From assembly GCA_020632255.1 (NCBI GenBank), contig JACKFX010000003.1, positions 48,119 to 112,118 on the forward strand: a stretch of DNA of 64,000 nt, read 5' to 3'. Below are positions 1 to 64,000 of this stretch, one piece after another. The position numbers were made by a program, and so were the translations under genes. This DNA comes from Pseudomonadales bacterium. GTDB taxonomy: Bacteria; Patescibacteriota; Microgenomatia; UBA1400; PJMF01. The notes beneath the pieces are model-generated. The model did no database searches, had not been told where the DNA came from, and saw only the letters and a program-made list of their open reading frames with translations. The stretch's first letter is position 1; the number at the start of each line of letters is the position of its first letter.

Positions 1-773
1 TTGCTTGGAATATGTTTGGCTATGCGTTCCGTGATGTCATTGATGAAGAAAAAGCCAAAGATTTCTGGATGACCTTGGCAAGATTCAAACGCGCAGTGGT
101 TGAGGAAGCTGAAGAGTACTCAAAGAAGTTGGGTGTTACTGTGCCTCACACAAACACTACTATTAAGCCATCAGGAACAATTTCTAAGCTCTTTGCTCTG
201 ACCGAAGGAGCTCACCTTCCAAGTATGCGTGAGTACATCCGTTGGGTGCAGTATCGCAGTGACGACCCAATGGTCAAAAAGTACGAGAAAAAAGGGTATC
301 CAATTAAAGAGCTCAAGAGTTACCAAGGTTCTACCGCAGTTGGCTTCCCAACTCAGCCACTCATCTGTCGAATTGGTATGAATGGTGAACTGGTCACCGC
401 TGGTGAAGCTACCCCAGAAGAACAGTATAAGTGGTTGATGCTTCTGGAAAAATACTGGATTGTTGGCGTTGATGAAGAGGGCAACTCGCTTGAAGAAGAC
501 ACTGGAAATCAAGTTTCATACACACTCAAGTATGATCCAAAGAAAGTCTCATACAAGGCATTTGCAGAAATGGTTCGCAAATACCAAGGTGAAGTGAAGT
601 GCTGTAGTGTGATGCCACAGCAAGACACGACTGCTTATGAGTACCAGCCAGAACAACCGGTTACCACAAGCGAGTTTATGCGAGTGCTCAACGAAATCGA
701 GAAGGATGAAAACCTCTTAGAAGATATTGACTATGAGCACCTCAAATGCGAGAGTGGCGCTTGTCCTATTTAA
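1..773 (+). CDS. ribonucleotide reductase catalytic subunit, C-terminal part (5' end cut by window edge)
   Basis: The frame is open from the window start. The motif TNTTIKPSGTIS resembles the RNR active-site loop (..APTGTIS..). The protein ends CESGACPI, matching the C-terminal redox cysteine pair (CESGAC) of RNR large subunits. Class I versus class II cannot be decided from this fragment. Confidence 0.6.
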   Translation, partial: AWNMFGYAFRDVIDEEKAKDFWMTLARFKRAVVEEAEEYSKKLGVTVPHTNTTIKPSGTISKLFALTEGAHLPSMREYIRWVQYRSDDPMVKKYEKKGYPIKELKSYQGSTAVGFPTQPLICRIGMNGELVTAGEATPEEQYKWLMLLEKYWIVGVDEEGNSLEEDTGNQVSYTLKYDPKKVSYKAFAEMVRKYQGEVKCCSVMPQQDTTAYEYQPEQPVTTSEFMRVLNEIEKDENLLEDIDYEHLKCESGACPI

Positions 774-801
774 GTACAACGGATTGAGAAAAAATAGCCA
801 C

Positions 802-830
802 TTGACAAGGCTTTGTCAAGTAGTTATACT
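802..830 (+). promoter_or_regulatory. sigma70-like promoter (TTGACA-17-TATACT) overlapping a perfect 8-bp-arm palindrome CTTGACAA-GGCT-TTGTCAAG
   Basis: Read directly: -35 at 802-807, -10 at 825-830, palindrome 801-820. The downstream 5'UTR has the inverted repeat TTTCTATT..AATAGAAA (848-877) and three TATCAA(A)(A) direct repeats (859-910). Confidence 0.4.
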
Positions 831-920
831 CGTAGAGATGAGGTATGTTTCTATTGATATATCAATTTAAATAGAAATACACCAAAAGATATCAAAACGT
901 ATCAAAAAGCAAGGAGAGAC

Positions 921-1484
921 ATGGATCTACAGCAAGTACTCGATCGTTTCAAGGCCGATATTGAGTCATACATTAAAGAAGAAGTTGCTCGCCAAATCGC
1001 TACCCAGTCCGGTGGTACTGAGGCTAGATCAGTAGTTACTAATAATCACGGTACGGAGACAGCAACTTCAGCAGCAGATATTCAAGCATCCCTTGATGAG
1101 TTAGCTGTGTTGGCACAGTCAGGAAAAAAAGGTGGTAGTTCGGATCAAGTAGATAAGTTTATATCAGAATTTGGAATGCAATCTCCTCAAGTTTCAGAGC
1201 CAGAGCCAGTTTCAGCAGTTAATGATGCAGTAATAAATATTAAAGCTTTAAGTTCACTACAAAGCTTAGGACAAAGAAATTACGGACAAACACAGAGCTC
1301 AGCTCTTGATGAGCTTTCTTCCTTGTCTTCTTCATCAACCCAGGCTGAAACAATACCGCAACCTCCACAGCCACCACCTTCTGCAGTGACTGACACTTCA
1401 AACACAGCTGAATCTGAACAGATGTCTGGAATTCAATCATTCTTACAGAAAATTAGACAACGTAAAAATTTAAGTACAAATTAG
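921..1484 (+). CDS. hypothetical protein, S/Q/T-rich, low complexity
   Basis: 187-aa ORF with an upstream AAGGAGAGA RBS. No recognisable domain. Confidence 0.4.
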   Translation: MDLQQVLDRFKADIESYIKEEVARQIATQSGGTEARSVVTNNHGTETATSAADIQASLDELAVLAQSGKKGGSSDQVDKFISEFGMQSPQVSEPEPVSAVNDAVINIKALSSLQSLGQRNYGQTQSSALDELSSLSSSSTQAETIPQPPQPPPSAVTDTSNTAESEQMSGIQSFLQKIRQRKNLSTN

Positions 1485-1518
1485 AGCTTATTAAAAGAAA
1501 GTATAAAAAGGAGAAAAT

Positions 1519-2178
1519 ATGAACGAACCAGGAGGAATCCCAGTACAAGAGCAGGTAGATATCGATCTAATCAAGGTTGGAGAAACAACGGATATGAGTC
1601 CGGCTGAAAAACGTATAGAAAGTGCAGCAAGAAAACGTCAAGAAAATAAGCAAAAGTCAGCAGAGAACAGAGCAAAATGGCGAGGAAGATGGGAAAAGGT
1701 TGTTAAAGTCAAAGATGCAGTAGTGGGGGCAGCTAAGCATGTGCCTGAAACTGCTGGAAAAATATATGATTATGCTAAGGATATTCCAGCTAAAGTTGAT
1801 GTGAAACTAGCTCAAATTGATGATGCTATTGATAAGAAAACTGACGCTTGGGCTGAAAGCTTAGATGGAACAGTACAGTGGACTGAAGACACGTTAGGTG
1901 GAAAGGGAGAGCATTTCTCAGCTACAATTAAAAGTGCTCAGGAAGCTCTTAAGAATGCTAAAAGCGACGCTATAGATGCTATTGGTCAAATTGATAGAGA
2001 TGAATACAACCGAGGAGAGCATGCTAAGGCAACAGTTCGTCTTGAAGCTGCACAAGCTGCAGTTAAAGCATTAGAAGCCTCAAGAGATGAACTTGCTCGA
2101 CAAGGGTCCAAAGCAAAAGATCGAGCTCCTCTTACACGTGCTTTGGCAGGCGGATTACGCAGACTAAGAGGTGTATAA
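1519..2178 (+). CDS. hypothetical charged/coiled-coil protein
   Basis: 219-aa ORF, RBS AAAGGAGAAAA. K/E/A-rich and helical. No recognisable domain. Confidence 0.4.
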   Translation: MNEPGGIPVQEQVDIDLIKVGETTDMSPAEKRIESAARKRQENKQKSAENRAKWRGRWEKVVKVKDAVVGAAKHVPETAGKIYDYAKDIPAKVDVKLAQIDDAIDKKTDAWAESLDGTVQWTEDTLGGKGEHFSATIKSAQEALKNAKSDAIDAIGQIDRDEYNRGEHAKATVRLEAAQAAVKALEASRDELARQGSKAKDRAPLTRALAGGLRRLRGV

Positions 2179-2211
2179 GGAATACTAACTAATTAAAATT
2201 GGAGGAAAAAT

Positions 2212-2520
2212 ATGGTAAAGAAACAAGATCTTGTTGATATGATGATGCAAGAAAATAATGGAGAGGCAGATGAGGAAGTCATGGCTGTCCTCGAAAAGTA
2301 CCCAGAAGAGATTGATGACCAAGCTGCTGAAACTCTTCAAAAAGAGTTAGATGATATTGCTATTAATGCTGAATTGCTAGCCAAGGCATATGACGAAATG
2401 GAGAGAGAATTTGACGCTCAACTTGATTCAATTGGTGATGACATTGATAGTGGTATTAATACTGTCGCTCAACAAGCTCATGATGATATAACTTGGGCAA
2501 TAGATCGAAGCAAAAATTAA
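2212..2520 (+). CDS. hypothetical small acidic protein
   Basis: 102-aa ORF, RBS TGGAGGAAAAA, very acidic (D/E-rich). Confidence 0.4.
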   Translation: MVKKQDLVDMMMQENNGEADEEVMAVLEKYPEEIDDQAAETLQKELDDIAINAELLAKAYDEMEREFDAQLDSIGDDIDSGINTVAQQAHDDITWAIDRSKN

Positions 2521-2537
2521 AGATAATTTGTTTAAAG

Positions 2538-2569
2538 AAAACGGGAGCTATTATATGCTCCCGTTTTTA
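2538..2569. terminator. bidirectional rho-independent terminator
   Basis: Hairpin ACGGGAGC-tattatat-GCTCCCGT followed by TTTTT. It overlaps the tsaD stop codon and lies between convergent genes. Confidence 0.6.
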
Positions 2570-3625
2570 TTTAGTCTCAATTTTCCACCGCGGTTTTCTG
2601 TCAATTTTTTTTGTACCGTTATTTTCATTTGCAGATTCTAATTTATAGCTCGCCACAATGCCAATCATCGCTCCATTATCCTGATTTAATCTTCGGGTGT
2701 ATGGGACTTTTAATTGCAAACCATCCGGCTTGATTGTTTCGCGTATCATTCGGCGCAAGGTTGTGTTTGAAGCAACGCCACCACCAAGCCAAATTTCTGC
2801 ATATTTCTCTTTTTCAATTAATTTACTCAGTTTATACATAATATGCCTAAATACCGAGTATTGAGCTGATGCACAAAAATCATATATTTGTTGTTTGTTT
2901 AATGCTTTTTCTTTCGTGATTTCTTCGAGTGTGTTTCGAGCAAAGGTTTTTAGTCCCGAGAAGCTCATGTTGTAGTCACCACTGCTTGTCATAGGGAGTG
3001 GAAACTCTATTGCTTTCGGGTTTCCCTGTTTAGCAAATTCTTCGATCACTGGGCCAGCTGGATAGCCAAGGTGGAGCATGCGGCCAATCTTATCTAAGCA
3101 TTCACCAGCAGCATCGTCCAAAGTTGTTCCAACAATTTCATACTTTCCAATGCTTGGAATAGAAATAAACTGGGTATGACCGCCACTCACAATAATAGCT
3201 AGAGCTGGAAATTTTGGCTGCGCATGTTTTTTGCTTAGCTGTGTTTTGGGAAGAGCTAGGTTTGAAAGAGCGTGTCCTTCAATGTGATTTACAGGAATAA
3301 TTGGTAGTGAGTGCTCCTGTGCAAATGCTTCAGCAGCTCTAATTCCCACTTCAAGCGCCGGAGCAAGCCCTGGGCCTTGGGTAACTGCAATAGCTGCTAG
3401 TTGCTGGGGTTTTGTTTGAGCTCTTTTAAGTGCCAACTCAATAACTCGATTAATATTTTCCTTGTGGGCTTGTTTAGCTACAGTTGGAAAGACCCCGCCA
3501 TATGGTTTATGCAGTTCTGTTTGCGAAGCAATTACGTTTGAAAGGACGACTCGACCCTCGACAACAGATGCTGAAGTGTCGTCACAAGATGTGTCGATGG
3601 CCAGAATGCGCGTTTTAGTTTTCAT
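2567..3625 (-). CDS. tsaD: tRNA N6-adenosine threonylcarbamoyltransferase TsaD (Kae1/Gcp family)
   Basis: The protein has MKTKTRILAIDTSCDDTSASVV.. and ..GPGLAPALEVGIRAAEAF..IPVNHIEGHALS, which are typical TsaD motifs. The start is placed at the internal ATG at 3625; the ORF-track start at 3673 adds 16 non-conserved aa and would overlap the upstream gene further. Confidence 0.85.
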   Translation of the reverse strand: MKTKTRILAIDTSCDDTSASVVEGRVVLSNVIASQTELHKPYGGVFPTVAKQAHKENINRVIELALKRAQTKPQQLAAIAVTQGPGLAPALEVGIRAAEAFAQEHSLPIIPVNHIEGHALSNLALPKTQLSKKHAQPKFPALAIIVSGGHTQFISIPSIGKYEIVGTTLDDAAGECLDKIGRMLHLGYPAGPVIEEFAKQGNPKAIEFPLPMTSSGDYNMSFSGLKTFARNTLEEITKEKALNKQQIYDFCASAQYSVFRHIMYKLSKLIEKEKYAEIWLGGGVASNTTLRRMIRETIKPDGLQLKVPYTRRLNQDNGAMIGIVASYKLESANENNGTKKIDRKPRWKIETK

Positions 3626-4721
3626 ATGAGGTCGTTTCAATGTCAGAAATATGTAAGATTCGTTTGGTACCATCTTGTTGGAGCTGAATGTGCACTACTG
3701 GTACTTTTTTGTCTTCGGCTACTGACAGTATGTAATCCTTTGCTACATCAAACCACTCGACGAGTAAGAGAGAGTTGGGTCCGAGCATTTCATCGATGCC
3801 CAAGCGCGATGCTTCCTCAGCAGATGCAACTTTCCAAATATCTGCGTGATAGAGTCTTCCAGATGTCTGGTGACGCGTGTAGTCATACTCTTCAACATAG
3901 GCATATGTTGGGGATGTAATTGTTTCAGTGATTCCCAAAAACTTGGCGATTCCTTTAGTGAAAATAGTTTTGCCCACTCCAAGTGGACCATCAAGAGCAA
4001 TGATCAGGCCTGTTTTTGCAATATCATTCCAATGTTGCAGAGCTATTTTTCCTGCTAAATCCATAGTTTCTTGCTCTGATTGAGTAATAGCTTTCTGTGT
4101 CATTTCGGCATTGAAGGCAGCTTCTCCTTGCCGAAGAGTGATGGGTGTTTCTAATGTGGTATCAATTACCGTTGAAGGCGGGTTGTGTGGCAGTTTCCCC
4201 GCATCAAGAATGAGGTCAATTTTTTCTTTTTGGGTATTTGAGAGATTATCAAGGATATCTTGTACGGTGTATGGACGCTTTTTTCCTGAAGCGTTGGCTG
4301 ATGTGGCAGTCATGGGTTTGCCATAAGCAGCAACGATATCTAAGATTAATTGATAGTCGGGAATTCTGAGGCCAAGGGTGCCAAATTCAGATGCAACACC
4401 AGGAGAAACAACGCCTTTGTCTTTGCACACAACCGTCACGGGTCCAGGTAAAAACTGAGAAATAATTTGGTCTGCTTGATCATTGATTTCAACGTAGGTA
4501 CGTGCCATTTCTTTGTCGGTAACAGCAATCGAGAGTGGTTTGCCTTCTCGGCGGCTTTTGTACGCCAAAAGTTTTTCGATTGCCACAGGATTGGTCGCAT
4601 CCACACCTGCCCCGTAGGTTGTCTCAGTTGGAAAAATAACTAAACCACCACTTGAGAGTACTTTCCGAGCGGTTGAGATAATATCTTTGACTGGTGTATG
4701 AGCACAATCGATGATTTGCAT
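3615..4721 (-). CDS. fusion protein: L-threonylcarbamoyladenylate synthase TsaC (YrdC domain) + t6A ATPase TsaE (YjeE domain)
   Basis: The N-terminal half has VIFPTETTYGAGVDATNPVAIEKLLAYKSR (YrdC/Sua5 fold). The C-terminal half has GPLGVGKTIFTKGIAKFLGI..SPTYAYVEEY..LYHADIWKV..LLLVEWFD, with the TsaE/YjeE P-loop and signature. It overlaps tsaD by 11 bp. Confidence 0.8.
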   Translation of the reverse strand: MQIIDCAHTPVKDIISTARKVLSSGGLVIFPTETTYGAGVDATNPVAIEKLLAYKSRREGKPLSIAVTDKEMARTYVEINDQADQIISQFLPGPVTVVCKDKGVVSPGVASEFGTLGLRIPDYQLILDIVAAYGKPMTATSANASGKKRPYTVQDILDNLSNTQKEKIDLILDAGKLPHNPPSTVIDTTLETPITLRQGEAAFNAEMTQKAITQSEQETMDLAGKIALQHWNDIAKTGLIIALDGPLGVGKTIFTKGIAKFLGITETITSPTYAYVEEYDYTRHQTSGRLYHADIWKVASAEEASRLGIDEMLGPNSLLLVEWFDVAKDYILSVAEDKKVPVVHIQLQQDGTKRILHISDIETTSYEN

Positions 4722-4822
4722 GACTCCCTATTATACCAGGCGGGAGCAAGTCACGTGACCTTCTGCGTATTCTTGAGAGAATTCTCAGGAAAAATCTAAA
4801 AAAAACTGTATAATGAGCTCAT

Positions 4823-5152
4823 ATGACAGGAACTGTATCATTCGTCTCGGGGCACGAGGTGTCCAAAAAAACTCAATTATTCCTCAAAGTTCGTGAAATT
4901 AAAGAAATACGGCGCATTTTGTCAAATGTTGAAGCTATGTCCCAGTTAGATCAAGATCAGTGGGTTGAAGAATATGGTGAGATGATTAACGATGCAATAG
5001 ACTCTTTTATTGATGATTCTCAGTTTTCACTTGAGCATGCATTCGCAGATGACGAAATCCTTGCGTTGTCACAGGAATTATTACTTACTCTCAAGGAAAC
5101 CATCGAAACGGTAGAGGGCATAATGTATGCTCAGTCCCAGCTTGAAAGCTAG
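4823..5152 (+). CDS. hypothetical acidic protein
   Basis: 109-aa ORF downstream of an extended -10 (TGTATAAT at 4806-4814). No domain recognised. Confidence 0.35.
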   Translation: MTGTVSFVSGHEVSKKTQLFLKVREIKEIRRILSNVEAMSQLDQDQWVEEYGEMINDAIDSFIDDSQFSLEHAFADDEILALSQELLLTLKETIETVEGIMYAQSQLES

Positions 5153-5155
5153 AGC

Positions 5156-5929
5156 ATGCAACTATTTATTACTCTGATTTATCAGCCTTTTTTCAATATT
5201 CTTGTGTTCACCTACTGGGTGCTTGAGAAGCTAACGGGCGGGAATGCCGACATGGGTATTGCTGTGATTATTTTTACCATCATTGTGCGTTTTATTATGT
5301 TGCCAATGTCTCTTCGTGGGCATCGCACCGAAGAAGACAGACGCAAGATTATGGCTGATCTCGCACAACTCGAAAAAGATTATGTGGGTGACCACATTGG
5401 TTTCGAAAAGGCAAGAAAAGGGCTGCTCAAGACGAATAACAGTATTCTTCTCGGGGAACTTGTGTCTTTGGTTATCCAGGTGTCGCTTGCTTTGATGCTT
5501 TGGAAAATGTTTAAGACAGGTCTTGAGGGAGCTGATTTGCACTTGCTCTATCCATTCATGCCAGATGTGGCAACACCATACAATCTCATGTTTTTAGGAA
5601 AGTACGATCTGAGTCACCCAAATGTGATTTTAAACATCATTCAATCATCCTTCATTTTTATTTTTGAAACGCTTTCGGCGTACTACTCGAGGTACCGAGT
5701 AACTCGGGCTGAGGTAGTTCGGCTACAGCTGGTGTTGCCAGTAGTATCTTTTATACTTTTCATGGGGTTGCCAGCCGGAAAGAAATTATTTGTGATTACG
5801 ACGCTGGCATTTAGTATTGTTTTAATGATTATTCGCATTGTGATGCGAAGTTTTTCTGATTATAAGTATAAGAAAGAGCAGGAAAGTGTTCAGCCTCAAG
5901 AAGAAAAAATAGTCGTCGCTACAAGGTGA
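5156..5929 (+). CDS. yidC: membrane protein insertase YidC/Oxa1 family (short form)
   Basis: The motif GIAVIIFTIIVRFIMLPMSL matches the conserved YidC TM helix (G.AIIL.TIIIRL.L.PL). It is a multi-pass membrane protein with a K/E-rich tail. Confidence 0.7.
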   Translation: MQLFITLIYQPFFNILVFTYWVLEKLTGGNADMGIAVIIFTIIVRFIMLPMSLRGHRTEEDRRKIMADLAQLEKDYVGDHIGFEKARKGLLKTNNSILLGELVSLVIQVSLALMLWKMFKTGLEGADLHLLYPFMPDVATPYNLMFLGKYDLSHPNVILNIIQSSFIFIFETLSAYYSRYRVTRAEVVRLQLVLPVVSFILFMGLPAGKKLFVITTLAFSIVLMIIRIVMRSFSDYKYKKEQESVQPQEEKIVVATR

Positions 5930-5930
5930 A

Positions 5931-6008
5931 TTGCGAAGTAAGAGAGGGTGCCCTGGGGTACAAGCTAAATTGTGAAGCAAGAGAAGGTCCCCTGGGGGAC
6001 GAAGTAGT
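5931..6008. repeat. tandem imperfect direct repeat, 2 x 39 bp
   Basis: TTGCGAAGTAAGAGAGGGTGCCCTGGGGTACAAGCTAAA followed by TTGTGAAGCAAGAGAAGGTCCCCTGGGGGACGAAGTAGT, immediately after the yidC stop codon. Confidence 0.6.
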
Positions 6009-6043
6009 GGTACAATAAGCTGTACTTTGTAAAAAGGAACTAT

Positions 6044-6661
6044 ATGGAATTTGATAGATTAGTTGTTTCGTTTCTTGTAGACGAAGTTGTTGGTGGGTTC
6101 TTCATTTCAGTGCCGCCAGGACATGTGGCTTGTGTGTACGACCGTGGACGTGGGGTACTTCCCCGTATTTGGGGACCAGGGCTTCACTTTAAAATCCCAT
6201 TTTGGCAGATTGCTAAGTTATTCAATGCTCAAGTACTTGAGTACTCAATTATGGAAGGCTTTTCTTTAGATCGAAATAGAGAAGCTTTAGGTGACATGCC
6301 AATCCAGACCACGACCGCAGATGGCAAGACTATTGCGATTGAAGGTTCTATTTTATTTAGAATTGATAAACAAAATGCTCCAGAGCTTTGGGAGAACTTA
6401 GGTGAACATGTGGTCTCAAAAGTTGTTCGGCCATTTTCACGAAGCAAAATTTCAGCACTATTTACCGAATGGACAATGGAGCAAATTATTCATAACCGTG
6501 GCCAAGTTGAGGTTATGGTTAAAGACGAATTGAATCGCTATTTCCAGGATAGAGGTCTAGATTGTGAGGGATTTCTACTTTCAAAAATTGAAGCGGTGGG
6601 CAAGCAAGGGGCAAAGGAAGTTATTCTTAAAGCCGAAAAGCCAGATGCTCCTCAGGCATAA
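6044..6661 (+). CDS. SPFH/band 7 (prohibitin/HflC-like) domain protein
   Basis: The block ..VPPGHVACVYDRGRGVLPRIWGPGLHFKIPFWQIAKLFNAQVLEY.. through TADGKTIAIEGSILFRI is a typical SPFH core. Confidence 0.6.
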   Translation: MEFDRLVVSFLVDEVVGGFFISVPPGHVACVYDRGRGVLPRIWGPGLHFKIPFWQIAKLFNAQVLEYSIMEGFSLDRNREALGDMPIQTTTADGKTIAIEGSILFRIDKQNAPELWENLGEHVVSKVVRPFSRSKISALFTEWTMEQIIHNRGQVEVMVKDELNRYFQDRGLDCEGFLLSKIEAVGKQGAKEVILKAEKPDAPQA

Positions 6662-6686
6662 GTATTTTTGCAATCTCAATTTCGTG

Positions 6687-6724
6687 TTGACAATTTGTTA
6701 GCAGTTGATTAGTATAACTGCTAG
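6687..6724 (+). promoter_or_regulatory. TTGACA -35 box plus CIRCE-like operator TTAGCAGTT-N9-AACTGCTAG upstream of groES
   Basis: A 9-N9-9 inverted repeat at 6698-6724 matches the HrcA operator consensus TTAGCACTC-N9-GAGTGCTAA at most positions. The -35 TTGACA is at 6687-6692 with a TAGTAT -10 at 6710-6715. Confidence 0.65.
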
Positions 6725-6794
6725 TTGGGTGGCAATCAGCTTGTTACCCAACTTCATCAAATTAGTATAAATGTACAAGAAAAAGAAAGGTGAT

Positions 6795-7097
6795 ATGTCA
6801 TCTGTTTCTGTTTCCAAAATTTCTCCATTGGCTGGATATGTTTTAGTAGAGCCAGCGGAAGTACAATCTCAAACTGCCAGCGGTATTTATATCGCCTCAG
6901 AAAATCAAGAGAAGCCACAGTATGGTACCGTTGTTGCTGTGGGTGATGATGCTGTTGTAGACGGACAAACTGTCAAAGCCCCAGTCAAAAAAGGCCAAAT
7001 TGTTGTCTTTAAAAAATGGGGTGGCACCGAATTAAAAGTAGAAGGTACCGAGTATACATTTTTGAAATTTGAAGACTTACTTGCTGTTGTTAAGTAA
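6795..7097 (+). CDS. groES: co-chaperonin GroES
   Basis: ..PLAGYVLVEPAE.. and ..GIYIASENQEKPQYGTVVAVG.. match the Cpn10 family. The internal ATG at 6795 is preferred over the ORF-track start at 6771 (MYKKKKGD extension). Confidence 0.9.
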   Translation: MSSVSVSKISPLAGYVLVEPAEVQSQTASGIYIASENQEKPQYGTVVAVGDDAVVDGQTVKAPVKKGQIVVFKKWGGTELKVEGTEYTFLKFEDLLAVVK

Positions 7098-7137
7098 GCA
7101 TCTTGTAAGAAATACGTTATAAAATCGAAAGGAAAAT

Positions 7138-8763
7138 ATGAGCGCAAAACAATTACTTTTTGGCGATGATGCCCGACAGAAGATGGTTTCAGGAGTTAGC
7201 CAGTTGGCTGCTGCAGTAACTACAACCCTTGGTCCTAAGGGACGCAACGTGGCGTTGGAAAAATCTTGGGGAGCTCCAGCGGTTATCCACGATGGTGTTT
7301 CTGTTGCCAAAGAAATTACTCTCGAAGATAAATTTGAAAATATAGGAGCCCAACTCGTCAAACAGGCTGCTGAAAAAACCAATGAGGCAGCTGGTGATGG
7401 AACGACTACTGCAACCCTTTTGGCCGAACAGATTACCGTTAAAGGTATGAGATATGTTACTGCTGGTACCAACCCAATGATCATGAAGAAGGGGATTGAT
7501 CGCGCCGTTGATGCAGTGGTCAAGGAAATTCGACGTCTTGCAAAACCAGTCAAGAAATCAGATTGGGCAAAAGTCGCTACTATTTCTGCTCAAAATGAAG
7601 TGATTGGTGCCAAAATTGCCGAAGCTCTCGAGCTTGTGGGCGAAAATGGTGTTATCGAAGTCGAAGAAGGCAAGACCATGGACATCACCATCGAGCACAA
7701 AGAAGGTATGGTCTTTGATAAAGGCTATGCCTCACCATACTTTGCTGCTGGCAGTGAAAATATGGAAGCTGAAATCAAGAATCCCTATATCTTGGTAACA
7801 GACGAAAAAATCACCAGTATGCAAGAGCTCGTACCACTTTTGGAGAAGTTCATGAATGTCAGTAAAGATTTGGTCATTATTGCTGATGATATTGAAGGAG
7901 ATGCACTGACGAATTTAGTTGTAAACAAGTTGCGTGGTGTATTTAATGTCTTAGCTGTGAAAGCTCCGGGTTTTGGTGACCGCCGTAAGGCGATGCTCGA
8001 AGATATCGCCGTCTTGGTCGGTGCTGAATATATTTCGGCTGCTCGAGGTATGTCTATCAAAGAAGCTTCAGTTGAACATCTAGGTCGTGCAGATTCAGTC
8101 AAAGCAACCAAAGACACCACAACCATTGTTGGTGGCAAAGGCAGCAAGGCTGATGTAAAAGCTCGCATTGCTCAAATCGAGCAAGAGATGAAGGCAACTG
8201 ATTCAGACTTTGATAAAGAGAAGCTCAACGAGCGTAAAGCTAAACTTGCCGGTGGTGTTGCCGTCATCCAAGTTGGTGCTGCGACTGAGTCTGAAATGAA
8301 GAACTTAATGGAGCGCGTTAAAGACGCTAAAGAAGCCACCAAAGCTGCTATCGAAGAGGGAATTATCCCAGGTGGAGGTGTGACTTTGCTCCAAGCAACT
8401 AAGGTTCTCGAAAAGATGACATCAGAGGTACATGATGAGCAAGTTGGTATTGACCTCATCAAGCAGGTTGCGCAGGAGCCTTTGAGAATGCTCGCTGAAA
8501 ATAGCGGTGAAGACGCTGGTTGGGTAGTGCGCACAGTTATTGCTAAAGATGATCCAATGTTTGGCTTTAATGCACTTACTAACGAGTTTGGTGACATGAT
8601 TAAAGCTGGTGTAGTTGAACCTGCCAAGGTGGCCACTGCATCTTTGACGAATGCTGCATCTGTTGCTTCAATGATTCTTACAACTGAATGTTTGGTTACC
8701 GACATTCCTGAAAAGGAAGCTGCTCCTGCCGGAGGTATGGGTGGGGGTATGCCGATGATGTAG
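7138..8763 (+). CDS. groEL: chaperonin GroEL
   Basis: MSAKQLLFGDDAR.., AAGDGTTTATLLA and the C-terminal GGMGGGMPMM tail. Confidence 0.95.
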   Translation: MSAKQLLFGDDARQKMVSGVSQLAAAVTTTLGPKGRNVALEKSWGAPAVIHDGVSVAKEITLEDKFENIGAQLVKQAAEKTNEAAGDGTTTATLLAEQITVKGMRYVTAGTNPMIMKKGIDRAVDAVVKEIRRLAKPVKKSDWAKVATISAQNEVIGAKIAEALELVGENGVIEVEEGKTMDITIEHKEGMVFDKGYASPYFAAGSENMEAEIKNPYILVTDEKITSMQELVPLLEKFMNVSKDLVIIADDIEGDALTNLVVNKLRGVFNVLAVKAPGFGDRRKAMLEDIAVLVGAEYISAARGMSIKEASVEHLGRADSVKATKDTTTIVGGKGSKADVKARIAQIEQEMKATDSDFDKEKLNERKAKLAGGVAVIQVGAATESEMKNLMERVKDAKEATKAAIEEGIIPGGGVTLLQATKVLEKMTSEVHDEQVGIDLIKQVAQEPLRMLAENSGEDAGWVVRTVIAKDDPMFGFNALTNEFGDMIKAGVVEPAKVATASLTNAASVASMILTTECLVTDIPEKEAAPAGGMGGGMPMM

Positions 8764-8766
8764 TTC

Positions 8767-8891
8767 GTAAAGACATAGACAAAAAGAGACGCTCAGCAAC
8801 ACTTCGCTGCTTGTAGCATCTCCAGAGGCTTTGTGCCATCTTCAAGATTACTTGTCGATGCTACAAAGCCTCTTTTTGTCTATGTCTTTAC
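8767..8891. repeat. MITE-like element: perfect 22-bp terminal inverted repeats GTAAAGACATAGACAAAAAGAG / CTCTTTTTGTCTATGTCTTTAC flanking ~81 bp with nested inverted repeats
   Basis: Left arm 8767-8788, right arm 8870-8891. Inner IRs are TGTAGCATC/GATGCTACA and GAGGCTTTG/CAAAGCCTC. The downstream spacer also has GAAGGCG-ttt-GCGCCTTC and GAGCCACGGA..TCCGTGGCTC hairpins, and a 24-nt direct repeat TCAGCAACACTTCGCTG.T..GTAG at 8793-8816 and 9032-9055. Confidence 0.45.
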
Positions 8892-9085
8892 TCACAGAGA
8901 ACTTGCTTTGAAGGCGTTTGGCGCCTTCTCCAAGCTCAGTGAGCCACGGACACAAATCACAAACAAGAACATGTAGATAGTCCGTGGCTCAAATGCTTCT
9001 GCAGCACTAAGTAGCTTTTTTTGCTAGTTGTTCAGCAACACTTCGCTGTTCGTAGAAGATTGATCTTTGACGTTTTACCTATTAA

Positions 9086-9113
9086 AATGCCTCGCTGTAC
9101 GCGAGGCATTTTT
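9086..9113. terminator. rho-independent terminator (groEL 3' end; convergent with pgeF)
   Basis: AATGCCTCGC-tgta-GCGAGGCATT followed by TTT. Confidence 0.6.
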
Positions 9114-9117
9114 GCGT

Positions 9118-9723
9118 CTATTTGAGTGCAATCCCAAAATAATTCATCTGTACCCCCTCACCCTCAACACGGTAGGAGTGGTACTCATCCGAGAAGCACT
9201 CGGTGCAATCGCCTTCAACGGTGAGGGAAATTTTTTCAGGATCAAATACTTGGTACGCTTGTGCCATATTTTCGGCAATCAAGCTGTAGTGAGTGTCGGT
9301 TTGACGGTCAATCTGGTAGCATTCTTCGCAGATTGCTGGGCCAAACCAGAGAGAAATACCTTCAGTAATATGCTTTCCATTTTTTAGAAAAGTGAGCACT
9401 TTTTTAAGTATTTCTTGCTGAGTTGATTTTCTGCCGGCATGGATAGCTCCAACTATTCCGGATGGGTGGTACAGCAAGATAGGGAGGCAGTCAGCAGTTT
9501 TGACGGTGAGTAAAAGTCTGGAGTTTGAGGTTAGAACCCCATCAACTCCAGGAATTTTTTCAATGAATTCAGTACGCTCAGTAAAGTCACTGCCATGAAC
9601 CTGTTCCATGGTGACGAGTTTTTTTTGATGTGCTTGTGAAAACGCTGTAACTTCTGAAAAATTGCCAAATTTGTTGGTTCTGATGGTGAGTGCTTTTTGG
9701 GGATGAAAAAATGACTGAATCAT
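9118..9723 (-). CDS. pgeF: peptidoglycan editing factor PgeF / YfiH (DUF152, laccase-domain) family protein
   Basis: ..MEQVHGSD.., ..KTADCLPILLY.. and ..GAIHAGRK.. match the conserved His/Cys/His motifs of the YfiH family. Confidence 0.7.
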   Translation of the reverse strand: MIQSFFHPQKALTIRTNKFGNFSEVTAFSQAHQKKLVTMEQVHGSDFTERTEFIEKIPGVDGVLTSNSRLLLTVKTADCLPILLYHPSGIVGAIHAGRKSTQQEILKKVLTFLKNGKHITEGISLWFGPAICEECYQIDRQTDTHYSLIAENMAQAYQVFDPEKISLTVEGDCTECFSDEYHSYRVEGEGVQMNYFGIALK

Positions 9724-9734
9724 TATGAAAAGTG

Positions 9735-9808
9735 TAGCAAGGGAGAGATTTGAACTCTCGACCTTCGGTTTATGAATCCGATGCTCTAACCAACTGAGCT
9801 ACCTTGCC
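9735..9808 (-). tRNA. tRNA with CAU anticodon (elongator Met or lysidine-modified Ile2)
   Basis: Reverse complement GGCAAGG-TA-GCTC-AGTTGGTTA-GAGC-A-TCGGA-TTCATAA-ACCGA-AGGTC-GAGAG-TTCAAAT-CTCTC-CCTTGCT-A folds as a 74-nt cloverleaf with U33 and A37. There is a G1-U72 wobble, and CCA is not encoded. Confidence 0.8.
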
Positions 9809-9850
9809 ATTTGTTGTTAATTGAGGGGGTTCCCTTGACAGAGTGTAATT

Positions 9851-9891
9851 ATACCAGATTTTTGACAGCGATAAAGATCTGATGTATACTA
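9851..9891. promoter_or_regulatory. divergent tRNA promoters: plus-strand TTGACA-17-TATACT, minus-strand extended -10 TGGTATAAT
   Basis: Plus strand: -35 at 9862-9867 and -10 at 9885-9890. The minus-strand extended -10 is the reverse complement of 9851-9859. A leader hairpin CTGTCC-taa-GGACAG followed by a T-run (9897-9922) lies between the plus promoter and tRNA-fMet. Confidence 0.4.
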
Positions 9892-9933
9892 TCATCCTGT
9901 CCTAAGGACAGACTTTTTATTTAAAAGAATACG

Positions 9934-10002
9934 CGCGGGATAGTGTACGGTGCACGTGAGGCTCATAATCTCACAGGCTAGGTTCGACTCCTAGTCCCGC
10001 AA
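9934..10002 (+). tRNA. initiator-type tRNA-fMet (CAU anticodon, C1xA72 mismatch), unusually short (~69 nt)
   Basis: CGCGGGA-TA-GTGT..CAC-G-TGAGG-CTCATAA-TCTCA-CAGG-CTAGG-TTCGACT-CCTAG-TCCCGCA-A. It has the classic CTCATAA anticodon loop, a TTCGACT T-loop, and an unpaired C1/A72 as in bacterial initiator tRNA. The D-arm and variable loop are short. Confidence 0.7.
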
Positions 10003-10003
10003 A

Positions 10004-10150
10004 TTAAATAAAAAGGCTCCCTACTGGGAGTCTTTTTATTTAAGTGTGTGGTTGAATTTGAGTTGGTTGGCTTTGCCAACACGAATCTGACCGAGCCTCT
10101 GCTAGGGAATATCCGAAGCATGGGCGGAGGACCCAATCCCGCAAACTGAA
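10004..10150. repeat. ~145-bp repeat element, copy 1 (terminator hairpin + conserved ~110-nt segment)
   Basis: It aligns with 11537-11686, e.g. GGGAGT.TTTTTATTTAAG..TGTGGTT.A.TTTG.GTT..TTGG....CCAAC.CGAATCTGACCGA...GGCGGAG..., with compensatory changes in the TTGGC-ttt-GCCAA / TTGGT-gaa-GCCAA hairpin. Confidence 0.6.
10015..10040 (+). terminator. rho-independent terminator after tRNA-fMet
   Basis: GGCTCCC-tact-GGGAGTC followed by TTTTTATTT. Confidence 0.55.
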
Positions 10151-10235
10151 GAAGAGACCTAATTATGGTTCCTTTTTATTACATATATTTGATTATGATA
10201 AAATATCTTAGTTAGTAAAAAATAAATGGAAACTT

Positions 10236-10796
10236 ATGGCGGAAATACATATTAGAGCTGATCATGAGAGATTTGTTAGTCAGGATTTCATGCCCTCATC
10301 AAAAGAAGACTTATCTATTGTGTTTGAAGCTTTGTATAGAACATTTTCAAAATTATATCAACTCAAGTATGGGGTTCCTAAAGATGATATTGCTGGAATC
10401 CTGACTGATTTTACTTCATTAGGAGAAAGTGAATTATTACAAGTTAATACTTGGTGGACGCCAACAGAAGACTGGCCAGTCGATCGAATGTTAGAGGTTG
10501 GCTCTCAGCAAATTGCCTTAGCGATTTACCAATTACATTTTTCTGAAAATATGTTGGTAACGAGCACGATTGAACAAAGAGGTGTTGATCCTCAATTGAA
10601 TAAGACAATATTTGTGTATGGCTATAAGGATAAAGATGGCATTGTTCATGTGACTCAAGAAAAACCAATGATTGATGAATTTGGTAAGCAGATTATTGTG
10701 AATGGCACGCCTCAATATGACTCTGTTCAAGTTGAATATACTCAAGAAGATCTGAGGGTTTTAGCTGATGAGCTTGGTGAGTCAGATGCAGAGTAG
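10236..10796 (+). CDS. hypothetical protein (orphan, AT-rich)
   Basis: 186-aa ORF in the AT-rich islet. No recognisable domain. Confidence 0.45.
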   Translation: MAEIHIRADHERFVSQDFMPSSKEDLSIVFEALYRTFSKLYQLKYGVPKDDIAGILTDFTSLGESELLQVNTWWTPTEDWPVDRMLEVGSQQIALAIYQLHFSENMLVTSTIEQRGVDPQLNKTIFVYGYKDKDGIVHVTQEKPMIDEFGKQIIVNGTPQYDSVQVEYTQEDLRVLADELGESDAE

Positions 10797-10980
10797 GTTC
10801 TATTAATGAATTATATCAAAAAAACTACAACTTACTTGCACTTACATAGTCGTAAAGAACTTTGAAAAAAGTGTTGATTTTTATACTTCTTTACTTCAAT
10901 TAAGACTCCCAATGGATCTACTATTGGATTATTCTTAATTCTCCAAAATAAAAATCATCATTCTTTATAAAATAGGTTCG

Positions 10981-11003
10981 GATATCATCCCACATTCTCA
11001 ACA
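10981..11003. repeat. short direct repeat GATATCATCCCACATTC.CAACA (copy 1; copy 2 at 11513-11536)
   Basis: 22/24 nt identical. The flanking ~130 bp also show patchy similarity (10870-11005 vs 11400-11535). Confidence 0.5.
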
Positions 11004-11170
11004 ATAGTTCTCAGAAATAAACAAGTAATTCTTCTCATCAATCCAATTTTTAGGTTCTAATCCTTAATTTCATACAACTTGTTCCCTCAAGAAGATTTTA
11101 CGATATATGCTGGGATTAGAACTTATGATATACTTTGTACCACTTAATAACTATTTGTAAGAAAGATAAA

Positions 11171-11401
11171 ATGACAAAAGAAGTAGTAATTGATTGCGAA
11201 CAACCTATTGATGGGTTTGGAGGTCTAGTTATAATTTTATCTTATGTGCTTAACAGCATTCCAGTGAATGAATTATCTGCTGAACAACAAAAACAAATTG
11301 TATTTAATTTACCAGATGATTTAAGTGACTCAGAAATTAGGGCAATTATTGAACCGTGCATTGGTAATTTTGTTTTGCAAGTTGTCATTAATACTCTATA
11401 A
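11171..11401 (+). CDS. hypothetical small protein
   Basis: ORF MTKEVVIDCEQ.., inside the ORF-track 11135..11401. No domain recognised. Confidence 0.3.
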   Translation: MTKEVVIDCEQPIDGFGGLVIILSYVLNSIPVNELSAEQQKQIVFNLPDDLSDSEIRAIIEPCIGNFVLQVVINTL

Positions 11402-11536
11402 CACATATTATCCATCAGGTATATTTCTCCACTCCCAGTACTCCCTTTCACTGGGAATTTCCATCGCCAGCTCGGGGAAAACAAACTTCTCACAGCTAAT
11501 AATCCAGATTCTGATATCATCCCACATTCGCAACAC

Positions 11537-11686
11537 TTAAATAATAATACTGCCTTTTGGGAGTATTTTTATTTAAGCTTGTGGTTAACTTTGGGTTATT
11601 TGGTGAAGCCAACGCGAATCTGACCGAAGCGCAAGCGAGAGAATGTCAGGGGCGGAGACGAAAGACCCAGCTTACGCAAATTCATT
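11537..11686. repeat. ~145-bp repeat element, copy 2
   Basis: See copy 1. It starts with a degenerate hairpin TACTGCC-tttt-GGGAGTA-TTTTT. Confidence 0.6.
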
Positions 11687-12042
11687 CATTAATAGCTAAG
11701 ACTATTTTTATCCCAATTCCTTATCTAAAACAATTTTGATTTGATTATTTTTCTCTGAAAAAGAAAGACAACATATGAAAAAGCCCATGACGATATTCAA
11801 CAATTACTTAAATCTGGTTTATCAGACAAATTAGGTTTTGATTACTAAACAAAACTCTATACGCCAAATTCGATTAAGGTTGAGTAAGTAGGCCTAGAGA
11901 TTGACAAATGGATTATTTCTTGAAATAGTTATACCAAGAAGTTAAGAGAAACCACGACAATGGGACTCATGCTGTAAACCACAGAAATAGAGCACATTCA
12001 GAAAGGATCGACTCTTCATTAAAGAATCTGTTAAAAATTTCT

Positions 12043-13398
12043 ATGCCCAAATATTCGAAAAAAAAATCAAAAACCCCTTCAATAATTTCTGTTTTTCAAG
12101 CAACTGTGGTAGCCATAGTCGGCATTGGATTAACCGCTTTGCTGTTTTTGATAACTCAAAATCAAGATCTGCGACAACAAGCCTCAACTCAAAACAATAC
12201 CGACATAGTCGTATGTCCCCTCGATTCTTCTCTTACTGATTGCAACTATTTTGGTCCTCTTGGTATCCAACAAGCGTTGTCGGCTGTAGAACCTAACGGG
12301 CAAATTCTCATTAAAGCCGGACAATACGCGCTAGATTCAACTTCACAAACTGTCTTTAGAATTGACTCTAAAAACATTTCTATCAAGGGCGAAGGTCGAT
12401 ATCAAACCACTTTACTTCATTCGTCCAACACCGAGAATGATCCCGGTAGTGTGATTTTTGACATTGGTGGAAATTCTCATGTTGCTATTTCGGATCTTGG
12501 AATTGTACAAAAGGGAAGCTCCTTAGATCAAAGAGTCTTTGCGGTTAAAGCATTTGCATACGGTAGAGATCAACAAAATATTACTGTCGAAAGTTGCTAT
12601 TTCGAGGGTGGACTTGGCTTTATTCCGATCAGCATTGGTTCGTATGATCATAGTCTTACCAACAGTCTTGTGGTCGGTAACATCATGATCGCTCATTATG
12701 GAGGAATAAAAGTCTATAGTGGCAGTACTTCAGACACAAAGGCCGAAATAAAAAATAATATTCTCTTTGGTTCTATTGATCCAGAAAGAAGAATCGTTTC
12801 AATTATTTCCTCCGATCCCATTGATGGCGTGTCTGGAGTTCTAACTGCAGTTGTTCAAAATAATGCTGCTGGTGGTAATGGAGCTAATGCTTTTGATTGT
12901 TATAATGCCTCTGGAAACGAACACTCTCTTAAGTGCGAATTAACCAACAATATAGCTTTTCAAAACAGTCGCCTTGGGTTTTCAAGTAACACTGTAGTAA
13001 ATTTCGCATTGTTTGAATATAACCTAGGATTTGAAAATCGCGCTGGAAATTGGCCATCGGGTTGGCCAGGATTTCCACCCACAACTAATATCTCTGCGGA
13101 CGCCCTTTTTCAGACATCAAATACAACCAAAAGAGTAAAGGCAGAAGATTATATGCTACTCCCTAACTCTCCAGCTCGTAATGGGGGAAATCCACAAATT
13201 TTTGATCCAGATGGCTCCAGATCAGACATAGGACCTTTGGGCGGACCAAATGCTTGCAAATTATTGGCAACCTTGCCAGGTTGCACATTGCCCTCGACTC
13301 CAGAGTCTAAAACTGATCCTAAGGAAAATAAAGAAGCAGGCTCGCAAATACTGCGTCAGCAAAAAGAGGTGGATGTTCCCATCCGTGTGTCTAAGTAG
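12043..13398 (+). CDS. membrane-anchored right-handed parallel beta-helix repeat protein (pectate-lyase/NosD-like fold)
   Basis: N-terminal TM helix SIISVFQATVVAIVGIGLTALLFLI. This is followed by G/N/S/I-rich repeats typical of beta-helix proteins (NISIKGEG.., IGGNSHVAISDLGI.., GNIMIAHYGGIKV..). Confidence 0.5.
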   Translation: MPKYSKKKSKTPSIISVFQATVVAIVGIGLTALLFLITQNQDLRQQASTQNNTDIVVCPLDSSLTDCNYFGPLGIQQALSAVEPNGQILIKAGQYALDSTSQTVFRIDSKNISIKGEGRYQTTLLHSSNTENDPGSVIFDIGGNSHVAISDLGIVQKGSSLDQRVFAVKAFAYGRDQQNITVESCYFEGGLGFIPISIGSYDHSLTNSLVVGNIMIAHYGGIKVYSGSTSDTKAEIKNNILFGSIDPERRIVSIISSDPIDGVSGVLTAVVQNNAAGGNGANAFDCYNASGNEHSLKCELTNNIAFQNSRLGFSSNTVVNFALFEYNLGFENRAGNWPSGWPGFPPTTNISADALFQTSNTTKRVKAEDYMLLPNSPARNGGNPQIFDPDGSRSDIGPLGGPNACKLLATLPGCTLPSTPESKTDPKENKEAGSQILRQQKEVDVPIRVSK

Positions 13399-13433
13399 TC
13401 AGAATCAATCTACAATCCTTTTGGTCGAAAAAT

Positions 13434-14219
13434 TTAGGCATCAAACCAGGCTACGCACACTGCATTCGCATTGTGGAACGGTTGATCATACTTTGCTTTT
13501 GAAACATCCTTGTAACGAACCTGCCTCCATGCATTTAGATGCGTGGTTCTTTGTAGAAAATATGTTCGTGTAAATCCAAAAAAACCAGATTTCAACAATA
13601 CATCCAAATTAGGATTATATCCCAGTGGAAACGTCACTAATAATCTACCTCCAGGATTGAGTAAACCTTTTAGAGTATGTAGTGCTTTTAAAGTTTTACA
13701 TCGATCTGGCGCGTCTTCATCATAACCAACATGTTCGAGTGTGGAAATTCCACAGATGTAGTCGAACTTAGTTCTTGGACTGTACTCAATTACATCTTCA
13801 TTAATAACATGGCCTGCTTTTTCATATTTGTCTAACACAGTGTAATTTAGAAATCCACACTTCTTCGCACCTTCTTGGAGGTTACTTAGCGGAAAGTAGT
13901 GAGACAACACATCGCCCACCTCAAGCACAGAAAATGAAAACTCTTTGCTCTCAATAGTATCTCTCCAAGGCTTTGAAGCCGTCTGCAAAAGTTTTTTTCT
14001 AAGTTGTATATGTAAAAATCTCCATGCGATAGGAACTTCTACTGCTCGCTCATTCTTCCAGGTAGCGTTATAGCGATGACAGAAATATGAATACTTCTTA
14101 CCTAAAAATACAAACCTTTTATAACGAAAGGTTTTTCGAGCAAACTCAAAACTGTGAATGAGTCGTAGAAATGGTGATTGAATATCAAATGGGAGTAAAA
14201 ACATTACATGAATTATCAC
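13434..14219 (-). CDS. class I SAM-dependent methyltransferase-like protein
   Basis: LEVGDVLSHYF.. and ..ISTLEHVGYDEDAPDRCKTLKALHTLKGLLNPGGRLLVTFP resemble MTase motif I/II and post-II regions. Confidence 0.45.
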   Translation of the reverse strand: MIIHVMFLLPFDIQSPFLRLIHSFEFARKTFRYKRFVFLGKKYSYFCHRYNATWKNERAVEVPIAWRFLHIQLRKKLLQTASKPWRDTIESKEFSFSVLEVGDVLSHYFPLSNLQEGAKKCGFLNYTVLDKYEKAGHVINEDVIEYSPRTKFDYICGISTLEHVGYDEDAPDRCKTLKALHTLKGLLNPGGRLLVTFPLGYNPNLDVLLKSGFFGFTRTYFLQRTTHLNAWRQVRYKDVSKAKYDQPFHNANAVCVAWFDA

Positions 14220-14370
14220 CTACGTCTAATCAGGAGTAAACTAGCACATTATAATTTTGCTCGAGCGAGACACTTGCTAGTTTCAGGTAAATGAACTCAA
14301 TCAATGCTGGAAGGGAACACCTTACTTGAAATGGACCCTTCACTAGATGACTGCAATTGGACAAGGTGTA

Positions 14371-17300
14371 TTACAATCCGTTTAAAAATCCAAATACTTC
14401 ACGCAAATTGGTTATGACAAGATCAAATGCATTATCCGTTGCTTTTGGGGTAATCGTAACGGTATCGATAGATCTCGACTCATTGTTAGCGCTATCTCTT
14501 GAAATTGCTCGTAAATGATATACCTTAGAAGGGGTTAAGCCCGAAACAATAACTAGATGATTGTAGGTGAGTGTTCGATCTTCTTGAGTGGTTTGAGAAT
14601 AACTCACTCCCGTGCCATCACCAAATTCAACCTGCGAAGTCGCTGGCTCATCTGTTGTCCATGTCACAACAAGTTGCGAATTAGACTCTTGGGCGGTTGT
14701 ATTTACCTGAGGAACATTAGTTCCCTCAACAGTTAGATCGGTAATTCTTGGTGGTCGTGTATCTGTGGCCGTAGTAAATCGTAAGTTGTCAGATACTGCC
14801 TCATTACCAATTCTGTCTCTTCCTTTTACAATTAAAATGTACGATGTTTCGGGCAGTAAGCCAGGCACTATCATTTCATGTTCTCCATCAAGCAGTTCTA
14901 TATCGACTGCATCTCGAGCATATTCCGGGTTTGACTCAGGGTAGAAGGTAATAATTGATGAAATCGGCGTGTTCGATTCCCATGTCACTCGTATTGACGA
15001 CTGAGCTGTGTTGGCAACTTGCTGTACTCTCACATTACTCACTTCAGGTCGTGGTAGGGTTTCAAAATCGAGGATTGTGCCAGCATATGTGTCTGCTTCA
15101 GAATCTTCTGTGTCAATTTTAAAGTAATATTTTGTGCCATCATCCAAATCCGAGAGTTGAATCGCGTACGTCGTTTCTAAAGAAGACGTTGCAATTGTTT
15201 CAATGCCACCAAATGAGGTTGACTTGCCGTAACTAATGTTGGCTGCAGATGCACCAACTGTAGTAAATTCAATCAAAGCCGAATCTATGCCAATGTTTTT
15301 AACTACAACATCTTTCACCAACGGTGCAGGATTTGTCTGGAAGCTTTTTTCTTCTGACTCTCCAGTGTTACCATCCTCGTCGGTCCATTTTGTTTTATAG
15401 TAGTATGTCTTTCCGGGTTCTAAATTAATGAGATTAATTGTGTGTTCAGAAACTTGAGTAGAATTTGAAGTTTCTTCATCCTCGTAATTGCCTGAGCTCG
15501 TTCCAATAGAAACTTTACTATCACTAGTTCTAGCGGTAGTCCACGTAATGGTTGCACGTTTGGTTGTAATTGATGAAGCTGCGGGTCCAGAGGTCAGCTC
15601 TGCTGGCTCAGTGTATGCGCCTTTGGGAATAAGTGAGACCGCATTACTGTATGAGGGACTTGCGATCGATTCGTCAGATGAGTCAGTCGCGGCAACGCGC
15701 CAATAGTACAAGCTGGACGTACTGAGAGTGTCTAAAAAGGCCAAGCCGCTTGTGCTATCTATGTCTGTCCATGAATTGGCATCATTCGATCTTTGAATGG
15801 TATACGTAAGATCTCCTGTGCCTCTATAATCTGGGCTAGACCAAGCTAATGATGCTCTCCACAACGAGGCAGTCTTGACCGATGCGTCTGAAACAACGAG
15901 TGATTGGGGGGCATCCGGTAACGACGAATCTAGAGTGAAGTTTCCATAAATATAATTACTCTGTGAATAATTTTGGTTGTCATCAACTGCCACTACATAT
16001 ATCGTATTTGAACCCTTCCGCACATTAGACAATGACGTTGTAGAAATACTTGTTTGGGTTGTGGGCACATATGTTGCCGAATTTGAAGTAATAGTTTGAT
16101 ACAAGGCTGGTGGAGCAGTATTAATCATATAGTAGTAGTTTGTAATGGTTCTGCCATCTGATGGGGTCGCATCGGGCCAATTAAATGAATACATATTTTC
16201 CGTATTGGTGGAAGGTGTTATTGTGACCACAGCCGAGCTGTCGAAAGCCGGTGCTTCTCCTCCATATTCTAGGGGGGCAGTTGTAAACGCGGAAGCATTA
16301 CCCGCCCTATCAACGGTTCTAAAATAGAGTACATTACTCCCAACAATAATGTCGTCTCCAACCACGCTTGCATTCAGTGAAAAGGGCTGAGCCGAATCTG
16401 TGGCAATATACTCATATCCAGTGGTGACGTCGGTTATAATTCCTCTCCACGTGTCTGTTGAATTAACAGCGTATTGATAGCCCAAAATACCCGAACCTGC
16501 ATCGCTTGCTGCTTGCGGACCACTGATAGGCCAATAAAAATTCATATCAGCAATACTAGATACACTCCCCGAAGAAGCGGAGATTGTTTTGACATTATTA
16601 GGAGATGTACCATCAAAATAAAATGAAAAAGTACTACTAGCTGTATCATTTTGCCCAGCATTATTCGCAGTATCTATTGGTCGAATTTTGAAGTAATAGG
16701 GTTCACTGCTAGAGGAAAGCCATGTGTTTCCTCTCAACGCCGTATTGGAAAAATCAACCGAGTTATCATCGATAATAAATTGGCAGTTAGATCCTGTGGT
16801 AGAAACTGGAGAGGCCCCCAGTAATCCCTTTTGAGTTGAAGGATCACCGTCAGGATCAGTGCCTAAATACAGGCAGTAGCCCTTGAGTCCAGAAGTATCG
16901 CCATTTGTAATCCAAGAAAAGTAGATATCCGAACGACTAAACCAGACCACAGATGAATCGTCTGTGTGCGTTGTGGGATGGGCCGCATAAGCCTTCATGT
17001 TTGTGGTCACCACATTTGTAGGGGAAGTCGTATCAATTGCAAATGCTGGGTCTCCGGATGCATCAACCCAGGCTGATTCAGCGTCGTTTTCATCAATTGT
17101 TTTTACTCTCCAATAATAGTCACCTTCTGCCAAAGTCTGCCCTGCAGAACCAACTGCATATGTTCCAGATCCAGCGTTCTGACCAACGGTAAATGAAGCA
17201 GATCCCTGCAGCATTAGCGATCCAGTAAAGTCAATGACCACTGAAGAAAAATCGGCAGTATCAGCAACTTGAATTTGATACTTTACCTGATTTTCTGAAT

Positions 17301-19416
17301 CTGGATCTGACTGCGAAAACAAAAAAGTGGGAGTTGTATCATTGCTACGTTGACTATCAATAAAAACTGATGTTCCGGGGATAATAGGATCACTTGGATT
17401 GGCATTGAGTACAACGGAAAAGTCGGTTTCAGACTCAGCGTTCTCTCCATACACAATCCATTGAGAGCAATAATCTGACGAATTACACACCCGTGATTGC
17501 CAATGGTAGTTTGTTAAGTCTTCTAATCCTGACACAGTGACCGAGCCCACGACGGGGGTGTCGACATAACTCGTTTCAGGGCTGGTATGAGTAGCAGTAT
17601 CGGTGAATGCATCGCCCACTACTCTAACTTCGAACTCTGCGTATAGTTGATCGGAAGAATCTGGGTCGCTCATCAAAACCTCAAGAACTATTGAGTCTTC
17701 ATGGACCTGGCCACCAACTTCAATTTCTGAATCTTCAGAATCCAATTGGGTTGATGATCCGGGCTTAGAGGGAAGACCACTTAAGAAGAATGTGCCATCT
17801 TCTCCCACATATAATGGGTTGGAGTGCGTTCCAGCAGCAACCGAAAATGATCCCAAAAATTCATTGATGTGGCTAATAATTGAAACTCTTCCGCCTCCTC
17901 CAGAACCGCCAACTCCGTTTGAATTGCCCCCTTTCGCTGAAATTGATCCCGATCCAGATAACACTCCGTGGGCCAATAACCACAAGCTACCTCCAGCTCC
18001 TGCTCCATTTTCACTCGTATTTTCTCCACCGTCGGCCGCAAGCGTCCCATTAATAGTGAGTTGATCGTAGGCAGTAATTTTAATTGCGCCACCACCCCGA
18101 CCAGTAGTTATTGTAGAACTTTGACCAAAGGCACCGCCGCTACCCAAAGTAATTGGACTTATTTCAGACCCATAAGTTATACCGCCATACACTGTAGAAC
18201 CACTTGATCCCTGAGTGTTTCCTCCTTTGCCCCCGTGACCTCCACCACCTCCAGTATATCGAGTTCGAACTCCTCCAGCTCCTGGTCCTTTTGCAATTTC
18301 ATATCCTAATCCGGTACTGGTAAGAGTACTTCCAGAATCAATGGTTAGAGTATCGACAGTAATATCCCAACCATAGCCGCTTTCATCTACTTGATCTGTG
18401 TTTTTTGAGGCTAGTTGCAAGGTACTATTGTTTGTAACTAGAATACTCGTAATGGTGGGAAATGTATCTCTAAAATACGTGTAAGAATCTGGATACCACT
18501 TTTGTGAGTTTCGAATGTTGAGTGAGTTATCATCGGTATCAAGCACTATGGCGGTACCATTTGTGCCAGAATACAGAGCATTTGAAGTATTCACACCACC
18601 TGTTGCCACCAAAGTCAATGTATCCGAAAATGAAGCCGTTTCTAAGACTATCCTCCCTCCTGCTCCAGCACCAGAACCACCCGTTGCTCCACCTCCCACT
18701 GACGAAATCGTTCCCGATCCACCAACAGCAGCATCCCCAACAATCCAGATACTACCTCCCGAACCAGCACCGCCCCATTGTGTGCCCGCTCCTCCATTTG
18801 TAGAAATCAATCCATCAACTACCACATCTCCTGCAGAAACTATTTTAATCGCTCCTCCTCCTGAACCTCCGGCAGGAGTGCCTTGACCAATGCCGCCTCC
18901 ACTTCCCAAATCTATGGGGGCAATCAAAGAACCATATATAATCCCTCCCAATGATATGTTGCCGTTTCCCCCTGTGCCTCCATATCCACCTCCTGCGCCA
19001 CTATATTGCCCCGTCCTGTTTCCACCAACTCCCGGACCATAAGTAAATGGGTAACCCTGAGCATCTGCCGCTAGTATGCCCCCAGATTCCACAGTGAGCG
19101 CTCCCACTTGCAGTGTCACGCCAAAATCATCGTCGTAATTAGTGTCTCCAGTTTCGTAGCTCTCCAATGTTACCGTAGTCCCTGAAGTAATATGTAATTC
19201 AACACTTGAACAATCAAAAATGCCGGAATTTGCTAATGAAGCAGATATAGATCGATTGGTATTAATCAAAATCGTGCCATTTACAGTAGAATCACCATCA
19301 CCGAATCCACCATCAACATAAGGACACGACACCGCACTTACTTGAGAAACAAAAAAAAGACGCAAGAACGAAATCGCGCTTAGACTCAAGAAAAGTCCTA
19401 CTTTCAGCTTATTCAT
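14371..19416 (-). CDS. giant secreted surface protein (1681 aa): signal peptide, two Gly-rich ~270-aa repeat modules, then Ig/FN3-like beta-rich domains
   Basis: N-terminal MNKLKVGLFLSLSAISFLRLFFVSQVSAVS. There are internally duplicated blocks (..GGGYGGTGGNGNISLGGIIYGS..GGGAIKIVSAGD.. versus ..GGGGGHGGKGGNTQG..GGITYGS..GGGAIKITAYDQ..). The long S/T-rich C-terminal two thirds has repeated YYWRV / YYFK beta-sandwich-like units. Confidence 0.75.
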   Translation of the reverse strand: MNKLKVGLFLSLSAISFLRLFFVSQVSAVSCPYVDGGFGDGDSTVNGTILINTNRSISASLANSGIFDCSSVELHITSGTTVTLESYETGDTNYDDDFGVTLQVGALTVESGGILAADAQGYPFTYGPGVGGNRTGQYSGAGGGYGGTGGNGNISLGGIIYGSLIAPIDLGSGGGIGQGTPAGGSGGGAIKIVSAGDVVVDGLISTNGGAGTQWGGAGSGGSIWIVGDAAVGGSGTISSVGGGATGGSGAGAGGRIVLETASFSDTLTLVATGGVNTSNALYSGTNGTAIVLDTDDNSLNIRNSQKWYPDSYTYFRDTFPTITSILVTNNSTLQLASKNTDQVDESGYGWDITVDTLTIDSGSTLTSTGLGYEIAKGPGAGGVRTRYTGGGGGHGGKGGNTQGSSGSTVYGGITYGSEISPITLGSGGAFGQSSTITTGRGGGAIKITAYDQLTINGTLAADGGENTSENGAGAGGSLWLLAHGVLSGSGSISAKGGNSNGVGGSGGGGRVSIISHINEFLGSFSVAAGTHSNPLYVGEDGTFFLSGLPSKPGSSTQLDSEDSEIEVGGQVHEDSIVLEVLMSDPDSSDQLYAEFEVRVVGDAFTDTATHTSPETSYVDTPVVGSVTVSGLEDLTNYHWQSRVCNSSDYCSQWIVYGENAESETDFSVVLNANPSDPIIPGTSVFIDSQRSNDTTPTFLFSQSDPDSENQVKYQIQVADTADFSSVVIDFTGSLMLQGSASFTVGQNAGSGTYAVGSAGQTLAEGDYYWRVKTIDENDAESAWVDASGDPAFAIDTTSPTNVVTTNMKAYAAHPTTHTDDSSVVWFSRSDIYFSWITNGDTSGLKGYCLYLGTDPDGDPSTQKGLLGASPVSTTGSNCQFIIDDNSVDFSNTALRGNTWLSSSSEPYYFKIRPIDTANNAGQNDTASSTFSFYFDGTSPNNVKTISASSGSVSSIADMNFYWPISGPQAASDAGSGILGYQYAVNSTDTWRGIITDVTTGYEYIATDSAQPFSLNASVVGDDIIVGSNVLYFRTVDRAGNASAFTTAPLEYGGEAPAFDSSAVVTITPSTNTENMYSFNWPDATPSDGRTITNYYYMINTAPPALYQTITSNSATYVPTTQTSISTTSLSNVRKGSNTIYVVAVDDNQNYSQSNYIYGNFTLDSSLPDAPQSLVVSDASVKTASLWRASLAWSSPDYRGTGDLTYTIQRSNDANSWTDIDSTSGLAFLDTLSTSSLYYWRVAATDSSDESIASPSYSNAVSLIPKGAYTEPAELTSGPAASSITTKRATITWTTARTSDSKVSIGTSSGNYEDEETSNSTQVSEHTINLINLEPGKTYYYKTKWTDEDGNTGESEEKSFQTNPAPLVKDVVVKNIGIDSALIEFTTVGASAANISYGKSTSFGGIETIATSSLETTYAIQLSDLDDGTKYYFKIDTEDSEADTYAGTILDFETLPRPEVSNVRVQQVANTAQSSIRVTWESNTPISSIITFYPESNPEYARDAVDIELLDGEHEMIVPGLLPETSYILIVKGRDRIGNEAVSDNLRFTTATDTRPPRITDLTVEGTNVPQVNTTAQESNSQLVVTWTTDEPATSQVEFGDGTGVSYSQTTQEDRTLTYNHLVIVSGLTPSKVYHLRAISRDSANNESRSIDTVTITPKATDNAFDLVITNLREVFGFLNGL

Positions 19417-21355
19417 ATCTCAATGCATTCAATGCAGAAATTTTCGTGGCCCTATATGCCGGATAAACTCCTGTTACTACTCCTACTAAAAATGATAGCA
19501 AAAGAATCGATACAGTAAAAGGCAGGGGGATATTAACAATAGTAATTGGACCGATCCCTTTTACAATCGAAAACAGAGATAAGGCGATCTCTAAGATTTT
19601 TCCTGATACAAATCCTAGCGCTAAACCGATAATACCTCCTAATGAACCCATTAAGATTGATTCAGCAAAAAACAAATCTTTTACCTCAGATGATTTCATA
19701 CCCATGGCCTTGAGAAGCCCTACTTCGCGCGTCCTTTCAATAAGCGAGACGGTCAAAGTATTAAACATACCCAAAGTTGAAATTGATAAAGCTACAAATC
19801 CTAAAACTCCCATGATTACACGCACAGATGAAAATAAACTCTCTATTTGAGCCACAGTATCAACCACCGAAAAAGTATTGAAACCAAGTGCCTCAATTTT
19901 TTGGCGAATAGCAGATAAATCACTCTCGTCGTGGGCAACTATTTTGATCTGTGAAAAATTTTGAACTCCAAGTGAACGGATATCAACAAAAGGTACATAA
20001 AAAAGTGGTGTTTTATTGTCTGGAGTAACACCAATTACTGTATAGGTAATTGGTTCTGATTGAATTTTTTGCTCATTAGAATCAAGTAAAATGCCCGTTA
20101 CAACGAAAGTTACTTCAAATGTTTTGCCTAGAATCTCATTTTCAGGGATTTGAAGCAATTCTAAGAATGCTCTATTTACTACTGCCTCGTTTTCACCTTG
20201 CGCCATTTGTACAATAGTTACGTTTTGGACTTCGGGTAAGTCATCCTGTAATGACACCCAATCTGAGTTTGTAACATCAATGGTATTTCCAAGTACACGA
20301 TTATCAAATTGAGTAATTTCAACAGTAATTTTAGCAATATATCCATCTGCATACACTTGGTTACCCTCATTATCTAGCAATGGCAGATATTCATCATTTT
20401 CTTGTTGCCACAACGGCACTTTCACCTTTAGCCAAAGACCCAACTGCGAACCATCGGGTCGCACACCCAGTTTTCCATTTCCATCATTATCAATATATGA
20501 ATCACCCCAAATCTCAGTACCCTTAATCTCTCCAATTTCATTATTGATATATCCCAAAATTTTGCCATTCTTGCTTGCTTGGTCACGCACTATAAGCCAG
20601 GTATCTGGTCCAACCCTAAAAGTGACGTCGGCTACTTTGTCTCCAAGTTCCGCTACGACTGCTTTTTTTTGTTCGGATTCTAGAGCAGTTTCAGTTGTTT
20701 TGGTTGAACTACTAACCGTTTCGTTATTTTCAAAAATCCTACCAATAACAGGCTTAATTGCAGATTGTTGTAGGTAATCTTTTGTGACTCCGTACACTGC
20801 CATATCAGTTCCAGAATTATTGTAGTTAACTTTTCCCACCACATTAATTACTGGCAAAACCTGATCAACGCCATCAATACCCTGAAAAGTAGCGATTGTT
20901 TCATCATTCAGCTTGATTTTACTACCTGGAGCTGTAGTCACATCAGACTGTTTTAATTCATCAAGCCGTGCGACTCTATTAACAACTAAAGACTGTAGCC
21001 CATAGCCAATTGAGATAAGAAATACGATGACGGAGATGCCGATCATCATTCCTCCTACAGTAATGTATGTTCTCGCTTTTTTCGAGAGCATATTTTGCAT
21101 GGCTAACTCGATTAAATCAAATCTTCTTGGACTTTTAGCTGCTGGTTTGTCAATCTTGGAAATAAGAAATAAAAGTTTTTTTGAAAGCTGTGTAAAAAAA
21201 CTTTTTGCTTTTGGAAACTGTATGCTACTCTTGTTTACTATAAAAAGAGCAAAATAAAGATAGACGAGTGCAAAGAACGAAGCGAACTTCTGTGCCTCAA
21301 TAGCCAGTTTTTTTGAATGGTAAAGTAAGGTAGTAAATAATCGTTTTTGCTTCAC
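19409..21355 (-). CDS. MacB/FtsX-family ABC transporter permease with large extracytoplasmic domain
   Basis: The C-terminal FtsX-type 4-TM region (..LLKAMGMKSSEVKDLFFAESILMGSLGGIIGLALGFV..) follows a ~300-aa periplasmic domain after TM1. The start is uncertain (ORF-track start 21355; the internal MQNMLSKKARTYITVGG at ~21103 is also plausible). It overlaps the giant gene start by 8 bp. Confidence 0.7.
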   Translation of the reverse strand: MKQKRLFTTLLYHSKKLAIEAQKFASFFALVYLYFALFIVNKSSIQFPKAKSFFTQLSKKLLFLISKIDKPAAKSPRRFDLIELAMQNMLSKKARTYITVGGMMIGISVIVFLISIGYGLQSLVVNRVARLDELKQSDVTTAPGSKIKLNDETIATFQGIDGVDQVLPVINVVGKVNYNNSGTDMAVYGVTKDYLQQSAIKPVIGRIFENNETVSSSTKTTETALESEQKKAVVAELGDKVADVTFRVGPDTWLIVRDQASKNGKILGYINNEIGEIKGTEIWGDSYIDNDGNGKLGVRPDGSQLGLWLKVKVPLWQQENDEYLPLLDNEGNQVYADGYIAKITVEITQFDNRVLGNTIDVTNSDWVSLQDDLPEVQNVTIVQMAQGENEAVVNRAFLELLQIPENEILGKTFEVTFVVTGILLDSNEQKIQSEPITYTVIGVTPDNKTPLFYVPFVDIRSLGVQNFSQIKIVAHDESDLSAIRQKIEALGFNTFSVVDTVAQIESLFSSVRVIMGVLGFVALSISTLGMFNTLTVSLIERTREVGLLKAMGMKSSEVKDLFFAESILMGSLGGIIGLALGFVSGKILEIALSLFSIVKGIGPITIVNIPLPFTVSILLLSFLVGVVTGVYPAYRATKISALNALRYE

Positions 21356-21362
21356 ATATCCC

Positions 21363-22079
21363 TCAATTTTCTATATCTTTTTGTGCAGGTTTTGTTTTTC
21401 TTGTATCTTTGGCGAGCATGCCATCAATAACCTTGAGTGAGATATCGGCATACTGTAAATAACTGAGGTCGTGGGTGACCATCAATACAGTTTTTCCGAG
21501 TGTTTTGGAAAGATTCTTTAGCATTTTCATCAGCTCTTGTCCCGAATCAAAGTCTAGATTTCCAGTGGGTTCATCTGCAATAATGATTTCTGGATCAGTT
21601 ATTAAGGCTCGAGCAAGTGAAACTTTTTGTTGTTGTCCGCTTGAAAGCTCAGATGGATGATGATACGCCCAAGCTTGCATCTTAAACATTTCGAGCGTTT
21701 GCATGGCTTTTTTTAATCTATTCTCTGTATCTTCGCCCAAAAGGAGTAGTGGTAAAGAAACGTTAGTAAGTACATTTACTGATTTTACCCAGTGTGATTG
21801 CTGATACACCATCCCGACATGTTCTTTGCGATACTCCGATCTAGCATCCTCAGTTAGATGAGCGTATATATCACGACCCAGCATGGTTACGGTCCCTGCT
21901 GTCGGTTCTTCTAGTCCCAAAATCGTGTGTAGTAGGGTTGACTTTCCAGAGCCTGATGGACCAAAAATAATCGCAAACTGACCCTGAGAAATACTAAAAT
22001 CGATCCCACGTAACACTGGTACTAGTTGCTGTCCAACTAAAAACGACTTTTTGATTCCCTGTACTTGGATGCTTGTCAT
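21363..22079 (-). CDS. ABC transporter ATP-binding protein (MacB/LolD-like)
   Basis: Walker A GPSGSGKSTLL, signature LSSGQQQKVSLARAL, Walker B IIIADEPTGNLD. Confidence 0.85.
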   Translation of the reverse strand: MTSIQVQGIKKSFLVGQQLVPVLRGIDFSISQGQFAIIFGPSGSGKSTLLHTILGLEEPTAGTVTMLGRDIYAHLTEDARSEYRKEHVGMVYQQSHWVKSVNVLTNVSLPLLLLGEDTENRLKKAMQTLEMFKMQAWAYHHPSELSSGQQQKVSLARALITDPEIIIADEPTGNLDFDSGQELMKMLKNLSKTLGKTVLMVTHDLSYLQYADISLKVIDGMLAKDTRKTKPAQKDIEN

Positions 22080-22438
22080 GATGTGTATATCCTACATACT
22101 ACACTAAAATCACTGATTTTAAAAAGAGAAAAGAAATCTACAGCGTTTCTAGCGTACAAGATAGCTTCTAGCGATACAGCATAAACTCTTTTCTACAGTT
22201 AGTTTCCCAGAAAATGGTAATCTTGTCAAAAAAAACACTCGAACAGACTCCTTCCAAATTACTGTAAAAATCTAAAAAAAGAAGTTTACTTCTTTTTGCA
22301 TGCTTCGCTTGCAATGCGCCCGCACAAAAAGAGCTGGTGCGGTTCGTGCTCAGGGCACTATGGCTGGAGGATCGTATCCAGCTATGAGAAGTTCGAAAAA
22401 ATGATCATTAGATTGTTGGCTGGACAGTGACCAATTAG

Positions 22439-22720
22439 ATGAAGGATTATACCTTCAAATTACCTGTAAATACGAGTGTCTCTGATTTGACAGTGGTATT
22501 TACAAATGATTACTATAATCCAGACACCGGTCAAAACCGTACACTCGAGTTTGATTACCTTAAGATTGGCAACAAAGTGTACCTGTCTGAAGTAGTTGCA
22601 ACGTACTCCAATGGAAGTTGTGGAGGGAGGCAATCGTATTTTCGCTGTTATTTTGAAAAAACACTATTGTGCACACATATGCAACCTAGAAGAGAATTTC
22701 CAGCCACTTTTCTTGGTTAG
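22439..22720 (+). CDS. hypothetical small protein (possible domain fragment)
   Basis: 93-aa ORF with no signal peptide. It overlaps the ftsB 3' end convergently by 35 bp. Weak call. Confidence 0.2.
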   Translation: MKDYTFKLPVNTSVSDLTVVFTNDYYNPDTGQNRTLEFDYLKIGNKVYLSEVVATYSNGSCGGRQSYFRCYFEKTLLCTHMQPRREFPATFLG

Positions 22721-23042
22721 AACGGCGATCTTGGGGTGTTATTTCCCTATCACTACTAGGCGTTTCTGGTACTGTAAGCTGAACAACATACTCACCTTCT
22801 TTTTGAAGAAGTAATTGGTCTCTGATAATCTTTTCCTTATATTCTGGGCTTTTTGAGTACTCGAGCTCAGTTTGAAGATCTTGGACTTCTTTTGATAAAT
22901 TGTATGCTTTTTCCTCGAGTTTAGAGATTTCAGAGGTAGATTGTTTAGAGCGTTGTCCTGTCTGGCGAAGTGAGACAATAAGTAAGATAACAATGGCAGA
23001 GATAGCAACAATAGTGATTGGATGTTCTAGGGTTTTTGCCAT
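22686..23042 (-). CDS. septum formation initiator FtsB/DivIC-family protein
   Basis: N-terminal TM helix, then a coiled coil, then ..EKIIRDQLLLQKEGEYVVQ.., which resembles the DivIC/FtsB C-terminal motif (ARe.LgmvkpgE). Confidence 0.5.
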   Translation of the reverse strand: MAKTLEHPITIVAISAIVILLIVSLRQTGQRSKQSTSEISKLEEKAYNLSKEVQDLQTELEYSKSPEYKEKIIRDQLLLQKEGEYVVQLTVPETPSSDREITPQDRRSNQEKWLEILF

Positions 23043-23192
23043 TGCAATAAGTCCAGCCTCATGATATTATAAGATACCTCTGAAACTAGAGAGTATTTTT
23101 ATGCCGATTAAAGAAAGCAAAAATTACTCATACAGAGAATACCTAAGTATAGCAAAGTATAAAAGAAATTAGAAATAAGAGGCACACTGTTT

Positions 23193-24059
23193 ATGCAAAA
23201 GACACTAACTGATGCACATGCGCTTTTTACTCAGCATCTTAAAGATTCTGGGAAGGCTCATGCTACTGTAATCGCATATAGTAAAGATATTGAGCAATTG
23301 GTTGAGTTTGTTGGAAAAAAGGGCAAAGGAACAATTGATGAGGTTTCTGACACTGATATCAACGAGTTCAAGGAATTACTCAAGAAACAACGCTACACTG
23401 GAAAATCTATTTCAAGAAAAATTAACTCAATTAAAGCCTTCTTTAGATTTTGTATTGGTCAAGGAATGATCAATGATAACCCCGCTGAAGTAATTACACA
23501 TCCAAAATATGAATTGACACCTCCTCGAGTATTATCTCGCATTGAGTATCGCGCGCTTCGTGATGCTTGCCGCGGCGACGCTCGTATGTACGCTGTTGTT
23601 GAGCTCTTGCTCCAAACTGGTATGCGTATTTCTGAGTTAGCAGCTCTCCAAATCGGAGATGTTGATTTTGATCGTAAGGTTTTAATCATTAAAGCTCAAA
23701 ATTCTCGAGAAGCACGCAAAGTTCCTTTGAATGAAGCTGCAAAAGAGGCCATCATGGACTATCTCCAAGTTCGCCCTCGTGCACGAGAAAAGACTGTTTT
23801 CCTTACAAAAACATGTCGACCATTCTTAGTTCGCAACATTCGTACTGCTATTGATCGTTATTTCCGCTTAGCTGGTATCAAAGATGCTAAAGTCAATGAC
23901 CTCCGTCACACCTTCATCGTCGAACAGCTCAAGGCTGGAACTCCACTTGTGTATGTTTCACAATTGGTTGGTCACAAGAGAATTACCACTACTGAGAAAT
24001 ACTTGAAGCTTATCGAAGCTCCAGAAATGACTCCTAACGTTCGAATTGAAGAGTTATAA
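23193..24059 (+). CDS. tyrosine site-specific recombinase (XerC/XerD/phage-integrase family)
   Basis: ..LLLQTGMRISELAALQIGDVD.. (catalytic R), ..LRHTFIVEQLKAGTPLVYVSQLVGHKRITTTEKYLKL (H-x-x-R ... Y catalytic residues). Confidence 0.75.
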   Translation: MQKTLTDAHALFTQHLKDSGKAHATVIAYSKDIEQLVEFVGKKGKGTIDEVSDTDINEFKELLKKQRYTGKSISRKINSIKAFFRFCIGQGMINDNPAEVITHPKYELTPPRVLSRIEYRALRDACRGDARMYAVVELLLQTGMRISELAALQIGDVDFDRKVLIIKAQNSREARKVPLNEAAKEAIMDYLQVRPRAREKTVFLTKTCRPFLVRNIRTAIDRYFRLAGIKDAKVNDLRHTFIVEQLKAGTPLVYVSQLVGHKRITTTEKYLKLIEAPEMTPNVRIEEL

Positions 24060-24087
24060 GATTTATTGTTCAGAATTGAAACAAAAG

Positions 24088-24113
24088 ATGCCGTGCTCTG
24101 CGCGGCATTTTTG
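24088..24113 (+). terminator. rho-independent terminator after recombinase gene
   Basis: ATGCCG-tgctctgcg-CGGCAT followed by TTTTT. Confidence 0.5.
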
Positions 24114-24306
24114 ATATTAAACTGAGCCAACCTCAACAAAATTGATACATTGTTAATTTTGATGTGTCATTTCTCAGACACTGTGTTTCACAGTCATTGT
24201 GATATAGTGGTATTGTGTATTTTTGTCAGTGAAAAATTAATATTTAACTGTTTTTTAATTTGAAAGTCATCAAGAATTAAGATATATAAGATATATAAAT
24301 AAGTTT

Positions 24307-27300
24307 ATGAATGAAATTTTAAATTATTTAAATATTGGTGGAGCTCATAAAGAAAAAGAAAAGTCAGAGCTTCATGCCGAAGAAGCAGAGGCTTATGAGC
24401 GCTACAAGAAATTACGATCTCAATTTGGTGTTTCTGAAAATCAACCATATAACGCATTGGTAAAAAAACGAACATTGGATATTAGTTCATATATAAAATT
24501 TCATATACAAGAAACAGCTGCGAGTACACCAGCTGAAACAGACGAAGCATCTTTTGAGGATGAAATTGCAAGTGAAGAAGGATTAATTTCCCATTTACAC
24601 TCAGCTTTAGGAGAAGGATATAAAGCTTCTAGACAAGAACATGTCCAGAAATTGACAGAACTCGGTGTAGCATATGCAGATAAAGTGTTGCGTGTATATG
24701 AAAGAGGCTTAGTTTTTGCTCGAAATGGTGCTTATAAACTTGAATTTGATCAGGAAACAATTGATTCTGAGTTAGCAAAAACTATTTCTTATGATCTCGA
24801 TCAAATGTATGCTTTTTTGGAATCAGAACAATCAATTAACTTTTTAGGTAAGTGTGAAAATTTTCCACTCGCATACGATCGTGCAAGAGAATTGTTTGGG
24901 AAGAATGCTAATAAGCTTGATGCTCAAGACAAAAAAACACCTGCTTTGCTTAATCTTTTGGCTGGTGTACCCCAAGAAACATATCAAAAAAATCTCTCAG
25001 TTATTAAACAATACAGTTTTTTGTACCCTCCAGTTGCTGAAGGTACTTTTATAGAATTTTCTACCCCCTACATTGAGATATTAATGAATGGTATTACGGA
25101 AAGTGAGCAGATGACCTTTAATGCGGTCATGAAGATTGGCAAAATATTGGGTGACAAAAAACTAGTGGGTCACCCAATAGTTTCTAAAGGTCCAAAAGAA
25201 ATACTTGCATCTGAAGAAGATATTCTTAATGAACTTGAAACACTAGAAGTGTTGATATACTCCCTCAAAGACAACCCAGATTTGCTTGCAGCAGTTATGG
25301 AAGATCCGTCAACAGTTTATAGTAACTTAAAATCATTGAGAGGAGTTGCATTTTGGCAGGATTTTGTTGCAATTTTAGTAAAGTTAAGCGCTGATGGGTG
25401 GGGAGTAAATGTTGAGGATGCGTATGATTTGCTGAAAGCCGATAGGTCTGGAAAAAATCGAGTAGATTCTATATGCGGTAATATTCGAAAATCTAATTGG
25501 GCCAACAGCAGACTTTTTGATGCCGAGCAACGAGAGTACTGGCTTTTTTTGCAAGATATACGTTCTCAGGAGCGAGCTGAACAAAACATAATTTCAATTG
25601 ATGAAGTTGCTATGCTGCAATCATTCATACGTCCTGACACGTCAAACCTATTTTTCAACATTACTGAGATTATTATCCGAAATACTGAGGATCCATTTCA
25701 GAGAAAAGATGTATTTAATTTGTTGTGTGAGCAGAAGGATGGCTTAGGATTTGGAATACATGTAGATGAAGTATCTGCGTATCTAGATAGTATCGATGAA
25801 AAAACTGCAGATGAAGTTGATGCCCGTTTTATTAAAGTATGGCAACACTGTCAAAATAAAGGGATTCTTAATGTTGTGTTTTTCCCTGAATTTTTGTTTT
25901 CAGTTATGAACCGAGTTGATGAGCTCTTTGATGCCAATAACGAGCCCCTATACTTATTGTACTTTGAGTTCCTACAGTACGTTAAATCATTACCTTTAGA
26001 CTCAACGAGTCTTTTTAAAACAATACAAGATACTGTTCTCTCGAAAGAGGAACCATTCACTGAGCTTTCCAAGCTTGTAACTGATAATGTTGACACACAA
26101 TTTCTTGAAAATTTACAGTTATATGTTCGCGTCATCGAAATTTTTAAAGAAGAAAACATTAAAGACTGGAAAAATTATCATATCCAGTTTTTTGACTATT
26201 TGTTGCAAGTAGATGACAAGGAGGAAGTCCTTGCAGATATCAAGACAGTTTTAGCTAATTCAGACATTCCAGATTTTGCAAAAATATATCGTGTTTTCGA
26301 ACGTGTCTATTTACAAGAGGGTGTATCTAGCTATGGATCTCGATTTATTACCCAAGCCCCAGATGGTTTATCTGATGTTGTAGTTAGTCCCGAGCTTGAA
26401 AAGGCGAGTCAGAGAAAGAAAGCGTTTTTATTGTATACAGATTTGTTGCGGATTCATGTTGATTCAAATAATGACTCACTGCGGGCGTATCTTCGACTCT
26501 TTTCAGAAGTTCAGCAACTAATTGATACTTTAGAAACTGATGGAGTCGTATCTTTAGGCGAGAAAGATAAACTTCAATTGTTTAGAGTTTTTTCAAAGTA
26601 TGATGGGCTTTTTGGTCAGACAAAATTGCCTCAATTTGAGTTTGATTTGGGTACAATTAATCCTGAAGAAATAGACGATATTCTCATTCTTTCATTACAA
26701 AAATTATATGCACAGTTTGCTGTGCCCGATGGTATGCGTCTAAGTGATAGAGTTACTGAAATATTTGCACGTACTTTAGGGGTTAGTTCAATTGAAGAGC
26801 TATTAAATAGAATGGACACTGTAACAAAAGAATCTGACACAAAAAATCGTGCTCGAGTTGAGCAGGGCAGCTTTTCTTTTGAAACAGGTGATTTGTGCAC
26901 CTCTGTTAATGTTGATGAGTGTGCCGAAATTCTAGAAGATGGATTGACAGCCCCAGAATTTTTAAAGGAAAAAATTGCACGAAATCACTTGCTATTTAGT
27001 TTAGAGCTTCTTTCAATTGGGAATATTGAGGATAGAGACCAAAAGCAAATAAGCGCTGATCTTCAGCAAGAATTGCAACTTGGCAAAAATGATGTTGCGC
27101 TTGTTTTTACTGAAATAAATCAAGTGGTTTCTGATGAATCTGCTACAAAATCAAGAGCTAAGCATGAAGTCTTTGATATTGAACAAGCTGTTGGTATTGG
27201 CTCAGTGTTTGGTCGAAAGGGTGTTAGAACAGGCCTTTCATCCTCTGAATTATCAGCAATCCTTGTCACTCCATCTATGAGAGAGAATGGTCAAAAAATG

Positions 27301-28104
27301 TATCAGCTTTTTTATAACATTGCCATTCGTGATAGATTTGTTCCTGTGATTGATATGGCAAGTGGAGAATGTATCTTAACTGAAGAAATATTTGATGCTC
27401 TTAGAGTAAAAAATGAGTTGATTTTAGAAGTTGTATCTGGGAATCCGACGCCAGAAGAACTTATTGCAGCATTTAAAGAGTCATTTTTCTTGAAAAAGCT
27501 GTATGATGCCCCCGCCTATGTGCTTGAAGGCATTTCGCTTGAACAACATACAATTACTGTACTAAGACAGTTCATGAGATATTTCTTTGAATCTGATTTA
27601 GGAGTGCTTTCAAAAGACGAGTTTTTGGTTCTTTTTGCGTTACATGATATAGGTAAACCATTAGCAAAAGTTATTGCAGGAACATCAACAGCTCAACACA
27701 TTTTTACACAAGCTTTGGTTACACCATTGTTAATGAGGATGGGATTTGATCAACTAACTGTTGATACTATTATTTCTATTGCAAGCCAGGACATTTTAGG
27801 GTTATATATGCAGGGTAAGATAGAGTTGCAGGATGCCGCTAAAAGAATTGTTGATTTATCGTTTGAACTTGGGTTAGATATCAACAAGTTGCTCAAAACA
27901 CTCAAAGTATATTATTTGTGTGATGCAAGTTCTTATACGCAAGATGCTTTAGATGTCTATGGAAAGAAGGGCTTCTTAAACCATCTTTTTAAGTTTGATC
28001 GAGAAAAAGATGCAGAGACTGGTACTCTAGCACTAGAGTCTCAGCAAGAAGTTAAGCTTTTTGAGCTTGAGAACGAAATTAGAAACGTCTTACAGTCAAA
28101 GTAA
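24307..28104 (+). CDS. orphan 1265-aa protein, mostly alpha-helical/acidic, with a C-terminal HD-phosphohydrolase-like motif
   Basis: Uninterrupted 3.8-kb ORF in an AT-rich stretch. Near the C-terminus, ..EQHTITVLRQFMRYFFESDLGVLSKDEFLVLFALHDIGKPLAK.. has H..(28 aa)..HD(I)GK, the core HD-domain signature. No P-loop was seen. Confidence 0.65.
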   Translation: MNEILNYLNIGGAHKEKEKSELHAEEAEAYERYKKLRSQFGVSENQPYNALVKKRTLDISSYIKFHIQETAASTPAETDEASFEDEIASEEGLISHLHSALGEGYKASRQEHVQKLTELGVAYADKVLRVYERGLVFARNGAYKLEFDQETIDSELAKTISYDLDQMYAFLESEQSINFLGKCENFPLAYDRARELFGKNANKLDAQDKKTPALLNLLAGVPQETYQKNLSVIKQYSFLYPPVAEGTFIEFSTPYIEILMNGITESEQMTFNAVMKIGKILGDKKLVGHPIVSKGPKEILASEEDILNELETLEVLIYSLKDNPDLLAAVMEDPSTVYSNLKSLRGVAFWQDFVAILVKLSADGWGVNVEDAYDLLKADRSGKNRVDSICGNIRKSNWANSRLFDAEQREYWLFLQDIRSQERAEQNIISIDEVAMLQSFIRPDTSNLFFNITEIIIRNTEDPFQRKDVFNLLCEQKDGLGFGIHVDEVSAYLDSIDEKTADEVDARFIKVWQHCQNKGILNVVFFPEFLFSVMNRVDELFDANNEPLYLLYFEFLQYVKSLPLDSTSLFKTIQDTVLSKEEPFTELSKLVTDNVDTQFLENLQLYVRVIEIFKEENIKDWKNYHIQFFDYLLQVDDKEEVLADIKTVLANSDIPDFAKIYRVFERVYLQEGVSSYGSRFITQAPDGLSDVVVSPELEKASQRKKAFLLYTDLLRIHVDSNNDSLRAYLRLFSEVQQLIDTLETDGVVSLGEKDKLQLFRVFSKYDGLFGQTKLPQFEFDLGTINPEEIDDILILSLQKLYAQFAVPDGMRLSDRVTEIFARTLGVSSIEELLNRMDTVTKESDTKNRARVEQGSFSFETGDLCTSVNVDECAEILEDGLTAPEFLKEKIARNHLLFSLELLSIGNIEDRDQKQISADLQQELQLGKNDVALVFTEINQVVSDESATKSRAKHEVFDIEQAVGIGSVFGRKGVRTGLSSSELSAILVTPSMRENGQKMYQLFYNIAIRDRFVPVIDMASGECILTEEIFDALRVKNELILEVVSGNPTPEELIAAFKESFFLKKLYDAPAYVLEGISLEQHTITVLRQFMRYFFESDLGVLSKDEFLVLFALHDIGKPLAKVIAGTSTAQHIFTQALVTPLLMRMGFDQLTVDTIISIASQDILGLYMQGKIELQDAAKRIVDLSFELGLDINKLLKTLKVYYLCDASSYTQDALDVYGKKGFLNHLFKFDREKDAETGTLALESQQEVKLFELENEIRNVLQSK

Positions 28105-28522
28105 ACAATACTTTTGTCATTATTTTTATGAGTGAAAACCCAAAAAATACAATAAAGAAGTTTGTTCCATAATAGGTAGGCCCTAGAATTAGTATTAGTG
28201 ATATTGATGTAGTACCTGCAAGTCTTGAAGATGCACTACACAAGTTAAAGATTGAGAAAAATATTACGTTTAGTAATGTTGATGAAGTAATAGATTACTT
28301 AAAAAGAAGACAAAATATATTTCCTAATTTGTCTATAATCAAATTATCAGTTATTTGCGCTACTCAGTTAATAATAGTTGTTAGATCTTATATATCTAAT
28401 GTGATTTTTTTGGTACTGTGATAGAATACAAGCCGTATGAGTAAACAAAGAATAGTAAACCAAAAAAACTGGTGGACTTCCTAAACTAAGGGAGTGGTTT
28501 GTTGGCGCTAATTTTCAACTTG

Positions 28523-28545
28523 TACTCCCGCTTGGGAGTATTTTT
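28523..28545 (+). terminator. hairpin TACTCCC-gctt-GGGAGTA + TTTTT
   Basis: Read directly. The same stem sequence recurs at 10015-10040 and 11551-11575. Confidence 0.5.
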
Positions 28546-28592
28546 CTTTTTGATAGGTTTAATTCCCATAGTAAAAATTTTGGGAGAAAACC

Positions 28593-29327
28593 ATGCAAAA
28601 ACATAAATGTATAGGAATTATTGGTGGAGTTGGTCCTCAGGCTACTGGGTATTTGTATCGTACCTTGATTGATTTAGCTCAAGAGCAGTATGGAGCTCCC
28701 GAAAATCACTTATTTCCTCGGGTATTAATTGTATCTGAACCTGTATTGGACTTTATTTCTTCAAAGGAAAACGTGCCTGTTGCAAGAAAACAAATTTTTT
28801 CAGCCACTGATCAGTTATTGGATGGAGGAGCTACTTGTATTGCAATTGTAAGTAATACCGTTCATTTGTTGGCGTCTGAAGTAGAAGCAGTCTGTGAAAA
28901 AGCTGGAGTCCAGTTTGTTTCAATGCTCAACGTAGTTGCAGAAACATGTGCTACTAGAGGGTTCAGCACAGTTGGTTTATTGGGTAGCCCAGTAACACTG
29001 CAGTCAGACTTGTATGATTTAGCAGTCGCGAAACAAGGTGTTCAACTTTTCAAGCCAAGTGCCAAGGCATATGCGCAATTAGGATGTATAATAAAAGAAG
29101 TGATTGCCGGAAATGTTTCTGCAAAAAACAAAAAAACATTTTTATGTTTGTTGTCGGAACTTTCGAAAGACACTGATGCGGTCATTCTTGGCTGTACAGA
29201 GTTGCCAGTGCTAAATGCCCAACTTAAAACCAAATACATGGTAGTAGATACCAGTAAAGTGCTCGCAATAGCCCTTCTGGAGTATTACTACATCACAACA
29301 GAAACTAATCACGAAGGAAACATATGA
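28593..29327 (+). CDS. aspartate/glutamate racemase family protein (likely aspartate racemase)
   Basis: IGIIGGVGPQAT.., ..CIAIVSNTVHL.. and ..ILGCTELPV.. are the three signature blocks of Asp/Glu racemases. Confidence 0.7.
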   Translation: MQKHKCIGIIGGVGPQATGYLYRTLIDLAQEQYGAPENHLFPRVLIVSEPVLDFISSKENVPVARKQIFSATDQLLDGGATCIAIVSNTVHLLASEVEAVCEKAGVQFVSMLNVVAETCATRGFSTVGLLGSPVTLQSDLYDLAVAKQGVQLFKPSAKAYAQLGCIIKEVIAGNVSAKNKKTFLCLLSELSKDTDAVILGCTELPVLNAQLKTKYMVVDTSKVLAIALLEYYYITTETNHEGNI

Positions 29328-30313
29328 AAAAAAGAGTATTAGCAGGAATGCGACCAACTGGTCGACTTCACTTAGGAAATTACTTGGGTGCTGCCAAGGG
29401 AATGTTGGCGCTTCAGGATGATCCAGATTATGAAACACTATTTACGGTAGTGGATATTCATGCCATTACGACTCCATATGATGCAACTAGTCTCCAGCAG
29501 AGTGTGCGTGATGTTTATTTGGATTATTTAGCAGTTGGTCTCGATCCAGAAAAGAGTGCGATTACAGTGCAGTCTGATTTAGCTGATTTGATTACCCAGC
29601 TGTCGTTTTACTTTTCTTCGGTGATGACGGTGGCTCGGATGCGTCATTTACCAACTTTTAAAGATAAGGTAAAACAACATCCAGACTATGTAACTATGGC
29701 ATTGCTGAACTATCCGTTGTTGATGGCTGCAGATATTTTGATTTACAAAGCTGGCATGGTGCCAGTGGGTATCGACCAAGAACCTCATTTAGAAATTGCT
29801 CGTGAAGTTGCCCGCAAGATGAATGAGCAGTACGGCATGGACTTTCCAGAGCCTGTTCGGTTCGCCACAAAAGGCGAGTATGTTCCGTCAATTCTAGGCG
29901 AGGGCAAGATGAGCAAGTCGGTTGAAGGATCTGCCATTGAATTGGGTGACGATCTTGATACAATCGTTGCTCGTCTTAAGAAAGCCCCAACTGATAGTGG
30001 CAAGGGAGAAACTGTGCCAACTGAGGGTGGTGTGGCCAACTTGCTTCAGTTTGTTGAACTTTTCCAAGGTGAAGCAAAACGCAGAGAGTACGAGGCTGCA
30101 TATGTAGGTGAGGGTATTCGCTACGGAGATCTTAAAAAGGAGCTGGCTGAAGCTATTTTTGCTGAACTACAGCCAATCCAAGAGCGTCGCCGTAAACTTG
30201 AAAATAATCCTGAGTATGTAGATCGCATGATGCGTGAGGGTGCCGAGCGCTCACGCGCAATTGCGGAAGCAACAGTGGCTGAAGTCCGTGAAAAAATGGG
30301 GCTTCGAAAGTAG
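29324..30313 (+). CDS. trpS: tryptophan--tRNA ligase
   Basis: ..AGMRPTGRLHLGNYLGA.. (HIGH-like) and KMSKSVEGS (KMSKS). It overlaps the racemase gene by 4 bp (ATGA). Confidence 0.9.
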   Translation: MKKRVLAGMRPTGRLHLGNYLGAAKGMLALQDDPDYETLFTVVDIHAITTPYDATSLQQSVRDVYLDYLAVGLDPEKSAITVQSDLADLITQLSFYFSSVMTVARMRHLPTFKDKVKQHPDYVTMALLNYPLLMAADILIYKAGMVPVGIDQEPHLEIAREVARKMNEQYGMDFPEPVRFATKGEYVPSILGEGKMSKSVEGSAIELGDDLDTIVARLKKAPTDSGKGETVPTEGGVANLLQFVELFQGEAKRREYEAAYVGEGIRYGDLKKELAEAIFAELQPIQERRRKLENNPEYVDRMMREGAERSRAIAEATVAEVREKMGLRK

Positions 30314-30326
30314 AGTACTATGCACG

Positions 30327-30349
30327 GTGCGCGGCCTGCGGCCGCGCAC
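30327..30349. repeat. GC-rich palindrome GTGCGCGGCC-tgc-GGCCGCGCAC (contains the 19-mer GCGCGGCCTGCGGCCGCGC)
   Basis: The identical 19-mer recurs at 49721-49739. There is no T-run after this copy. Confidence 0.7.
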
Positions 30350-30377
30350 TACATAACAAAAAAACAAAAAGGAAACC

Positions 30378-30707
30378 ATGAAAGACGAAATTCAATACGA
30401 CGATTTTGTAAAATTAGATATTAGAGTTGCCAAAGTTATTGCTGCTGAACCAATTGAAGGCGCAGACAAACTGCTCAAAATCACTTTAGATGTAGGTGAT
30501 TTAGGTGAGCGAACTGTAGCTGCAGGCATTAAAGCTTGGTATGAACCAGAAGATTTGGTTGGTAAAACAGTTACCTATTTGGCAAACTTAGCGCCAAGAA
30601 AACTGCGTGGTGTCGAGAGCCAAGGCATGTTGTTAGCAGGTGGTGAAGAAGAGGTGGCTTTGCTTGCTCCAGAAAAGCCGCTTGTTCCTGGCTCAATTGT
30701 TCGTTAG
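30378..30707 (+). CDS. tRNA-binding protein (Trbp111/CsaA/MetRS C-terminal-like OB-fold domain)
   Basis: ..FVKLDIRVAKVIAAEPIEGADKLLKITLDVGD..RTVAAGIK..YEPEDLVGKTV..LANLAPRKLRGVESQGMLLA is a typical myf/Trbp111 domain. Confidence 0.7.
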   Translation: MKDEIQYDDFVKLDIRVAKVIAAEPIEGADKLLKITLDVGDLGERTVAAGIKAWYEPEDLVGKTVTYLANLAPRKLRGVESQGMLLAGGEEEVALLAPEKPLVPGSIVR

Positions 30708-30793
30708 AATTCGGTATGTTTACGTATGTTTCGCAGTGCGCTGATTTGCGGTTGCAGAAGCATGTCAGCTTTGTGAAAGGCATTTAAGATACT

Positions 30794-32725
30794 ATGACTG
30801 AAAAGAAAAAAGAAACCAAAAAATTTGAAATGAAGATTAACCTCAACGAGTTTTTCAGTAAAGGATTATTGTTTTTACTGATTGCAGTTCTCTTCTTGCC
30901 CTATATTTTAACGTTGTTAAATGGTGGCAGTGTCGAGACAATTTCACTTTCCCAGTTTGTCACTGACGTTCGCGAAGAGAAAGTAGCTGCAGTTGAAGTT
31001 CGTAGAGACGAGTTAACACTTATCTATGAGGATGGGGGTAAAAAAGAGACGAGAAAAGAAGCTGGTCAGACAGTTTCCGAAATTCTTTCGGAAGCTGGTA
31101 TATCTGTAGAACAAGCGGATATCGAGATTAAGGACATCTCATTTGGAACAATGTTGGGTGAGCTAGCGATCAGTGCTATTCCAGTTATCCTAATGATTGT
31201 CGCATTTTTCTTTATTTTTCGCTCAGCCCGAGGTGGCGCTGGGGACATTATGGGTATTGGTAAAAGTAAAGCCAAGCTTTTTGTTAAAGGAAAACAAAAT
31301 AAGAAATTTAGTGATGTGGGTGGAATGGATGAAGCCAAAAAAGAGCTCGAGGAAATTGTTGATTTCTTAAAAAATCCAAAGAAGTATGAGAAGGTTGGCG
31401 CTCGTACACCAAAAGGTGTGTTGTTAGTTGGACCTGCAGGTACGGGCAAAACCTTGTTGGCACGAGCTGTTGCTGGTGAGGCGAATGTGCAGTTCCTCTC
31501 AATAGCTGGTTCTGAATTTATGGAAATGTTGGTAGGTGTGGGTGCCTCACGTGTTCGTGATTTATTTACCACCGCTAAAAAACTTGCTCCATCAATCATT
31601 TTTATTGATGAAATCGATGCTATTGGACGTATGCGCGGCCAGGGTAACATGGGTGGTCATGATGAACGAGAACAAACGCTCAACCAAATTTTGGTTGAGA
31701 TGGATGGCTTTGCTCAGAATGAAAAAGTGATTGTTATGGCGGCTACCAACCGTGGGGATATGCTTGATCCAGCGTTAGTTCGTCCAGGTCGTTTTGATCG
31801 AAGGGTGATGGTTAGACTGCCTGATCTTGATGAGCGTAAATATATCTTAAGCATTCATGCCAAAGGCAAGCCATTTGCAAAGGTGTTCGATTGGGAAAAA
31901 GTTGCCCGTCGAACCGTTGGTTTCTCCGGTGCCGATCTTGAAAACATGCTTAATGAAGCAGCCATTGCAGTTGCACGAGAAGATCGTAGCGAAATTGAGA
32001 TGGAAGACATTGAAGAGGCATCTCTCAAGGTTAAGCTTGGTCCAAGCAAGAAACGTCTCCAAGATGTGCACGAGCGCGAAATGACGGCATACCATGAGGC
32101 AGGACATGCCTTAGTTGCCCATGTTTCACCACACGCTGACCCTGTACATCGTATTTCAATTGTCTCTCGTGGTCGGGCGTTAGGATTTACCTTAACACCT
32201 CCAGAAAAGGACAAGTTACAGACCACCAAGTCTGAGTTGATCGATCGCATTGCAGTACTCATGGGTGGCCGAGCTGCTGAGGAACTCGTTTTTAATGAGT
32301 ATACTGCTGGTGCCAGCAGTGATATTGAACGCGCAACCCGTATTGCTCGAGCAATGGTCACAGAGTACGGCATGAGTAAGCTTGGTCCAATGAATTTCTC
32401 GCCACTATATGAAAGTCAGGATTATGGTCGAGCATGGGGAGAACCAAATAGGGTATCTTTGACGGTTCAGGAGCAAGTTGATGCAGAAACTAAGCGCTTT
32501 CTCGAAGAGGGATATGCTCGAGCATTACAGATTCTTAAAAATGATCGCACCATTCTCGATGCAGTTTCTCAGAAATTGATCGAGCAAGAATCACTAGATG
32601 CTGATGAGTTTGTCAAAATTGTTGGTAAGGATAAACAAAAATTCGAGTACTCACCATTACTCAAGCCCTCAAAGAACGGTAAAAAATCTTCTGAAGATAC
32701 AAAAACCACCGCTAAAAAGAAGTGA
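30794..32725 (+). CDS. ftsH: ATP-dependent zinc metalloprotease FtsH
   Basis: Two N-terminal TM helices, the AAA Walker [19 protein letters not shown], the SRH region, and the zinc motif HEAGHAL. Confidence 0.9.
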
Positions 32726-32743
32726 AAATGGTAGACTGAGGTC

Positions 32744-33733
32744 ATGCTCGATATAAAAGAATTTGAAACGTTAGCCGCCCAGGAAGAGTTTGAAGAACGC
32801 GATCGCTTTATTATTTTCGATGGACATGCACTTTTGTATCGTGCCTATCATGCTTTTCCTGAACTAACTTCTCCTGATGGAACTCTTGTGAACGCGGTAT
32901 ATGGTTTTAGCAGAATACTGTTGGCAGTGATCCGCGACTTTGAACCTGAGTACATTGCTGTGGCCTTTGATCACAAAGCCAAAACCAAACGTGCTGAGAA
33001 GTATGAGGAGTACAAGGCCAACCGACCAGAAATGCCAGATGATTTGAAACCTCAAGTTGAGTTGGTTAAAAAAGTTGTAAAAGCCTTGAATATTCCAACA
33101 TTCATCCAAGAAGGCGAAGAAGCTGACGATTTGATCGGCTCTATCGCCAAGGAAATGCGCAAGTCTGGTCTTTCAGATAACACCCTGACGACAGTTGTTT
33201 CAGGTGACAAAGATTTACTTCAGTTAGTCAGCGAAGATGTTTCGGTGTGGATTCCAGGAAACAAGTGGGTTCGAGACACCGAGTATTTTTTGCCTGAAGT
33301 TGTCAAAAAAATGGGTGTTCGGCCAGATCAAGTGGTCGATCTCAAGGCGTTGATGGGAGATGCTTCCGATAATATTCCTGGTGTGAAAGGAATTGGAAAA
33401 GTAACCGCTCAAAAGTTGCTGACCGAGTTTGGTACACTCGAAAAACTCTATGAAGCAGTTGACCGAATTGTCGAAACTAAAGAAAAGAATGCAGTAGTAA
33501 AAGGTGCTGTGCTTAAAAAATTGGTAGCCGACAGAGAAATGGCATTTGTGAGTCAGGAATTGGCGCGGATTGATCGTGACGTCAAAATAGATTTCGATTT
33601 GAACAAGTGTCGGGTTAGAGATTATGATAAACAAGATGTGATTGATTTGTTCGAATCACTCGAATTTTCATCACTTATTCGTATGTTACCTTCAGATAGA
33701 TTTGAAGAGTCACTGCAAGAGGCGCTGTTTTAA
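32744..33733 (+). CDS. 5'-3' exonuclease / flap endonuclease (stand-alone Pol I N-terminal-domain homologue)
   Basis: ..FIIFDGHALLYRAYHAF.., ..AFDHKAKTKRAEKYEEYKANR.. and ..GDASDNIPGVKGIGKVTAQKLL.. (HhH2) are hallmarks of the Pol I 5' nuclease family. Confidence 0.75.
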   Translation: MLDIKEFETLAAQEEFEERDRFIIFDGHALLYRAYHAFPELTSPDGTLVNAVYGFSRILLAVIRDFEPEYIAVAFDHKAKTKRAEKYEEYKANRPEMPDDLKPQVELVKKVVKALNIPTFIQEGEEADDLIGSIAKEMRKSGLSDNTLTTVVSGDKDLLQLVSEDVSVWIPGNKWVRDTEYFLPEVVKKMGVRPDQVVDLKALMGDASDNIPGVKGIGKVTAQKLLTEFGTLEKLYEAVDRIVETKEKNAVVKGAVLKKLVADREMAFVSQELARIDRDVKIDFDLNKCRVRDYDKQDVIDLFESLEFSSLIRMLPSDRFEESLQEALF

Positions 33734-33735
33734 GT

Positions 33736-34884
33736 ATGAAAAGCACTCAAAAAAACCTCAAGGTTGCCTTAGTACATGATTACTTGCGGGAGTATGGTGG
33801 TGCCGAGCGTGTAATTGAAGCTCTCCATGAAATGTATCCTGAAGCACCCGTGTACACAGCTTTTTTTGATCCCGATGCGTTAGGTATGCATGCCGTCCGT
33901 TTTGCCAATTGGGATATTCGCGAAACGTGGATTACCAACTTGCCTTTTTATAAAAAATTGTTCTCACCATACCGAATTTTTGCGCCAGCTGCCTTTCAAA
34001 GTCTAGATTTGTCGAACTATGACGTGGTGATTTCATCTTCTAATGCGTATTTTGCTAAAGCGGTGACAACTGAAAGCGGTGGCCATACGGCCGTGCACTT
34101 GTGTTATTGCCACACCCCAGCTCGCTCGTTGTATGGATATACAACTATGACTGACTGGAAGCGAAATCCACTCACGCGCATCGCAGGAACATTGATGAAC
34201 CACTATTTACGAGTTATTGATTTCACGGTTGCTCAACGGGACATCCACTTCATTGCCAATAGTGGAGAAACGCAGCGACGAATTGCAAAGTTCTATCGCA
34301 GAGATAGTACAGTGGTGTTTCCTCCAGTCGATGTTGAAAAACTGTCTCCTGCTGTGCAAAAAGCGCTTGGCAAGAAAAAAGGTGAGTACTACTTATACGT
34401 TGGTCGTTTGGCTGCAAGCAAGCATGTCGATCTGGCGATTGAAGCTTGTACAAAGTTGGGCGTGCCGCTTAAGGTTGTTGGTTCTGGCAAAGGTGAGGAA
34501 TACTTGCGAAGCCTGGCAGGCAAGACAGTTGAGTTTTTGGGTGGAGTTTCCGATGAGGTACTCCATGAGGTGTATGCCAATGCAAAAGCATTAGTATTTC
34601 CTGCAGAAGATGAAGACTTTGGTATTGTTCCGATTGAAGCCATGGGGCACGGGGTACCGGTGATTGCACATCGATCGGGTGGGCCTCGAGAGACAGTCTT
34701 AGAAGGTAGAACGGGAATGTTCTTCAATGAGCTGACTGTTGATGGTATGGCTAAGGCAATCACAGCTTTTGAAAAGCAAGCGAAAACATTTGATCGCACA
34801 AAGATTTATGAACATGCTCTCAGTTTCCGGAAAGAGCGATTTCAAAAAGAGATTTCAGATTTAGTGGAAAAAACTATTTCTTAG
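33736..34884 (+). CDS. glycosyltransferase family 4 (GT-B, group 1)
   Basis: ..EDEDFGIVPIEAMGHGVPVIAHRSGGPRETV.. matches the GT4 E-x7-E region. Confidence 0.75.
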   Translation: MKSTQKNLKVALVHDYLREYGGAERVIEALHEMYPEAPVYTAFFDPDALGMHAVRFANWDIRETWITNLPFYKKLFSPYRIFAPAAFQSLDLSNYDVVISSSNAYFAKAVTTESGGHTAVHLCYCHTPARSLYGYTTMTDWKRNPLTRIAGTLMNHYLRVIDFTVAQRDIHFIANSGETQRRIAKFYRRDSTVVFPPVDVEKLSPAVQKALGKKKGEYYLYVGRLAASKHVDLAIEACTKLGVPLKVVGSGKGEEYLRSLAGKTVEFLGGVSDEVLHEVYANAKALVFPAEDEDFGIVPIEAMGHGVPVIAHRSGGPRETVLEGRTGMFFNELTVDGMAKAITAFEKQAKTFDRTKIYEHALSFRKERFQKEISDLVEKTIS

Positions 34885-36289
34885 CGATGGTCACTAAGAC
34901 CACGGTATTTGGACTAAGATGAACGTTGGTGACGAGTGTGCCATCGCTGACGCTGGCTGCTGTCGATTGGAGTTGGCCGTTATGGAACTCTCGGGTAACA
35001 GTGTAACTACCACTTGGCATATCGGTGAGGGTTATTGGCACGGCTTCAGTATGTTTCCCGTAAACATCAAAGTTTGAGAGAACAATTTGAATGTCGCCTT
35101 GGTTATTTTTGGCAGCAAGAGCCTTGACCCAACTACCTTTTCCAAGCAGTTGAAGGCGCTGGTTTCCAATTTTATCGAGAAGTTTGAGGGCATTGTAGCG
35201 GGGTTTGGCGGTAGCGCCAAAGTCATTGTGGGTGAGAAGTCCCCAGCGGCCCCAGAGTTTTTCTCCTTTAGGATCTTTTCCATCTTGGATTTCAAATACG
35301 AAAGCTCGCTCAACGACGCCAACCATTTCGATAGCTCCAGCCACTGTATGCGCAGCCCCGTAGTTATTGTCGTAGCCAGAGTGGTTTTCGCTGTCATGGC
35401 CCCACTCGGTGATATGAAGTTCAAGAGATGGCTCAAGCGTTGGATATGCTTTGAGCCAGGTGCGAACTTCGGTCATGTCGTCACGGTAACGGTCGATACT
35501 GTGATCGTAGCGATGCCAGCTGAAGAAGTCGAAGCGAACGCGATTGTTGACGGCATTTTTTGCTAACGCATCGAACCAATTTTTGTAGAGGGCGGTGGTC
35601 GCGGCGCCGCCGAATTTGTATGGTTTCACCCCAGTAGCACGTGCGGCGCCGCGTGCCGACGCGTTGTAGAGGGTAATATAGTTTCGATCTCCGTAGTATT
35701 TCCAGCCGCCAAAAAGATCTGGTTCATTCCAGACTTCATAGTACACGTTGGCGGTGCCACGGGCTCCACTAATGTGCTCGATGGTGCGTTGGACTACAAG
35801 TTCCCAGTCAGCGTAATTTTGTGGAGGATCGATGATACTGCCCGATGAAATAGCCGGAGGCATGTACGAGAGGGATATGTATGGTGTGGCTCCAACGGCA
35901 GCAATGTCATCAAGTAGCCCATCAAGCTTGCTAAAGTCGAAGGTTAAATTGCCTGGGGAGCCACCAACGATATCATAAAAGTCATAAATATGGTCGATGC
36001 GAATGTATGTTGGGTGGAGGGCCCGAACTTGATTAGTAATTGGCTGTATTCGCCAGGCATGATCTTCACCGCCTTGGGCTAGGTTCCGCCAAGGACGAGG
36101 CATGACGCCAACCACTTTTGTCGCAGATACTTTAATATTGGCTGGTTCACCAGATGCTTCTGAAAAAAATTCTCGCACAACTTTGATTTGAAGGGCGCCA
36201 ACAAGTGCGACAACAACCAAGCCAAGGACTATCATTCCTTGAAAGATAAGTTTCAACCGATTTCGTCGTCTATATTTTGTTACGCGCAT
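34874..36289 (-). CDS. membrane-anchored clan GH-A glycoside hydrolase (GH5/GH39-like)
   Basis: N-terminal TM helix. ..NVYYEVWNEPD.. (acid/base NEP) and ..LHITEWG.. (nucleophile TE) are positioned as in (beta/alpha)8 GH-A enzymes. Confidence 0.55.
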   Translation of the reverse strand: MRVTKYRRRNRLKLIFQGMIVLGLVVVALVGALQIKVVREFFSEASGEPANIKVSATKVVGVMPRPWRNLAQGGEDHAWRIQPITNQVRALHPTYIRIDHIYDFYDIVGGSPGNLTFDFSKLDGLLDDIAAVGATPYISLSYMPPAISSGSIIDPPQNYADWELVVQRTIEHISGARGTANVYYEVWNEPDLFGGWKYYGDRNYITLYNASARGAARATGVKPYKFGGAATTALYKNWFDALAKNAVNNRVRFDFFSWHRYDHSIDRYRDDMTEVRTWLKAYPTLEPSLELHITEWGHDSENHSGYDNNYGAAHTVAGAIEMVGVVERAFVFEIQDGKDPKGEKLWGRWGLLTHNDFGATAKPRYNALKLLDKIGNQRLQLLGKGSWVKALAAKNNQGDIQIVLSNFDVYGKHTEAVPITLTDMPSGSYTVTREFHNGQLQSTAASVSDGTLVTNVHLSPNTVVLVTIAKK

Positions 36290-36383
36290 ACAGTATTCAG
36301 TGTAGCATTTTTACCTGGGGGGACCCAAGTGGAAAAATTTTATGAGGAGCGGCAATCTGTCACAATAATAGAGTGTTCATTTC

Positions 36384-36418
36384 TTGACATTTTAGCAATC
36401 TCAAACTATTATTGCTAA
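36384..36418 (+). promoter_or_regulatory. TTGACA -35 box plus CIRCE-like operator TTAGCAATC-N9-TATTGCTAA upstream of hrcA
   Basis: A 9-N9-9 inverted repeat (8/9 complementary) at 36392-36418. It lies inside the N-terminal extension of the ORF-track hrcA call, which argues for the downstream start. Confidence 0.65.
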
Positions 36419-36504
36419 TACAGCACTTCTATTATGTGCGCGGAGCGCAAAAAGATGAAAAAATCGATATCGTACAAACAAGTGCCCGTAGAAATGAGCA
36501 ACCT

Positions 36505-37227
36505 ATGATCGACTTAACCGCGAGACAGATTCAAATTTTGCGTGCAGTTATTGAAGAGTTTATCAATACTGCTGAGCCTGTTGGATCAGAGACGATCGAC
36601 AAGAAGTACTCAATTGGTGTCTCTCCAGCGACTATTCGTAATGAAATGGTCTATCTCGAAAAGCAAGGGTATCTCAAGAAAAGTCATAGCAGTGCTGGTC
36701 GAATTCCCACACCACTGGCGATGAAGTTGTACGTAAATGAGTTGATGAAAGAGCGTGAACTTTCAGTTGCCGACGAAGTTTCAGCCAAAGAAAAGATCTG
36801 GAATCATCGCAAAAAGATAGACGAGTTGTTGTATCACATGACTAAAGTCTTGGCAGAGAAGTCAAAAGCTCTCTGCGTGACTGTGGTAGATGATGACAAG
36901 ATCATTCAGTCTGGATATGCAAATTTGTTGCAGATGCCAGAGTTTTTCGATATTACGGTGATGCGTAATGTGCTGCAGCTTTCAGAAGAGATTAAGTTAC
37001 TCGGAGAGATCTTTGATTCGAGTACGAGCGAAAACCTCGTCCATGTCATCTACGGTCCAGAAATGGGGAACCGCTTTTTGGATCCCGTAGGTATGATTCA
37101 CATGTCATTTAAGCTGGATGAGAGTAAGATCAATGTGGCGATCATTGGCTCAAGCCGTTTTGATTACCCTTACATTATTCCAGTTATGAAGTATTTACGT
37201 GGACTCATTAGAGAAATTGTTGAATAG
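36505..37227 (+). CDS. hrcA: heat-inducible transcription repressor HrcA
   Basis: MIDLTARQIQILRAVIEEFINTAEPVGSETI.. is the HrcA winged-helix N-terminus. The start is set at ATG 36505, downstream of the CIRCE/promoter. Confidence 0.8.
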   Translation: MIDLTARQIQILRAVIEEFINTAEPVGSETIDKKYSIGVSPATIRNEMVYLEKQGYLKKSHSSAGRIPTPLAMKLYVNELMKERELSVADEVSAKEKIWNHRKKIDELLYHMTKVLAEKSKALCVTVVDDDKIIQSGYANLLQMPEFFDITVMRNVLQLSEEIKLLGEIFDSSTSENLVHVIYGPEMGNRFLDPVGMIHMSFKLDESKINVAIIGSSRFDYPYIIPVMKYLRGLIREIVE

Positions 37228-37269
37228 ACGTATGAAGTACATGCACAATCGTGCTTAGATGTAGCTCCT

Positions 37270-37743
37270 ATGCCAAAAAAACACACCCAACCAGTTGTAG
37301 AAACACAAACGGAAGCTCCTGTTCAGGAAGAAAGTACTGTTGTTGAAGAACTTTCGGCAAAACTTGCTGAAGCTGAACTCAAGTACCAACGAGCATTGGC
37401 AGATTATCAGAATTTAGTTCGTCGCACTCAAGAGGATTCACTCCGAAAAGCCAAGTTGGCTACCAAAGATTTTGTGACCAGTTTAATTACTCCTCTTAAC
37501 CATTTGACATTGGCAGCAGGACAGCTCGATGATCCCGGACTCAACATGGTGGTGCAGCAACTCTGGCAAACACTGAATGTCGAAGGCCTTGAATCTGTAG
37601 AAGTCATGAACAAACCATTTGATGCTGAAATCATGGAGGTTGTGGAGATTATCGACAAGGGCAAAAAAGTTATCAAAGTCTTAACTCCATGTTACAAATT
37701 GAACGGAGAAATCATTCAGTTTGCTAAAGTAGTTTTAGATTAA
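37270..37743 (+). CDS. grpE: nucleotide exchange factor GrpE
   Basis: ..KYQRALADYQNLVRRTQED.. followed by a C-terminal beta-domain. Confidence 0.85.
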   Translation: MPKKHTQPVVETQTEAPVQEESTVVEELSAKLAEAELKYQRALADYQNLVRRTQEDSLRKAKLATKDFVTSLITPLNHLTLAAGQLDDPGLNMVVQQLWQTLNVEGLESVEVMNKPFDAEIMEVVEIIDKGKKVIKVLTPCYKLNGEIIQFAKVVLD

Positions 37744-37824
37744 TACTGGGAATTTAACATTAAAAAGGCTGATATATAGAGATATTTATCTTGATGGAGA
37801 TATTAAAATAGGTTCCCTCAAAAA

Positions 37825-37851
37825 TTAGCAGTCAACATCAATTACTGCTTG
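37825..37851 (+). promoter_or_regulatory. weak CIRCE-like inverted repeat TTAGCAGTC-N9-TACTGCTTG upstream of dnaK
   Basis: Only the core AGCAGT/ACTGCT is complementary. Weak call. Confidence 0.25.
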
Positions 37852-37958
37852 CAGTCTAAATAAACGTTTGCTAAAATGGGTCCATAAAAAGAAAGAAAGT
37901 AGTAAGTAGTCGCTTGGAAAAAGACATGATTCTAAGCACACATTCATGAAGGAGATGT

Positions 37959-39881
37959 ATGGCAGATACAGGAAAAATTATCGGAATTGACCTCGGAACC
38001 ACCAACTCAGCAATTGCTGTGATGGAGGGTGGAACAGCTAAGATTGTTCCGACTGCTGAAGGTCGCAACACCTTTCCATCTATTGTTTCATTCAAAGGCG
38101 ATGATGTTTCTGTCGGAGACGTCGCTAAGCGTCAAATGGTGTTAAATCCACAGAAGACGGTTAACTCTGTTAAGCGTTTTATGGGTGGAAAGCTCAAAGA
38201 CAAAGCCGTTAAAGAAGCTATTAAACATGTTTCTTACGAAGTTACTGAAGGTAAAGACGGTATGGCTGTGGTCAAAATTGATGGCAAAGAATTAACTCCA
38301 CAAGAAATTTCTGCAAAAATTTTGGCCAAAGCCAAAGCAGATGCCGAAAGCTATTTGGGCGGAGAAGTCAGCCGTGCGGTTATCACTGTGCCGGCCTATT
38401 TTAATGACGCGCAGCGCCAAGCTACCAAACAAGCAGGTGAAATCGCAGGTCTCAAAGTTGAACGTATCGTCAACGAACCCACAGCCGCTGCGCTCGCCTA
38501 CGGTCTCGAAAAGAAAGGCAGCGAAGTGATTGCTGTCTACGACCTCGGTGGTGGTACCTTTGATATCTCAATTCTCGATATCGGTGATGGTGTGTTTGAA
38601 GTGAAATCAACCAACGGTGATACCTTCCTTGGTGGTGACGACTTCGACAGCAAGATCATTGATTGGATTGTTGCCGAGTTCAAGAAGGATCAAGGTAAAG
38701 ATCTTTCTAAGGATCCACAAGCATTGCAGCGTATCAAAGATGCCGCTGAAAAAGCTAAGATTGAACTTTCAAGCGCCACTTCAAGCGAAATTAACCAACC
38801 TTTCATTACCCAAGGTGACGACGGCCAGCCTTTGCACCTTACTTTGACGCTTACCCGAGCCAAGTTAGAAGAATTGGTTGATGACCTCATTAAACGCTCA
38901 TTTGAGCCAGTTAAAAAAGCACTTAGTGACGCAGGCATGAAGCCAAGTGACATCAGTGACGTCGTCCTCGTTGGAGGTATGACTCGTATGCCTAAGATCC
39001 AAAAAGAAGTTGAAAAATTCTTTGGTAAAGCTCCTCACAAGGGTGTGAACCCAGATGAAGTTGTGGCCATCGGTGCTGCAATTCAAGCTGGTGTGATCGG
39101 CGGAGATGTCCAAGATGTGGTTTTACTTGACGTGACCCCATTAACGCTTGGGCTTGAGACCTTAGGTGGTGTTCGCACTCCACTTATAGAGCGCAACACA
39201 ACTATTCCTACCAGCAAGTCACAAGTTTTCTCAACTGCTGCAGATAATCAAACCTCTGTTGAAATCAACGTGCTCCAGGGTGAGCGCGAGATGGCAGCTG
39301 ACAACAAGTCACTCGGAAAGTTCATTCTCGATGGTATTCCACCAGCACGCCGCGGTGTTCCTCAAGTTGAAGTGACTTTCGACATCGATAGTAACGGTAT
39401 TTTAAATGTAACTGCCAAGGATAAATCTACCGGCAAGGAACAAAAGATTTCTATCCAGAACTCTACGAACCTTTCTGATGATGAAGTCGAAAAGATGAAA
39501 GCAGATGCAGAAAAGCACGCTGAAGAAGACAAAAAGAAGAAAGAAACTGTCGAAGCTCGCAATCACGCTAACTCAGTTGCTTTTGAAATCGAAAAACAAC
39601 TCGAGGAGTACGGTGACAAGCTTGAAGAAGCTGACAAGAAGAGTATCCAAGAAGATGTTACCAAGCTCAAAGAACTGGCTGCAAAGGAAGATGTTTCTAA
39701 GGAAGAAATCGACAAAGCCGTCGACGCAACCTTTAAGTCAGCTCAAAAAATTGGCGAAGTTATGCAAAAAGCACAACAGGCCGAAGCCGATGCGAAGCCT
39801 GCTAGCTCAGATGCAGAAGATACAAAGTCCAAAAAATCAGACAAAGGCGCCGTCGAAGAAGGAGAAGTGGTCAATGAGTAA
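37959..39881 (+). CDS. dnaK: chaperone DnaK (Hsp70)
   Basis: [14 protein letters not shown].., DLGGGTFD and [11 protein letters not shown]. Confidence 0.95.
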
Positions 39882-40004
39882 CTTATAGTAACCGAACACT
39901 GCTTACTCACAGTCTTCTGAGTCGATATTGCGCAAGTCCTTGATTTGAGCATCATAATTCAACAAGTTATATCTAAAAAAATCGCTGGACAGACGCGAGA
40001 TAAG

Positions 40005-40034
40005 ACAGCCCTCGGCCTCACGGCCGGGGGCTGT
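40005..40034. repeat. GC-rich compound hairpin ACAGCCC-t-CGGCC-tcac-GGCCG-g-GGGCTGT
   Basis: Read directly. It shares the CGGCC/GGCCG core with the 19-mer palindromes. No T-run follows. Confidence 0.5.
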
Positions 40035-40231
40035 TCCTAACGATGTTCGAATACAAGATACTCATTTTCAATACATAACAAGTATGTATTGCATTATTAT
40101 AAGACATTAGATAAAATACTATAAGTAACTTATTGACTTTATGGTACACTTTTTAGTGTTTGAAAAAAAAAGAATAATACCTAGTATATAGTATATTACT
40201 GTGTATACATAAAGCGTTTTGAGGAACATAC

Positions 40232-41866
40232 ATGATTACATTAGACGGCCAAACCACTAGTGAGAGATCAAGGTTTGAGCTTTTCAACAAATCAAGAAGG
40301 TATAGAGCAGCATTGGGTCTTGTCTCCATTGCACTCCTTACAGCTTGTGGGTCAGTTAGTAGTCCCGAACCCCCTGCAGCTACCTATCCAGTTGCAAATG
40401 TGGATGAAACGCCAAGTGATGCAGGAGACGATCCCCCAGACCATTTGGATTTGCCTCCGACATTTGTACCGGCTACGCCTGAACAATTGCCATCTCCAGT
40501 AGTAATTGACATGAGTTCTGTAGAGGGTCCTCCAAAAAATCCAACCCGAGAATATTTTAGTGCATTTGAGGGATTTGATAAACTGTCACCTGTGTCGCAA
40601 AGCTTTTTTTTAAATTCAAAAGAAGCCGCTGCTTTTTTACTCGGCGACCCGTCATCTGTTGCCATTGAAATTATTCCTGAATTAGTTGGGGAAGAACCGT
40701 TTGATCATCAAATATATATTGTTGGAGAATTTCCTGTGGATTTAACGTATAACAAGGGTGATCGAGGCGTTCCCACAGAAGATGGATATTTTATTTTTTC
40801 TAATATTGCCATAGATTCCGATGGCAATTCAGTTCAGCTAAAATTTTTTACTCTTGAGATGTACAGTGATGGTAAACTCACTGGAAAATACATACCCGGA
40901 AGTACCCAAGTAGAATGGGTAAGTTTTGACGGAAAGGAGAAATATTTTTTTGATGAAATCTCTGGACAATTTCTTTCTGCCGAACGCATTGCCTATCTAA
41001 CCGATCTTCGTGCTGCACAGTTAGTCGCATCCGATGCTACTCGCATAGAAAAAACTGAAGCTGGGGATGGATGTGCATATAATGAAAAAGATGAAGTGGT
41101 TGCTACGTTTGATTTGCTCTCAAATTCTTGGATAGAAACTTCTTCTGAGACTTCGGGCGCACTATTTGGACCAGAACAACCTGTCGATTCCAAAATTGAA
41201 GGTGTAGAAGAGTATCCCACGACTGTAATAATCCAGAATTTTGAAACTGGCTGGAGTACTACTTCTATGCAAGAATTCCTTGGAGTATTCCCTGAAGCGA
41301 AAATTCCCACTCCAGATGAGTTTTTCGAAATGACTAGCAGTATAATCAATGGCTACCTTCCCGCTACAGCTTTAGAGGCACCAATCGGTTTCAATAATGT
41401 GGTTAATGGCATCGGTGGTGTATTTCCCCTAGGAGAATTTAGCATCACTAAGCAAGAAGCGACAATTTCGGGAGTGGTAGTTGGCACATACGTTCGAACG
41501 AATACCGGAGATTTGGCACTCTTTGTTTTCCAGTTGGTCACAGATCGACAGGGCGACGTTTTTAGTGCAGTTCCTAAGGTACAACTTGGAAAAATAGGAC
41601 CAAACGGTAGCATAGAGAATTTCTTTATTACTAGTACAGACCATGCTAGTAAAGCAGCACTTCTCTCTGGAATGCCTGCATTTTTTCTTGGCTTAAATCT
41701 TCAAGACCCTATTAATGAAGTTACCAGGGAAGCATATGAATCATATATGGCACAAACAGGACCATCAGGGGGATACGACCTCAATAGTGTTTCTACATGG
41801 AATCAAGCTACGACTGGTTTAAATGTCCAGGTGATTTTGCTTCCCCCAGATTACAACCAGCCTTAA
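40232..41866 (+). CDS. hypothetical lipoprotein (544 aa)
   Basis: The N-terminus ..RRYRAALGLVSIALLTACGSVSS has a signal peptide with an L-T-A-C lipobox. An acidic low-complexity linker follows, then a beta-rich body. No known domain. Confidence 0.5.
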   Translation: MITLDGQTTSERSRFELFNKSRRYRAALGLVSIALLTACGSVSSPEPPAATYPVANVDETPSDAGDDPPDHLDLPPTFVPATPEQLPSPVVIDMSSVEGPPKNPTREYFSAFEGFDKLSPVSQSFFLNSKEAAAFLLGDPSSVAIEIIPELVGEEPFDHQIYIVGEFPVDLTYNKGDRGVPTEDGYFIFSNIAIDSDGNSVQLKFFTLEMYSDGKLTGKYIPGSTQVEWVSFDGKEKYFFDEISGQFLSAERIAYLTDLRAAQLVASDATRIEKTEAGDGCAYNEKDEVVATFDLLSNSWIETSSETSGALFGPEQPVDSKIEGVEEYPTTVIIQNFETGWSTTSMQEFLGVFPEAKIPTPDEFFEMTSSIINGYLPATALEAPIGFNNVVNGIGGVFPLGEFSITKQEATISGVVVGTYVRTNTGDLALFVFQLVTDRQGDVFSAVPKVQLGKIGPNGSIENFFITSTDHASKAALLSGMPAFFLGLNLQDPINEVTREAYESYMAQTGPSGGYDLNSVSTWNQATTGLNVQVILLPPDYNQP

Positions 41867-41996
41867 ATTGGTAACTTAGGCTTGCGCGTGATACAACTTA
41901 GATTTGTAACCTGAAAGTAGAGCGATCATAGAATTCCTATTTATTACTGAGTAGTTACGCTTGCAATCATGACAGATGAAGCCCTATACTTAGGTA

Positions 41997-42572
41997 GTGA
42001 TGAAGTCTAAAAGAATTCTGTTCTACACTCTTTTCTTGTTAGGATCCATTATCTTAATGGGATATTTTGTGCTTTCAAGATATGGTTCTGCTTCTGTCTT
42101 CCTTTCTTCACGTTTGCCTTTTAGCAAAGAATCAAATTTGGGTGATCCTCCGTTTAGAGAACAAATTGACGCAAAGGGTAATTATCGCATTGAGATCGAT
42201 GCTCAGGTTATTGAAGTAACGAGAGAAGCGCCGTCACCAGATATGCCCGAACAATCATTTTTAGTCTTGCAAAGTAAGGGCGTAAAAAAGCCATTTAAAG
42301 TTGGTTTAGGACCAGATATTCAACATCGCTCTTTTCGGAATGAGAAATTACTGCAAGAAACCACCCAAGAAGGTGTGATTGTTAGTAGTACAATTCCGGT
42401 TACTGAAATAGCTTCTCTGTTGAATCCCGGTGATTCAATACTGATTCAGCTTGGAGTTATTTCGGAACACGCATCTTTTGTTGAGAGTTGGAAAGCATTT
42501 TTTAACTCTAATAATGGGGAGATAACTATTAATTATAATTTCGTAAGATCTATAACTCTGTTGCCATCATGA
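41997..42572 (+). CDS. hypothetical N-terminally membrane-anchored protein
   Basis: TM helix ILFYTLFLLGSIILMGYFVLS. Its stop overlaps the next start by 4 bp (ATGA). Confidence 0.4.
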   Translation: MMKSKRILFYTLFLLGSIILMGYFVLSRYGSASVFLSSRLPFSKESNLGDPPFREQIDAKGNYRIEIDAQVIEVTREAPSPDMPEQSFLVLQSKGVKKPFKVGLGPDIQHRSFRNEKLLQETTQEGVIVSSTIPVTEIASLLNPGDSILIQLGVISEHASFVESWKAFFNSNNGEITINYNFVRSITLLPS

Positions 42573-45500
42573 TTAAAAGATTTCTACTCTTATCTTTCTT
42601 ACTTGGTCTCTATGTGACGGCGGGGTATCTTATTATACTACAAGGAGTAGTGAAACCTGTGATGGCAACCCAATGTTTGGAGCCTGGGTGTTGTGGGTAT
42701 TATTTGAGATGGTATCAATGGCAATGTATTGAGACAGGGGCGGATACGGGTCGCTGTGCAGCTTTGGGTGAGCCACTGCATTACTTTTGTCCCACTGATG
42801 GCACAGACTGGACTACTGCGGATGAGTGTTTCTTCCATTGTCCAGTGACCTGTGGCACCGCTTGCTATAGTGATTGGGCGTCGGAGTGTGTGATCGAGCA
42901 TCACGACGAACCGTGTGTAAATCCAGATCCAAACACCTGTACTGCATCGTATGCAGCAATTCAGTGCTCAGAGCAGCAAGGGGCAAATGCTTGTGTTGGT
43001 AGTACAGCTCCTCTAGATACTCGCGGTTGTTGGGTGCTTGGTGCCCCAAGTCCGACTCCGACTCCAGGAGTGGATCCCTCTCCCACGCCAAATCCCGGCG
43101 ATTGTGATGGCAACTGGTATGGATGCACTGGAGCAACTACGTGCGCTCGGTTTGATACGCAAGCTCTTTGCCAAGCAGGAGCAAGTCAATGTGCTTGTGG
43201 CGAATGTGCTTGTCAAACTGATAAGGGCAAAATTGCATTTACTTTTTTTGAGGACTTAAACCAAAATGGAGTTTGGGACTTCGATCAAAATGAGAGACGA
43301 ATTCAACCCGACAATTCATGTCCTGTAGATGGCTCGTTCGTCGTTAGTGGTGTTCAACTTTGGTTTGATAGTAGCCAACTTACTCCGACCTGCAATGTTC
43401 TTAATACTGAGTTCGAGGGCACCACTTGCACTGGGAGCCAATCCTGTGGAGCAAATACTTGTAATAGTTGGGGCCCCGAATGGCAGGCGTATGGAGACAC
43501 ATGTTTTGCCGAACCCGAATACTGTAGTGCCTGTAACGCAGGGGGAATAAACTGCATTCCAGGAACTATTGAACAAGGTTTAGTTTGTTCGCAACCTCCT
43601 TTCGTATACTGCGATCCATACGTCGGTCCAAATATGAGAAATGGTTATGTATATATCAAGCAATCGCAAACAGGCGCCCGAAATGTACAAGTAGTGACTC
43701 CTCCAGGTTGGTTTGTCAGTCCTGGTACTCATGGTGGAAGCAATAATTTTACTGTGAACGTTACTACTAATTACAACAGAATTCGTTGCGAAGCAGGACT
43801 ACAAGTTATTGGACTCGTTAGAGATTATAATAAACAATGTACTGTGAATTTGTTCAGAGATAGTATTCCTTCTGATGAATCAACACTCGCCACCGTTTGG
43901 GCACTTTCTGGAAAACCAGGAGCAGATCCGGTCAACTTGGTTATTGGAAAATCAGATTATTCACAGATTTTAGACGAGAACAATCAACTGTATGTGCCTC
44001 CAGGCACCACTCACTACGAAATTTCGGGCAAGCATTACTACATTTGGCATCCACCCATCGATTTGATAAATGGCTCCTTCGAAACTGGTACAACAGCAAA
44101 CTGGACAGGGGGTGGAGCGCTTTCAGCCACTGGTTTTGCAGTGATAGATAGTAACATGTATCCGGCAGATGGCTTGGATGGGCGATTCTATCTCAAGATG
44201 CAGCGGGGAAGTGCTGGAGACGCCTATGTAGTTTCGGACTGGATAGATGTTGGAAGACAGCTGGGCGGCCAATCATTTACTCTAAACTTGATGATTCGAG
44301 GTCAAAATAATTCTGGCACACAAACCGTGAGTAACATTAGTTTGCAAGCAGATGATAATTATCAAGCATTTATTGGAAATGTTACAACCATTCCAACTAG
44401 TTGGACAACGTATACTAGAACAGTTACTTTCCCAGCCAATAACGCCCAGACAAAAATGAGAGTAGTGCTGAGAGTACCCGATAGCACAGCTGCTGTGTAC
44501 TATGATGGTATTTCTGTCGAGAATGCTGATGGTGAGGGTGGATGCACTACAGGCGATAATGTAGCATGTCAAAGTGACACCGTTATTTCGGGTCTGCCTG
44601 TGGGTGACTATAAGTTGCATTGCGAAGTTCCAACTGCTCCCCAGGGCTGTTCTGGAAATCCTAACTGTATTTATGAGGGAGGATCGTTATCTTGTCCCGG
44701 CTTAGAATCATGTAGTTTGCAAGATAATGCCGATCTTGAAGTGACGTGTTCACCTCAGTGTGGACAAACTGGTTGTAATTTCGACGATTCCGGTATACCT
44801 AACCCATCAAATATTCAACCACCAACTCAAAATATGACTACTAATCCGAGCAACCCTCTAATAACTTGGTCAGAATCGAGCACCTTAACCGATTACTGGA
44901 CCCTGATTATCTATAACAGCGGATTGCAATACACCAATGCGCAACTTAATGCAATTGCCGAAGATTGTGGGAACTACACTGGCTCGACCTCTCAACCTCT
45001 ATGTAGACAAATCTCATATGGTGCATTTGACACAAACCACGATGGAACTTTAGATTTACAACCTAGCTATCCGTACGATCCTCAAATTCTTAAAAAGAAT
45101 AACCTACGCATTGCCCTTAGAGGAGTTAATGATACGTGCTATGGGTATGGTGGTAACCAAAATTCTCCATGGATACACAGCACCCTCTTACTTACCGCAA
45201 ATGTAACTGGTACTATTTACGATGGTGAAGGTACGCAGGGGGTTACCCTCTGCACTGGGTTTCAAAACCCAGTCTCATTTCCCCCAACTACTACGCGTAT
45301 AGTGAGCGCTGCCTCTGGGGGGATTCCAGATTCAAGTTCGTTAAGTACATACACTATTTTTAACGTGCCATACTTGCCCGACCTTTCTTGGGGCACTGGC
45401 ACCGATATTATCCTAGACATAAACAACTCAGATTCAAATAACAGTTGGGCCTGTAACTGTCCTGCAAATGGGGATCCATACTCCTGTAGGTACACAAATA

Positions 45501-46504
45501 TTTTAACTCCGTCAACCGGACCAAATGTTAATTTTTGGGTACAACAAGAATTAGCAATCGATCTAGATAATGGACCATGGTGGCAAACATGGGGCGGTAT
45601 GGTGTATGCGGCTAGTGGGTCAGTGATTTCTAGAATTCCTCAGCCTTGTATCGATGATTCAACTGGTTACTGTCGGTCATTCATAGTAGCCAAAGACATT
45701 GATCAAACGACAGATTCTGCTGGTATTCCAATGTCTGGCTCTGGTGTGTTCTCTTCTGGTGATACTTCGGGATACTACACCGATCGTGCAACTCAGCAAG
45801 TAGCCGAAGGCACGTATCATGATCAACTTACACAAGAAAATTATGACTACTTTATTCGTGAAATCTTGATCTCGGAGTACACTGATACTGTTCCTGCAAG
45901 TGTGGAAACTTCTAGCGATATCTTTGATACCGATTTTACCATCGATGCAGATGATAATACGCGTATTTACTACGCAGCCGGTGATGTGACTATCGATCCT
46001 ACTGCCACCATTTCTACCTCTGATTTGCCAGCTGGTGTCGATAAAGCACTTGTGTTGATTAATGGCAACTTAACTGTTCGTGATAGTGATGATATCGAAC
46101 AGGTAATTAATGTTGACGATGGTGATTTCTTAGGATTTATCGTCAATGGCAACATCACTTTTGAGGCATCAGTCGGATTTGATAAAACAATGACAAACTT
46201 AGTACCTGTTGATGCAAATGCTAACGTTGAAGGGTTATTTGTTGCCGATGGCTCACTCATAGTTGATGGCTATGATGCGCTAGGACAGCTTCAGCTTAGT
46301 GACCGCAAGTTTATCGGAGCAGGTACTTTCGTTGGCTTCTCTGGGGTAGCACTGAATAGGGATTTCGAGAACAGTGTCGATCCGCTCACTCGATCGATAA
46401 ATAACCTCGATCCAGTTTCTACTTTTGTCTACCGCCCAGACTTAGTCGAGAGTCTGCCACGATTTATGCACACTCCGGGACTTGTCTGGCAGGAAGTAAA
46501 TTAG
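42569..46504 (+). CDS. giant Cys-rich secreted/anchored protein (1311 aa) with Pro/Thr linker and CBM4/9-like carbohydrate-binding domain
   Basis: N-terminal hydrophobic anchor. About 60 Cys in the first ~330 aa (C-x-x-C / CGxC patterns). PSPTPTPGVDPSPTPNPGDC linker at ~43048-43110. ..INGSFETGTTANWTGGG..RFYLKMQRGSAGDAYVVSDWIDV..YYDGISVENA (44069-44525) resembles a CBM_4_9 jelly-roll. Confidence 0.65.
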   Translation: MIKRFLLLSFLLGLYVTAGYLIILQGVVKPVMATQCLEPGCCGYYLRWYQWQCIETGADTGRCAALGEPLHYFCPTDGTDWTTADECFFHCPVTCGTACYSDWASECVIEHHDEPCVNPDPNTCTASYAAIQCSEQQGANACVGSTAPLDTRGCWVLGAPSPTPTPGVDPSPTPNPGDCDGNWYGCTGATTCARFDTQALCQAGASQCACGECACQTDKGKIAFTFFEDLNQNGVWDFDQNERRIQPDNSCPVDGSFVVSGVQLWFDSSQLTPTCNVLNTEFEGTTCTGSQSCGANTCNSWGPEWQAYGDTCFAEPEYCSACNAGGINCIPGTIEQGLVCSQPPFVYCDPYVGPNMRNGYVYIKQSQTGARNVQVVTPPGWFVSPGTHGGSNNFTVNVTTNYNRIRCEAGLQVIGLVRDYNKQCTVNLFRDSIPSDESTLATVWALSGKPGADPVNLVIGKSDYSQILDENNQLYVPPGTTHYEISGKHYYIWHPPIDLINGSFETGTTANWTGGGALSATGFAVIDSNMYPADGLDGRFYLKMQRGSAGDAYVVSDWIDVGRQLGGQSFTLNLMIRGQNNSGTQTVSNISLQADDNYQAFIGNVTTIPTSWTTYTRTVTFPANNAQTKMRVVLRVPDSTAAVYYDGISVENADGEGGCTTGDNVACQSDTVISGLPVGDYKLHCEVPTAPQGCSGNPNCIYEGGSLSCPGLESCSLQDNADLEVTCSPQCGQTGCNFDDSGIPNPSNIQPPTQNMTTNPSNPLITWSESSTLTDYWTLIIYNSGLQYTNAQLNAIAEDCGNYTGSTSQPLCRQISYGAFDTNHDGTLDLQPSYPYDPQILKKNNLRIALRGVNDTCYGYGGNQNSPWIHSTLLLTANVTGTIYDGEGTQGVTLCTGFQNPVSFPPTTTRIVSAASGGIPDSSSLSTYTIFNVPYLPDLSWGTGTDIILDINNSDSNNSWACNCPANGDPYSCRYTNILTPSTGPNVNFWVQQELAIDLDNGPWWQTWGGMVYAASGSVISRIPQPCIDDSTGYCRSFIVAKDIDQTTDSAGIPMSGSGVFSSGDTSGYYTDRATQQVAEGTYHDQLTQENYDYFIREILISEYTDTVPASVETSSDIFDTDFTIDADDNTRIYYAAGDVTIDPTATISTSDLPAGVDKALVLINGNLTVRDSDDIEQVINVDDGDFLGFIVNGNITFEASVGFDKTMTNLVPVDANANVEGLFVADGSLIVDGYDALGQLQLSDRKFIGAGTFVGFSGVALNRDFENSVDPLTRSINNLDPVSTFVYRPDLVESLPRFMHTPGLVWQEVN

Positions 46505-46520
46505 TCTTTCGTGAATAGGT

Positions 46521-47183
46521 ATGACAAAAACTGCAGAAACAGCTCAAAAAAATCTAGCTCGAGCTTCACTTACCAAATTAGCTTTTTTAACTGTGTGTGC
46601 GGTCTTGGTAGTGGGGCTGGTGAAAAACTGGATGGAGCGACGTTCATTATCTTCGTCAGATTTTGAGAACAGTTTCGTTGAACAGATTTTTCGTGGTTCT
46701 GGTCCAGTTGATTCGGTGGAGGCTGCCGAAATATTTTCAAGTGTATTGCCGAGCTTGTATACCAATACCTTTTTTGGTGATGGCCAAACTGATGATGGAT
46801 ATAGACTTATCTTTGCAGGCTTTGTGGGTGAAGAACGTGCTGGAGCAGGTCAGAATGAAGGTCGAATATATCTAAGTTTGTATCCGTATTTATATGATCA
46901 GCAGGTTCCTGTCTTTTTGGATATCACCGAAGCAAAACAAGAAGTCACCGTTGTAGAGAGAGGTGAATCAATTACTCAGCCTTTCGATAAGGCTCGCTTA
47001 AAGATGAGCGGACGCCGTCCAGCGGTACTTACTTTCTTTTTTTCAAATGATCAAGTCACTGAATTCACTTACCTCAAAATGAATCTTGAGAAGCTAAGTG
47101 ACAAAATGCTTTTTAATACTAATAAAGACATTTCTGATATAATTATGCACCCAGAGTTTATTACTACAATTCAACTTTTCTAG
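46521..47183 (+). CDS. hypothetical membrane-anchored protein
   Basis: TM helix LAFLTVCAVLVVGLV. No domain recognised. Confidence 0.4.
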   Translation: MTKTAETAQKNLARASLTKLAFLTVCAVLVVGLVKNWMERRSLSSSDFENSFVEQIFRGSGPVDSVEAAEIFSSVLPSLYTNTFFGDGQTDDGYRLIFAGFVGEERAGAGQNEGRIYLSLYPYLYDQQVPVFLDITEAKQEVTVVERGESITQPFDKARLKMSGRRPAVLTFFFSNDQVTEFTYLKMNLEKLSDKMLFNTNKDISDIIMHPEFITTIQLF

Positions 47184-47266
47184 CACTTCTCGAATACTAT
47201 TTGCTTTAGCAGTCAAGCAATTTAACTGCTTAACTTTTATTTCAAAAGTTGTTACAATAAGACGCT

Positions 47267-48136
47267 ATGTCAACCAAACGAGATTACTACGAAATTTTAG
47301 GGGTTACCAAGTCGGTAACCGATAAGGAATTAAAGTCTGCTTATCGAAAGATGGCACTCAAGTGGCACCCCGACAAGAATCCAGATAAAAAAGCTGAAGC
47401 AGAAGCTAAGTTTAAAGAAATCAACGAGGCCTATCAGGTGCTTTCGGACAGTAAAAAACGTCAAGCATATGACCAGTTTGGTCATGCGGCCTTCGATCCT
47501 GCCAGTGGTATGGGCGGTATGGGTGGAAATCCATTCGGAGGTGGTTTTGGCCAAGGTCCATTTACCTATACCTACACATCGAATGGCCAGAGTCCATTTG
47601 GAAATGCTGATTTTGGAGATCCATTCGAAATTTTTGAACAGTTTTTCGGTGGGGGGTTTGGTCGTGCTGCGCAACGTCGACCTCGCTACTCACTTCAAAT
47701 TGAGTTTATGGAGGCTGTGAACGGAGTAGAGAAGGAAGTAGAGATCGAAGGCAAAAAGCACACCATCAAAGTGCCTGCAGGGGCAAATGACGGTACACGC
47801 ATTCGTTTTAGTGGGTTTGATGTTACCATCGATGTTAAAACGCACGAACGGTTTAAGCGTGATGGGTATGATGTTTTTGTTGATCACCCTATTTCTTATT
47901 CTTTAGCAGTTTTAGGTGGGGTAACAGAAGTTGAAACATTGCACAGTACATTAAAGTTAAAGGTTCGACCTGGAACAACATCACACTCATTAGTAAGACT
48001 TCGCGGGGAAGGCATTCAGTACCTTCGGGGAACTGGAAAAGGTGACTTATATGTGCGCTTAGTTATTGAAGTTCCAGAAAAACTGAATAGACAACAGCGA
48101 AAAGCGGTAGAAAAGATTGGGGACGTTGGTCTCTAG
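47267..48136 (+). CDS. J-domain co-chaperone, class B (DnaJ/CbpA-like, no zinc-finger repeats)
   Basis: ..[22 protein letters not shown] (HPD motif), a G/F-rich linker and C-terminal beta-domains. No CxxCxGxG repeats. Confidence 0.75.
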
Positions 48137-48146
48137 AAAGTTCAGC

Positions 48147-48272
48147 ATGGCAAAAAAACGTGTTCTTTTAACGGGAGACGACGGATACAACTCATTGGGA
48201 ACACGGTTAGTCATTGCAGCGCTTAAGGAGTCATACGAGTTGCAGATAGCTGGCACGCTGCGGCAGCAGTAA
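48147..48272 (+). pseudogene. surE (5'/3'-nucleotidase) N-terminal remnant, 41 codons
   Basis: MAKKRVLLTGDDGYNSLGTRLVIAALKESYELQIAGTLRQQ* matches the SurE N-terminus (..ILLTNDDG..G...L...L), but it terminates after 41 aa. Full-length SurE is ~250 aa. Confidence 0.45.
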
Positions 48273-48443
48273 GCTTCTCGCACCTCTTGAAAAAAAACAC
48301 CAGAATTGCTATAATGCATCCAGGTATGAAGGGAAGGGCTCAGGAATGGAGCTCTTTTTGTTTCTTACCGCATGAAGAAAAGTATTTCGAAAAGAAAATA
48401 AACTGGCAGAAAGAAGTATCAATTCAGCCAGAAAAAGGAAGTT

Positions 48444-49712
48444 ATGCAAACAACGAACAGTCGTGTTGTCCGAACAGAATTTGCCGCAGCAATTACACAG
48501 ATTGCTAATGAGCGCAAAATCAGTACTGATTCAATTTATACTGCTATTAAGCAAGCGCTTGTTTCTGCTTACCGTAAACAGTATGGTGATCTTGAAGAGG
48601 ACGCTTACTATTTTGTCGAACTTAATGAAGACAATGGTGAATCTCGTATTTTTAAAGCTCCAGCAACTAAGGTTGACGAAGAGACTGGCGAAGTCCTTGA
48701 ATGGGACGAGTCAAAATCAAAGGACGTAACGCCAGCTGGTTTTGGTCGCATCGCTGCACAAACTGCAAAACAAGTGATCTTACAAAAAATTCGTGAGTCA
48801 GAAAAAGATCAGATCATTAGCGAGTATGAAGATCGTATTGGCGAAATTATCACCGCCCAAATTCTTCGTATGGATGGCCGAAAAGTTGTCCTCGATCTTG
48901 GTCGAGGTCAAGGTATCATGCCTCCTGAAGAACAGATGCGTGGCGAGTTTTACAAGGTGAACAGCCGTATCACCGTTCTCATTAAAGAAATTCGTGAGAC
49001 CCATCGTGGTCAAACCATTATTGCTTCACGCGCTGACAAAGATTTAGTTGTTAAGCTTTTTGAGCGTGAAGTTCCGGAAGTGCAAACTGGCGCTGTCGAA
49101 ATTGCGTTGATTGCTCGCGAGGCTGGTGTTCGAACCAAGTTAGCTGTTCGCTCAACCCAAGACGGGGTCGATCCTGTCGGTTCTTGTGTGGGACAGCGTG
49201 GTGTTCGTGTTCAAGAAGTTATTCGTGAGCTCAACAACGAAAAGCTCGACATTATTCCTTGGTCAGATAACTCACGACTTTTACTCCAGGGTGCGCTTGC
49301 ACCAGCAGAAGGTCTCAAAATTGACATTAATGAAGAAGCTCGCACAGTCGAAGTCACTGCTCCAGATGATCAACTATCTCTTGCTATTGGCCGCGGAGGT
49401 CAAAATGTTCGTTTGGCTGCAAAGCTGACAAACTACAAGATTACGATCAAGTCTGCTGACGGTACCGTTGAATCTGCTGTAACCGGTGAAGAAGAATACG
49501 AAATCGACACTTTTGATGGTCTTAGTGAAGAAGCTAGAACCTTCCTTGTTGATAACAAACTCACCACTCTTGGTGACTTGGTACGTTTCAAAAACAAGTG
49601 GGTTGAAAGCGAAGATCTCGAGGAAGATCAGCGCGGTATACTCATGAAACTCGTTGAAGAGTTTGAAGCTCGAGACGAAGAAGTATCATTACTTAAGAGA
49701 GATAATCAGTAG
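48444..49712 (+). CDS. nusA: transcription termination/antitermination factor NusA
   Basis: N-terminal domain ..IANERKISTDSIYTAIKQALVSAYRKQYG.., the S1 domain, and two KH domains (..IGRGGQNVRLAAKLT..). Confidence 0.9.
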   Translation: MQTTNSRVVRTEFAAAITQIANERKISTDSIYTAIKQALVSAYRKQYGDLEEDAYYFVELNEDNGESRIFKAPATKVDEETGEVLEWDESKSKDVTPAGFGRIAAQTAKQVILQKIRESEKDQIISEYEDRIGEIITAQILRMDGRKVVLDLGRGQGIMPPEEQMRGEFYKVNSRITVLIKEIRETHRGQTIIASRADKDLVVKLFEREVPEVQTGAVEIALIAREAGVRTKLAVRSTQDGVDPVGSCVGQRGVRVQEVIRELNNEKLDIIPWSDNSRLLLQGALAPAEGLKIDINEEARTVEVTAPDDQLSLAIGRGGQNVRLAAKLTNYKITIKSADGTVESAVTGEEEYEIDTFDGLSEEARTFLVDNKLTTLGDLVRFKNKWVESEDLEEDQRGILMKLVEEFEARDEEVSLLKRDNQ

Positions 49713-49714
49713 GA

Positions 49715-49752
49715 GGAGAAGCGCGGCCTGCGGCCGCGCCCTCTTCTTTTGT
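49715..49752 (+). terminator. GC-rich palindrome (19-mer GCGCGGCCTGCGGCCGCGC at 49721-49739) with flanking AGAAG/CTTCT extension and T-run
   Basis: Identical 19-mer to 30329-30347. Here it is followed by CTCTTCTTTTG, so it can act as an intrinsic terminator between nusA and infB. Confidence 0.55.
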
Positions 49753-49775
49753 AACCATCCAGAAGAAAGGGATAT

Positions 49776-51242
49776 ATGGCACAAACAAAGCGTCCACCAG
49801 TCATCACCATAATGGGCCATGTAGACCATGGAAAAACGACATTGCTCGATTACATCCGTCACACCAGAGTGACTGCCGGTGAAGCAGGTGGAATCACTCA
49901 GCACATCGGTGCGTATAACATTGACTATAACGGTACTTCATTAACCTTTATTGATACTCCAGGACACGCGGCTTTTAATAAAATGCGTGAGCGTGGAGCT
50001 CAAATTACTGACTTAGTTGTGTTGGTTGTTGCAGCAAATGATGGCGTTAAACCTCAAACCATTGAATCAATTCGTCACATCAAGAATAGCAACGTTCCGG
50101 TGGTGGTTGCTGTCAACAAGATGGATTTACCAGATGTTAATCCAGATGTTGCCAAATCACAGCTGGCAGAGCACGGGATCGTGGTCAGCGAGTATGGTGG
50201 TGATGTTGAGACCGTTGAAATTTCAGCTCTCAAAGGTATGGGCGTCGACAAGTTGCTCGAAACCCTCATTTTGATGGCAGATATTTTAGAGCTCGAAGCT
50301 GATCCGTCTGCTCCGCTCGAAGCAGTGGTGGTCGAATCTTCAAAAGATGCTCGCCGTGGTGTGGTGGCAACGGTGATTGTTCAAAACGGTACACTGTCAG
50401 TTCGTACTGATGTGTACACCGATTCTGCAGAAGGCCGAGTCAAGTTGCTTACAAATGAGCAAGGACAACAATTGACTGATGTAAAACCAGGTTATCCTGC
50501 GGAAATTATTGGATTTAAGGATGTTCCTTCAGTTGGTTCGATCGTTCGTGATAGAGCAGCTGAGTATCCTGTGTCTGAAGAAATCGAAGAAGAAGTCGAA
50601 CTGGAAGAAAACCCTTGGGGTGATATTGACTTTGGATCTCTGATCGAGGACAAGCCAAAGCTCAAACTCATTATTAAGGCAGACACCGAAGGTACCCTCG
50701 AGGCTATCATGCAGACGATTGATGATGAGAGTACCGATGTTATTGATTTTGGAGTGGGTGAAATCACTGAGCGCGATCTTGAAATGGCCAGTACCAGTGG
50801 CGCATTACTGATTGCCTTCCACATCAAAGTTTCCGGTAAGATCAAACGTCTCGCAAAAGAGGATGGAGTCAAAGTTCGCAAGTACGACATTATCTACAAA
50901 TTGATTGAAGATCTTCAAAAAAGACAGCTCAAGCTTCTTGAGCCAACTATTGATGAAGTAGTGCATGGAGAAATTGAAATTCTTGAAATTTTCGAAATGA
51001 AAGGTGATCGTATTGCTGGGTGCCGTGTGAAGACTGGTGAACTCAAGAAGCGCGATCTCTTACACCTCAAGCGCGATGGTAACATTATTGCTGATCCTAA
51101 GATTAAGTCTATGATGCACGGTAAAGAAGAAATTGACAAAGTCACAGCAAAAAGTGAGTTTGGCTGTACCTTCCACAACAAGAAACTTGACTTCCAACCT
51201 GGAGATATTCTTGTTGCCTACACAGTTGAAGATGAGATCTAG
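49776..51242 (+). CDS. infB: translation initiation factor IF-2, short form (488 aa, begins at the G domain)
   Basis: MAQTKRPPVITIMGHVDHGKTTLLD.., DTPGH and NKMD. Confidence 0.9.
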   Translation: MAQTKRPPVITIMGHVDHGKTTLLDYIRHTRVTAGEAGGITQHIGAYNIDYNGTSLTFIDTPGHAAFNKMRERGAQITDLVVLVVAANDGVKPQTIESIRHIKNSNVPVVVAVNKMDLPDVNPDVAKSQLAEHGIVVSEYGGDVETVEISALKGMGVDKLLETLILMADILELEADPSAPLEAVVVESSKDARRGVVATVIVQNGTLSVRTDVYTDSAEGRVKLLTNEQGQQLTDVKPGYPAEIIGFKDVPSVGSIVRDRAAEYPVSEEIEEEVELEENPWGDIDFGSLIEDKPKLKLIIKADTEGTLEAIMQTIDDESTDVIDFGVGEITERDLEMASTSGALLIAFHIKVSGKIKRLAKEDGVKVRKYDIIYKLIEDLQKRQLKLLEPTIDEVVHGEIEILEIFEMKGDRIAGCRVKTGELKKRDLLHLKRDGNIIADPKIKSMMHGKEEIDKVTAKSEFGCTFHNKKLDFQPGDILVAYTVEDEI

Positions 51243-51378
51243 AGAAGATGTTCTGGTATATCAAACAAATGATGGTATACTATGAGCTACTTATAAAAAG
51301 TATAATTGGTTACTTTGTCTAGCAGGTTTGAGCAGTCGCTCTTCAAAAACTCGCTCTACAAGGGCAGAAAGGAATACC

Positions 51379-51648
51379 ATGGCTTTATCAAAAGCTCAAA
51401 AAATCCAAATTATCAAAGACTACCAACTCTTCGAGGGTGACACTGGTTCCCCAGAGGTACAGGTTGCAATCCTAACTGCTTCTATTCAGGAGCTCACCGA
51501 GCACTTAAAGCAGCACAAAAAAGATGACCACTCACGCAGAGGTCTCTTGAAGCAGGTTGCTAAGAGACGTCGTCTCCTTAATTTCTTGCTCAGTCGCTCA
51601 GAGGAGCGCTACAAGAAGCTCATCGACAGCTTAGGTTTAAGCAAATAA
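51379..51648 (+). CDS. rpsO: 30S ribosomal protein S15
   Basis: [45 protein letters not shown]... The start is set at ATG 51379 (RBS AAAGGAAT); the ORF-track start adds 17 aa. Confidence 0.9.
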
Positions 51649-51676
51649 TTTGTTTTTTGATTGAAATTAATCTTGA

Positions 51677-51707
51677 AAGCGCCAGGCAATTTGCCTGGCG
51701 CTTTTTG
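51677..51707 (+). terminator. rho-independent terminator AGCGCCAGGCAA-ttt-GCCTGGCGCT + TTTT
   Basis: Read directly. The same stem sequence recurs after pnp (56694-56722). Confidence 0.65.
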
Positions 51708-51750
51708 GCCACCTTTAGCTATTTTTGACTTGAAGGGTGTGCTGATTAGT

Positions 51751-52290
51751 TCATGGTGTGCTAGAGTCAGTTTTTTCGATGAATGGGCTGATTTGTAAGT
51801 AACAAAATGCAATAAAAACTGATTCTAATTGATCTTTAGTAAGTGTGGATGCATCTAAAGCATTTATTGAATTCATGGATGGGTATTCCTTAAGAGATCG
51901 CAGAATAGTTGCAATAATGAGTTTCATTTCTTCAGTATGCCAATCGTTTGGGTTTGTAAAAGGGGGAGTGAGTTCTCCATATGATTCTTCTGAAACGTGT
52001 TGGGCGTAAGCAGCTAGAGATCCTAACCACACTAGTGCTTTATTCAGAGTTTCTATCTTCATTCCTGGTGTGTGTTGGTCAAGCATGCGACAATATAGAG
52101 GAAGAGCATTAAGGGCAAAACCGAATGTCTTCGCTGGATTTTGTGGACCTATATCTTCTTGAGAATGAATCTGTATATATTCACGAACATATTCTTCGCG
52201 TAATGTTGCCTTTTGTAGTATCTCCAAGATAATATCAAATGATTGATAATCCACAGGCAATATTACCATCTTAGCTTCTTTATTGTTCAT
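51751..52290 (-). CDS. hypothetical protein
   Basis: 179-aa ORF with no recognisable domain. Confidence 0.4.
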   Translation of the reverse strand: MNNKEAKMVILPVDYQSFDIILEILQKATLREEYVREYIQIHSQEDIGPQNPAKTFGFALNALPLYCRMLDQHTPGMKIETLNKALVWLGSLAAYAQHVSEESYGELTPPFTNPNDWHTEEMKLIIATILRSLKEYPSMNSINALDASTLTKDQLESVFIAFCYLQISPFIEKTDSSTP

Positions 52291-52407
52291 AGGACCTTCA
52301 CTCTACTTAGTAGTATAGATTGCTTTTCTAATAATATAAGAAACAAATACACCAAAAAAATGTACCTCAGCAGCCCTGTCACTGCAGACTGCTGAGGTAC
52401 TACACGT

Positions 52408-53187
52408 TCATTTGTTAATTAAACACCTTCCTTCTCCCACCAGTGGTGGTTCGAAGATCGGATCAAAAACCACAGGCAGAGGGTATACCCTCAATGATGA
52501 GCAGCTTGACAACCTAAGTTGCCTGACATCCACTCTCCCGCCTGCTGATGTCTTAAAAATTATTGTTACCGCGCTTCCCCATTTGGGTTGCGCGACCGAG
52601 CCCGCATTGTTAAAGACCATCGCAACCGCCCCTATGACGGGGTCGTACGCGACCACAATGCACCTCAGACCCCCGAACTGGCTGTACTCTGTGCTGCCAC
52701 AGTACAGCTCAGCTTGCTGTGCATGTCTTATTAGCTCGAAAGCTAATAAGACTTTTAACATGCTGCCCCGACTTTCTGCAGCATGTTTCCAGTCCTCATG
52801 ATTCCAGTCTGGAAAATCAGGGATTGGCCAACTCACTGAGTTGGCCGAGGCCATTGCCAATTCACTCGCAGAGATGCTTGGCAACTCAAGCATCTCTGCG
52901 ATTTCATTGAGGGGTTGACCCTCAAATAACATTCTAATGTCTTCCTCACTTCCTTCCCCCCTCTCGATTGTTTCGAGAAGGGAAGTTACAGTTCTACTGC
53001 CTCCGTAGTGATAGTTGGTTGAAGAAGCTCCACCCAAATGAGGGATACTGATCTCAACCTTTGGAGTCAAGACCAACACTATCGCTACTACTATAATAAT
53101 GAGTGCGATTATGATCGCAACTCCTGCGACTGCCTGTCCCTTTTGATTCATTTCCTCTCCTACAATGAACGTTTTTTGCTCCCACAA
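52408..53187 (-). CDS. hypothetical N-terminally membrane-anchored protein
   Basis: TM helix AVAGVAIIIALIIIVVAIVLVL. No domain recognised. Confidence 0.4.
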   Translation of the reverse strand: MWEQKTFIVGEEMNQKGQAVAGVAIIIALIIIVVAIVLVLTPKVEISIPHLGGASSTNYHYGGSRTVTSLLETIERGEGSEEDIRMLFEGQPLNEIAEMLELPSISASELAMASANSVSWPIPDFPDWNHEDWKHAAESRGSMLKVLLAFELIRHAQQAELYCGSTEYSQFGGLRCIVVAYDPVIGAVAMVFNNAGSVAQPKWGSAVTIIFKTSAGGRVDVRQLRLSSCSSLRVYPLPVVFDPIFEPPLVGEGRCLINK

Positions 53188-53452
53188 AATGAGGGATGCT
53201 ACAAGCTGAGATTTGTTTAGCTCAACTTATAGCATGCTTCATTTACATAGGAATGTAATATTTGTTTCTTAATGTGCAATTTTGATTGTTTCATTAATAT
53301 CTTATAATAAATATGACTATCAGTCAAGAATGTGGAGCACGAATTACTTCATCTCAAGGAGAATATATCATCACTAGTTCCATAAGTATTCGCAATTGAG
53401 TGAGAGTAAAATGTTGTATACTAAGTAGATAAGTTGTATTGATGCATCTTTA

Positions 53453-54103
53453 GTGAGGTGTATGAAAGGCCGTATGTCCCAAAAAGAATCAGTTTTTGCA
53501 ATCTCAGACAGTATTCATGCTGCATGGGATTTATTTAAAGAAAAATGGTACATCATTTATGGCTTGTATCTTATTCCCGTTGTTGTTGCAGTTATATACT
53601 CACTAACACTAAACGCACTTGGAGAAAGCTTTGGTATAATGGCATTTTTTGTCATGTTTATTTACATGATTGTACAAACAGTGGTCAGCATGGGTGTTAT
53701 TCAAGGATATCTAAACTTAGCCCGTGGAGAAGAAATCAACATTGAAACATTTAAGACCATGTTGCCTTTAGTTGTAAATTACTTTTTGGGTACATTACTT
53801 TTGGGTGTAATTATTGTACTTGGACTTATCTTCCTCATTGTTCCTGGAATTTACTTCTCACTTAAGTATTTCTTTGTTCCATTTTTGCTTATCGATAAGA
53901 AGATGAAACCCATGGAAGCACTCAGGGCCAGTGAAAAAATGACTAAAGGTATTAAATGGGAGTTAGTCGGTTTGAGTGCGGCAGCAATTTTGCTCGCCTA
54001 CATGGGTATTTTTGCAGTAATTGTGGGTATTTTTGTAACAGCACCTGTTGCTGCTATGAGTTATGTGTACTTCTACGAAAAGGCAGTTAAGCGATTACAT
54101 TAA
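53453..54103 (+). CDS. multi-pass integral membrane protein (DUF975-like topology)
   Basis: 4-5 predicted TM helices. No catalytic motif. Confidence 0.45.
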   Translation: MRCMKGRMSQKESVFAISDSIHAAWDLFKEKWYIIYGLYLIPVVVAVIYSLTLNALGESFGIMAFFVMFIYMIVQTVVSMGVIQGYLNLARGEEINIETFKTMLPLVVNYFLGTLLLGVIIVLGLIFLIVPGIYFSLKYFFVPFLLIDKKMKPMEALRASEKMTKGIKWELVGLSAAAILLAYMGIFAVIVGIFVTAPVAAMSYVYFYEKAVKRLH

Positions 54104-54122
54104 TACAGAGTATAACTTAAGA

Positions 54123-54159
54123 AAAAAGCTCTGTGGGTTATATAAACAGAGCTTTTTTG
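54123..54159 (+). terminator. rho-independent terminator
   Basis: AGCTCTGT-gggttatataa-ACAGAGCT followed by TTTTTT. Confidence 0.6.
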
Positions 54160-54335
54160 GTATACTATACTCCTAGTAATAAGAGACAAAAAGAGAGCTG
54201 AGGATTCAAGAGAGTAGATAATCGCGATTTGCGGCCCCGAGTGCCATTTGCACTGCCCAACATAATTATCTCTTCTCCAGAATACTCAACAGTTCTCATA
54301 TGTCAGCTTTCCACAAAGGAAGGCGAAAGGATTAT

Positions 54336-56657
54336 ATGTCATACCCTGCGTACCCAAATACGTACAAACAGGATATTACTGTTGGTGATAAGACTATCAC
54401 CATCGAAGTTGGTAAGTACTCACAACAGGCAAGTGCAGCCGTGCTCTTAACCTGTGGTGAAACAGTTGTACATACAACTGTTGCTCTTGGTCGTAAAGTC
54501 AACCTGGGCTACTTCCCACTCTCTGTTGAGTTTACCGAAAAATTGAACTCTGCCGGTATTATTAAAGGTTCACGTTGGGTGAAGCGCGCAGGCCGCCCAC
54601 TCGATGAAGAAATCTTAAAGGCTCGGGTTATTGACCGCTCACTTCGTCCGATGTTCCCTGATGGAATTACAAATGAAGTGCAGATCATCAATACCGTCTT
54701 TTCATACGATGGTCAAAATGATCCAGATATGCTCGGACTCCTTGGAAGCGCACTTGGACTCTCAATCTCTGAGATTCCATTTGACGGTCCAATGGCAGGT
54801 CTTAAGGTTGGATATAGCAAAGCTGATGAAGCTTTCGTCTTTAATCCAACTGACGAAGAGCAAAAGACCTACAGTGACTTAGAGGTCATCGTCTCTGGTT
54901 CTGGCGAAGCTATTGTGATGGTCGAAGCTAACGCTAATGAAGTTAGCGAAGCTGTGATGGTTGAAGCTTTAGTTCGCGCTCAAGAAGAACTTGGTAAAGT
55001 TTGCCAAGTTATCACCGAAATTACTGCTGAAATTGGCAAGGAAAAAGTTGAACTTATTTCTGATGAAGACAAAGCTACTGTAGAAGCACTCAGTGTATTA
55101 GCAAAAACTATAGCAACAAAGTACGCCGAAGAAATAAAAGCTGCCGTTATTGCAAAAGGACTCCTTCAGGATGCAAAGCTCGGTGAGTTGGAAGCAACAG
55201 TTCTCGAAGCTTTGAATGTTGATCGCAGTGAAGAGGATCAACTCGATGCTCGACAGGTTGCTGATGCAATTCAAAAAGCAATGAAGCAAGCTGCTCGTAG
55301 CATGATTCTTGACGAAGGTACTCGCCCTGACGGTCGTACTACCGAAGAAATTCGCCCAATTTGGAGCGAAGTTGACGTTTTCCCACGTACTCACGGCTCA
55401 GCTATGTTTAAACGTGGAGCTACTCAAGCTGTTACCGTGGTAACGCTTGGCAACCCATCATTAGCTCAACTCATTGAGAGTATTGATGGTGAAGAAAGCC
55501 GTCACTACTTCCATCACTACAGCATGCCTCCGTATGCATCTGGTGAAGCTGGTCGCTTTGGTGCGCCAAAGCGTCGTGAGATTGGTCATGGAGCTCTTGC
55601 AGAGCGAGCACTCTTACCAATGATCCCTTCACAAGCCGAGTTTCCATACACCATTCATGTGGTTTCAGAAATTTTGAGCTCAAATGGTTCAACCTCACAA
55701 GCATCGGTTTGTGGTTCGACCCTTTCACTCATGGCAGCGGGTGTACCAATTAAGCGTCCAGTTTCTGGAATTGCCATGGGACTTATGTCTGATGGTGAGA
55801 AGTACGTTGTGCTCTCTGATATCCAAGGTCTTGAAGACCATGTCGGTGACATGGACTTTAAAGTCGCTGGAACCACCGAAGGTATTACAGCCATTCAGAT
55901 GGACATTAAGCTCAAAGGTATTCCTCGCCCAGTTTTAGAGCAAGCACTCGAGCAAGCTCGTGCAGGTCGTATCCACATTTTGGATGAGATGCTCAAAGCT
56001 ATTCCAGAAAAGCGCACAACTTTGAGTGAATATGCTCCAAAAGTACAACAGATCACTATCCCAGCTAGCCGTATTGGTGAGTTGATTGGGCCAGGTGGTA
56101 AGGTTATCAAGGGTATTATCGAGGCAACTGGCGCAGACATTAATGTTGAAGAAGATAGCGAAAATGAAGTTGGTTTGGTTAACATTTCTTCATCTGAACA
56201 GGCTCAAATCGATGCAGCCTTCAATACCATCAGCAATATGATGCGAGTGATTGAAGTTGGTGAAGAGTTTGATGGAACAGTGACCCGTGTCGAAAGCTAT
56301 GGTGCTTTCGTTGAGTACTTACCAGGTCGTGAGGGTCTTGTGCACGTAAGTGCTATGAGCGCTGATTACGTTAAAGACGCTGCTGATCTTGTCAAAGTTG
56401 GTGACTCAGTGCACGTTCGCATTGCTGAAATCAAAGAGGACGGTAAAATTGGTTTAACCATGTTAACTCCAGAACAGGAAGCCGAAGCAAAAGCTAAGAA
56501 AGCTGAGCGTGGTGATCGAGGTGGAGATCGTGGAGGCAGTCGTGGGGGTAGTCGCTTCGGAGGTGGAGACCGAGGAGGTCGACGCTTTAATGGCGGACGC
56601 GAACGACGTGATGGAGATCGCCGTGGAGGCGATCGACGTCGAAGTGACCGTGATTAA
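54336..56657 (+). CDS. pnp: polyribonucleotide nucleotidyltransferase (PNPase) with Arg/Gly/Asp-rich C-terminal tail
   Basis: Two RNase PH domains, KH and S1 (..FDGTVTRVESYGAFVEY..). The tail is GDRGGDRGGSRGGSRFGGGDRGGRRFNGGRERRDGDRRGGDRRRSDRD. The start is set at ATG 54336 (RBS AAGGAAGG). Confidence 0.9.
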   Translation: MSYPAYPNTYKQDITVGDKTITIEVGKYSQQASAAVLLTCGETVVHTTVALGRKVNLGYFPLSVEFTEKLNSAGIIKGSRWVKRAGRPLDEEILKARVIDRSLRPMFPDGITNEVQIINTVFSYDGQNDPDMLGLLGSALGLSISEIPFDGPMAGLKVGYSKADEAFVFNPTDEEQKTYSDLEVIVSGSGEAIVMVEANANEVSEAVMVEALVRAQEELGKVCQVITEITAEIGKEKVELISDEDKATVEALSVLAKTIATKYAEEIKAAVIAKGLLQDAKLGELEATVLEALNVDRSEEDQLDARQVADAIQKAMKQAARSMILDEGTRPDGRTTEEIRPIWSEVDVFPRTHGSAMFKRGATQAVTVVTLGNPSLAQLIESIDGEESRHYFHHYSMPPYASGEAGRFGAPKRREIGHGALAERALLPMIPSQAEFPYTIHVVSEILSSNGSTSQASVCGSTLSLMAAGVPIKRPVSGIAMGLMSDGEKYVVLSDIQGLEDHVGDMDFKVAGTTEGITAIQMDIKLKGIPRPVLEQALEQARAGRIHILDEMLKAIPEKRTTLSEYAPKVQQITIPASRIGELIGPGGKVIKGIIEATGADINVEEDSENEVGLVNISSSEQAQIDAAFNTISNMMRVIEVGEEFDGTVTRVESYGAFVEYLPGREGLVHVSAMSADYVKDAADLVKVGDSVHVRIAEIKEDGKIGLTMLTPEQEAEAKAKKAERGDRGGDRGGSRGGSRFGGGDRGGRRFNGGRERRDGDRRGGDRRRSDRD

Positions 56658-56693
56658 TTAATTCAATACTTCAGAAAAGTGAATTACAGAGAA

Positions 56694-56722
56694 GCGCCAG
56701 GCAAAAATGCCTGGCGCTTTAA
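56694..56722 (+). terminator. hairpin GCGCCAGGCA-aaaa-TGCCTGGCGC + TTTA
   Basis: Same stem as the rpsO terminator. Confidence 0.55.
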
Positions 56723-56892
56723 TGTAAGATAACTACACGTAGTTGTGGTAGTACAAGCTAAATTAATAACTAATAGTATATAGTTTAGATATGTCAGATG
56801 AAACTCTTTGCTACACTAAAACAGAGCCTAGAAAGACAGAAGAGGTCATTCTTAAAGAAAAAATGTGAGATCTTGAGGGAGAGCTACTTGCT

Positions 56893-57117
56893 ATGGAGCA
56901 ACTACTAACTTCACAACGTGAGTTACTGTCTGGGTTAGAAGAAGAAAATGAAGCAATTCGGGCACAAATTTCAAAAGAAAAATCGGCAGAGCGAAATCGT
57001 GTTTTAGACAAAAAGTATGCACTAGCTTTAGAAATGAGCTACTCAGAGCAGTTGCTATTATGGACAGATGAGGACGACTTATTTGGTAATCCATTTGACT
57101 TGCGTCAAGAAAAATAG
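56893..57117 (+). CDS. hypothetical small acidic coiled-coil protein
   Basis: 74-aa ORF. The overlapping 57068..57301 ORF (other frame) may be a separate small gene starting at ATG 57131, or a frameshifted continuation. Confidence 0.25.
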   Translation: MEQLLTSQRELLSGLEEENEAIRAQISKEKSAERNRVLDKKYALALEMSYSEQLLLWTDEDDLFGNPFDLRQEK

Positions 57118-57379
57118 AAAACTTTTGTTTGAAAAAGCTATGATTGAAGGGAAAATTCCCGATTTACTTGAGCACTTATACTACACATTTCAAATAGATC
57201 AGAGAAAGAGATACTATGGTTCGCCAACGTCACAAATTTTTACATTACTTGATGATACCTATGATTTCAGTTCTGTACCTGAGAACGTAAAGCGTGATTA
57301 GGAACCATCGGCTTTTTGGCAAACTATTGCTCGTCAGATAAAATCAGGAAGAATACCAAAAAGAGTTAAATGCGGCTTT

Positions 57380-59008
57380 TTAGGCTGTATGCATATCAAG
57401 GGTGCCTTGCAGCACGGGCATGCCATTTTCGTTGACTAACATATAGCCAATTTCTATTGGGGTGTTTGGCTCAGTAGGTGTTACGTCTATCGTAATAGCA
57501 TCCCACTTTTGTAGTGCAGAAAAAGTTATTGATGGAATGTTGTCTTGATCATCTTTATTCGAGTTTGCAGTAGATATTATTCTAGTTTGAGTGTCTTGAA
57601 AACTTTGTATCATGAAATACAGTTTTTTCTCAGAATCGTATGGCCAAACTGCGTCGGTCACCATAAAGTTAAGTTGAACTTTATTTGGTCTACCAACTTC
57701 TAGTTTCTGTAGTTTGGTTTCTCCAATGGGTTCAGTGCTTCTAGAAATAGTAATGTATTTAGGGAGTTCCCCTTCTATGGAGTTCTGCAAATCTTGAGCA
57801 ATCTTAGTAAGTTGTAATACCAAATTGTCATCATCATTTGTAAATAAGTCACTCCTCTGCTCTGGCATTTCTCTAACTTCCCTATAGTACTTCGATTTTG
57901 CAATTGCATAGCGAGTAGAGTCCATCTCTTGTAATTCTTTTTTTATTTCATCCAGAACCCTTTTTTTTGTTTCAAGATCATCTGCTAACTCGACTTTTTT
58001 TCTAAATTTCTCTAGTAAGGTTATACAGTATTTTTTATTTTCTAACGTAGTCTTAAGTGTATTCAGCGAATCAAAGGAAAATGTATTTCTTAAAAAGCTG
58101 CTATAGGTACCTTTTCCCCATTTTTTGTCAATTACTTGCGAAACTGCAGGCAAAAGTGAAAAATCTGTTCTTGCTCTAGTGATTAGAGCAAGAAGTTCTT
58201 TTTTTTCATTGTCGTCGTAGATACTCAGAAGTAAGTCAAAAATATCACCAGCATATTGAGTTAACTCTAGATTGAGTTTGATCTCCCCATCTGTATCTTC
58301 CAGAACAGTACAGTGTTGAGCCGATACATTTGAACCATTTGTGAAGTGCATAGTGTCGGTGGGTTTGAAACCAAATTCTTCGAGAATTTCTTTTTTTCTA
58401 ACTAAACTAGCACTGAATTCTTCATGCTTTGATAATTCATCGATAAATAGATTTGAAAAATATGCAAGATACCCATGTTCGAACAGTCTAGCCTGGATGG
58501 CCGTTTCTGCTGTCGCATGCTGTAAACCAATCCGAGCAGTTTTTACAGATTCATTTTTGACCAACAGTACTTCTTTGCCCATGGTGAGGAGCACTAATCT
58601 GAAAATTTCTCTGACTACATCAATTGGCAATACATCTGTATGAATTGGTATAGCATTTGTTCGTTCTGCTAATGAGAGTACATTTTTATATCGGATGAAA
58701 TCTGATTTTTCTTGTAGTTCATCAAGATCCTCATACATTTTTTGTTGTTGATCACCATCTATAAAAGTAAATTCGGGAAATTCAATTTGTTCTACTCCGT
58801 AATCAGCAAAGAGTTCTAAAATAAATTTTTTAGCTTTTTCGAGTGCAAGTACAAAAAGTGGATCAGGATTTTCTAGCTCATATTTTTTAGTGACTTCATT
58901 TCTTATTGTATTGAGTTGTGAGAGTTCTTTTCCTATATTACCTGCATCTGGATGAATTCCACCAGATTCATGGCTGCTTTGTGAAATAATATCGTATATT
59001 TTGTGCAT
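57380..59008 (-). CDS. orphan 542-aa protein (AT-rich, no recognisable domain)
   Basis: Long uninterrupted ORF in an AT-rich stretch, with K/E/D-rich helical composition. Confidence 0.55.
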   Translation of the reverse strand: MHKIYDIISQSSHESGGIHPDAGNIGKELSQLNTIRNEVTKKYELENPDPLFVLALEKAKKFILELFADYGVEQIEFPEFTFIDGDQQQKMYEDLDELQEKSDFIRYKNVLSLAERTNAIPIHTDVLPIDVVREIFRLVLLTMGKEVLLVKNESVKTARIGLQHATAETAIQARLFEHGYLAYFSNLFIDELSKHEEFSASLVRKKEILEEFGFKPTDTMHFTNGSNVSAQHCTVLEDTDGEIKLNLELTQYAGDIFDLLLSIYDDNEKKELLALITRARTDFSLLPAVSQVIDKKWGKGTYSSFLRNTFSFDSLNTLKTTLENKKYCITLLEKFRKKVELADDLETKKRVLDEIKKELQEMDSTRYAIAKSKYYREVREMPEQRSDLFTNDDDNLVLQLTKIAQDLQNSIEGELPKYITISRSTEPIGETKLQKLEVGRPNKVQLNFMVTDAVWPYDSEKKLYFMIQSFQDTQTRIISTANSNKDDQDNIPSITFSALQKWDAITIDVTPTEPNTPIEIGYMLVNENGMPVLQGTLDMHTA

Positions 59009-59271
59009 TGTAGTAAACTTTTAGAACTATTCTGTTGATGCAGAAATGTATATTTATATCTCCTACATATAAATATACATTGAATTCATATTGCTTTCCA
59101 TAGATAATATACTCTATGGTTAATTTGTAGATAACTGCGGAATTGCAAAGTTATAACTGTGCTAACACCCAAAAGAAGAAACTGTGACGCTCTCCACTCA
59201 ACTAGGAAGGATCCTTATTTTTTAGTAGGAGACAATAGATTGCAGTCAAGTATGATATTGACGGAAATAAG

Positions 59272-60066
59272 CTAGTTAAATCTCCCCAGCCCCAACTTAG
59301 TGCTGTACCGAAAACTCTTCACAAAAAACCAAAAGGCAAAACTTAAGAAAGCGATGTTAAGCGCAAAACTGACAGTTAGGTACAGCGGATCGACCTCTCC
59401 TCCCTGGATGAGCGCACGCATTGATTCGAAGATATATGTGGTTGGGATCATTCTACTAATTGGTTGAATCACTGCAGGCAACTGTGAAAGCGGGAAATAA
59501 ATGGCACTAAATGGCAATAAAATTCCTGGTAAAGTCCAGATCACCGTTTGAGCTTTGGGTCCATATCTCAACACAATACCAGCTGAAATAAATCCGAGCC
59601 ACCAGCCAGTCATAGTTGTACTTAAGAAGAACACAGGAATCCACCAACCCAATTCAAATACATTCACGGTATACAAGAAAAAGATGGCAGGTACTAACAG
59701 GATCATGGTGATGGCAGTTTTTATGACCGAGAGCAATAGCACTGACGTCACCCACTCATCAACACGTAAAGGAGTTGAGAAAAGGTTAATTAAGTTATTA
59801 TTCCAAATTTCATCCATTAAGTTACGAGAAACTTCTGCTTGTGAGCGCCAAATCACGTTCCAAAAAATCAGGCCCAACAGAATCGAAACAATCAAGAGTT
59901 GAGCACTACCAGGATCCTCACTTGCACTACTCAACCACTGACCAGTCACACCCCAAAGAAGGGTGTCAATCAGCGGCCAATAAATCATGTCAGAGAGTAA
60001 GTCAAAGTCACGTCTCAGTGGATATAAATGGCGATAGCAGAGTGCTTTTATTCGGTGTAGTTTCAT
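59272..60066 (-). CDS. ABC-2 type transporter permease
   Basis: 6 TM helices with ABC-2 topology. It is translationally coupled to the upstream ATPase (4-bp overlap). Confidence 0.6.
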   Translation of the reverse strand: MKLHRIKALCYRHLYPLRRDFDLLSDMIYWPLIDTLLWGVTGQWLSSASEDPGSAQLLIVSILLGLIFWNVIWRSQAEVSRNLMDEIWNNNLINLFSTPLRVDEWVTSVLLLSVIKTAITMILLVPAIFFLYTVNVFELGWWIPVFFLSTTMTGWWLGFISAGIVLRYGPKAQTVIWTLPGILLPFSAIYFPLSQLPAVIQPISRMIPTTYIFESMRALIQGGEVDPLYLTVSFALNIAFLSFAFWFFVKSFRYSTKLGLGRFN

Positions 60067-61004
60067 TTTTTAATTTCGCTTAAACTTAAAAAGTAATCTT
60101 CAAGCGTTGGAGCATCGATACTAATTTGTGAGTACGTGATGCCTTCACTTGCGAGCAACATCAAAAAGTCAGCGACTTTTTGTTCGTCAATTTGGATGTG
60201 TGCATCACGATGAGTAACGACGACTTCCAACGCTTGTTCTTTACAGAATCGTTGAACACGTTTTAAACCATCTTCAATACGCAAAGTCATCCGTGCGGTG
60301 TTAAGTGACCGCGCTAACGTTTCTGGTGTGTCATTGGCGACTATTGTTCCTTCTTTCAAAAAGAGTACACGCTCGCAAAGGTCGGCAACTTCATCCATAT
60401 TATGAGAAGTATAGAGAATACTGGTATTGTATTCAGCCTGTTGCATGCGAACAAAGTCACGCACTTGGTGGGCAATGTCAGGGTCGAGGGAAGCAGTTGG
60501 CTCATCAAGCAACACAACTTTAGGGTGCGGGATAAATGCTTTTGCCAGCATGATGCGAGTAATTTGCCCTGCAGACAAATTGTTCATAGTTTTATCACGT
60601 TGATTCCATACTCCGAAGAAAGATAGGAATTTTCTAGCTCTGGTTTTAAACGTGTTTTCAGAAACGCCATACAGGTAGGCATAGATACGCAAGTTTTCCA
60701 TGACAGTTAACCGCCAAGGCATTTTGATGTACGTACTGGCAAAGGTTACGTGGTTGAGCACTTCACTTTTATTGGTGTAAAAATCCTGACCAAAATAGGA
60801 AATTGAACCTTCAGTCGCACTCAAATTTCCCAAAAGCATTGAAATAGTAGTGGATTTACCAGCCCCGTTTGGTCCTAGCAATCCAAGAATTTTCCCTTCC
60901 TCTAAAGCAAACGAAATATCGTTTACTGCAGTAAAAGGCGTACCACCTTTTTTTTCAGCGGGGTAGATCTTTGTGAGACCAGTAACTTCTAAGACATTTT
61001 TCAT
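60063..61004 (-). CDS. ABC transporter ATP-binding protein (ABC-2 exporter type)
   Basis: Walker A GPNGAGKSTTISML, signature LSAGQITRIMLAKAF, Walker B VLLDEPTASLD. Confidence 0.85.
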   Translation of the reverse strand: MKNVLEVTGLTKIYPAEKKGGTPFTAVNDISFALEEGKILGLLGPNGAGKSTTISMLLGNLSATEGSISYFGQDFYTNKSEVLNHVTFASTYIKMPWRLTVMENLRIYAYLYGVSENTFKTRARKFLSFFGVWNQRDKTMNNLSAGQITRIMLAKAFIPHPKVVLLDEPTASLDPDIAHQVRDFVRMQQAEYNTSILYTSHNMDEVADLCERVLFLKEGTIVANDTPETLARSLNTARMTLRIEDGLKRVQRFCKEQALEVVVTHRDAHIQIDEQKVADFLMLLASEGITYSQISIDAPTLEDYFLSLSEIKK

Positions 61005-61099
61005 AGGAGAAGGTTATCTTATCACGTCTGGGAAGTGACTGGGAATAGTCAGGAGATGCTGAGTTAGCGAATCTGAGCTAAATCCAGTATACTGAAGGT

Positions 61100-61978
61100 A
61101 TGAAAATCGACGCACTACGTAGCAAAAACGGCATGATTACTCTTTTAGAGTTGGATCGTGTGCCAGTCATGGCTGAAGCCCTGGGTCTGCGAATTTCAAA
61201 CCTGGAAGAATTTCAGATTGCTTCAGCAATTACGAAAGAGATGGTGGCACAGTTAACACCTCACGTGCAGGGAGCGGTACTGTCTCCAGAACATTCTTTG
61301 CAGCACCGCCAAGATCTCTCAAAAAAGACAGTGCCTGTAATTAGCTTAGAAAAGAAAACCGCAGCAGTTGATCCCTTGGTTCCTCCAAGTTTTGTTGATA
61401 ATTGGGGGATTGAGAGTGTGGCCAACAACTATGGTATCGCCAAGCTCGAACTTTATTACCATCCCAAAGAAGCAAATGCAGCCATCAAAAAACAAATGGT
61501 GGCTGAACTGTATGATTATTGTAACTATGAGGGTATTGATTTCATTTTAGAGCTCCTTGTGTATCATCAAGCAAACGAAAAGCCATCTCCACAAGGCCTC
61601 ATTGAAACCCAACTGACCGCTGTACAAGAATTTCGTGAAGGTTGTGACCTGATGGCGCTTGAATATCTGGGAGACAGTTTGGCAGCAGTTACTATCACTG
61701 CTGAGCTGGATATCCCATGGATTATCACAAGTAGAGATCAAAGCTATGAAACAGTTAAAACAGAGTTACGTGCTGCACTCGAAAGTGGAGCGCAAGGATT
61801 TTTGTTTGGTGACATTTTTTGGCCGCAGTTAGAGCTGGCAACACATGACGGCGGTGAAGTTTCCGTGGAGATGCTTACAGCAGAAGTAAGCAAACATGGT
61901 CGTGATCATGTGATAGAATTAAGCCGAATCACCAGTGAATTTAGTGATAATGCGAATGCACAGGAGGGAACAGAATGA
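61100..61978 (+). CDS. class I aldolase-like TIM-barrel protein (LacD / tagatose-bisphosphate aldolase family-like)
   Basis: ..GMITLLELDRVPVMAEALG.., ..YCNYEGIDFILELLVY.. and ..IPWIITSRDQSYETVKTELRAALESGAQGFLFGDIFW follow the block order of LacD-family aldolases. Weak similarity judged by eye. Confidence 0.35.
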   Translation: MKIDALRSKNGMITLLELDRVPVMAEALGLRISNLEEFQIASAITKEMVAQLTPHVQGAVLSPEHSLQHRQDLSKKTVPVISLEKKTAAVDPLVPPSFVDNWGIESVANNYGIAKLELYYHPKEANAAIKKQMVAELYDYCNYEGIDFILELLVYHQANEKPSPQGLIETQLTAVQEFREGCDLMALEYLGDSLAAVTITAELDIPWIITSRDQSYETVKTELRAALESGAQGFLFGDIFWPQLELATHDGGEVSVEMLTAEVSKHGRDHVIELSRITSEFSDNANAQEGTE

Positions 61979-62277
61979 GTGGTGTAATGCAGAGAATGAC
62001 GTATATTTTTGTATCACTGATTGAGTTGTTGCTCTCACTTCGTTTTATTGCTAAGTTGTTTGGTGCAAACGCATCAGCATCTTTTATTGCTTGGCTTTAC
62101 GCGAACACCGAACCGTTGCTTAGTCCATTCCAGTATGTCTTTCCTTCTCCAAGTGTCAAAGGTAGATTTGTACTCGAGTTTACTACCTTATTTGCTATTT
62201 TTATGTATACTTTTCTTGCCTATTTAGTGCTCGAAATCCTAGGATTATTTGATACGATGGGAAAGAAAAGGAAGTAG
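61975..62277 (+). CDS. YggT/YlmG-family small membrane protein
   Basis: ..ANTEPLLSPF..SPSVKGRFVLEFTTLFAIFMYTFL.. matches the YggT signature (..TEPLL.P.R...P..GG.D.SP...). Two TM helices. Confidence 0.65.
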   Translation: MSGVMQRMTYIFVSLIELLLSLRFIAKLFGANASASFIAWLYANTEPLLSPFQYVFPSPSVKGRFVLEFTTLFAIFMYTFLAYLVLEILGLFDTMGKKRK

Positions 62278-62289
62278 TCTAAGTGTTCT

Positions 62290-62766
62290 ATGAAAATTAC
62301 TGTTAAGCGCATTTTTCCGTTAGTTGTTAGTGATGTCGTTACTTCAATTCAGAAGGCAGCAGTGTATCTTGTGGTGACTGTATTTGTGGTGGCTTTCATA
62401 TTAGTTGGAGTTGGCGTGGCATCACACTTAGTTCAACCAATAGCTTTTGGAGTGGGTTTGGTGGTGTTATTAGCATTTGTGGCTTCAAAAGTCATTGACG
62501 CGCAATTAAAAGCGAAAGGTAGTTACATGGAACTGACTGACTCTCAAATTCTTGGTGAGAGCACGGGGTTTAGCAACAACAGCTTCACTGTTCCCATCAA
62601 GCAAGTGGCTACTATGCACATTCACCAAGATTTTATTGATAAATTGCTTGGTGTTTCTGCCATTGTATTCACTCAGATGAACTCAAGTATTAGTGTTTTT
62701 GGATTTGAGCACAGTGATGCTCAGAAGTTTGTTAAAAAATTTGCCGAACTTCAAAGTAAAAAATAG
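62290..62766 (+). CDS. membrane protein with bacterial PH (bPH_2/YdbS-like) domain
   Basis: A two-TM hairpin followed by a ~90-aa beta-rich domain (..[50 protein letters not shown]..). Confidence 0.4.
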
Positions 62767-62779
62767 TAAAAGGATTTTT

Positions 62780-63382
62780 ATGTTCACCTTACCAGAACTT
62801 CAGTATGAATTTGCAGCCCTCGAGCCCCATATTGATGCTCGTACTATGGAGATTCACTACACCAAACATCATCAAGGATACACTGATAAGCTGAACGCAG
62901 CGGTTGAAGGTTCGTCACTCGAAGGCAACACCATCGAGGAAATCATGGCTCATGTGTCAGAAGAGTCAACAGCTGTTCGAAACAACGGTGGAGGATTTTA
63001 CAATCATTCACTTTTTTGGTCAGTGCTGAGTCCGGATGGCGGCGGCGAGCCTACTGGGGCTCTAGCTGATGCCATCAATGAAGCTTTTGGCTCATTTGAA
63101 GAGTTCAAAACTCAATTTAGCACCGCCGCCGCCACCCAATTTGGCTCTGGATGGGCTTGGTTGGTTGTCAATGATGGTCAACTTTCTGTTGGTTCAACTC
63201 CAAATCAAGACAACCCACTCATGGATGTTGTCGGTATGGATGGCACCCCAATTCTTGGTTTAGATGTGTGGGAACATGCCTACTATCTTAACTACCAGAA
63301 TCGCCGACCTGACTATATCGAAGCATTCTGGAATGTTGTAAACTGGGATGAGGTGGCTCGAAGATTTGAGGCTGCACAGTAG
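62780..63382 (+). CDS. sodA: superoxide dismutase (Fe/Mn family)
   Basis: ..[28 protein letters not shown].. and ..[19 protein letters not shown]... The start is set at ATG 62780 (RBS AAAGGA), not the ORF-track 62693. Confidence 0.9.
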
Positions 63383-63443
63383 TTTTTGCAAAAACAATAC
63401 CACTAGTAAAAAAATGTGAACTGCAGTTGCTTAGGAAGGCAGA

Positions 63444-64000
63444 ATGCTCCAGGTTATTCTTGACGTTGAAACCAAGAAAACATTCGATGAAGTTGGAGGA
63501 TATTTCCCGGAAAAATTGGGAATATCATTTGTTGGTGTCTGTATTCGTGAGGGTTTTACCGGCAAAGGAGAGATGCGAAGTTACTGGGAAAAAGATCTGC
63601 CCGACTTGTTTCCTCTGCTTGAAAAAGCTGATGTAGTCATTGGATTTAATATTGATGGCTTTGACATGCCAACCTTCACTAATTACTATAGTGCTGACAT
63701 AAGTAAAATCCCAACACTTGATGTGATGAATCGTATCAAAGACAGTGTTGGGCATCGTATCGGTTTGGATGCAGTGGCTCAGGAAACACTGGGGATTGGT
63801 AAGACAGGTGATGGACTTGACGCAATTAAGTACTACCAAAACCAGCAGTGGGAAGAACTGGAAAAATACTGTATCCAAGACGTAGCCGTAACACGTGATG
63901 TCTACGACTACGGCTTGCAAAAAGGCACCGTCAAGTTTCGCAACAGATGGAATCGACTTATTGAAGCCCCTGTAGACTTTAGCTTTACACCACAAAAAGA
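63444..64000 (+). CDS. DEDD-type 3'-5' exonuclease (PolB-exonuclease-like/YprB-like), 3' end cut by window edge
   Basis: This ORF is not in the supplied track because no stop falls inside the window. It is open from ATG 63444 to the window end. Motifs VILDVET (Exo I, D-x-E), GFNIDGFDMP (Exo II) and KYCIQDVAVTRDVY (Exo III, Y-x3-D). Confidence 0.5.
   Translation, partial: MLQVILDVETKKTFDEVGGYFPEKLGISFVGVCIREGFTGKGEMRSYWEKDLPDLFPLLEKADVVIGFNIDGFDMPTFTNYYSADISKIPTLDVMNRIKDSVGHRIGLDAVAQETLGIGKTGDGLDAIKYYQNQQWEELEKYCIQDVAVTRDVYDYGLQKGTVKFRNRWNRLIEAPVDFSFTPQK

Follow-up and report, generated by a model that had tools for sequence, protein, structure and literature searches.

Organization of the locus

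The window (the whole stretch of DNA analysed, 64,000 nucleotides) carries three co-directional genes on its minus strand, as the earlier note had them, encoding an ABC ATPase, a MacB_PCD/FtsX permease and a giant surface protein (Table 1). That note had described their boundaries as touching or overlapping; this is right for the permease stop and the ATG of the giant gene, which overlap by 8 nt (ATGAATAA), while the ATPase and permease genes lie close together but do not overlap, the sequence reading TGA, a 7-nt spacer (GGGATAT) and then GTG, with a GAGGG Shine-Dalgarno-like motif at the spacer. The upstream non-coding region that it had pointed out is present and is free of ORFs of at least 80 aa; matches there to consensus promoters are weak and not above those in shuffled sequence. 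A consensus scan of positions 13300-23300 detected no convincing terminator between the three genes, again with matches not above shuffles, and the sole nearby terminator match (19379-19360) falls within the signal-peptide codons of the giant. Judging from spacing alone, the three genes appear to be co-transcribed.

Table 1. Features of the three-gene module, in window coordinates
Feature	Position	Strand	Details
Upstream non-coding stretch	22080-22438	minus	359 nt; presumed promoter region of operon
ABC ATPase	21363-22079	minus	238 aa
MacB_PCD/FtsX permease	19409-21355	minus	648 aa, GTG start
Permease N-terminal extension	21080-21355	minus	aa 1-92, hydrophobic helix aa 22-45
Permease insert, beta-rich, family-specific	20183-20659	minus	aa ~233-391 (~160 aa), in extracytoplasmic domain
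Giant surface protein	14371-19416	minus	1681 aa, ATG start
Sec-type signal peptide	19333-19416	minus	aa 1-28, read from translation
Variable head	17737-19332	minus	two Gly-rich modules, predicted right-handed beta-helix
Head module 1	18547-19134	minus	aa 95-290
Head module 2	17782-18339	minus	aa 360-545
Middle region	17050-17736	minus	aa 561-789, one Ig-like domain, Ig_Rha78A_N, aa 694-786 (Pfam)
Conserved stalk	14458-17049	minus	aa ~790-1653, ~890 aa
Near-invariant C-terminal tail	14374-14457	minus	TITPKATDNAFDLVITNLREVFGFLNGL; candidate docking element

The module is flanked in the window by housekeeping genes (TsaD, YidC, GroEL, FtsH, DnaK and PNPase), and a tyrosine recombinase gene lies ~1.1 kb upstream of the operon. 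A 'Candidatus Woesebacteria' entry matches the permease at 100% identity, supporting the assignment of the organism to the CPR.

The ATPase and permease

The ATPase matches ABC_tran (Pfam, E 3e-34), and its catalytic motifs can be seen intact in the translation: Walker A GPSGSGKST, signature LSSGQ, Walker B with the catalytic Glu IIIADEPT, and H-switch VTHD. Its top NCBIfam matches are to LolD, MacB-NBD, FtsE and YbbA, all under the equivalog cut-offs, and by sequence it is assigned to the LolD/MacB/FtsE class; it also scores against the DarD and L_ocin_972 ABC models in NCBIfam. The pair stays below the cut-offs of the FtsEX, MacB and Lol models: FtsE TIGR02673 gives 172 (cut-off 264.85) and FtsX_Gpos 27.7 (cut-off 225); the MacB equivalog NF007826 gives 71.2 bits with the permease and 173.5 bits with the ATPase (cut-off 966); and among the Lol models lolCE TIGR02212 gives 59.3 (cut-off 362) and LolD 201.9 (cut-off 307.75).

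The permease contains both MacB_PCD (PF12704; E 9e-18, 65.7 bits, cut-off 27) and FtsX (PF02687; E 9e-17, 61.7 bits, cut-off 25.5). It has four transmembrane helices and, between TM1 and TM2, a large extracytoplasmic domain of the MacB type (Porter and Sabre) that takes in aa 131-496 and is carried on helical stalk extensions. This is the fold of the type VII ABC mechanotransducers (YtrF, FtsX, MacB, LolC/E), which according to structural work have no transmembrane substrate path and act via an extracytoplasmic partner protein (PMC12646458). Some of its homologues are named 'ABC-type antimicrobial peptide transport system permease' in the source databases.

The insert in the extracytoplasmic domain is specific to this permease family. 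It has conserved Trp, Tyr and Gly columns, and a profile made from it matches 156 representative clusters of 1.84 billion, nearly all of them permease-sized and with the insert at the same position; the sole matches outside the permease family are multi-SH3_3 proteins. Direct SH3_3 matches to the insert were found in 3 of 15 members (best E 0.029), and its first ~45 residues may be regarded as SH3b-like, though the resemblance is weak and partial; the window's own insert segment has no Pfam match, and the profile has none among PDB sequences. The N-terminal extension is modeled as two long helices, with a mean Kyte-Doolittle hydropathy of about 1.7 (19-residue windows) for the hydrophobic helix. 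ATPase-permease fusions in the family keep this extension, placed between the NBD and TM1.

The giant surface protein

The giant begins with a hydrophobic signal, MNKLKVGLFLSLSAISFLRLFFVSQVSA/VS, whose core reaches a mean Kyte-Doolittle value of 2.0 over a 15-residue window and which is probably cleaved after VSA. Most full-length homologues likewise start with a hydrophobic signal or anchor, and many have long signal-anchor-like N-terminal segments with a conserved RFxFxRFQFNL motif. Most of the signals close with Ala-x-Ala-like sites (VFA/LND, VSA/VS), which suggests ordinary signal-peptidase cleavage. A lipoprotein, with Cys at +3 after the signal, was considered and rejected because the lipobox-like motif is not conserved: the window has SAVSC, the closest relative SAMTC, and most homologues have no Cys.

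The two modules of the head contain 31% and 28% Gly and share 43% identity (E 7e-24). Both the signal peptide and the duplicated Gly-rich modules of the earlier note are borne out. Its description of the modules as beta-solenoid-like also agrees with the structural model, in which they form a right-handed beta-helix resembling adhesins of the EtpA/HMW1 type. A kinship of the Gly-rich module with AgmC (NCBIfam E 3e-4, 19.8 bits, cut-off 275) was judged to be driven by composition and set aside.

The middle region is common only to a closer subfamily of giants (L001, L002, L004 and L009). The stalk that follows is 50-57% identical to that of all ABC-linked giants, those of the DGR type included, and the C-terminal 419 aa of the protein have 382 database matches at 44-66% identity. 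Pfam detects no family between about residues 800 and 1270, and four FN3/Pur_ac_phosph_N-like domains at the stalk end (aa ~1270-1660); together with the single Ig-like domain of the middle region, these are the Ig/FN3-like domains detected in the giant. Domain searches revealed no LPXTG, SLH or transmembrane anchor (Pfam/NCBIfam), no LytM, CHAP, NlpC/P60 or amidase match, and no RTX (HemolysinCabind) match in Pfam.

The protein ends in a tail with the consensus …TITPKATDNALDLVITNLxEAFGFL, the only element outside the stalk that is universally conserved. The motif is found in 192 of 200 family sequences, always 0-9 residues from the C-terminus, with Phe at 100% and the Leu/Ala/Val columns at 96-99%; in the window it occurs once. 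Its hydrophobic moment is maximal at 100-105 degrees (0.37-0.47, vs 0.09 at 170 degrees), and from this periodicity the tail is predicted to be an amphipathic helix; at a mean Kyte-Doolittle value of 0.6-0.8 it is too polar for a transmembrane segment. A crude and underpowered analysis of covariation between the C-terminus of the giant and the permease (normalised MI with APC, 66 pairs only) gave no signal, at 0.236 for tail columns and 0.222 for stalk columns.

Conservation of the module

Related loci were reached in two ways, from permease homologues (8 loci) and from the C-terminus of the giant (75 informative loci). A homologous giant adjoins the ABC pair in all 8 of the former; giant, ATPase and permease are directly adjacent in 65 of the latter, with a median gap of 33 nt, and the ABC lies within 10 kb of the giant in 72. 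The exceptions are three loci without an ABC within 10 kb and seven with it displaced or on the opposite strand. Thus the adjacency is far beyond chance, and the three-gene module is conserved in Microgenomates-type CPR bacteria; the earlier note, which had proposed a dedicated module, named absence of conserved synteny as what would refute it, and synteny is what was found. The gene order of relatives differs from the ATPase-permease-giant order of the window and L001, which is a rare one, so the association has survived rearrangement and selection must be maintaining the linkage.

Across 90 loci, giant homologues of 950-3200 aa are present in 87 and the ATPase in 77, and no fourth gene recurs, a MacA-type adaptor included; nor does a MacA/HlyD-family adaptor gene adjoin the operon in the window. 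Such a gene would have been detectable, since L004 has a separate classical system of membrane-fusion protein, ABC and 406-aa permease. An apparent giant-ATPase fusion in L060 was discarded on account of a stop codon after ...FSFLR.

At least 505 module loci occur in species-representative genomes and 2 in 2.9 million viral contigs (IMG/VR); with so few viral matches, a phage origin was rejected. Protein identities among the loci are 42-60%. Some relatives lie in ICE-like contexts, and the DGR-type loci have T4SS-like genes (TrbC, TrbL, VirB4-like, M23 peptidase) beside the module.

Head exchange and diversification

In relatives, the head of the giant is exchanged for different ones, and about 20% of related loci have a giant that is a genuine target of a diversity-generating retroelement (DGR). 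Upstream of the giant, 16-22 related loci have genes for RT and Avd. In L006 and L007, template and variable repeats differ at template adenines only, and the variable region is internal, at about aa 370-450 of a ~1550-residue giant; in L008 an RT gene likewise lies upstream of the giant, and a search there for template/variable repeats of at least 40 nt was negative. CPR DGR targets are typically without recognisable conserved domains (Roux et al. 2021, PMC8144416). The giant of the window is not such a target within the 64 kb: tblastn with the RT, Avd and T4SS proteins of L006-L008 had no match there, and no segment of the giant gene is repeated elsewhere in the window (blastn). The invariant C-terminal helix, the swappable and DGR-targeted head and the rarity of the window's gene order are all absent from the earlier note.

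Proposed function

The earlier note took the ABC pair for a MacB-type pump that drives the giant outward. In that form the idea is not supported: a Sec-type signal or anchor stands at the N-terminus of the giant itself and of most homologues, no MacA-type adaptor recurs among the 90 loci, and the permease fold is type VII, a class reported to have no substrate path (PMC12646458). Our preferred explanation, which we hold with middling confidence, is that the giant is a modular adhesin-like fibre with a type VII ABC mechanotransducer as its dedicated membrane partner, by which it is anchored or actuated, not pumped across the membrane. The giant would leave the cytoplasm by the Sec route, directed by its N-terminal signal, its conserved beta-sandwich/FN3 stalk of ~890 aa would span the envelope, and its variable N-terminal head would form the distal end that binds a ligand or host, a role supported by the adhesin-like fold, the exchange of heads and the DGR targeting. 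The head would be a duplicated beta-helix in the window and another fold in relatives, including C-type-lectin-type segments rewritten by the retroelement. At the other end, the C-terminal amphipathic helix would dock on the enlarged extracytoplasmic domain of the permease, whose partly SH3b-like insert may touch the wall or the stalk; retention of the giant through its tail is supported by the lack of an LPXTG, SLH or transmembrane anchor together with the invariance of the helix. ATP binding and hydrolysis would then produce conformational changes in the permease that hold, position or actuate the fibre, much as FtsEX works with EnvC/PcsB. We infer here the contact between tail and permease, the orientation of the fibre and the effect of the ATP cycle on it.

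Since the head is swappable and sometimes hypermutated, the module may be an undescribed host-attachment device. A bolder version, offered tentatively, would make it an unrecognised surface organelle of Microgenomates-type CPR bacteria, a fibre with a swappable head, hypervariable by DGR in some lineages, and a tail plugged into a type VII ABC, in which ATP hydrolysis extends, tensions, retracts or releases the fibre for host attachment. If true, it would add a fifth functional class to the type VII ABC systems and provide the first adhesin base driven by ATP. In the literature available to us, no earlier description of the ABC-giant module was found.

Host recognition and attachment are a central open question for the ultrasmall CPR/Patescibacteria, most of whose large surface proteins are unannotated. 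With at least 505 loci in species-representative genomes, the module is a concrete and widespread candidate for attachment, and its anatomy is clear: a variable or DGR-diversified head, a conserved stalk, an invariant tail and, in the membrane, a dedicated partner driven by ATP. It also adds a new class of partner to the type VII ABC systems, whose partners define their function. Should the ABC merely anchor the fibre, the result is a useful annotation; actuation would amount to a new adhesin principle. The defined parts of the module, being open to mutation or co-folding, make the question testable.

Alternative explanations

A less likely alternative has the ABC acting as an extractor or release machine in the manner of LolCDE/YbbAP, pulling a membrane-held segment of the giant out for hand-over to the wall or S-layer, or for release. 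After Sec export the giant would have to be held in the outer leaflet by its C-terminal helix or by an uncleaved signal anchor; the long signal-anchor-like N-termini with RFxFxRFQFNL in many homologues are suited to this. The synteny fits extraction as well as it fits anchoring, and most other data fit too, but a tail of this polarity would not insert stably into a membrane and so would have little need of ATP-driven extraction; most signals end in Ala-x-Ala-like sites, suggesting ordinary cleavage; the lipobox is not conserved; no downstream acceptor, whether a LolA-like protein or a sortase, recurs; and release of the fibre would leave its retention on the cell unexplained by any other part. 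The earlier note's idea of 'deployment' is nearest to this model.

It is unlikely that the ABC handles a small substrate (lipid, peptide, glycan precursor or toxin) needed or delivered by the giant, which would then be a co-factor and not a mechanical client; examples would be a substrate for modification, or a cargo that reaches a host cell along or through the fibre. Expulsion of small molecules and peptides from the extracytoplasmic side is established for systems of the MacB family (MacAB; the bacteriocin and darobactin exporters), the ATPase also scores against DarD and L_ocin_972, and the T4SS-like neighbours in DGR-type loci hint at host-directed delivery. No biosynthetic, precursor-peptide or immunity gene is recurrent, however, no adaptor protein is present, and the model does not explain why the pairing is strictly one-to-one, nor the invariant tail or the family-specific insert.

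That there is no functional link, an exporter of the antimicrobial-peptide type standing beside a surface-protein gene by chance or both riding on a mobile or phage element, is suggested by the database names of some permease homologues, the tyrosine recombinase upstream and the ICE-like contexts of some relatives, but is most improbable and largely refuted by reciprocal synteny (8/8 and 72/75) that persists despite altered order and flanks, with the housekeeping flanks of the window, the scarcity of viral loci, the separate classical system of L004 and, against near-identical mobile copies, the 42-60% identities also speaking against it.

Relationship to known systems

The closest parallel is FtsEX with its partners EnvC, PcsB, CwlO or RipC, which shares a separate ATPase and a four-TM permease of the FtsX fold, with no adaptor and no outer-membrane duct. 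In our proposal the likeness would extend to a Sec-exported partner that docks on the extracytoplasmic domain of the permease via a helical element, and to ATP driving conformational change in place of transport. The partner here is an adhesin-like giant of 1000-3200 aa on an FN3 stalk, in which neither a hydrolase nor a LytM/CHAP domain is detectable; the permease has an extracytoplasmic domain of the MacB type with its ~160-aa insert, where that of FtsX is small; and docking is proposed to occur through a short helix at the C-terminus in place of a long coiled coil.

Unlike MacAB-TolC, the Gram-positive MacB-like systems YknXYZ and Spr0693-0695, and YtrEF, the module has no membrane-fusion protein of the MacA/YknX type and no exit duct, and it differs from them also in having no evident efflux substrate and an obligatory pairing with the giant. 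LolCDE-LolA and YbbAP-TesA are type VII extractors, passing a moiety embedded in the membrane to the periplasmic partner that is bound to them. They share with the module the fold and the combination of an ABC with a defining partner, and both may capture a hydrophobic or amphipathic segment where it meets the membrane surface; the module differs in having a single, homodimeric permease gene and no conserved lipobox, lipoprotein substrate, chaperone or hydrolase partner.

The giant adhesins of type I secretion (LapA-LapBCE, SiiE-SiiCDF, MpIBP) likewise have a dedicated ABC encoded next to a giant adhesin of repeated beta-sandwiches whose binding region is distal, and a C-terminal signal-like element is essential to their logic as well. 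Those adhesins have RTX repeats and are secreted unfolded, without a Sec signal, by an HlyB-type exporter (type IV fold) with a membrane-fusion protein and an outer-membrane protein. In the module the ABC is of the MacB/FtsX type and the giant has an N-terminal Sec signal and no detected RTX; the other T1SS components are absent from the organism, and no membrane-fusion protein recurs among the 90 loci. The resemblance of the modeled head to the beta-helix adhesins EtpA, HMW1, FHA, UpaB and IcsA is one of fold only: the module, from a CPR bacterium of the monoderm type, has neither a TPS domain with a TpsB partner nor an autotransporter barrel.

Finally, with about 20% of the related giants being DGR targets, the family joins Mtd of the Bordetella phage, TvpA of Treponema and the CPR targets of such elements, at least one class of which is thereby given a conserved structural and genomic context. 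Here the variable region is internal and not C-terminal, and the target protein continues into a conserved stalk and tail and is coupled to an ABC.

Gene arrangement and surroundings

The giant and its ABC pair, an ABC ATPase and a permease, lie together in the window (see the table), and the Pfam matches bear out the ATPase and FtsX-type permease identities proposed in the earlier note. Its description of the gene borders as touching or overlapping holds for permease and giant, where the permease stop and the giant ATG have 8 nt in common (ATGAATAA), but the ATPase and permease do not overlap: read from the sequence, a spacer of 7 nt (GGGATAT, within a GAGGG Shine-Dalgarno-like motif) separates the ATPase TGA from the permease GTG, so that the two nearly touch. 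No ORF in the 359 nt upstream of the ATPase (22080-22438) reaches 80 aa. In a consensus scan, promoter-like and terminator-like sites were no commoner than in shuffled sequence, and none lay between the three genes.

Since a partial 'Candidatus Woesebacteria' entry matches the permease at 100% identity and the flanks carry genes for TsaD, Sua5/TsaE, YidC, GroEL, FtsH, DnaK, HrcA and PNPase, the window is, on sequence grounds, chromosomal DNA of a CPR bacterium. Adjoining both the upstream non-coding region and a tyrosine recombinase gene is a 93-aa ORF that matches only the C-terminal part of CBM60 (E 3e-9, profile positions 35-88 of 91) and looks like a truncated remnant. Another small ORF, of 261 aa with weak methyltransferase matches, follows the giant on the same strand at a distance of 151 nt; in the other loci no such gene is kept beside the module. 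Three large ORFs may encode further surface proteins of the same genome.

Features of the window and of related loci (L numbers; positions are in the window unless a locus is named)
Feature	Position	Strand	Description
ABC ATPase	21363-22079	minus	ORF, 238 aa; Pfam ABC_tran
Permease	19409-21355	minus	ORF, 648 aa, GTG start; Pfam MacB_PCD and FtsX
Permease N-terminal hydrophobic helix	21220-21292	minus	permease aa 22-45
Giant	14371-19416	minus	ORF, 1681 aa; Pfam one Ig-like and several FN3/Pur_ac_phosph_N-like domains
Head of giant			giant residues 29-560; two Gly-rich modules
CBM60-like ORF	22439-22720	plus	93 aa
Tyrosine recombinase	23193-24059	plus	Phage_integrase/XerC-D-like
Methyltransferase-like ORF	13434-14219	minus	261 aa
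Large ORF	24307-28104	plus	1265 aa; no Pfam or NCBIfam match
Large ORF	42569-46504	plus	1311 aa; CBM_4_9 the only domain
Large ORF	12043-13398	plus	451 aa; weak parallel beta-helix match
Complete DGR cassettes	L006:2215-9231, L007:2675-9255		Avd, template repeat, RT; directly upstream of giant
T4SS-like cluster	L006:12205-18767, L007:12103-18660
Kinase and receiver genes	L031:11277-14186		between giant and ABC genes

Conservation of the linkage

The linkage was followed both from the permease, using homologues 45-77% identical over their full length, and from the giant's C-terminus. In every locus reached via the permease (L001-L009, from seven different proteins) a homologous giant adjoins the ABC pair; the order in L001 is that of the window, and in all the others it is giant, ATPase, permease, with ATPase and permease fused into one 944-aa protein in L008. 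The C-terminal 419 aa of the giant, searched against one genome per species, matched at least 505 loci. Synteny was read in the best 80 of these, 75 of them informative: the ATPase starts a median of 33 nt past the giant stop and is followed by the permease in 65, the ABC genes are displaced or on the opposite strand in 7, and no ABC lies within 10 kb of the giant in the remaining 3. The earlier note had named absence of conserved synteny as grounds for abandoning its operon; from both starting points, synteny is conserved.

When all ORFs of 90 loci were clustered, only three families proved recurrent, the giant (87), the permease (77) and the ATPase (77), the next commonest being RT (22) and Avd (21); no recurrent membrane-fusion adaptor, sortase, peptidase or chaperone was found among these clusters. 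Record titles name Woese-, Roizman-, Shapiro-, Davies-, Collier- and Pacebacteria, Dojkabacteria/WS6 and WWE3, and small-genome MAGs of this kind also bear many automated labels ('uncultured Gammaproteobacteria' etc.). Among 2.9 million viral contigs, just 2 encode the giant. Some genomes have two module copies (L022/L053, L058/L089, L014/L030, L049/L075); the first pair lies ~18 kb apart on Shapirobacteria contig JBAYIT010000002.1, one copy being DGR-linked and the other having no RT or Avd within ~10 kb upstream.

The ABC ATPase and permease

All catalytic motifs are present in the translated ATPase, whose best NCBIfam scores are to LolD, MacB-NBD, FtsE and YbbA, under every equivalog cut-off. 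The permease model (pLDDT 78) has a ~90-residue N-terminal extension, TM1 (93-128), a 365-residue extracytoplasmic domain and three more TM helices. The hydrophobic helix in the extension, absent from MacB, FtsX and LolC, is kept between the ATPase domain and TM1 where the two proteins are naturally fused (database proteins P0014, P0010 and P0060, residues ~300-320); it may be interfacial or re-entrant, as one more membrane crossing at this point would not fit the topology.

Within the extracytoplasmic domain is a beta-rich insert (aa ~233-391) in which several Trp, Tyr and Gly positions are conserved. Searched against 1.84 billion proteins, its profile matched only 156 representative clusters, nearly all of them permease-sized with the insert in the same place; outside the family it matched only multi-SH3_3 proteins, repeatedly via profile positions ~4-48, and 3 of 15 members gave weak SH3_3 matches. 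From these narrow profile matches and the SH3_3 matches, the insert is judged family-specific with an SH3b-like start. The profile was matched in two or three separate stretches of P0361, P0364, P0366, P0369, P0373, P0382 and P0386 (830-870 aa), the first two confirmed as MacB_PCD plus FtsX permeases, which suggests a duplicated insert.

Architecture of the giant

Full-length giants were studied from the loci, the protein database appearing to list only proteins under ~1000 aa. Residues 1-28 of the window giant look like a Sec signal (MNKLKVGLFLSLSAISFLRLFFVSQVSA/VS), and most of 68 full-length homologues (950-3200 aa) have a hydrophobic N-terminal signal or anchor, often with an RFxFxRFQFNL motif before and an Ala-x-Ala-like site after it. 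A conserved pattern, (Y/F)FxPRFHFSRFQFNL before the hydrophobic segment and (I/V)FA(L/A)ND(T/S)xxxW(T/E)F after, is seen in L016, L021, L027, L029, L034-L036, L044, L049, L053, L056, L063, L064, L066, L071 and others; the window giant does not have the former motif. This region may be a lineage-specific extended signal peptide, akin in idea to YSIRK or ESPR.

The two head modules (31% and 28% Gly) share 43% identity (E 7e-24). The head's sequence relatives come from Planctomycetota, Bdellovibrio, Lentisphaerae and CPR and have no Pfam family. Modules of this Gly-rich beta-helix type (consensus GPGxG…GGGYGGxGG…LGSGGG…GGGAIxL…GGGSGGSIWI…GGGGGGRIA; P0241-P0360) make up a widespread family for which Pfam has no model; they usually stand two or three in tandem and common in Planctomycetota/Phycisphaerae and predatory Bdellovibrio. 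Conservation with all ABC-linked giants (50-57% identity) runs from ~residue 790 to the C-terminus. The head is not common to them: relatives have other beta-helices, propeller-like Cys-rich repeats with LamG-like segments (L031) or DGR-targeted segments.

The most conserved part is the tail, the last 28 residues (TITPKATDNAFDLVITNLREVFGFLNGL). Its motif, found once in the window, is present in 192 of 200 family sequences, each time 0-9 residues from the C-terminus, with one Phe invariant and Leu, Ala and Val columns 96-99% conserved. The hydrophobic moment is maximal at 100-105 degrees, a helical periodicity, and mean hydropathy (KD 0.6-0.8) is below transmembrane-segment level.

DGR targeting in relatives

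Avd and RT precede the giant in L006 and L007, and a 116-120-nt repeat connects the Avd-RT spacer with the giant gene. Because every mismatch in both alignments is an adenine in the upstream copy, these repeats carry, at sequence level, the DGR signature. The variable region falls at ~aa 370-450 of these ~1550-1620-aa giants, which places it within the head rather than C-terminally. In 16-22 loci RT and Avd lie upstream of the giant; complete cassettes were also seen in L012, L016, L018, L021, L023, L027, L029, L034, L035, L037, L040, L049, L050, L053, L063 and L071. Neither RT nor Avd nor a template repeat occurs in the 64-kb window. CPR DGR targets typically have no recognisable conserved or transmembrane domain (Roux et al. 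2021, PMC8144416); the module loci supply a defined architecture and a partner for one class of them.

A T4SS-like cluster (TrbC, TrbL/VirB6-like, VirB4-like ATPase, M23 peptidase and unknown genes) comes after the module in many DGR-type loci, with VirB4-like matches also in L016, L027, L034, L040, L050 and L071, and with Replic_Relax and DUF2958 genes upstream. This neighbourhood could represent either an ICE-like element or an apparatus for contact with the host.

Relation to known systems and possible mechanism

In permease fold, domain make-up and ATPase motifs the module agrees with the type VII ABC superfamily, the giant being its candidate partner; it lacks the features tested for MacAB-TolC, FtsEX, LolCDE and T1SS adhesin systems. 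A literature search, incomplete enough that an earlier description is possible, found no account from CPR in which an ABC of MacB/FtsX type is paired with a giant FN3 protein or a DGR target. We regard the giant as a new class of partner for type VII ABC systems. According to structural work, such systems have no substrate path across the membrane; ATP-driven conformational changes are relayed outside, function being set by the partner, EnvC, LolA, MacA, TesA or BceS (PMC12646458).

The most likely reading, held with moderate confidence, is that the giant's predicted C-terminal helix docks on the permease extracytoplasmic domain, because the giant carries a Sec signal of its own, adaptor and duct are lacking, pairing is one-to-one, no other anchor is recognisable and the predicted amphipathic helix is invariant. 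On this reading a fibre with its variable head presumably facing outward would have the ABC as its base in the membrane, and ATP hydrolysis would position or actuate the fibre, as in FtsEX. The main rival, a LolCDE/YbbAP-like extraction or release step, is nearer the 'deployment' idea of the earlier note and seems possible though rather unlikely. It is quite improbable that the ABC handles a small-molecule substrate, and that its adjacency to the giant is coincidence is scarcely credible.

Genes for a PAS-containing sensor histidine kinase and receiver-domain proteins lie between giant and ABC genes in L031, and L042, L043 and L055 have giant-ABC gaps of similar size (~3 kb). The kinase ORF belongs to a family seen in 6 loci. 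By analogy with BceAB-BceS, kinase genes inside the module hint at a regulatory or signalling link.

Follow-up and report, generated by a model that had tools for sequence, protein, structure and literature searches.

A low-GC insertion carrying a large HD-family gene lies between a core xer gene and a racemase-trpS operon with a putative attenuator in a CPR bacterium

Phosphohydrolases of the HDIG type, among them the protein of PDB entry 2pq7, YhaM, YqeK, the HD domain of bacterial CCA-adding enzymes and Cas3-HD, carry their motifs in the order H...HD(IGK)...H...D, and YqeK is encoded beside nadD in Firmicutes. ADP-ribosyltransferases (ARTs) such as DarT and Tpt1/KptA, which act on nucleic acids, form a second fold class that concerns us here, and in the Legionella SidE proteins an ART fold and an HD-fold phosphoesterase occur in one large protein. 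The recombinases XerC, XerD and XerA have a two-domain architecture, R/R/H/Y catalytic residues and core genes with fixed synteny. Finally, the E. coli leaders trpL and pheM (pheST) consist of a short ORF and RNA segments that pair as 1:2, 2:3 or 3:4, with a U-run terminator; TrpL ends in WWRTS before its stop codon.

We compared these systems with a locus in a stretch of 64,000 nucleotides (the whole of the DNA analyzed, hereafter the window), in which a tyrosine recombinase gene is followed by a single, very large gene. The original prediction took the two together as a candidate island or a novel defence or effector locus. We found that the sequence features behind this idea are real and that the proposed link between the recombinase and the big gene is not supported. 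We consider it probable that three unrelated things stand side by side: a core xer gene, an inserted low-GC segment with an HD-family gene for a presumed phosphohydrolase, and the attenuator of a racemase-trpS operon. The features are as follows:

23193-24059, forward strand: xer, tyrosine recombinase of 288 aa (Pfam Phage_integrase and Phage_int_SAM_1)
24060-28463, no strand: low-GC lineage-specific insertion of 4404 bp (blastn borders and GC minimum)
24088-24112, forward strand: terminator-like hairpin after xer, ATGCCGTGC-TCT-GCGCGGCAT and then TTTT (read from the sequence)
24307-28104, forward strand: big ORF, single, 1265 aa (ORF call)
24307-26073, forward strand: residues 1-589 of the big ORF, N-terminal and variable in the family (described as helical in the original prediction)
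26074-26871, forward strand: residues 590-855, conserved helical domain (about 130 of the best 150 hits; AF2 helices)
26872-27411, forward strand: residues 856-1035, alpha/beta domain with a DarT/Tpt1-like predicted fold, decayed (predicted model)
27412-28104, forward strand: residues 1036-1265 and the stop codon, divergent HDIG-type HD phosphohydrolase domain (motifs intact)
28437-28484, forward strand: putative leader peptide MSKQRIVNQKNWWTS and stop, with tandem Trp codons (read from the sequence)
28476-28546, forward strand: putative attenuator RNA, with hairpin 1:2 (28476-28495) and terminator 3:4 (28522-28541 plus T-run) (terminator scan)
28593-29327, forward strand: Asp/Glu racemase (Pfam Asp_Glu_race, 3.6e-22)
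29324-30313, forward strand: tryptophanyl-tRNA synthetase, trpS (Pfam tRNA-synt_1b, 5.8e-57)

The big gene had been described as encoding a single acidic and largely alpha-helical protein, and this holds: the product has 206 D/E versus 135 K/R, and an AF2 model of residues 590-1265 (pLDDT 79, pTM 0.82) is mostly helical save for one alpha/beta domain. AF2 on the single sequence of residues 801-1265 gave no usable model (pLDDT 38). The protein contains no transmembrane-type hydrophobic segment and is presumably cytoplasmic. It had also been called an orphan, which it is not. Word-indexed searches with the single sequence, a full-length alignment (A1) and a core alignment (A2) returned only the query itself or nothing, so that an exhaustive search of representatives was needed; this phmmer search retrieved 1007 cluster representatives at E<=1e-3 (579 at E<=1e-10), mainly from Patescibacteria/CPR and also from Elusimicrobiota and other phyla. 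The closest homolog is 39% identical and lies in another neighbourhood, among metabolic genes on a contig with a GC content of 0.357. A GTDB genome scan with the single protein gave no match, PDB sequence and profile searches with the protein, A1, A2, A4 and A5 gave chance matches only, and Foldseek found no match in PDB or BFVD at E<=1e-3. Residues 1-589, covered by only about 10 of the best 150 homologs, had no sequence match in Pfam, NCBIfam, PHROG, PADLOC or PDB. Among these best 150 hits, 67 combine the helical, alpha/beta and HD domains, 61 combine the helical and alpha/beta domains with another C-terminus, and 14 consist of the HD domain alone. The alternative C-terminus matches NTP_transf_2 (5e-5) and would be a Pol-beta-type nucleotidyltransferase in about half of the members. 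The HD module also occurs inside proteins of 2000-5700 aa in Elusimicrobiota and others; for three giant homolog-bearing proteins (L014, L015 and L017), Pfam gave methyltransferase matches only. The core of the family is thus a helical domain, a DarT/Tpt1-like alpha/beta domain and either a divergent HDIG-type HD domain or a nucleotidyltransferase, and the family as a whole is very large, uncharacterised and without a curated model.

The predicted HDIGK core near the C-terminus is present (H1081...H1113-D1114-I-G-K). In alignments of 40 and 29 sequences, H1081, H1113-D1114, H1131, D1162 and D1206 are invariant, and the window copy keeps 23 of 25 conserved positions of this domain, including the complete metal-binding set H...HD...H...D...D. 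Profile searches divide on the motif: the window protein had no HD match at E<=1 or better in Pfam or NCBIfam, and HD profiles matched about half of its homologs, with TIGR00277 HDIG found in 15 of 29 (best 1.4e-5), PF01966 in 14 of 29 (best 7e-4, all under the Pfam gathering score) and sub-threshold matches to cas3_HD in 13 of 29. The predicted fold of the C-terminal domain is also that of an HD domain. On sequence grounds, the C-terminus of the big ORF is a genuine though divergent member of the HD superfamily.

The preceding alpha/beta domain resembles the ART fold of DarT and Tpt1 in its predicted model. Profile searches with this domain gave no Pfam or PDB match, and hhalign against E. 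coli KptA gave a probability of 0.8%, which is not significant; the sole stretch aligned is the beta1-alpha1 NAD-binding motif, which reads LLKGV...G.VA.E in the family and LYHGT...G.IAGE in KptA. Where KptA has its His, the family has Lys and the window protein Thr865 at the aligned position, and none of the NAD-binding/catalytic signatures (H-Y-E, R-S-E or the Tpt1 variant) is found in the domain. The window copy keeps 12 of 27 conserved positions here, the lowest of 141 members (11 of 15 in the helical domain), and the family-invariant motifs SDxTPFDTD and RHYGIRTG are mostly lost. With most of its family-invariant polar residues gone, the ART-like domain of the window protein has probably lost catalysis.

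The context of other family members suggests links to NAD and to RNA ends. At six Moraniibacteriota loci, a stand-alone HD homolog ends a co-directional cluster of a NadD-like protein, NAPRTase, NAD kinase and NAD synthase, although, with all six in one phylum, the arrangement may have a single ancestral origin. Three loci have CCA-adding-enzyme genes in the vicinity of family members. On 20 viral contigs, the HD module is found inside proteins of 720-1606 aa, one of which has a region in common with phage proteins that carry an ADP-ribosyltransferase annotation. We infer that the big protein is a metal-dependent phosphohydrolase that trims a phosphate or phosphodiester. Its substrate would be an NAD+/ADP-ribose-derived molecule or an RNA (tRNA) end, held by the decayed ART-like and helical domains, by analogy with the HD phosphoesterase of bacterial CCA-adding enzymes or with the processing partners of KptA/Tpt1 (2H, Nudix). 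As a separate observation, the C-terminus of phage protein L139, for which a PDB search gave no match, contains LYRG...FSTSL...GETEYIV, which by eye resembles an R-S-E ART motif.

The defence reading is unlikely. It holds that the gene forms a small defence islet and that its product alone acts as an anti-phage or toxin effector through an HD domain with nuclease or dNTPase activity (Cas3-HD or SAMHD1-like). A low-GC, strain-specific insertion would suit such an islet, as would the sub-threshold cas3_HD matches, an ART fold of the kind typical of conflict systems, and the HD modules within large multidomain phage proteins and the giant proteins of Elusimicrobiota and others. However, no defence system was recognised: in PADLOC-DB 2.0, xer, the big ORF, the racemase, TrpRS and DivIC had no match and an ABC transporter had generic ATPase matches only, and nothing at the locus could be recognised as a sensor, ATPase or partner gene. 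Housekeeping genes surround the big gene here and metabolic genes surround the closest homolog, the stand-alone homologs are located in operons for NAD biosynthesis and not in defence islands, and the ART-like domain, the presumed toxin module, is decayed in the window copy. We regard as doubtful, and as quite unlikely, a broader proposal in which the family comprises undescribed two-step NAD+-dependent modifying enzymes of CPR bacteria and phages. In this scheme a macromolecule (an RNA end, DNA or a protein) would first receive ADP-ribose from the ART-fold domain, the resulting adduct would pass to the fused HD phosphodiesterase or nucleotidyltransferase for processing, and the long variable N-termini would pick targets in the host cell of the episymbionts. 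The window copy would be a pseudo-ART retaining the hydrolase step only, for instance as a reversing or immunity enzyme, and the logic would follow SidE of Legionella, or KptA together with its processing partners.

We next consider how the gene came to lie where it does. Blastn similarity to the related loci L060 and L059 ends at the xer stop codon (24059) and restarts at 28464, and in the nearest relative 619 unrelated bases take the place of 24060-28463, which is why we treat this segment as an insertion. As predicted, the stretch is AT-richer (GC 0.347 versus 0.419 in the remainder of the window) and so are the non-coding flanks of the big ORF (GC 0.28 and 0.27). The lowest-GC 4.4-kb stretch of the window begins at 24054, with only 0.1% of stretches of this size equally low, so that the GC minimum coincides with the blastn borders. 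The xer-trpS spacer varies among relatives, holding the racemase in L059 and L060 and a 540-aa ORF in L080. Within 24060-28463 there is no mobility gene, and at its borders we found no direct repeats beyond chance-level 15-mers, contrary to the att-like repeats that had been suggested. A 15/16-nt inverted repeat (24280-24295 and 28382-28397) surrounds the big ORF; it is AT-rich and of low complexity and, on a rough estimate, would arise by chance about 1 in 10 times. The deviant composition foreseen in the original prediction applies to GC only: synonymous codon usage is ordinary (log-likelihood -1.016, one of the best-fitting genes), and the gene stands out by base composition alone, with a low GC2 (0.305) that reveals an effect of the protein sequence on composition. 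Since synonymous codon usage looks native, the acquisition may be old. Judged from the alignment borders, a 4.4-kb segment, presumably acquired, is inserted in the variable xer-trpS spacer in this species only.

The native codon usage and low GC2 would also fit a gene that was present here in the common ancestor and disappeared from the sampled relatives, with a low GC that reflects amino-acid composition only. This reading is very unlikely, as the flanks also belong to the non-homologous low-GC block, the nearest homolog is just 39% identical and lies elsewhere in its genome, and many independent losses would be needed given about 36 contigs (Xer 61-95% identical) in which xer is followed by trpS, tRNA_bind or ftsH.

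These contigs come from a metagenome scan for relatives of Xer, which found 210, of which 80 were kept and their loci fetched. The window protein matches PF00589 (Phage_integrase, 8.7e-31) and PF02899 (N-terminal SAM-like core-binding domain, 5.3e-11), and in NCBIfam it comes closest to XerD, XerA and XerC (E about 1e-47), at 159-165 bits against equivalog cut-offs of 220-335. R145, R238, H261 and Y270 are kept in 78-80 of the 80 relatives, and the His-II position (HxxR) is Asn235 in all 80; the catalytic Lys had no confident placement. Relatives in the conserved block are 72-95% identical across the whole protein length. The ancestral order of this block, divIC <- xer -> trpS - tRNA_bind - ftsH, is kept in about 36 of the 80 loci, some on contigs of about 1 Mb, with the downstream genes on the same strand as xer and in most cases a gap of just 58-240 bp. 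The big gene or a relative of it was found within 10 kb of xer in none of the 80, including those with a 93-95% identical Xer. The terminator that had been noted for the recombinase corresponds to a terminator-like stem-loop and T-run at 24088-24112; a simple terminator scan did not list it, and G+C-rich hairpins with T-runs directly follow xer in relatives too. Taken together, sequence and synteny indicate that the recombinase is a core housekeeping chromosomal Xer-type enzyme of a Woesebacteria-like (CPR) lineage in its ancestral position, and that its gene adjoins the insertion without belonging to it; xer and the big gene are adjacent by accident. The fallback originally offered, a chromosomal Xer beside a lineage-specific effector, comes close to the evidence: the core Xer and the lineage-specific gene stand, and 'effector' is putative. 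Of the candidate island, what survives is a compositionally distinct insertion absent from the related Xer loci, and what falls is the recombinase as its integrase. That the adjacent recombinase integrated a genomic island, either as its own integrase or as an IMEX-like host Xer acting at a dif site beside xer, is highly improbable: the insertion does begin right after the xer stop codon, in a variable spacer, and the inverted repeat does bracket the big ORF, but that repeat may be due to chance, relatives without the insertion have a 73-95% conserved Xer in fixed synteny, the borders lack direct repeats, the sequence downstream of xer shows no dif-like motif shared by the relatives, and phmmer found no Xer-like recombinase among the predicted ORFs of 56 family loci (L003-L058, with flanks of up to 10 kb per side). 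An integrase-borne island or prophage remnant was likewise rejected, as the recombinase occurs without the island in all relatives, there are no flanking repeats and the only tRNAs in the window are about 14 kb away; the 64-kb window holds no second integrase.

To the right of the insertion, the original prediction had the region end at a recurring TACTCCC hairpin. The hairpin is there (TACTCCC-GCTT-GGGAGTA plus T-run, 28522-28546), and it occurs once in the window rather than recurrently; the heptamer by itself is found 10 times where 3.7 would be expected. This hairpin is preceded by a short ORF with tandem Trp codons, and the segments 1-4 of the RNA (ACTTCC, GGGAGT, ACTCCC and GGGAGT) form two hairpins, both listed by the terminator scan, with region 2 able to pair with region 3 instead. 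The sequence coding for WWTS is the same in L060, where the attenuator is conserved with a compensatory A-T to G-C change, and short Trp-containing ORFs with the same end relative to the hairpins are present in L064 (two WW pairs), L080 (WW), L090, L097 and L089. Trp codons and hairpins are conserved in 6-7 relatives, and RNAalifold on six relatives recovered both hairpins, with compensatory changes in 6 of 14 pairs. A T-box for the trpS leader was considered and rejected, since Rfam gave no hit and the TGGTGG makes more sense as two consecutive Trp codons of a short ORF. The pairing pattern identifies the terminal hairpin as the terminator of a putative leader-peptide attenuator with Trp codons, serving the racemase-trpS operon.

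For annotation, these findings mean that a tyrosine recombinase beside an odd gene is not evidence for an island integrase, a question settled here by synteny across relatives. The big gene gives entry to a very large, mostly CPR family that no curated database describes, which joins an ART-like fold to either an HD hydrolase or a nucleotidyltransferase and has links to NAD metabolism; if active, it would represent a new branch of NAD/ADP-ribose-dependent nucleic-acid or protein modification. The leader before trpS suggests ribosome-mediated attenuation in ultra-small CPR bacteria.

Compared with known systems, the window Xer shares the architecture, the R, R, H and Y residues and the fixed synteny of XerC, XerD and XerA, and differs in falling below all of their equivalog cut-offs and in the Asn that replaces the His of HxxR. 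The ART-like domain departs from DarT and Tpt1/KptA in that its family invariants are not canonical ART motifs and in the Lys where ARTs carry His or Arg. Its likeness to SidE is one of logic only, as the window protein has another domain order, no sequence similarity and no DUB domain, and secretion or a ubiquitin target is without support for it. The HD domain shares the motif order of HDIG-type phosphohydrolases, whereas the family adds an invariant C-terminal CDA[SG]SYTxDAGG (D1206, Y1210 and T1211), is fused to large non-HD regions and reaches no curated model threshold; its stand-alone homologs resemble YqeK in their location in an NAD gene cluster. Finally, the attenuator differs from trpL and pheM in matching no Rfam family and in preceding an aminoacyl-tRNA synthetase operon in a CPR bacterium, and is like them in its short ORF ending in WWTS, its alternative 1:2, 2:3 and 3:4 pairing and its U-run terminator; it also precedes a gene whose product uses tryptophan.

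The big gene, a 1265-aa ORF beside a Xer-type recombinase gene (xer), is well supported by sequence comparison as a strain-specific insertion in a locus that is itself ordinary, and the parts deserving attention are the family to which the gene belongs and a probable attenuator downstream of it. The features are as follows.

Upstream of xer, minus strand: MacB-type ABC transporter genes and divIC/ftsB
23193-24059, plus strand: xer, 288 aa, matching Phage_integrase (8.7e-31) and an N-terminal SAM-like domain
24088-24112, plus strand: stem-loop after xer, with a 9-bp stem and T-run (sequence reading)
24280-24295 and 28382-28397: inverted repeat (15/16 nt) bracketing the big ORF, AGATATATAAGATATA / TAGATCTTATATATCT
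24307-28104, plus strand: the 1265-aa ORF
28437-28484, plus strand: putative leader ORF of 15 codons, encoding MSKQRIVNQKNWWTS and a stop
28476-28495 and 28522-28541, the latter with a T-run: hairpins (terminator scan)
Downstream: genes for an Asp/Glu racemase, trpS, a tRNA-binding protein and ftsH

When metagenomes were scanned with the 288-aa Xer as query, 210 relatives were obtained, of which 80 were kept. In a blastn comparison with the closest of these loci (L059 and the sister strain L060; Xer 95% identical, flanking DNA 70-78% identical), homology breaks off precisely at the stop codon of xer (24059) and resumes at 28464, 129 bp before the racemase start. The nearest relative has 619 unrelated bases between these points, compared with 4404 here. 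This sister-strain filler (L060:10868-11486) holds two terminator-like hairpins and a 124-aa minus-strand ORF that has no match in Pfam, and its presence at the same junction indicates that the spacer between xer and the racemase turns over quickly. In L061, a slightly more distant relative (Xer 93% identical), xer is followed by trpS within 167 bp and there is no racemase; together with the L060 filler, this marks the spacer as a variable spot. In the simplest history, an xer-trpS arrangement would have come first, the racemase would have been gained next and the segment last. None of the 80 related xer loci has a relative of the big gene, the opposite of the conservation across the lineage that the original prediction had listed among the findings that would refute it.

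The AT-richness noticed at the outset is also borne out: GC is 0.347 in the segment 24060-28463 and 0.419 elsewhere in the window, and the 4.4-kb GC minimum of the whole 64 kb begins at 24054, with only 0.1% of such windows equally low. The AT-richness is therefore real and sharply bounded. The proposed check of GC and codon usage gave a divided answer, as the base composition of the big gene lies at the low end among window genes (GC 0.358, GC3 0.261), whereas its synonymous codon choice agrees well with theirs (-1.016 per codon). The contig of the closest homolog has a GC of 0.357, near that of the segment, which is consistent with lower-GC CPR bacteria as the source. The segment carries no mobility gene, and the expected att-like direct repeats were not found flanking it. 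The inverted repeat around the big ORF, an AT-rich sequence of low complexity, has probably arisen by chance.

The recombinase gene is followed by a terminator-like stem-loop, in keeping with the prediction, but its proposed role as an island integrase does not hold. Its top NCBIfam models are XerD, XerA and XerC (about 160 bits, each under its equivalog cut-off). Relatives in the conserved block are 72-95% identical along their whole length, several of them on contigs of 0.75-1.4 Mb, and the order divIC (minus), xer (plus), trpS, tRNA-binding protein, ftsH is retained in about 36 of the 80 loci, where the gap between xer and trpS is usually only 58-240 bp. Given this strong conservation and the fixed housekeeping block, xer is not an island integrase; judging from sequence and gene order, it is the ordinary core Xer of the lineage, in line with the alternative of a chromosomal Xer. 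Residues R145, R238, H261 and Y270 are conserved among the 80 relatives, and the His of the catalytic HxxR motif is replaced by Asn (N235) in 80/80. Comparison of the relatives revealed no conserved dif-like motif downstream of xer. Thus the original prediction was largely right in what it observed and wrong in linking the recombinase to the big gene. Separately, a 93-aa ORF (22439-22720) in the 606-bp interval that separates divIC from the ABC transporter genes matches Pfam CBM60, a xylan-binding module (3.2e-9), and may be a gene fragment.

On the right flank, the sister strain keeps the final 129 bp before the racemase, with a pair in the hairpin stem changed from A-T to G-C in a compensatory manner. 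From its sequence, we consider 28437-28546 a probable attenuator of the leader-peptide type, which would sense Trp and govern the racemase-trpS operon. The pairing segments are, in order, ACTTCC, GGGAGT, ACTCCC and GGGAGT; under the classical scheme, 1:2 and 3:4 pairing would terminate transcription and 2:3 pairing would allow read-through. Relatives with a terminator before trpS have short Trp-codon ORFs at the same place (two WW pairs in L064, one WW in L080, and one W each in L090, L097 and L089), and 6-7 related contigs preserve the Trp codons along with the hairpins. RNAalifold recovered both hairpins, and 6 of the 14 base pairs show compensatory changes; no Rfam family matches the region. 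Accordingly, the TACTCCC hairpin that had been taken as the end of the region belongs to this probable attenuator and not to the big gene. Nor does it recur, the hairpin pattern being present once only in the window. Elsewhere, two divergent tRNA-Met genes (9734-9808, minus; 9934-10002, plus) are followed closely by a 1.25-kb stretch that lacks a long ORF (10797-12042, GC 0.324), within which TACTCCC (11439) and its complement (11559) are separated by 120 nt.

The big gene is no orphan, as it had been called. An identical partial protein in NCBI is assigned to a Candidatus Woesebacteria bacterium, and the exact protein is also encoded, beside the same genes, on two Logan contigs. Word-indexed searches with the protein found no family; exhaustive phmmer against 1.84 billion cluster representatives gave 1007 matches at E<=1e-3, 579 at E<=1e-10 and 71 at E<=1e-30. 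P0002 (1268 aa, 39% identity) is the nearest full-length relative and sits in another neighbourhood, one without a recombinase. Hit coverage along the query among the best 150 hits delimits four modules.

Residues 1-589: variable N-terminal region, covered by about 10 hits
Residues 590-855: helical domain, about 130 hits
Residues 856-1035: alpha/beta domain, about 130 hits
Residues 1036-1265: C-terminal domain, about 90 hits

Within the same 150 hits, 67 have the helical-alpha/beta-HD architecture, 61 combine helical and alpha/beta domains with a different C-terminus of about 300 aa (with an NTP_transf_2 match, 5e-5 in P0103), and 14 consist of the C-terminal domain alone. When GTDB genomes were scanned, 55 family loci came to light, in Patescibacteria, Elusimicrobiota, Peribacteria, Omnitrophota, Myxococcota and MAGs labelled Gammaproteobacteria; nine have the full core, and in the others the C-terminal module is either a separate protein of about 220 aa or part of a protein of 2000-5700 aa. 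Across 56 family loci (GTDB loci and L058, with up to 10 kb of flank on each side), phmmer detected no Xer-like recombinase among the predicted ORFs, and no synteny was shared with the window. Overall, the family is huge, uncurated and CPR-centred, and the identity and architecture of the big gene are well supported. We also observed giant ORFs (3300-5700 aa) with an internal HD module in Elusimicrobiota, Auribacterota and Omnitrophota (L015, L016, L017, L035, L043 and L053), in which the only other recognised domains are methyltransferase domains, in L017. Two further long ORFs of the window, of 1681 aa (14371-19416, minus; only faint fn3/PhoD_N-type matches) and 1311 aa (42569-46504, plus), are not related to the family.

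At the C-terminus lies a divergent HD domain, which is intact in the window copy. The predicted motif stands through the family: H1081, H1113-D1114, G1116, K1117, Q1130-H1131, G1165, D1206, Y1210 and T1211 are invariant in alignments of 40 and 29 sequences (D1162 also in that of 40), and about half of 29 homologs match PF01966 (14/29, best 7e-4, sub-threshold), TIGR00277 HDIG (15/29, best 1.4e-5) or cas3_HD (13/29), although the window protein itself matches no HD profile even at permissive thresholds. Of 25 positions with >=85% conservation, 23 are retained in the window copy.

An AF2 model of residues 590-1265 with 15 homologs (pLDDT 79, pTM 0.82) suggests that the alpha/beta domain resembles the ADP-ribosyltransferase (ART) fold, which makes kinship with the ART superfamily a candidate. 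Foldseek gave weak matches to DarT, KptA and CteC and, in BFVD, one to a phage 'putative RNA 2'-phosphotransferase'. The domain has no sequence-profile match, and hhalign against E. coli KptA aligned the beta1-alpha1 motif only (family LLKGV..G.VA.E, KptA LYHGT..G.IAGE) at a non-significant probability, so the resemblance is one of the predicted model. The family has near-invariant residues in GDLLKG, SDxTPFDTD, DRGQF, YELF, RHYGIRTG and NGxYIPV. Of 27 such positions, only 12 remain in the window protein, the smallest number among 141 members (median 26), and 16 in P0002. With so few retained, the activity that the domain may have in the family, of whatever kind, has probably been lost in the window copy.

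The big gene might conceivably have a defence or toxin role, in keeping with the predicted ART-like fold, the presence of the HD module in phage proteins and its carriage by an insertion. At this locus, however, nothing positively supports the defence or effector locus originally proposed: no relevant PADLOC model matched, the integrase was the only PHROGs match, and the big gene has no conserved partner gene.

Other clues point to NAD and RNA ends. In six Moraniibacteriota loci (L022, L024, L027, L032, L036 and L038), a stand-alone HD homolog (about 223 aa) comes last in a co-directional cluster, each time located some 5 kb upstream of the match, whose other genes encode a NadD-like cytidylyltransferase-fold protein, NAPRTase, NAD kinase and NAD synthase. 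As the six loci belong to a single phylum, they may count as one arrangement. The HD module also lies inside proteins of 720-1606 aa on 20 IMG/VR viral contigs (e.g. L139:6234-10733), and residues 998-1314 of the L139 protein match phage proteins annotated as ADP-ribosyltransferase; ART domains are common in large, virion-packaged 'polyvalent' phage proteins (PMC9503650). By eye, the C-terminal end of the L139 protein shows an R-S-E-like pattern, LYRG...FSTSL...GETEYIV. In three loci (L052, L015 and L026), family members have CCA-adding-enzyme genes nearby. The L052 locus, from a Myxococcaceae MAG, has three HD-family paralogs close together (8051-15056).

6750-8051, minus strand: PolyA_pol/CCA-adding-enzyme gene, adjoining the paralogs
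9530-12019 and 12019-13182, plus strand: two adjacent paralogs
13446-15056, minus strand: third paralog

From the NAD cluster, the phage ART association, the CCA-enzyme neighbours and KptA/Tpt1 chemistry, we infer that the family might process phosphate ends in a manner linked to NAD or ADP-ribose; for the big protein itself, we hold such a biochemical role to be possible but rather doubtful. KptA/Tpt1 removes the 2'-phosphate of RNA with NAD+, partner phosphoesterases process its products, and a KptA-Nudix fusion has been interpreted likewise (PMC9503650).

Follow-up and report, generated by a model that had tools for sequence, protein, structure and literature searches.

INTRODUCTION

Those CPR/Patescibacteria that have been cultured grow attached to host cells, a lifestyle for which type IV pili (T4P) are essential in the few tractable species. 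To our knowledge, the molecules that recognize the host have not been identified for most of the CPR radiation. In cultured Saccharibacteria, T4P and large lectin-like, non-PilD proteins named "PilX" mediate host binding (PMC11623550), and epibiotic growth requires T4P genes (PMC10633639). Tip proteins have also been described in other bacteria: ComZ is a pilus-tip protein that binds the adjacent pilin (PMC6561018), and the solenoids of cyanobacterial PilX proteins have been proposed to act as PilY1-like tip plugs (bioRxiv 10.64898/2026.02.12.705559).

Here we describe a four-gene cluster of an ultrasmall CPR bacterium, in a 64-kb stretch of DNA (referred to as the window) whose closest genomes are those of Candidatus Pacebacteria/Patescibacteria; an epibiotic lifestyle of the source organism is assumed from this taxonomy. 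The largest product of the cluster, O3, here referred to as the giant, belongs to a family defined by a C-terminal "WWQ...WQEVN" domain and often encoded within T4P minor-pilin loci.

RESULTS

A fast-evolving four-gene cluster between dnaK and dnaJ

Four open reading frames on the plus strand code for proteins of 544, 191, 1311 and 220 amino acids (Table 1), with the boundaries that had been assigned in an earlier, sequence-only reading of this DNA. That reading had also described the genes as co-directional, with an ATGA in which the O2 stop overlaps the start codon of the giant, and both features can be read directly in the sequence (ATGA at 42569-42572); the interval between O3 and O4, given as 17 bp between 46504 and 46521, measures 16 nt. 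The gap between O1 and O2 is 130 nt, and O2 starts with a GTG that is directly followed by an ATG at position 42000.

Table 1. Position in the window of the four genes, the domains of the giant and the region upstream of the cluster
Feature	Position	Strand	Remarks
Intergenic region after dnaK	40006..40187	+	Read from sequence
O1	40232..41866	+	544-aa predicted lipoprotein
O2	41997..42572	+	191-aa bitopic protein: N-terminal TM helix and beta-rich ectodomain
O3 (giant)	42569..46504	+	1311 aa
Giant aa 1-34, probable Sec signal peptide	42569..42670	+	MIKR, hydrophobic core, then VMA/TQC
Giant aa 35-424, putatively disulfide-rich head	42671..43840	+	37 Cys; Cys map
Giant aa 500-639, CBM_4_9 jelly-roll	44066..44485	+	Pfam PF02018
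Giant aa 653-740, second Cys-rich module	44525..44788	+	10 Cys, 8 invariant
Giant aa 741-1000, two beta-sandwich (FN3-like) stalk domains	44789..45568	+	
Giant aa 1001-1311, "WWQ...WQEVN" domain, predicted triangular beta-solenoid	45569..46501	+	
Giant aa 1304-1311, C-terminal tail GLVWQEVN	46478..46501	+	Most conserved segment
O4	46521..47183	+	220-aa bitopic protein

The order O1-O2-O3-O4 is kept in three Pacebacteria lineages, each time between dnaK and dnaJ. Because it is intact in every relative found, the genes are not scattered among relatives, and the CBM region of the giant passes a profile search (see below); these were the two points on which the sequence-only reading had made its proposal depend. 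The cluster evolves much faster than the flanking genes, with ortholog identities of 24-57% versus 78-91% for hrcA, dnaK, dnaJ, nusA and infB; the value for grpE is 66-69%. Several near-identical metagenome contigs also occur among the sequences compared.

In the region downstream of dnaK, a GC-rich hairpin without a T-tract (40006-40033) is followed by AT-rich DNA, and a promoter-like site, TTGAAA-16-TAGTAT, is located at 40160-40187, upstream of O1. Since a promoter consensus scan found sites in the dnaK-O1 region to be no more numerous than in shuffles, the cluster's own promoter is only hinted at. Read-through from dnaK into the cluster is a possibility. HrcA/CIRCE heat-shock control, suggested by the position between dnaK and dnaJ, found no support: the sole CIRCE-like element is located upstream of hrcA (36392-36418), and dnaK and O1 are separated by the hairpin and the AT-rich promoter-like region. 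About 4 kb upstream of the cluster, on the opposite strand, lies a GH39-like gene, which is kept in every relative whose sequence extends far enough upstream (L001, L002 and L007); hrcA, grpE and dnaK stand between it and the cluster.

O1 is a predicted lipoprotein, as the sequence-only reading had recognized. Its N terminus consists of an n-region and an h-region followed by L-T-A-C, with the Cys at residue 39; the segment RRYRAALGLVSIALLTAC/GS fits the lipobox pattern [LVI][ASTVI][GAS]C, and in the orthologs the corresponding residues are AAAC or LSAC. Neither Pfam nor NCBIfam gave a match for O1. With orthologs that are 26-32% identical and 536 or 772 aa long, O1 is the fastest-evolving member of the cluster, in a slot that is variable in size. 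In one lineage an extra 324-aa paralog of its C-terminal half is present; a weak BLAST match of this paralog to the solenoid of the giant (E = 0.006) was not confirmed by the family profile and was treated as chance. Homology of O1 to the 644-764-aa proteins found in the same slot in pilus-embedded relatives found no support (hhalign probability of 3%; no match in Pfam).

Domain architecture of the giant

The giant had been labelled a TM protein. This is probably wrong, because its N-terminal hydrophobic segment looks like a signal peptide: the sequence KPVMA/TQC places a small-x-small site at the start of the Cys-rich mature end, and across the WWQ family such a site directly precedes the Cys-rich mature end in 99 of 104 N termini, with a prepilin motif in only 1 of the 104. 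The segment is thus most likely a cleaved Sec signal peptide and not an anchor. A Cys-rich head follows, as had been noted, although the proposed number of ~60 N-terminal cysteines does not hold: the protein contains 56, of which 35 are located in aa 36-348 and a second cluster of 10 in aa 659-736. In an alignment of four full-length homologs (A1), 48 of the 56 cysteines are invariant, as are 31 of the 37 in the head (aa 35-424). The Pro/Thr hinge described earlier corresponds to a stretch at aa 158-176. By eye, the head motif FTFFEDxNxNGVWD resembles SdrD-B/Cna-B-type Ca-binding beta-sandwiches; no Pfam match supports the SdrD-B resemblance.

The presence of a CBM4/9-like region, which the sequence-only reading had proposed, is confirmed by profile membership. 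The CBM_4_9 model (PF02018) matches aa 500-639 with 31.6 bits, against a gathering cutoff of 25.9 (E = 2.4e-7), the match is present in three of the four orthologs, and the family profile matches CBM4 of laminarinase 16A (1gui; E = 2e-4), its nearest solved match. By homology this module would be expected to bind sugar. Its mean pairwise identity among orthologs, 31.5%, is the lowest of all domains of the giant.

A predicted C-terminal solenoid defines a large protein family

The defining part of the giant is its C-terminal solenoid and not the CBM or the Cys-rich head. The domain spans 308 aa from WWQ to the end of the protein, terminating in WQEVN, and at 70% ortholog identity it is the most conserved domain, with the tail GLVWQEVN reaching 94%. 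An AlphaFold model (pLDDT of 87.6) predicts a triangular beta-solenoid of the ice-binding-protein type; the tail is unstructured in this monomer model, with a pLDDT of <50 for the last 8 residues. The model is structurally closest to ice-binding proteins of the DUF3494 type and to ComZ; helices of the pectate-lyase type are not its best matches. In profile searches, the sequence of the solenoid matched neither ComZ nor DUF3494 nor any solved structure.

As defined here, the WWQ domain comprises ~290-320 aa at the C terminus, starts near WWQ and ends in W-Q/K-E-V/T-N-COOH; members of the family additionally have a signal peptide and a variable head before the domain, as the giant does. The family was sampled by an exhaustive profile search and a metagenome scan, and the profile search yielded at least 807 representative clusters at 50% identity; the named genomes in this comparison are Pacebacteria/Patescibacteria. 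Throughout the family the profile match sits at the C terminus of the protein, and the length of the head varies. The tail motif W[QKRE]E[VTIS]N forms the exact C-terminal end in 86 of 153 representatives and is found within the last 16 residues in 127 of the 153. No Pfam or NCBIfam model covers the domain.

Type IV pilus context in relatives

In the nearest outgroups (P0013, P0010 and P0026), the gene order is an O1-like gene, an O2 homolog, the giant and a canonical prepilin, and the same loci hold PilM, PilX_N, minor pilins, PilD, the major pilin, PilC, PilT and PilB. In these closest outgroups, a giant with the same head architecture as that of the window thus sits inside a complete T4P locus. 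More broadly, crude ORF calling combined with a regular expression that gave at least one false positive placed one or more prepilin-motif genes no further than 8 genes from the WWQ gene in 43 of 80 cases, and the +1 neighbor is a canonical prepilin for 33 of the 76 WWQ genes that have a downstream neighbor; one further regex match (L001) is a false positive and is left out of the 33. An HMM built on the globular domain of the dedicated pilin matched 46 genes: 41 are the immediate downstream neighbor (+1) of a WWQ gene, and 4 stand at +2. A non-pilin protein with a Sec signal in a minor-pilin operon is the arrangement of the nearest outgroups and of about half of the family loci, but not of the window.

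The 64-kb window itself contains no prepilin-motif gene, no T4P machinery gene and, by HMM, no member of the dedicated pilin family. None of the four cluster proteins has a class III signal peptide by regular expression or an N_methyl match in Pfam.

O2 and O4, the membrane proteins flanking the giant

O2 and O4 each have a single N-terminal hydrophobic segment and, like the giant, no second one, in agreement with the two small single-TM proteins of the sequence-only reading. O2 is homologous to the 188-211-aa product of the gene that immediately precedes the giant in three pilus-embedded relatives, L009, L094 and L095 (hhalign probability of 98.1%, E = 6e-14 over 143 columns), and a prepilin motif was not found in O2. 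O2 is a conserved and, by the ATGA overlap, translationally coupled partner of the giant. The upstream small TM proteins across the family may form one homologous family, but an iterated search restricted to the ectodomain recruited no more than the closest subfamily, and a pooled profile aligned at the TM helix only.

The predicted structure of O4 consists of a TM helix (aa 15-41), a disordered linker and an OB-like beta-barrel with a long helix, and its ectodomain resembles OB folds most. Neither its profile nor its predicted fold is that of a pilin, and the pilin "lollipop" shape is not found. O2 and O4 appear to be paralogs with an OB-like ectodomain, and O4 appears to be a lineage-specific, diverged O2 paralog located in the slot that a dedicated prepilin holds in relatives. 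Both diverge fast, with ortholog identities of 24-37%.

DISCUSSION

We lean towards the view that the cluster is a host-glycan adhesin module of pilus-tip ancestry, derived as a relocated and remodelled copy of a T4P minor-pilin block. The sequence-only reading had proposed an extracellular glycan-binding or adhesion machine. Its adhesion part is broadly supported by the secretion signals, the invariance of 48 of the 56 cysteines, the confirmed and most variable CBM and the fast evolution of the cluster. Because the WWQ family is often encoded in T4P minor-pilin loci, however, the cluster is better read as a remodelled member of a pilus-linked module than as a machine that stands by itself. 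For the same reason, that related bacteria encode its family inside T4P clusters, the giant is a good candidate for the molecule that grips the host.

The cluster would serve in attachment to glycans of host cells or of the environment. The giant would be exported by Sec and oxidatively folded, with ~28 possible disulfides, and would be built like a fibrillar adhesin, in which a variable ligand-binding head, made of the Cys-rich modules and the fast-evolving CBM4_9 lectin domain, is carried on the two FN3-like stalk domains. The solenoid and its invariant, flexible WQEVN tail would form the docking end, and since most relatives encode them beside a dedicated prepilin, they probably sit at the tip of the pilus, capping it or carried by it. 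O2, with its OB-like ectodomain, may be a conserved membrane-side partner that acts as a holder or assembly factor, O4 would have replaced the dedicated pilin gene in the Pacebacteria lineage, and O1 would be a fast-evolving accessory lipoprotein. Alongside what is observed or predicted here (the gene order, the rate contrast, the CBM match, the family with its pilus-locus context and the folds), we infer that the giant docks physically to a pilin or to O2 and O4 and that it functions in host attachment. As to the present state of this lineage, we give nearly half of our expectation to a giant that is still pilus-borne, with the pilin encoded elsewhere, somewhat less to one that is surface-tethered via O2 and O4, and a small share to other arrangements.

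A further reading, which we put forward only tentatively and consider doubtful as a whole, extends this idea to the family: WWQ-solenoid proteins may be general, hitherto unrecognized T4P tip adhesins across many lineages of the CPR. Each would be secreted by Sec and would cap the pilus by docking on a dedicated pilin, perhaps through insertion of the WQEVN tail into this partner. ComZ and PilX unite the equivalent parts in a single chain, so that such a cap would amount to a "split ComZ". Its lectin heads, hypervariable and rich in disulfides, would determine the host range, and the cluster in the window would represent a transition, with the cap freed from its pilin and taken over by a duplicated OB-fold membrane partner.

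Among the alternatives, a surface adhesin complex that is independent of pili survives best, as a possibility to which we give a minor but substantial weight. Here, O2, O4 and perhaps O1 would hold the secreted giant on the envelope, where it would form an immobile fibril that attaches to glycans of the host, and the solenoid and tail would be a general envelope-docking module. This would fit a window without any pilin or T4P gene, in which the slot of the dedicated pilin is occupied by an O2 paralog with a non-pilin fold and membrane-anchored partners stand on both sides of the giant, one of them translationally coupled. It would also fit the ~45% of WWQ family loci without a prepilin nearby, although many of these contigs are short. 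In family members outside pilus loci, solenoid and tail are still present, as is a small gene that overlaps upstream; even the minimal member, a signal peptide plus a solenoid outside any pilus locus, retains the invariant tail, and therefore the partner of the tail need not be a pilin. However, complete T4P loci surround the giant in the closest outgroups, whose heads have the same architecture, and the conservation of the solenoid (70%), set against the fast divergence of O2 and O4, is unexpected if these two are its sole partners. Moreover, a pilin may be encoded elsewhere in the genome.

It is improbable that the giant is an extracellular enzyme that degrades or harvests polysaccharides, with the CBM targeting a glycan and a lyase- or hydrolase-like solenoid opening the host envelope or freeing sugars. 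CBM4/9 modules are typically attached to glycoside hydrolases, and among solved structures the module of the giant comes nearest to that of a laminarinase. Polysaccharide lyases are commonly built on beta-solenoids, which are found, for example, in pectate lyases and phage tailspike depolymerases, and a conserved GH39-like gene lies in the vicinity. Yet the best structural matches of the solenoid are non-enzymatic, searches with Pfam, NCBIfam and PDB profiles found no catalytic family in the giant, the strict coupling to a dedicated pilin is unexpected for a free enzyme, and the hrcA-grpE-dnaK genes intervene between the GH39-like gene and the cluster. About equally improbable is a receptor for uptake of DNA or another polymer, in which the solenoid and its OB-fold partners would capture DNA from outside, at the tip of the pilus or on the surface of the cell, and feed the competence system of an organism unable to make nucleotides. 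In its favor, the solenoid-bearing tip protein ComZ binds DNA (PMC6561018), the predicted O4 ectodomain is most similar to OB folds, many of which bind nucleic acids, and CPR bacteria are naturally competent and reliant on scavenging (PMC10633639; 10.1101/335083).

The work ties a cluster of unannotated genes to a large protein family without a match in Pfam or NCBIfam. This family carries its own signature: a C-terminal solenoid with a terminal WQEVN, a coupled small membrane protein and a dedicated pilin. The heads of its members are variable and lectin-like. If the family consists of pilus-tip or surface adhesins, its sequences would help to predict host range from metagenomic data, its partners would form a defined set for interaction tests, and it would be an independent example of pilus capping besides PilY1 and ComZ/PilX.

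With PilY1/PilC, the tip-associated adhesins of type IVa pili in Pseudomonas, Neisseria and Myxococcus, the giant shares its nature as a large non-pilin protein with a probable Sec-type signal and possibly the logic by which a conserved C-terminal domain docks on minor pilins and a variable N-terminal region adheres. Encoding by the minor-pilin block is seen for WWQ proteins of relatives. The two differ in that there is no sequence similarity, the giant is extremely Cys-rich and no pilin gene is adjacent in the window. Furthermore, the C-terminal domain of PilY1 is a seven-bladed beta-propeller, whereas that of the giant is a predicted triangular beta-solenoid; a search of four orthologs gave no Pfam match to the propeller domain PF05567 at E <= 10.

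The predicted triangular solenoid fold is shared with ComZ of Thermus thermophilus (6qvi) and PilX and is common also to ice-binding proteins. The solenoid of ComZ and PilX interrupts a pilin domain that has an N-terminal pilin helix, sitting between the last two strands of this domain, whereas in the giant it is C-terminal and follows FN3-like domains in a protein with a Sec-type signal; a pilin domain is lacking in the giant. ComZ and the giant show no sequence similarity, and ComZ binds DNA, whereas the giant carries a CBM. The DUF3494/type-1 ice-binding proteins (3wp9, 6bg8 and 7bwx) differ in gene context, and nothing suggests ice binding by the giant; no Pfam match to DUF3494 was found at E <= 10 in four orthologs or at E <= 0.001 in 37 other members.

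Within CPR, Cys-rich extracellular proteins (e.g., in Peribacteria; PMC4736985) resemble the giant in being large, strain-variable and equipped with a signal peptide, and attachment has been proposed for them; unlike for the WWQ family, such reports give no family definition, conserved C-terminal domain or pilus link. PilX1 and PilX2 of Nanosynbacter lyticus TM7x are likewise the largest proteins of a CPR pilus locus, without a PilD-type signal and with a lectin-like domain, and efficient host binding needs PilX2 (PMC11623550). They have been depicted as lollipop-shaped, pilin-like proteins whose C-terminal domains are jelly-rolls or beta-propellers; the giant has the opposite polarity, with a variable N-terminal head and a conserved C-terminal solenoid, and by these descriptions belongs to another family. 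Compared in this way, by description, PilX1 and PilX2 are the closest functional analogues of the giant within CPR.

RESULTS

The giant encoded by O3, the third of four co-directional ORFs (O1 to O4), ends in a predicted solenoid domain ('WWQ...WQEVN', here called the WWQ domain). When the C-terminal 572 aa of the giant served as the query of an exhaustive profile search, 1.84 billion representative proteins yielded 807 clusters at an E value of ≤1e-3 and 193 at ≤1e-30. The profile match reaches the C terminus of nearly all hits, whereas the part N-terminal to it may be absent or as long as about 1,300 aa. The common core starts near 'WWQ', is 290 to 320 aa long, and ends at the extreme C terminus, with W-[QKRE]-E-[VTIS]-N forming the exact end in 86 of 153 representatives and lying within the last 16 residues in 127. 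The shortest members (P0100 and P0162; 320 aa) consist of a signal peptide and the WWQ domain alone. In 99 of 104 members, the N terminus is a Sec-type signal peptide whose small-x-small site leads directly into a Cys-rich mature end, and one of the 104 N termini carries a prepilin motif. Since the giant fits this pattern, its 'TM' segment (...KPVMA/TQC) is more likely a cleaved signal than a TM segment. No Pfam model covers the WWQ domain in 37 diverse members, whose heads show only occasional Pfam matches to CBM_4_9, TSP_1, fn3, or Big_2, and the literature searched, with incomplete coverage, contained no description of the family or of its pilus linkage.

The nearest outgroups are P0013, P0010, and P0026. 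The first two have the mature start AAQCWEPGCCG in common, that of P0026 is related (AAQCTE), and P0010 also matches CBM_4_9. Their gene order is a 644- to 764-aa protein, a 188- to 211-aa protein with an N-terminal TM segment (N-TM protein), the giant, and a 171- to 181-aa canonical prepilin (G/FTLIELLV), and this block sits inside complete type IV pilus loci containing PilM, three to four further pseudopilins, prepilin peptidase, the major pilin, and PilC. One locus has a faint PilO match and one a PilX_N protein (Pfam); PilT and PilB are present in L094 and L095, the two outgroup loci with contigs extending that far. The small upstream N-TM protein is a homologue of O2 (hhalign probability, 98.1%; E = 6e-14).

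Neighbours were surveyed in 80 more family loci fetched from metagenomes, using simple ORF calling and a prepilin regular expression that gives at least one false positive. Among the 76 distinct family genes that have a downstream neighbour, this is a same-strand canonical prepilin of 160 to 210 aa in 33 (one further match, in L001, is a false positive) and an N-TM protein in another 21. Of the 54 family genes that have an upstream neighbour, 30 adjoin a same-strand N-TM protein of 150 to 260 aa there, and the two genes frequently overlap by 4 to 10 nt. At least one prepilin gene, and typically four or five, lies within eight genes of 43 of the 80 family genes. The pilins encoded directly downstream (+1) form a separate family: an HMM restricted to their globular parts matches 46 genes, 41 of them exactly at +1 and 4 at +2 relative to a WWQ gene; of the 164 prepilin-motif genes of the surveyed loci, it matches just 45. 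Of the evidence that the solenoid protein acts together with its dedicated pilin, this tight and specific coupling is the strongest. The pilus link is not universal across the family, and many pilin-free loci are on short contigs. No pilus locus surrounds the minimal 320-aa member (L096 1949-3297/L097 4951-6299), whose start is overlapped by a 129-aa gene and which adjoins a PMT-family glycosyltransferase on the opposite strand. In the pilus loci L028, L030, L031, L034, and L040, two tandem WWQ-domain genes (∼590 to 680 aa and ∼437 to 467 aa) precede the dedicated prepilin, which suggests paralogous or exchangeable caps.

On re-reading, all four ORFs lie where the sequence-only reading had placed them, and the ATGA that it described is common to the O2 stop and the O3 start; the close spacing of O3 and O4 stands, with a spacer of 16 nt instead of 17 bp. 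That reading did not mention the location of the cluster, which is inserted between dnaK and dnaJ, with hrcA and grpE upstream and nusA, infB, and rpsO downstream. All three related lineages have the same insertion (window 37959-48136, within the hrcA-grpE-dnaK-dnaJ arrangement). A GC-rich hairpin 3' of dnaK and then an AT-rich promoter-like stretch precede O1, and the sole CIRCE-like element (TTAGCAATC-N9-ATTGCTAA) lies upstream of hrcA; thus, there is no positive evidence that the cluster belongs to the heat-shock operon. Just upstream of hrcA is a GH39-family gene, which occupies a like position in L001 and L007, in L001 with a 309-aa ORF in between.

Features of the window
Feature	Position	Strand	Description
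O1	40232-41866	+	544 aa; lipoprotein-type signal ending LTAC
O2	41997-42572	+	191 aa; single N-terminal hydrophobic segment
O3 (giant)	42569-46504	+	1311 aa; single N-terminal hydrophobic segment
O4	46521-47183	+	220 aa; single N-terminal hydrophobic segment
dnaK	37959-39881		
dnaJ	47267-48136		
CIRCE-like element	36392-36418		
GH39 glycoside hydrolase	34874-36289	-	N-terminal membrane anchor
Second candidate surface system	14371-22079	-	The following three genes
ABC ATPase	21363-22079	-	
MacB/FtsX-type permease	19409-21355	-	
Signal-peptide protein	14371-19416	-	1681 aa; FN3, Ig-like, purple-acid-phosphatase-N-type domains; overlaps permease end by 8 nt
ORF	24307-28104	+	1265 aa; no Pfam match at E≤0.001
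ORF	12043-13398	+	451 aa; no Pfam match at E≤0.001
ORF	57380-59008	-	542 aa; no Pfam match at E≤0.001
Two tRNA-Met(CAT) genes	9734-10002		Divergent, ∼125 nt apart
Second tRNA-Met(CAT)	9934-10002		Short (69 nt); score far lower (45 versus 72 bits)

Only four close relatives of the giant were found among 5.8 billion proteins, with 47 to 55% identity over the full length; when one genome per species was scanned, it turned up in 'Candidatus Pacebacteria bacterium CG_4_9_14_0_2_um_filter_40_15' and an 'uncultured Patescibacteria group bacterium'. The four-gene order kept its shape in every recovered locus: a variable O1 slot, O2, the giant, O4, and dnaJ, preceded by dnaK on every contig that extends so far. 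One lineage has an additional methyltransferase after dnaK, and some of its strains have an extra 324-aa paralogue of the C-terminal half of O1. This lipoprotein-like protein (L002/L008 8335-9309, compared with L001) is encoded by a 1170-bp insertion that is on some contigs and missing from others within one population, and it is 78 to 88% identical to that half of the adjoining 536-aa O1. Between lineages, identity is 78 to 91% for hrcA, dnaK, dnaJ, nusA, and infB and 66 to 69% for grpE, versus 26 to 32% for O1, 24 to 34% for O2, 50 to 57% for O3, and 27 to 37% for O4. The cluster thus keeps its gene order but changes far more rapidly than the genes around it, a pattern that surface-exposed proteins would be expected to show.

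The N-terminal Cys-richness noted from sequence (∼60 Cys) holds, with a total of 56, of which 35 lie in aa 36 to 348 and 10 away from the N terminus in aa 659 to 736; 48 of the 56 are invariant. The suspected sugar-binding region matches Pfam CBM_4_9 at aa 500 to 639 (31.6 bits; gathering score, 25.9), and beyond this, Pfam and NCBIfam give no match to any of the four proteins. Mean pairwise identity among orthologues is lowest in the CBM (31.5%) and highest in the C-terminal ∼310 aa (70%), with the last eight residues near-invariant (94%). An AlphaFold2 model of aa 740 to 1311, from an alignment of 26 diverse members (mean pLDDT, 87.6; pTM, 0.72), predicts two β-sandwich domains and then a β-rich C-terminal domain, the invariant tail being unstructured (pLDDT, <50). 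No sequence-level similarity of this region to a solved structure was found.

DISCUSSION

The anatomy of the giant is that of a fibrillar adhesin, with a variable and presumably disulfide-rich head, bearing a putative glycan-binding lectin, joined by a stalk to a conserved docking domain, all of which would be secreted. Its family context points to the type IV pilus and, most plausibly, to the tip; the invariant flexible C-terminal tail would be a natural candidate for a docking peptide.

The window's own cluster differs from this family pattern. No prepilin-motif gene, dedicated-pilin-like gene, or type IV pilus machinery gene was seen in the 64-kb window, and the pilin slot is held by O4, whose family is confined to a narrow clade (5 clusters). 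O4 has no profile similarity to pilins and aligns with O2 (hhalign probability, 82%; E = 1e-5; 96 columns). Hence, the locus of the window's lineage has lost the dedicated pilin gene, and the giant lies there between two bitopic proteins that are paralogues of each other and have a predicted OB-like fold. For the lipoprotein O1, no relationship could be detected to the larger proteins that fill its slot elsewhere. There is close to an even chance that the window's adhesin remains part of a pilus, with the pilin genes at another place in the genome. A reading in which O2 and O4 tether it to the envelope is tentative and of somewhat less than even probability. Enzyme and DNA-receptor readings of the giant are possible but less well supported.

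Cultured Saccharibacteria bind their hosts via type IV pili and large lectin-like 'PilX' proteins without a PilD signal (PMC11623550), and epibiotic growth requires type IV pilus genes (PMC10633639). Large Cys-rich extracellular CPR proteins have been noted earlier, without family assignment (PMC4736985). By membership, the giant is neither a pilin nor a PilY1/PilC protein, lacks the pilin domain of ComZ-type pilins, and has no sequence match to DUF3494; by function, it is best filed among pilus-associated or surface adhesins, in keeping with the surface role first proposed for the cluster. Its design logic is that of PilY1/PilC. ComZ, a competence-pilus tip protein that binds the neighbouring pilin PilA2, has as its main feature a triangular β-solenoid of the ice-binding-protein type (PMC6561018), and all cyanobacterial PilX minor pilins are reported to have such a solenoid, proposed as a tip plug in place of PilY1 (preprint, bioRxiv 10.64898/2026.02.12.705559). 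The solenoid predicted for the giant would be the same fold, but its carrier is a non-pilin protein, probably secreted by Sec.
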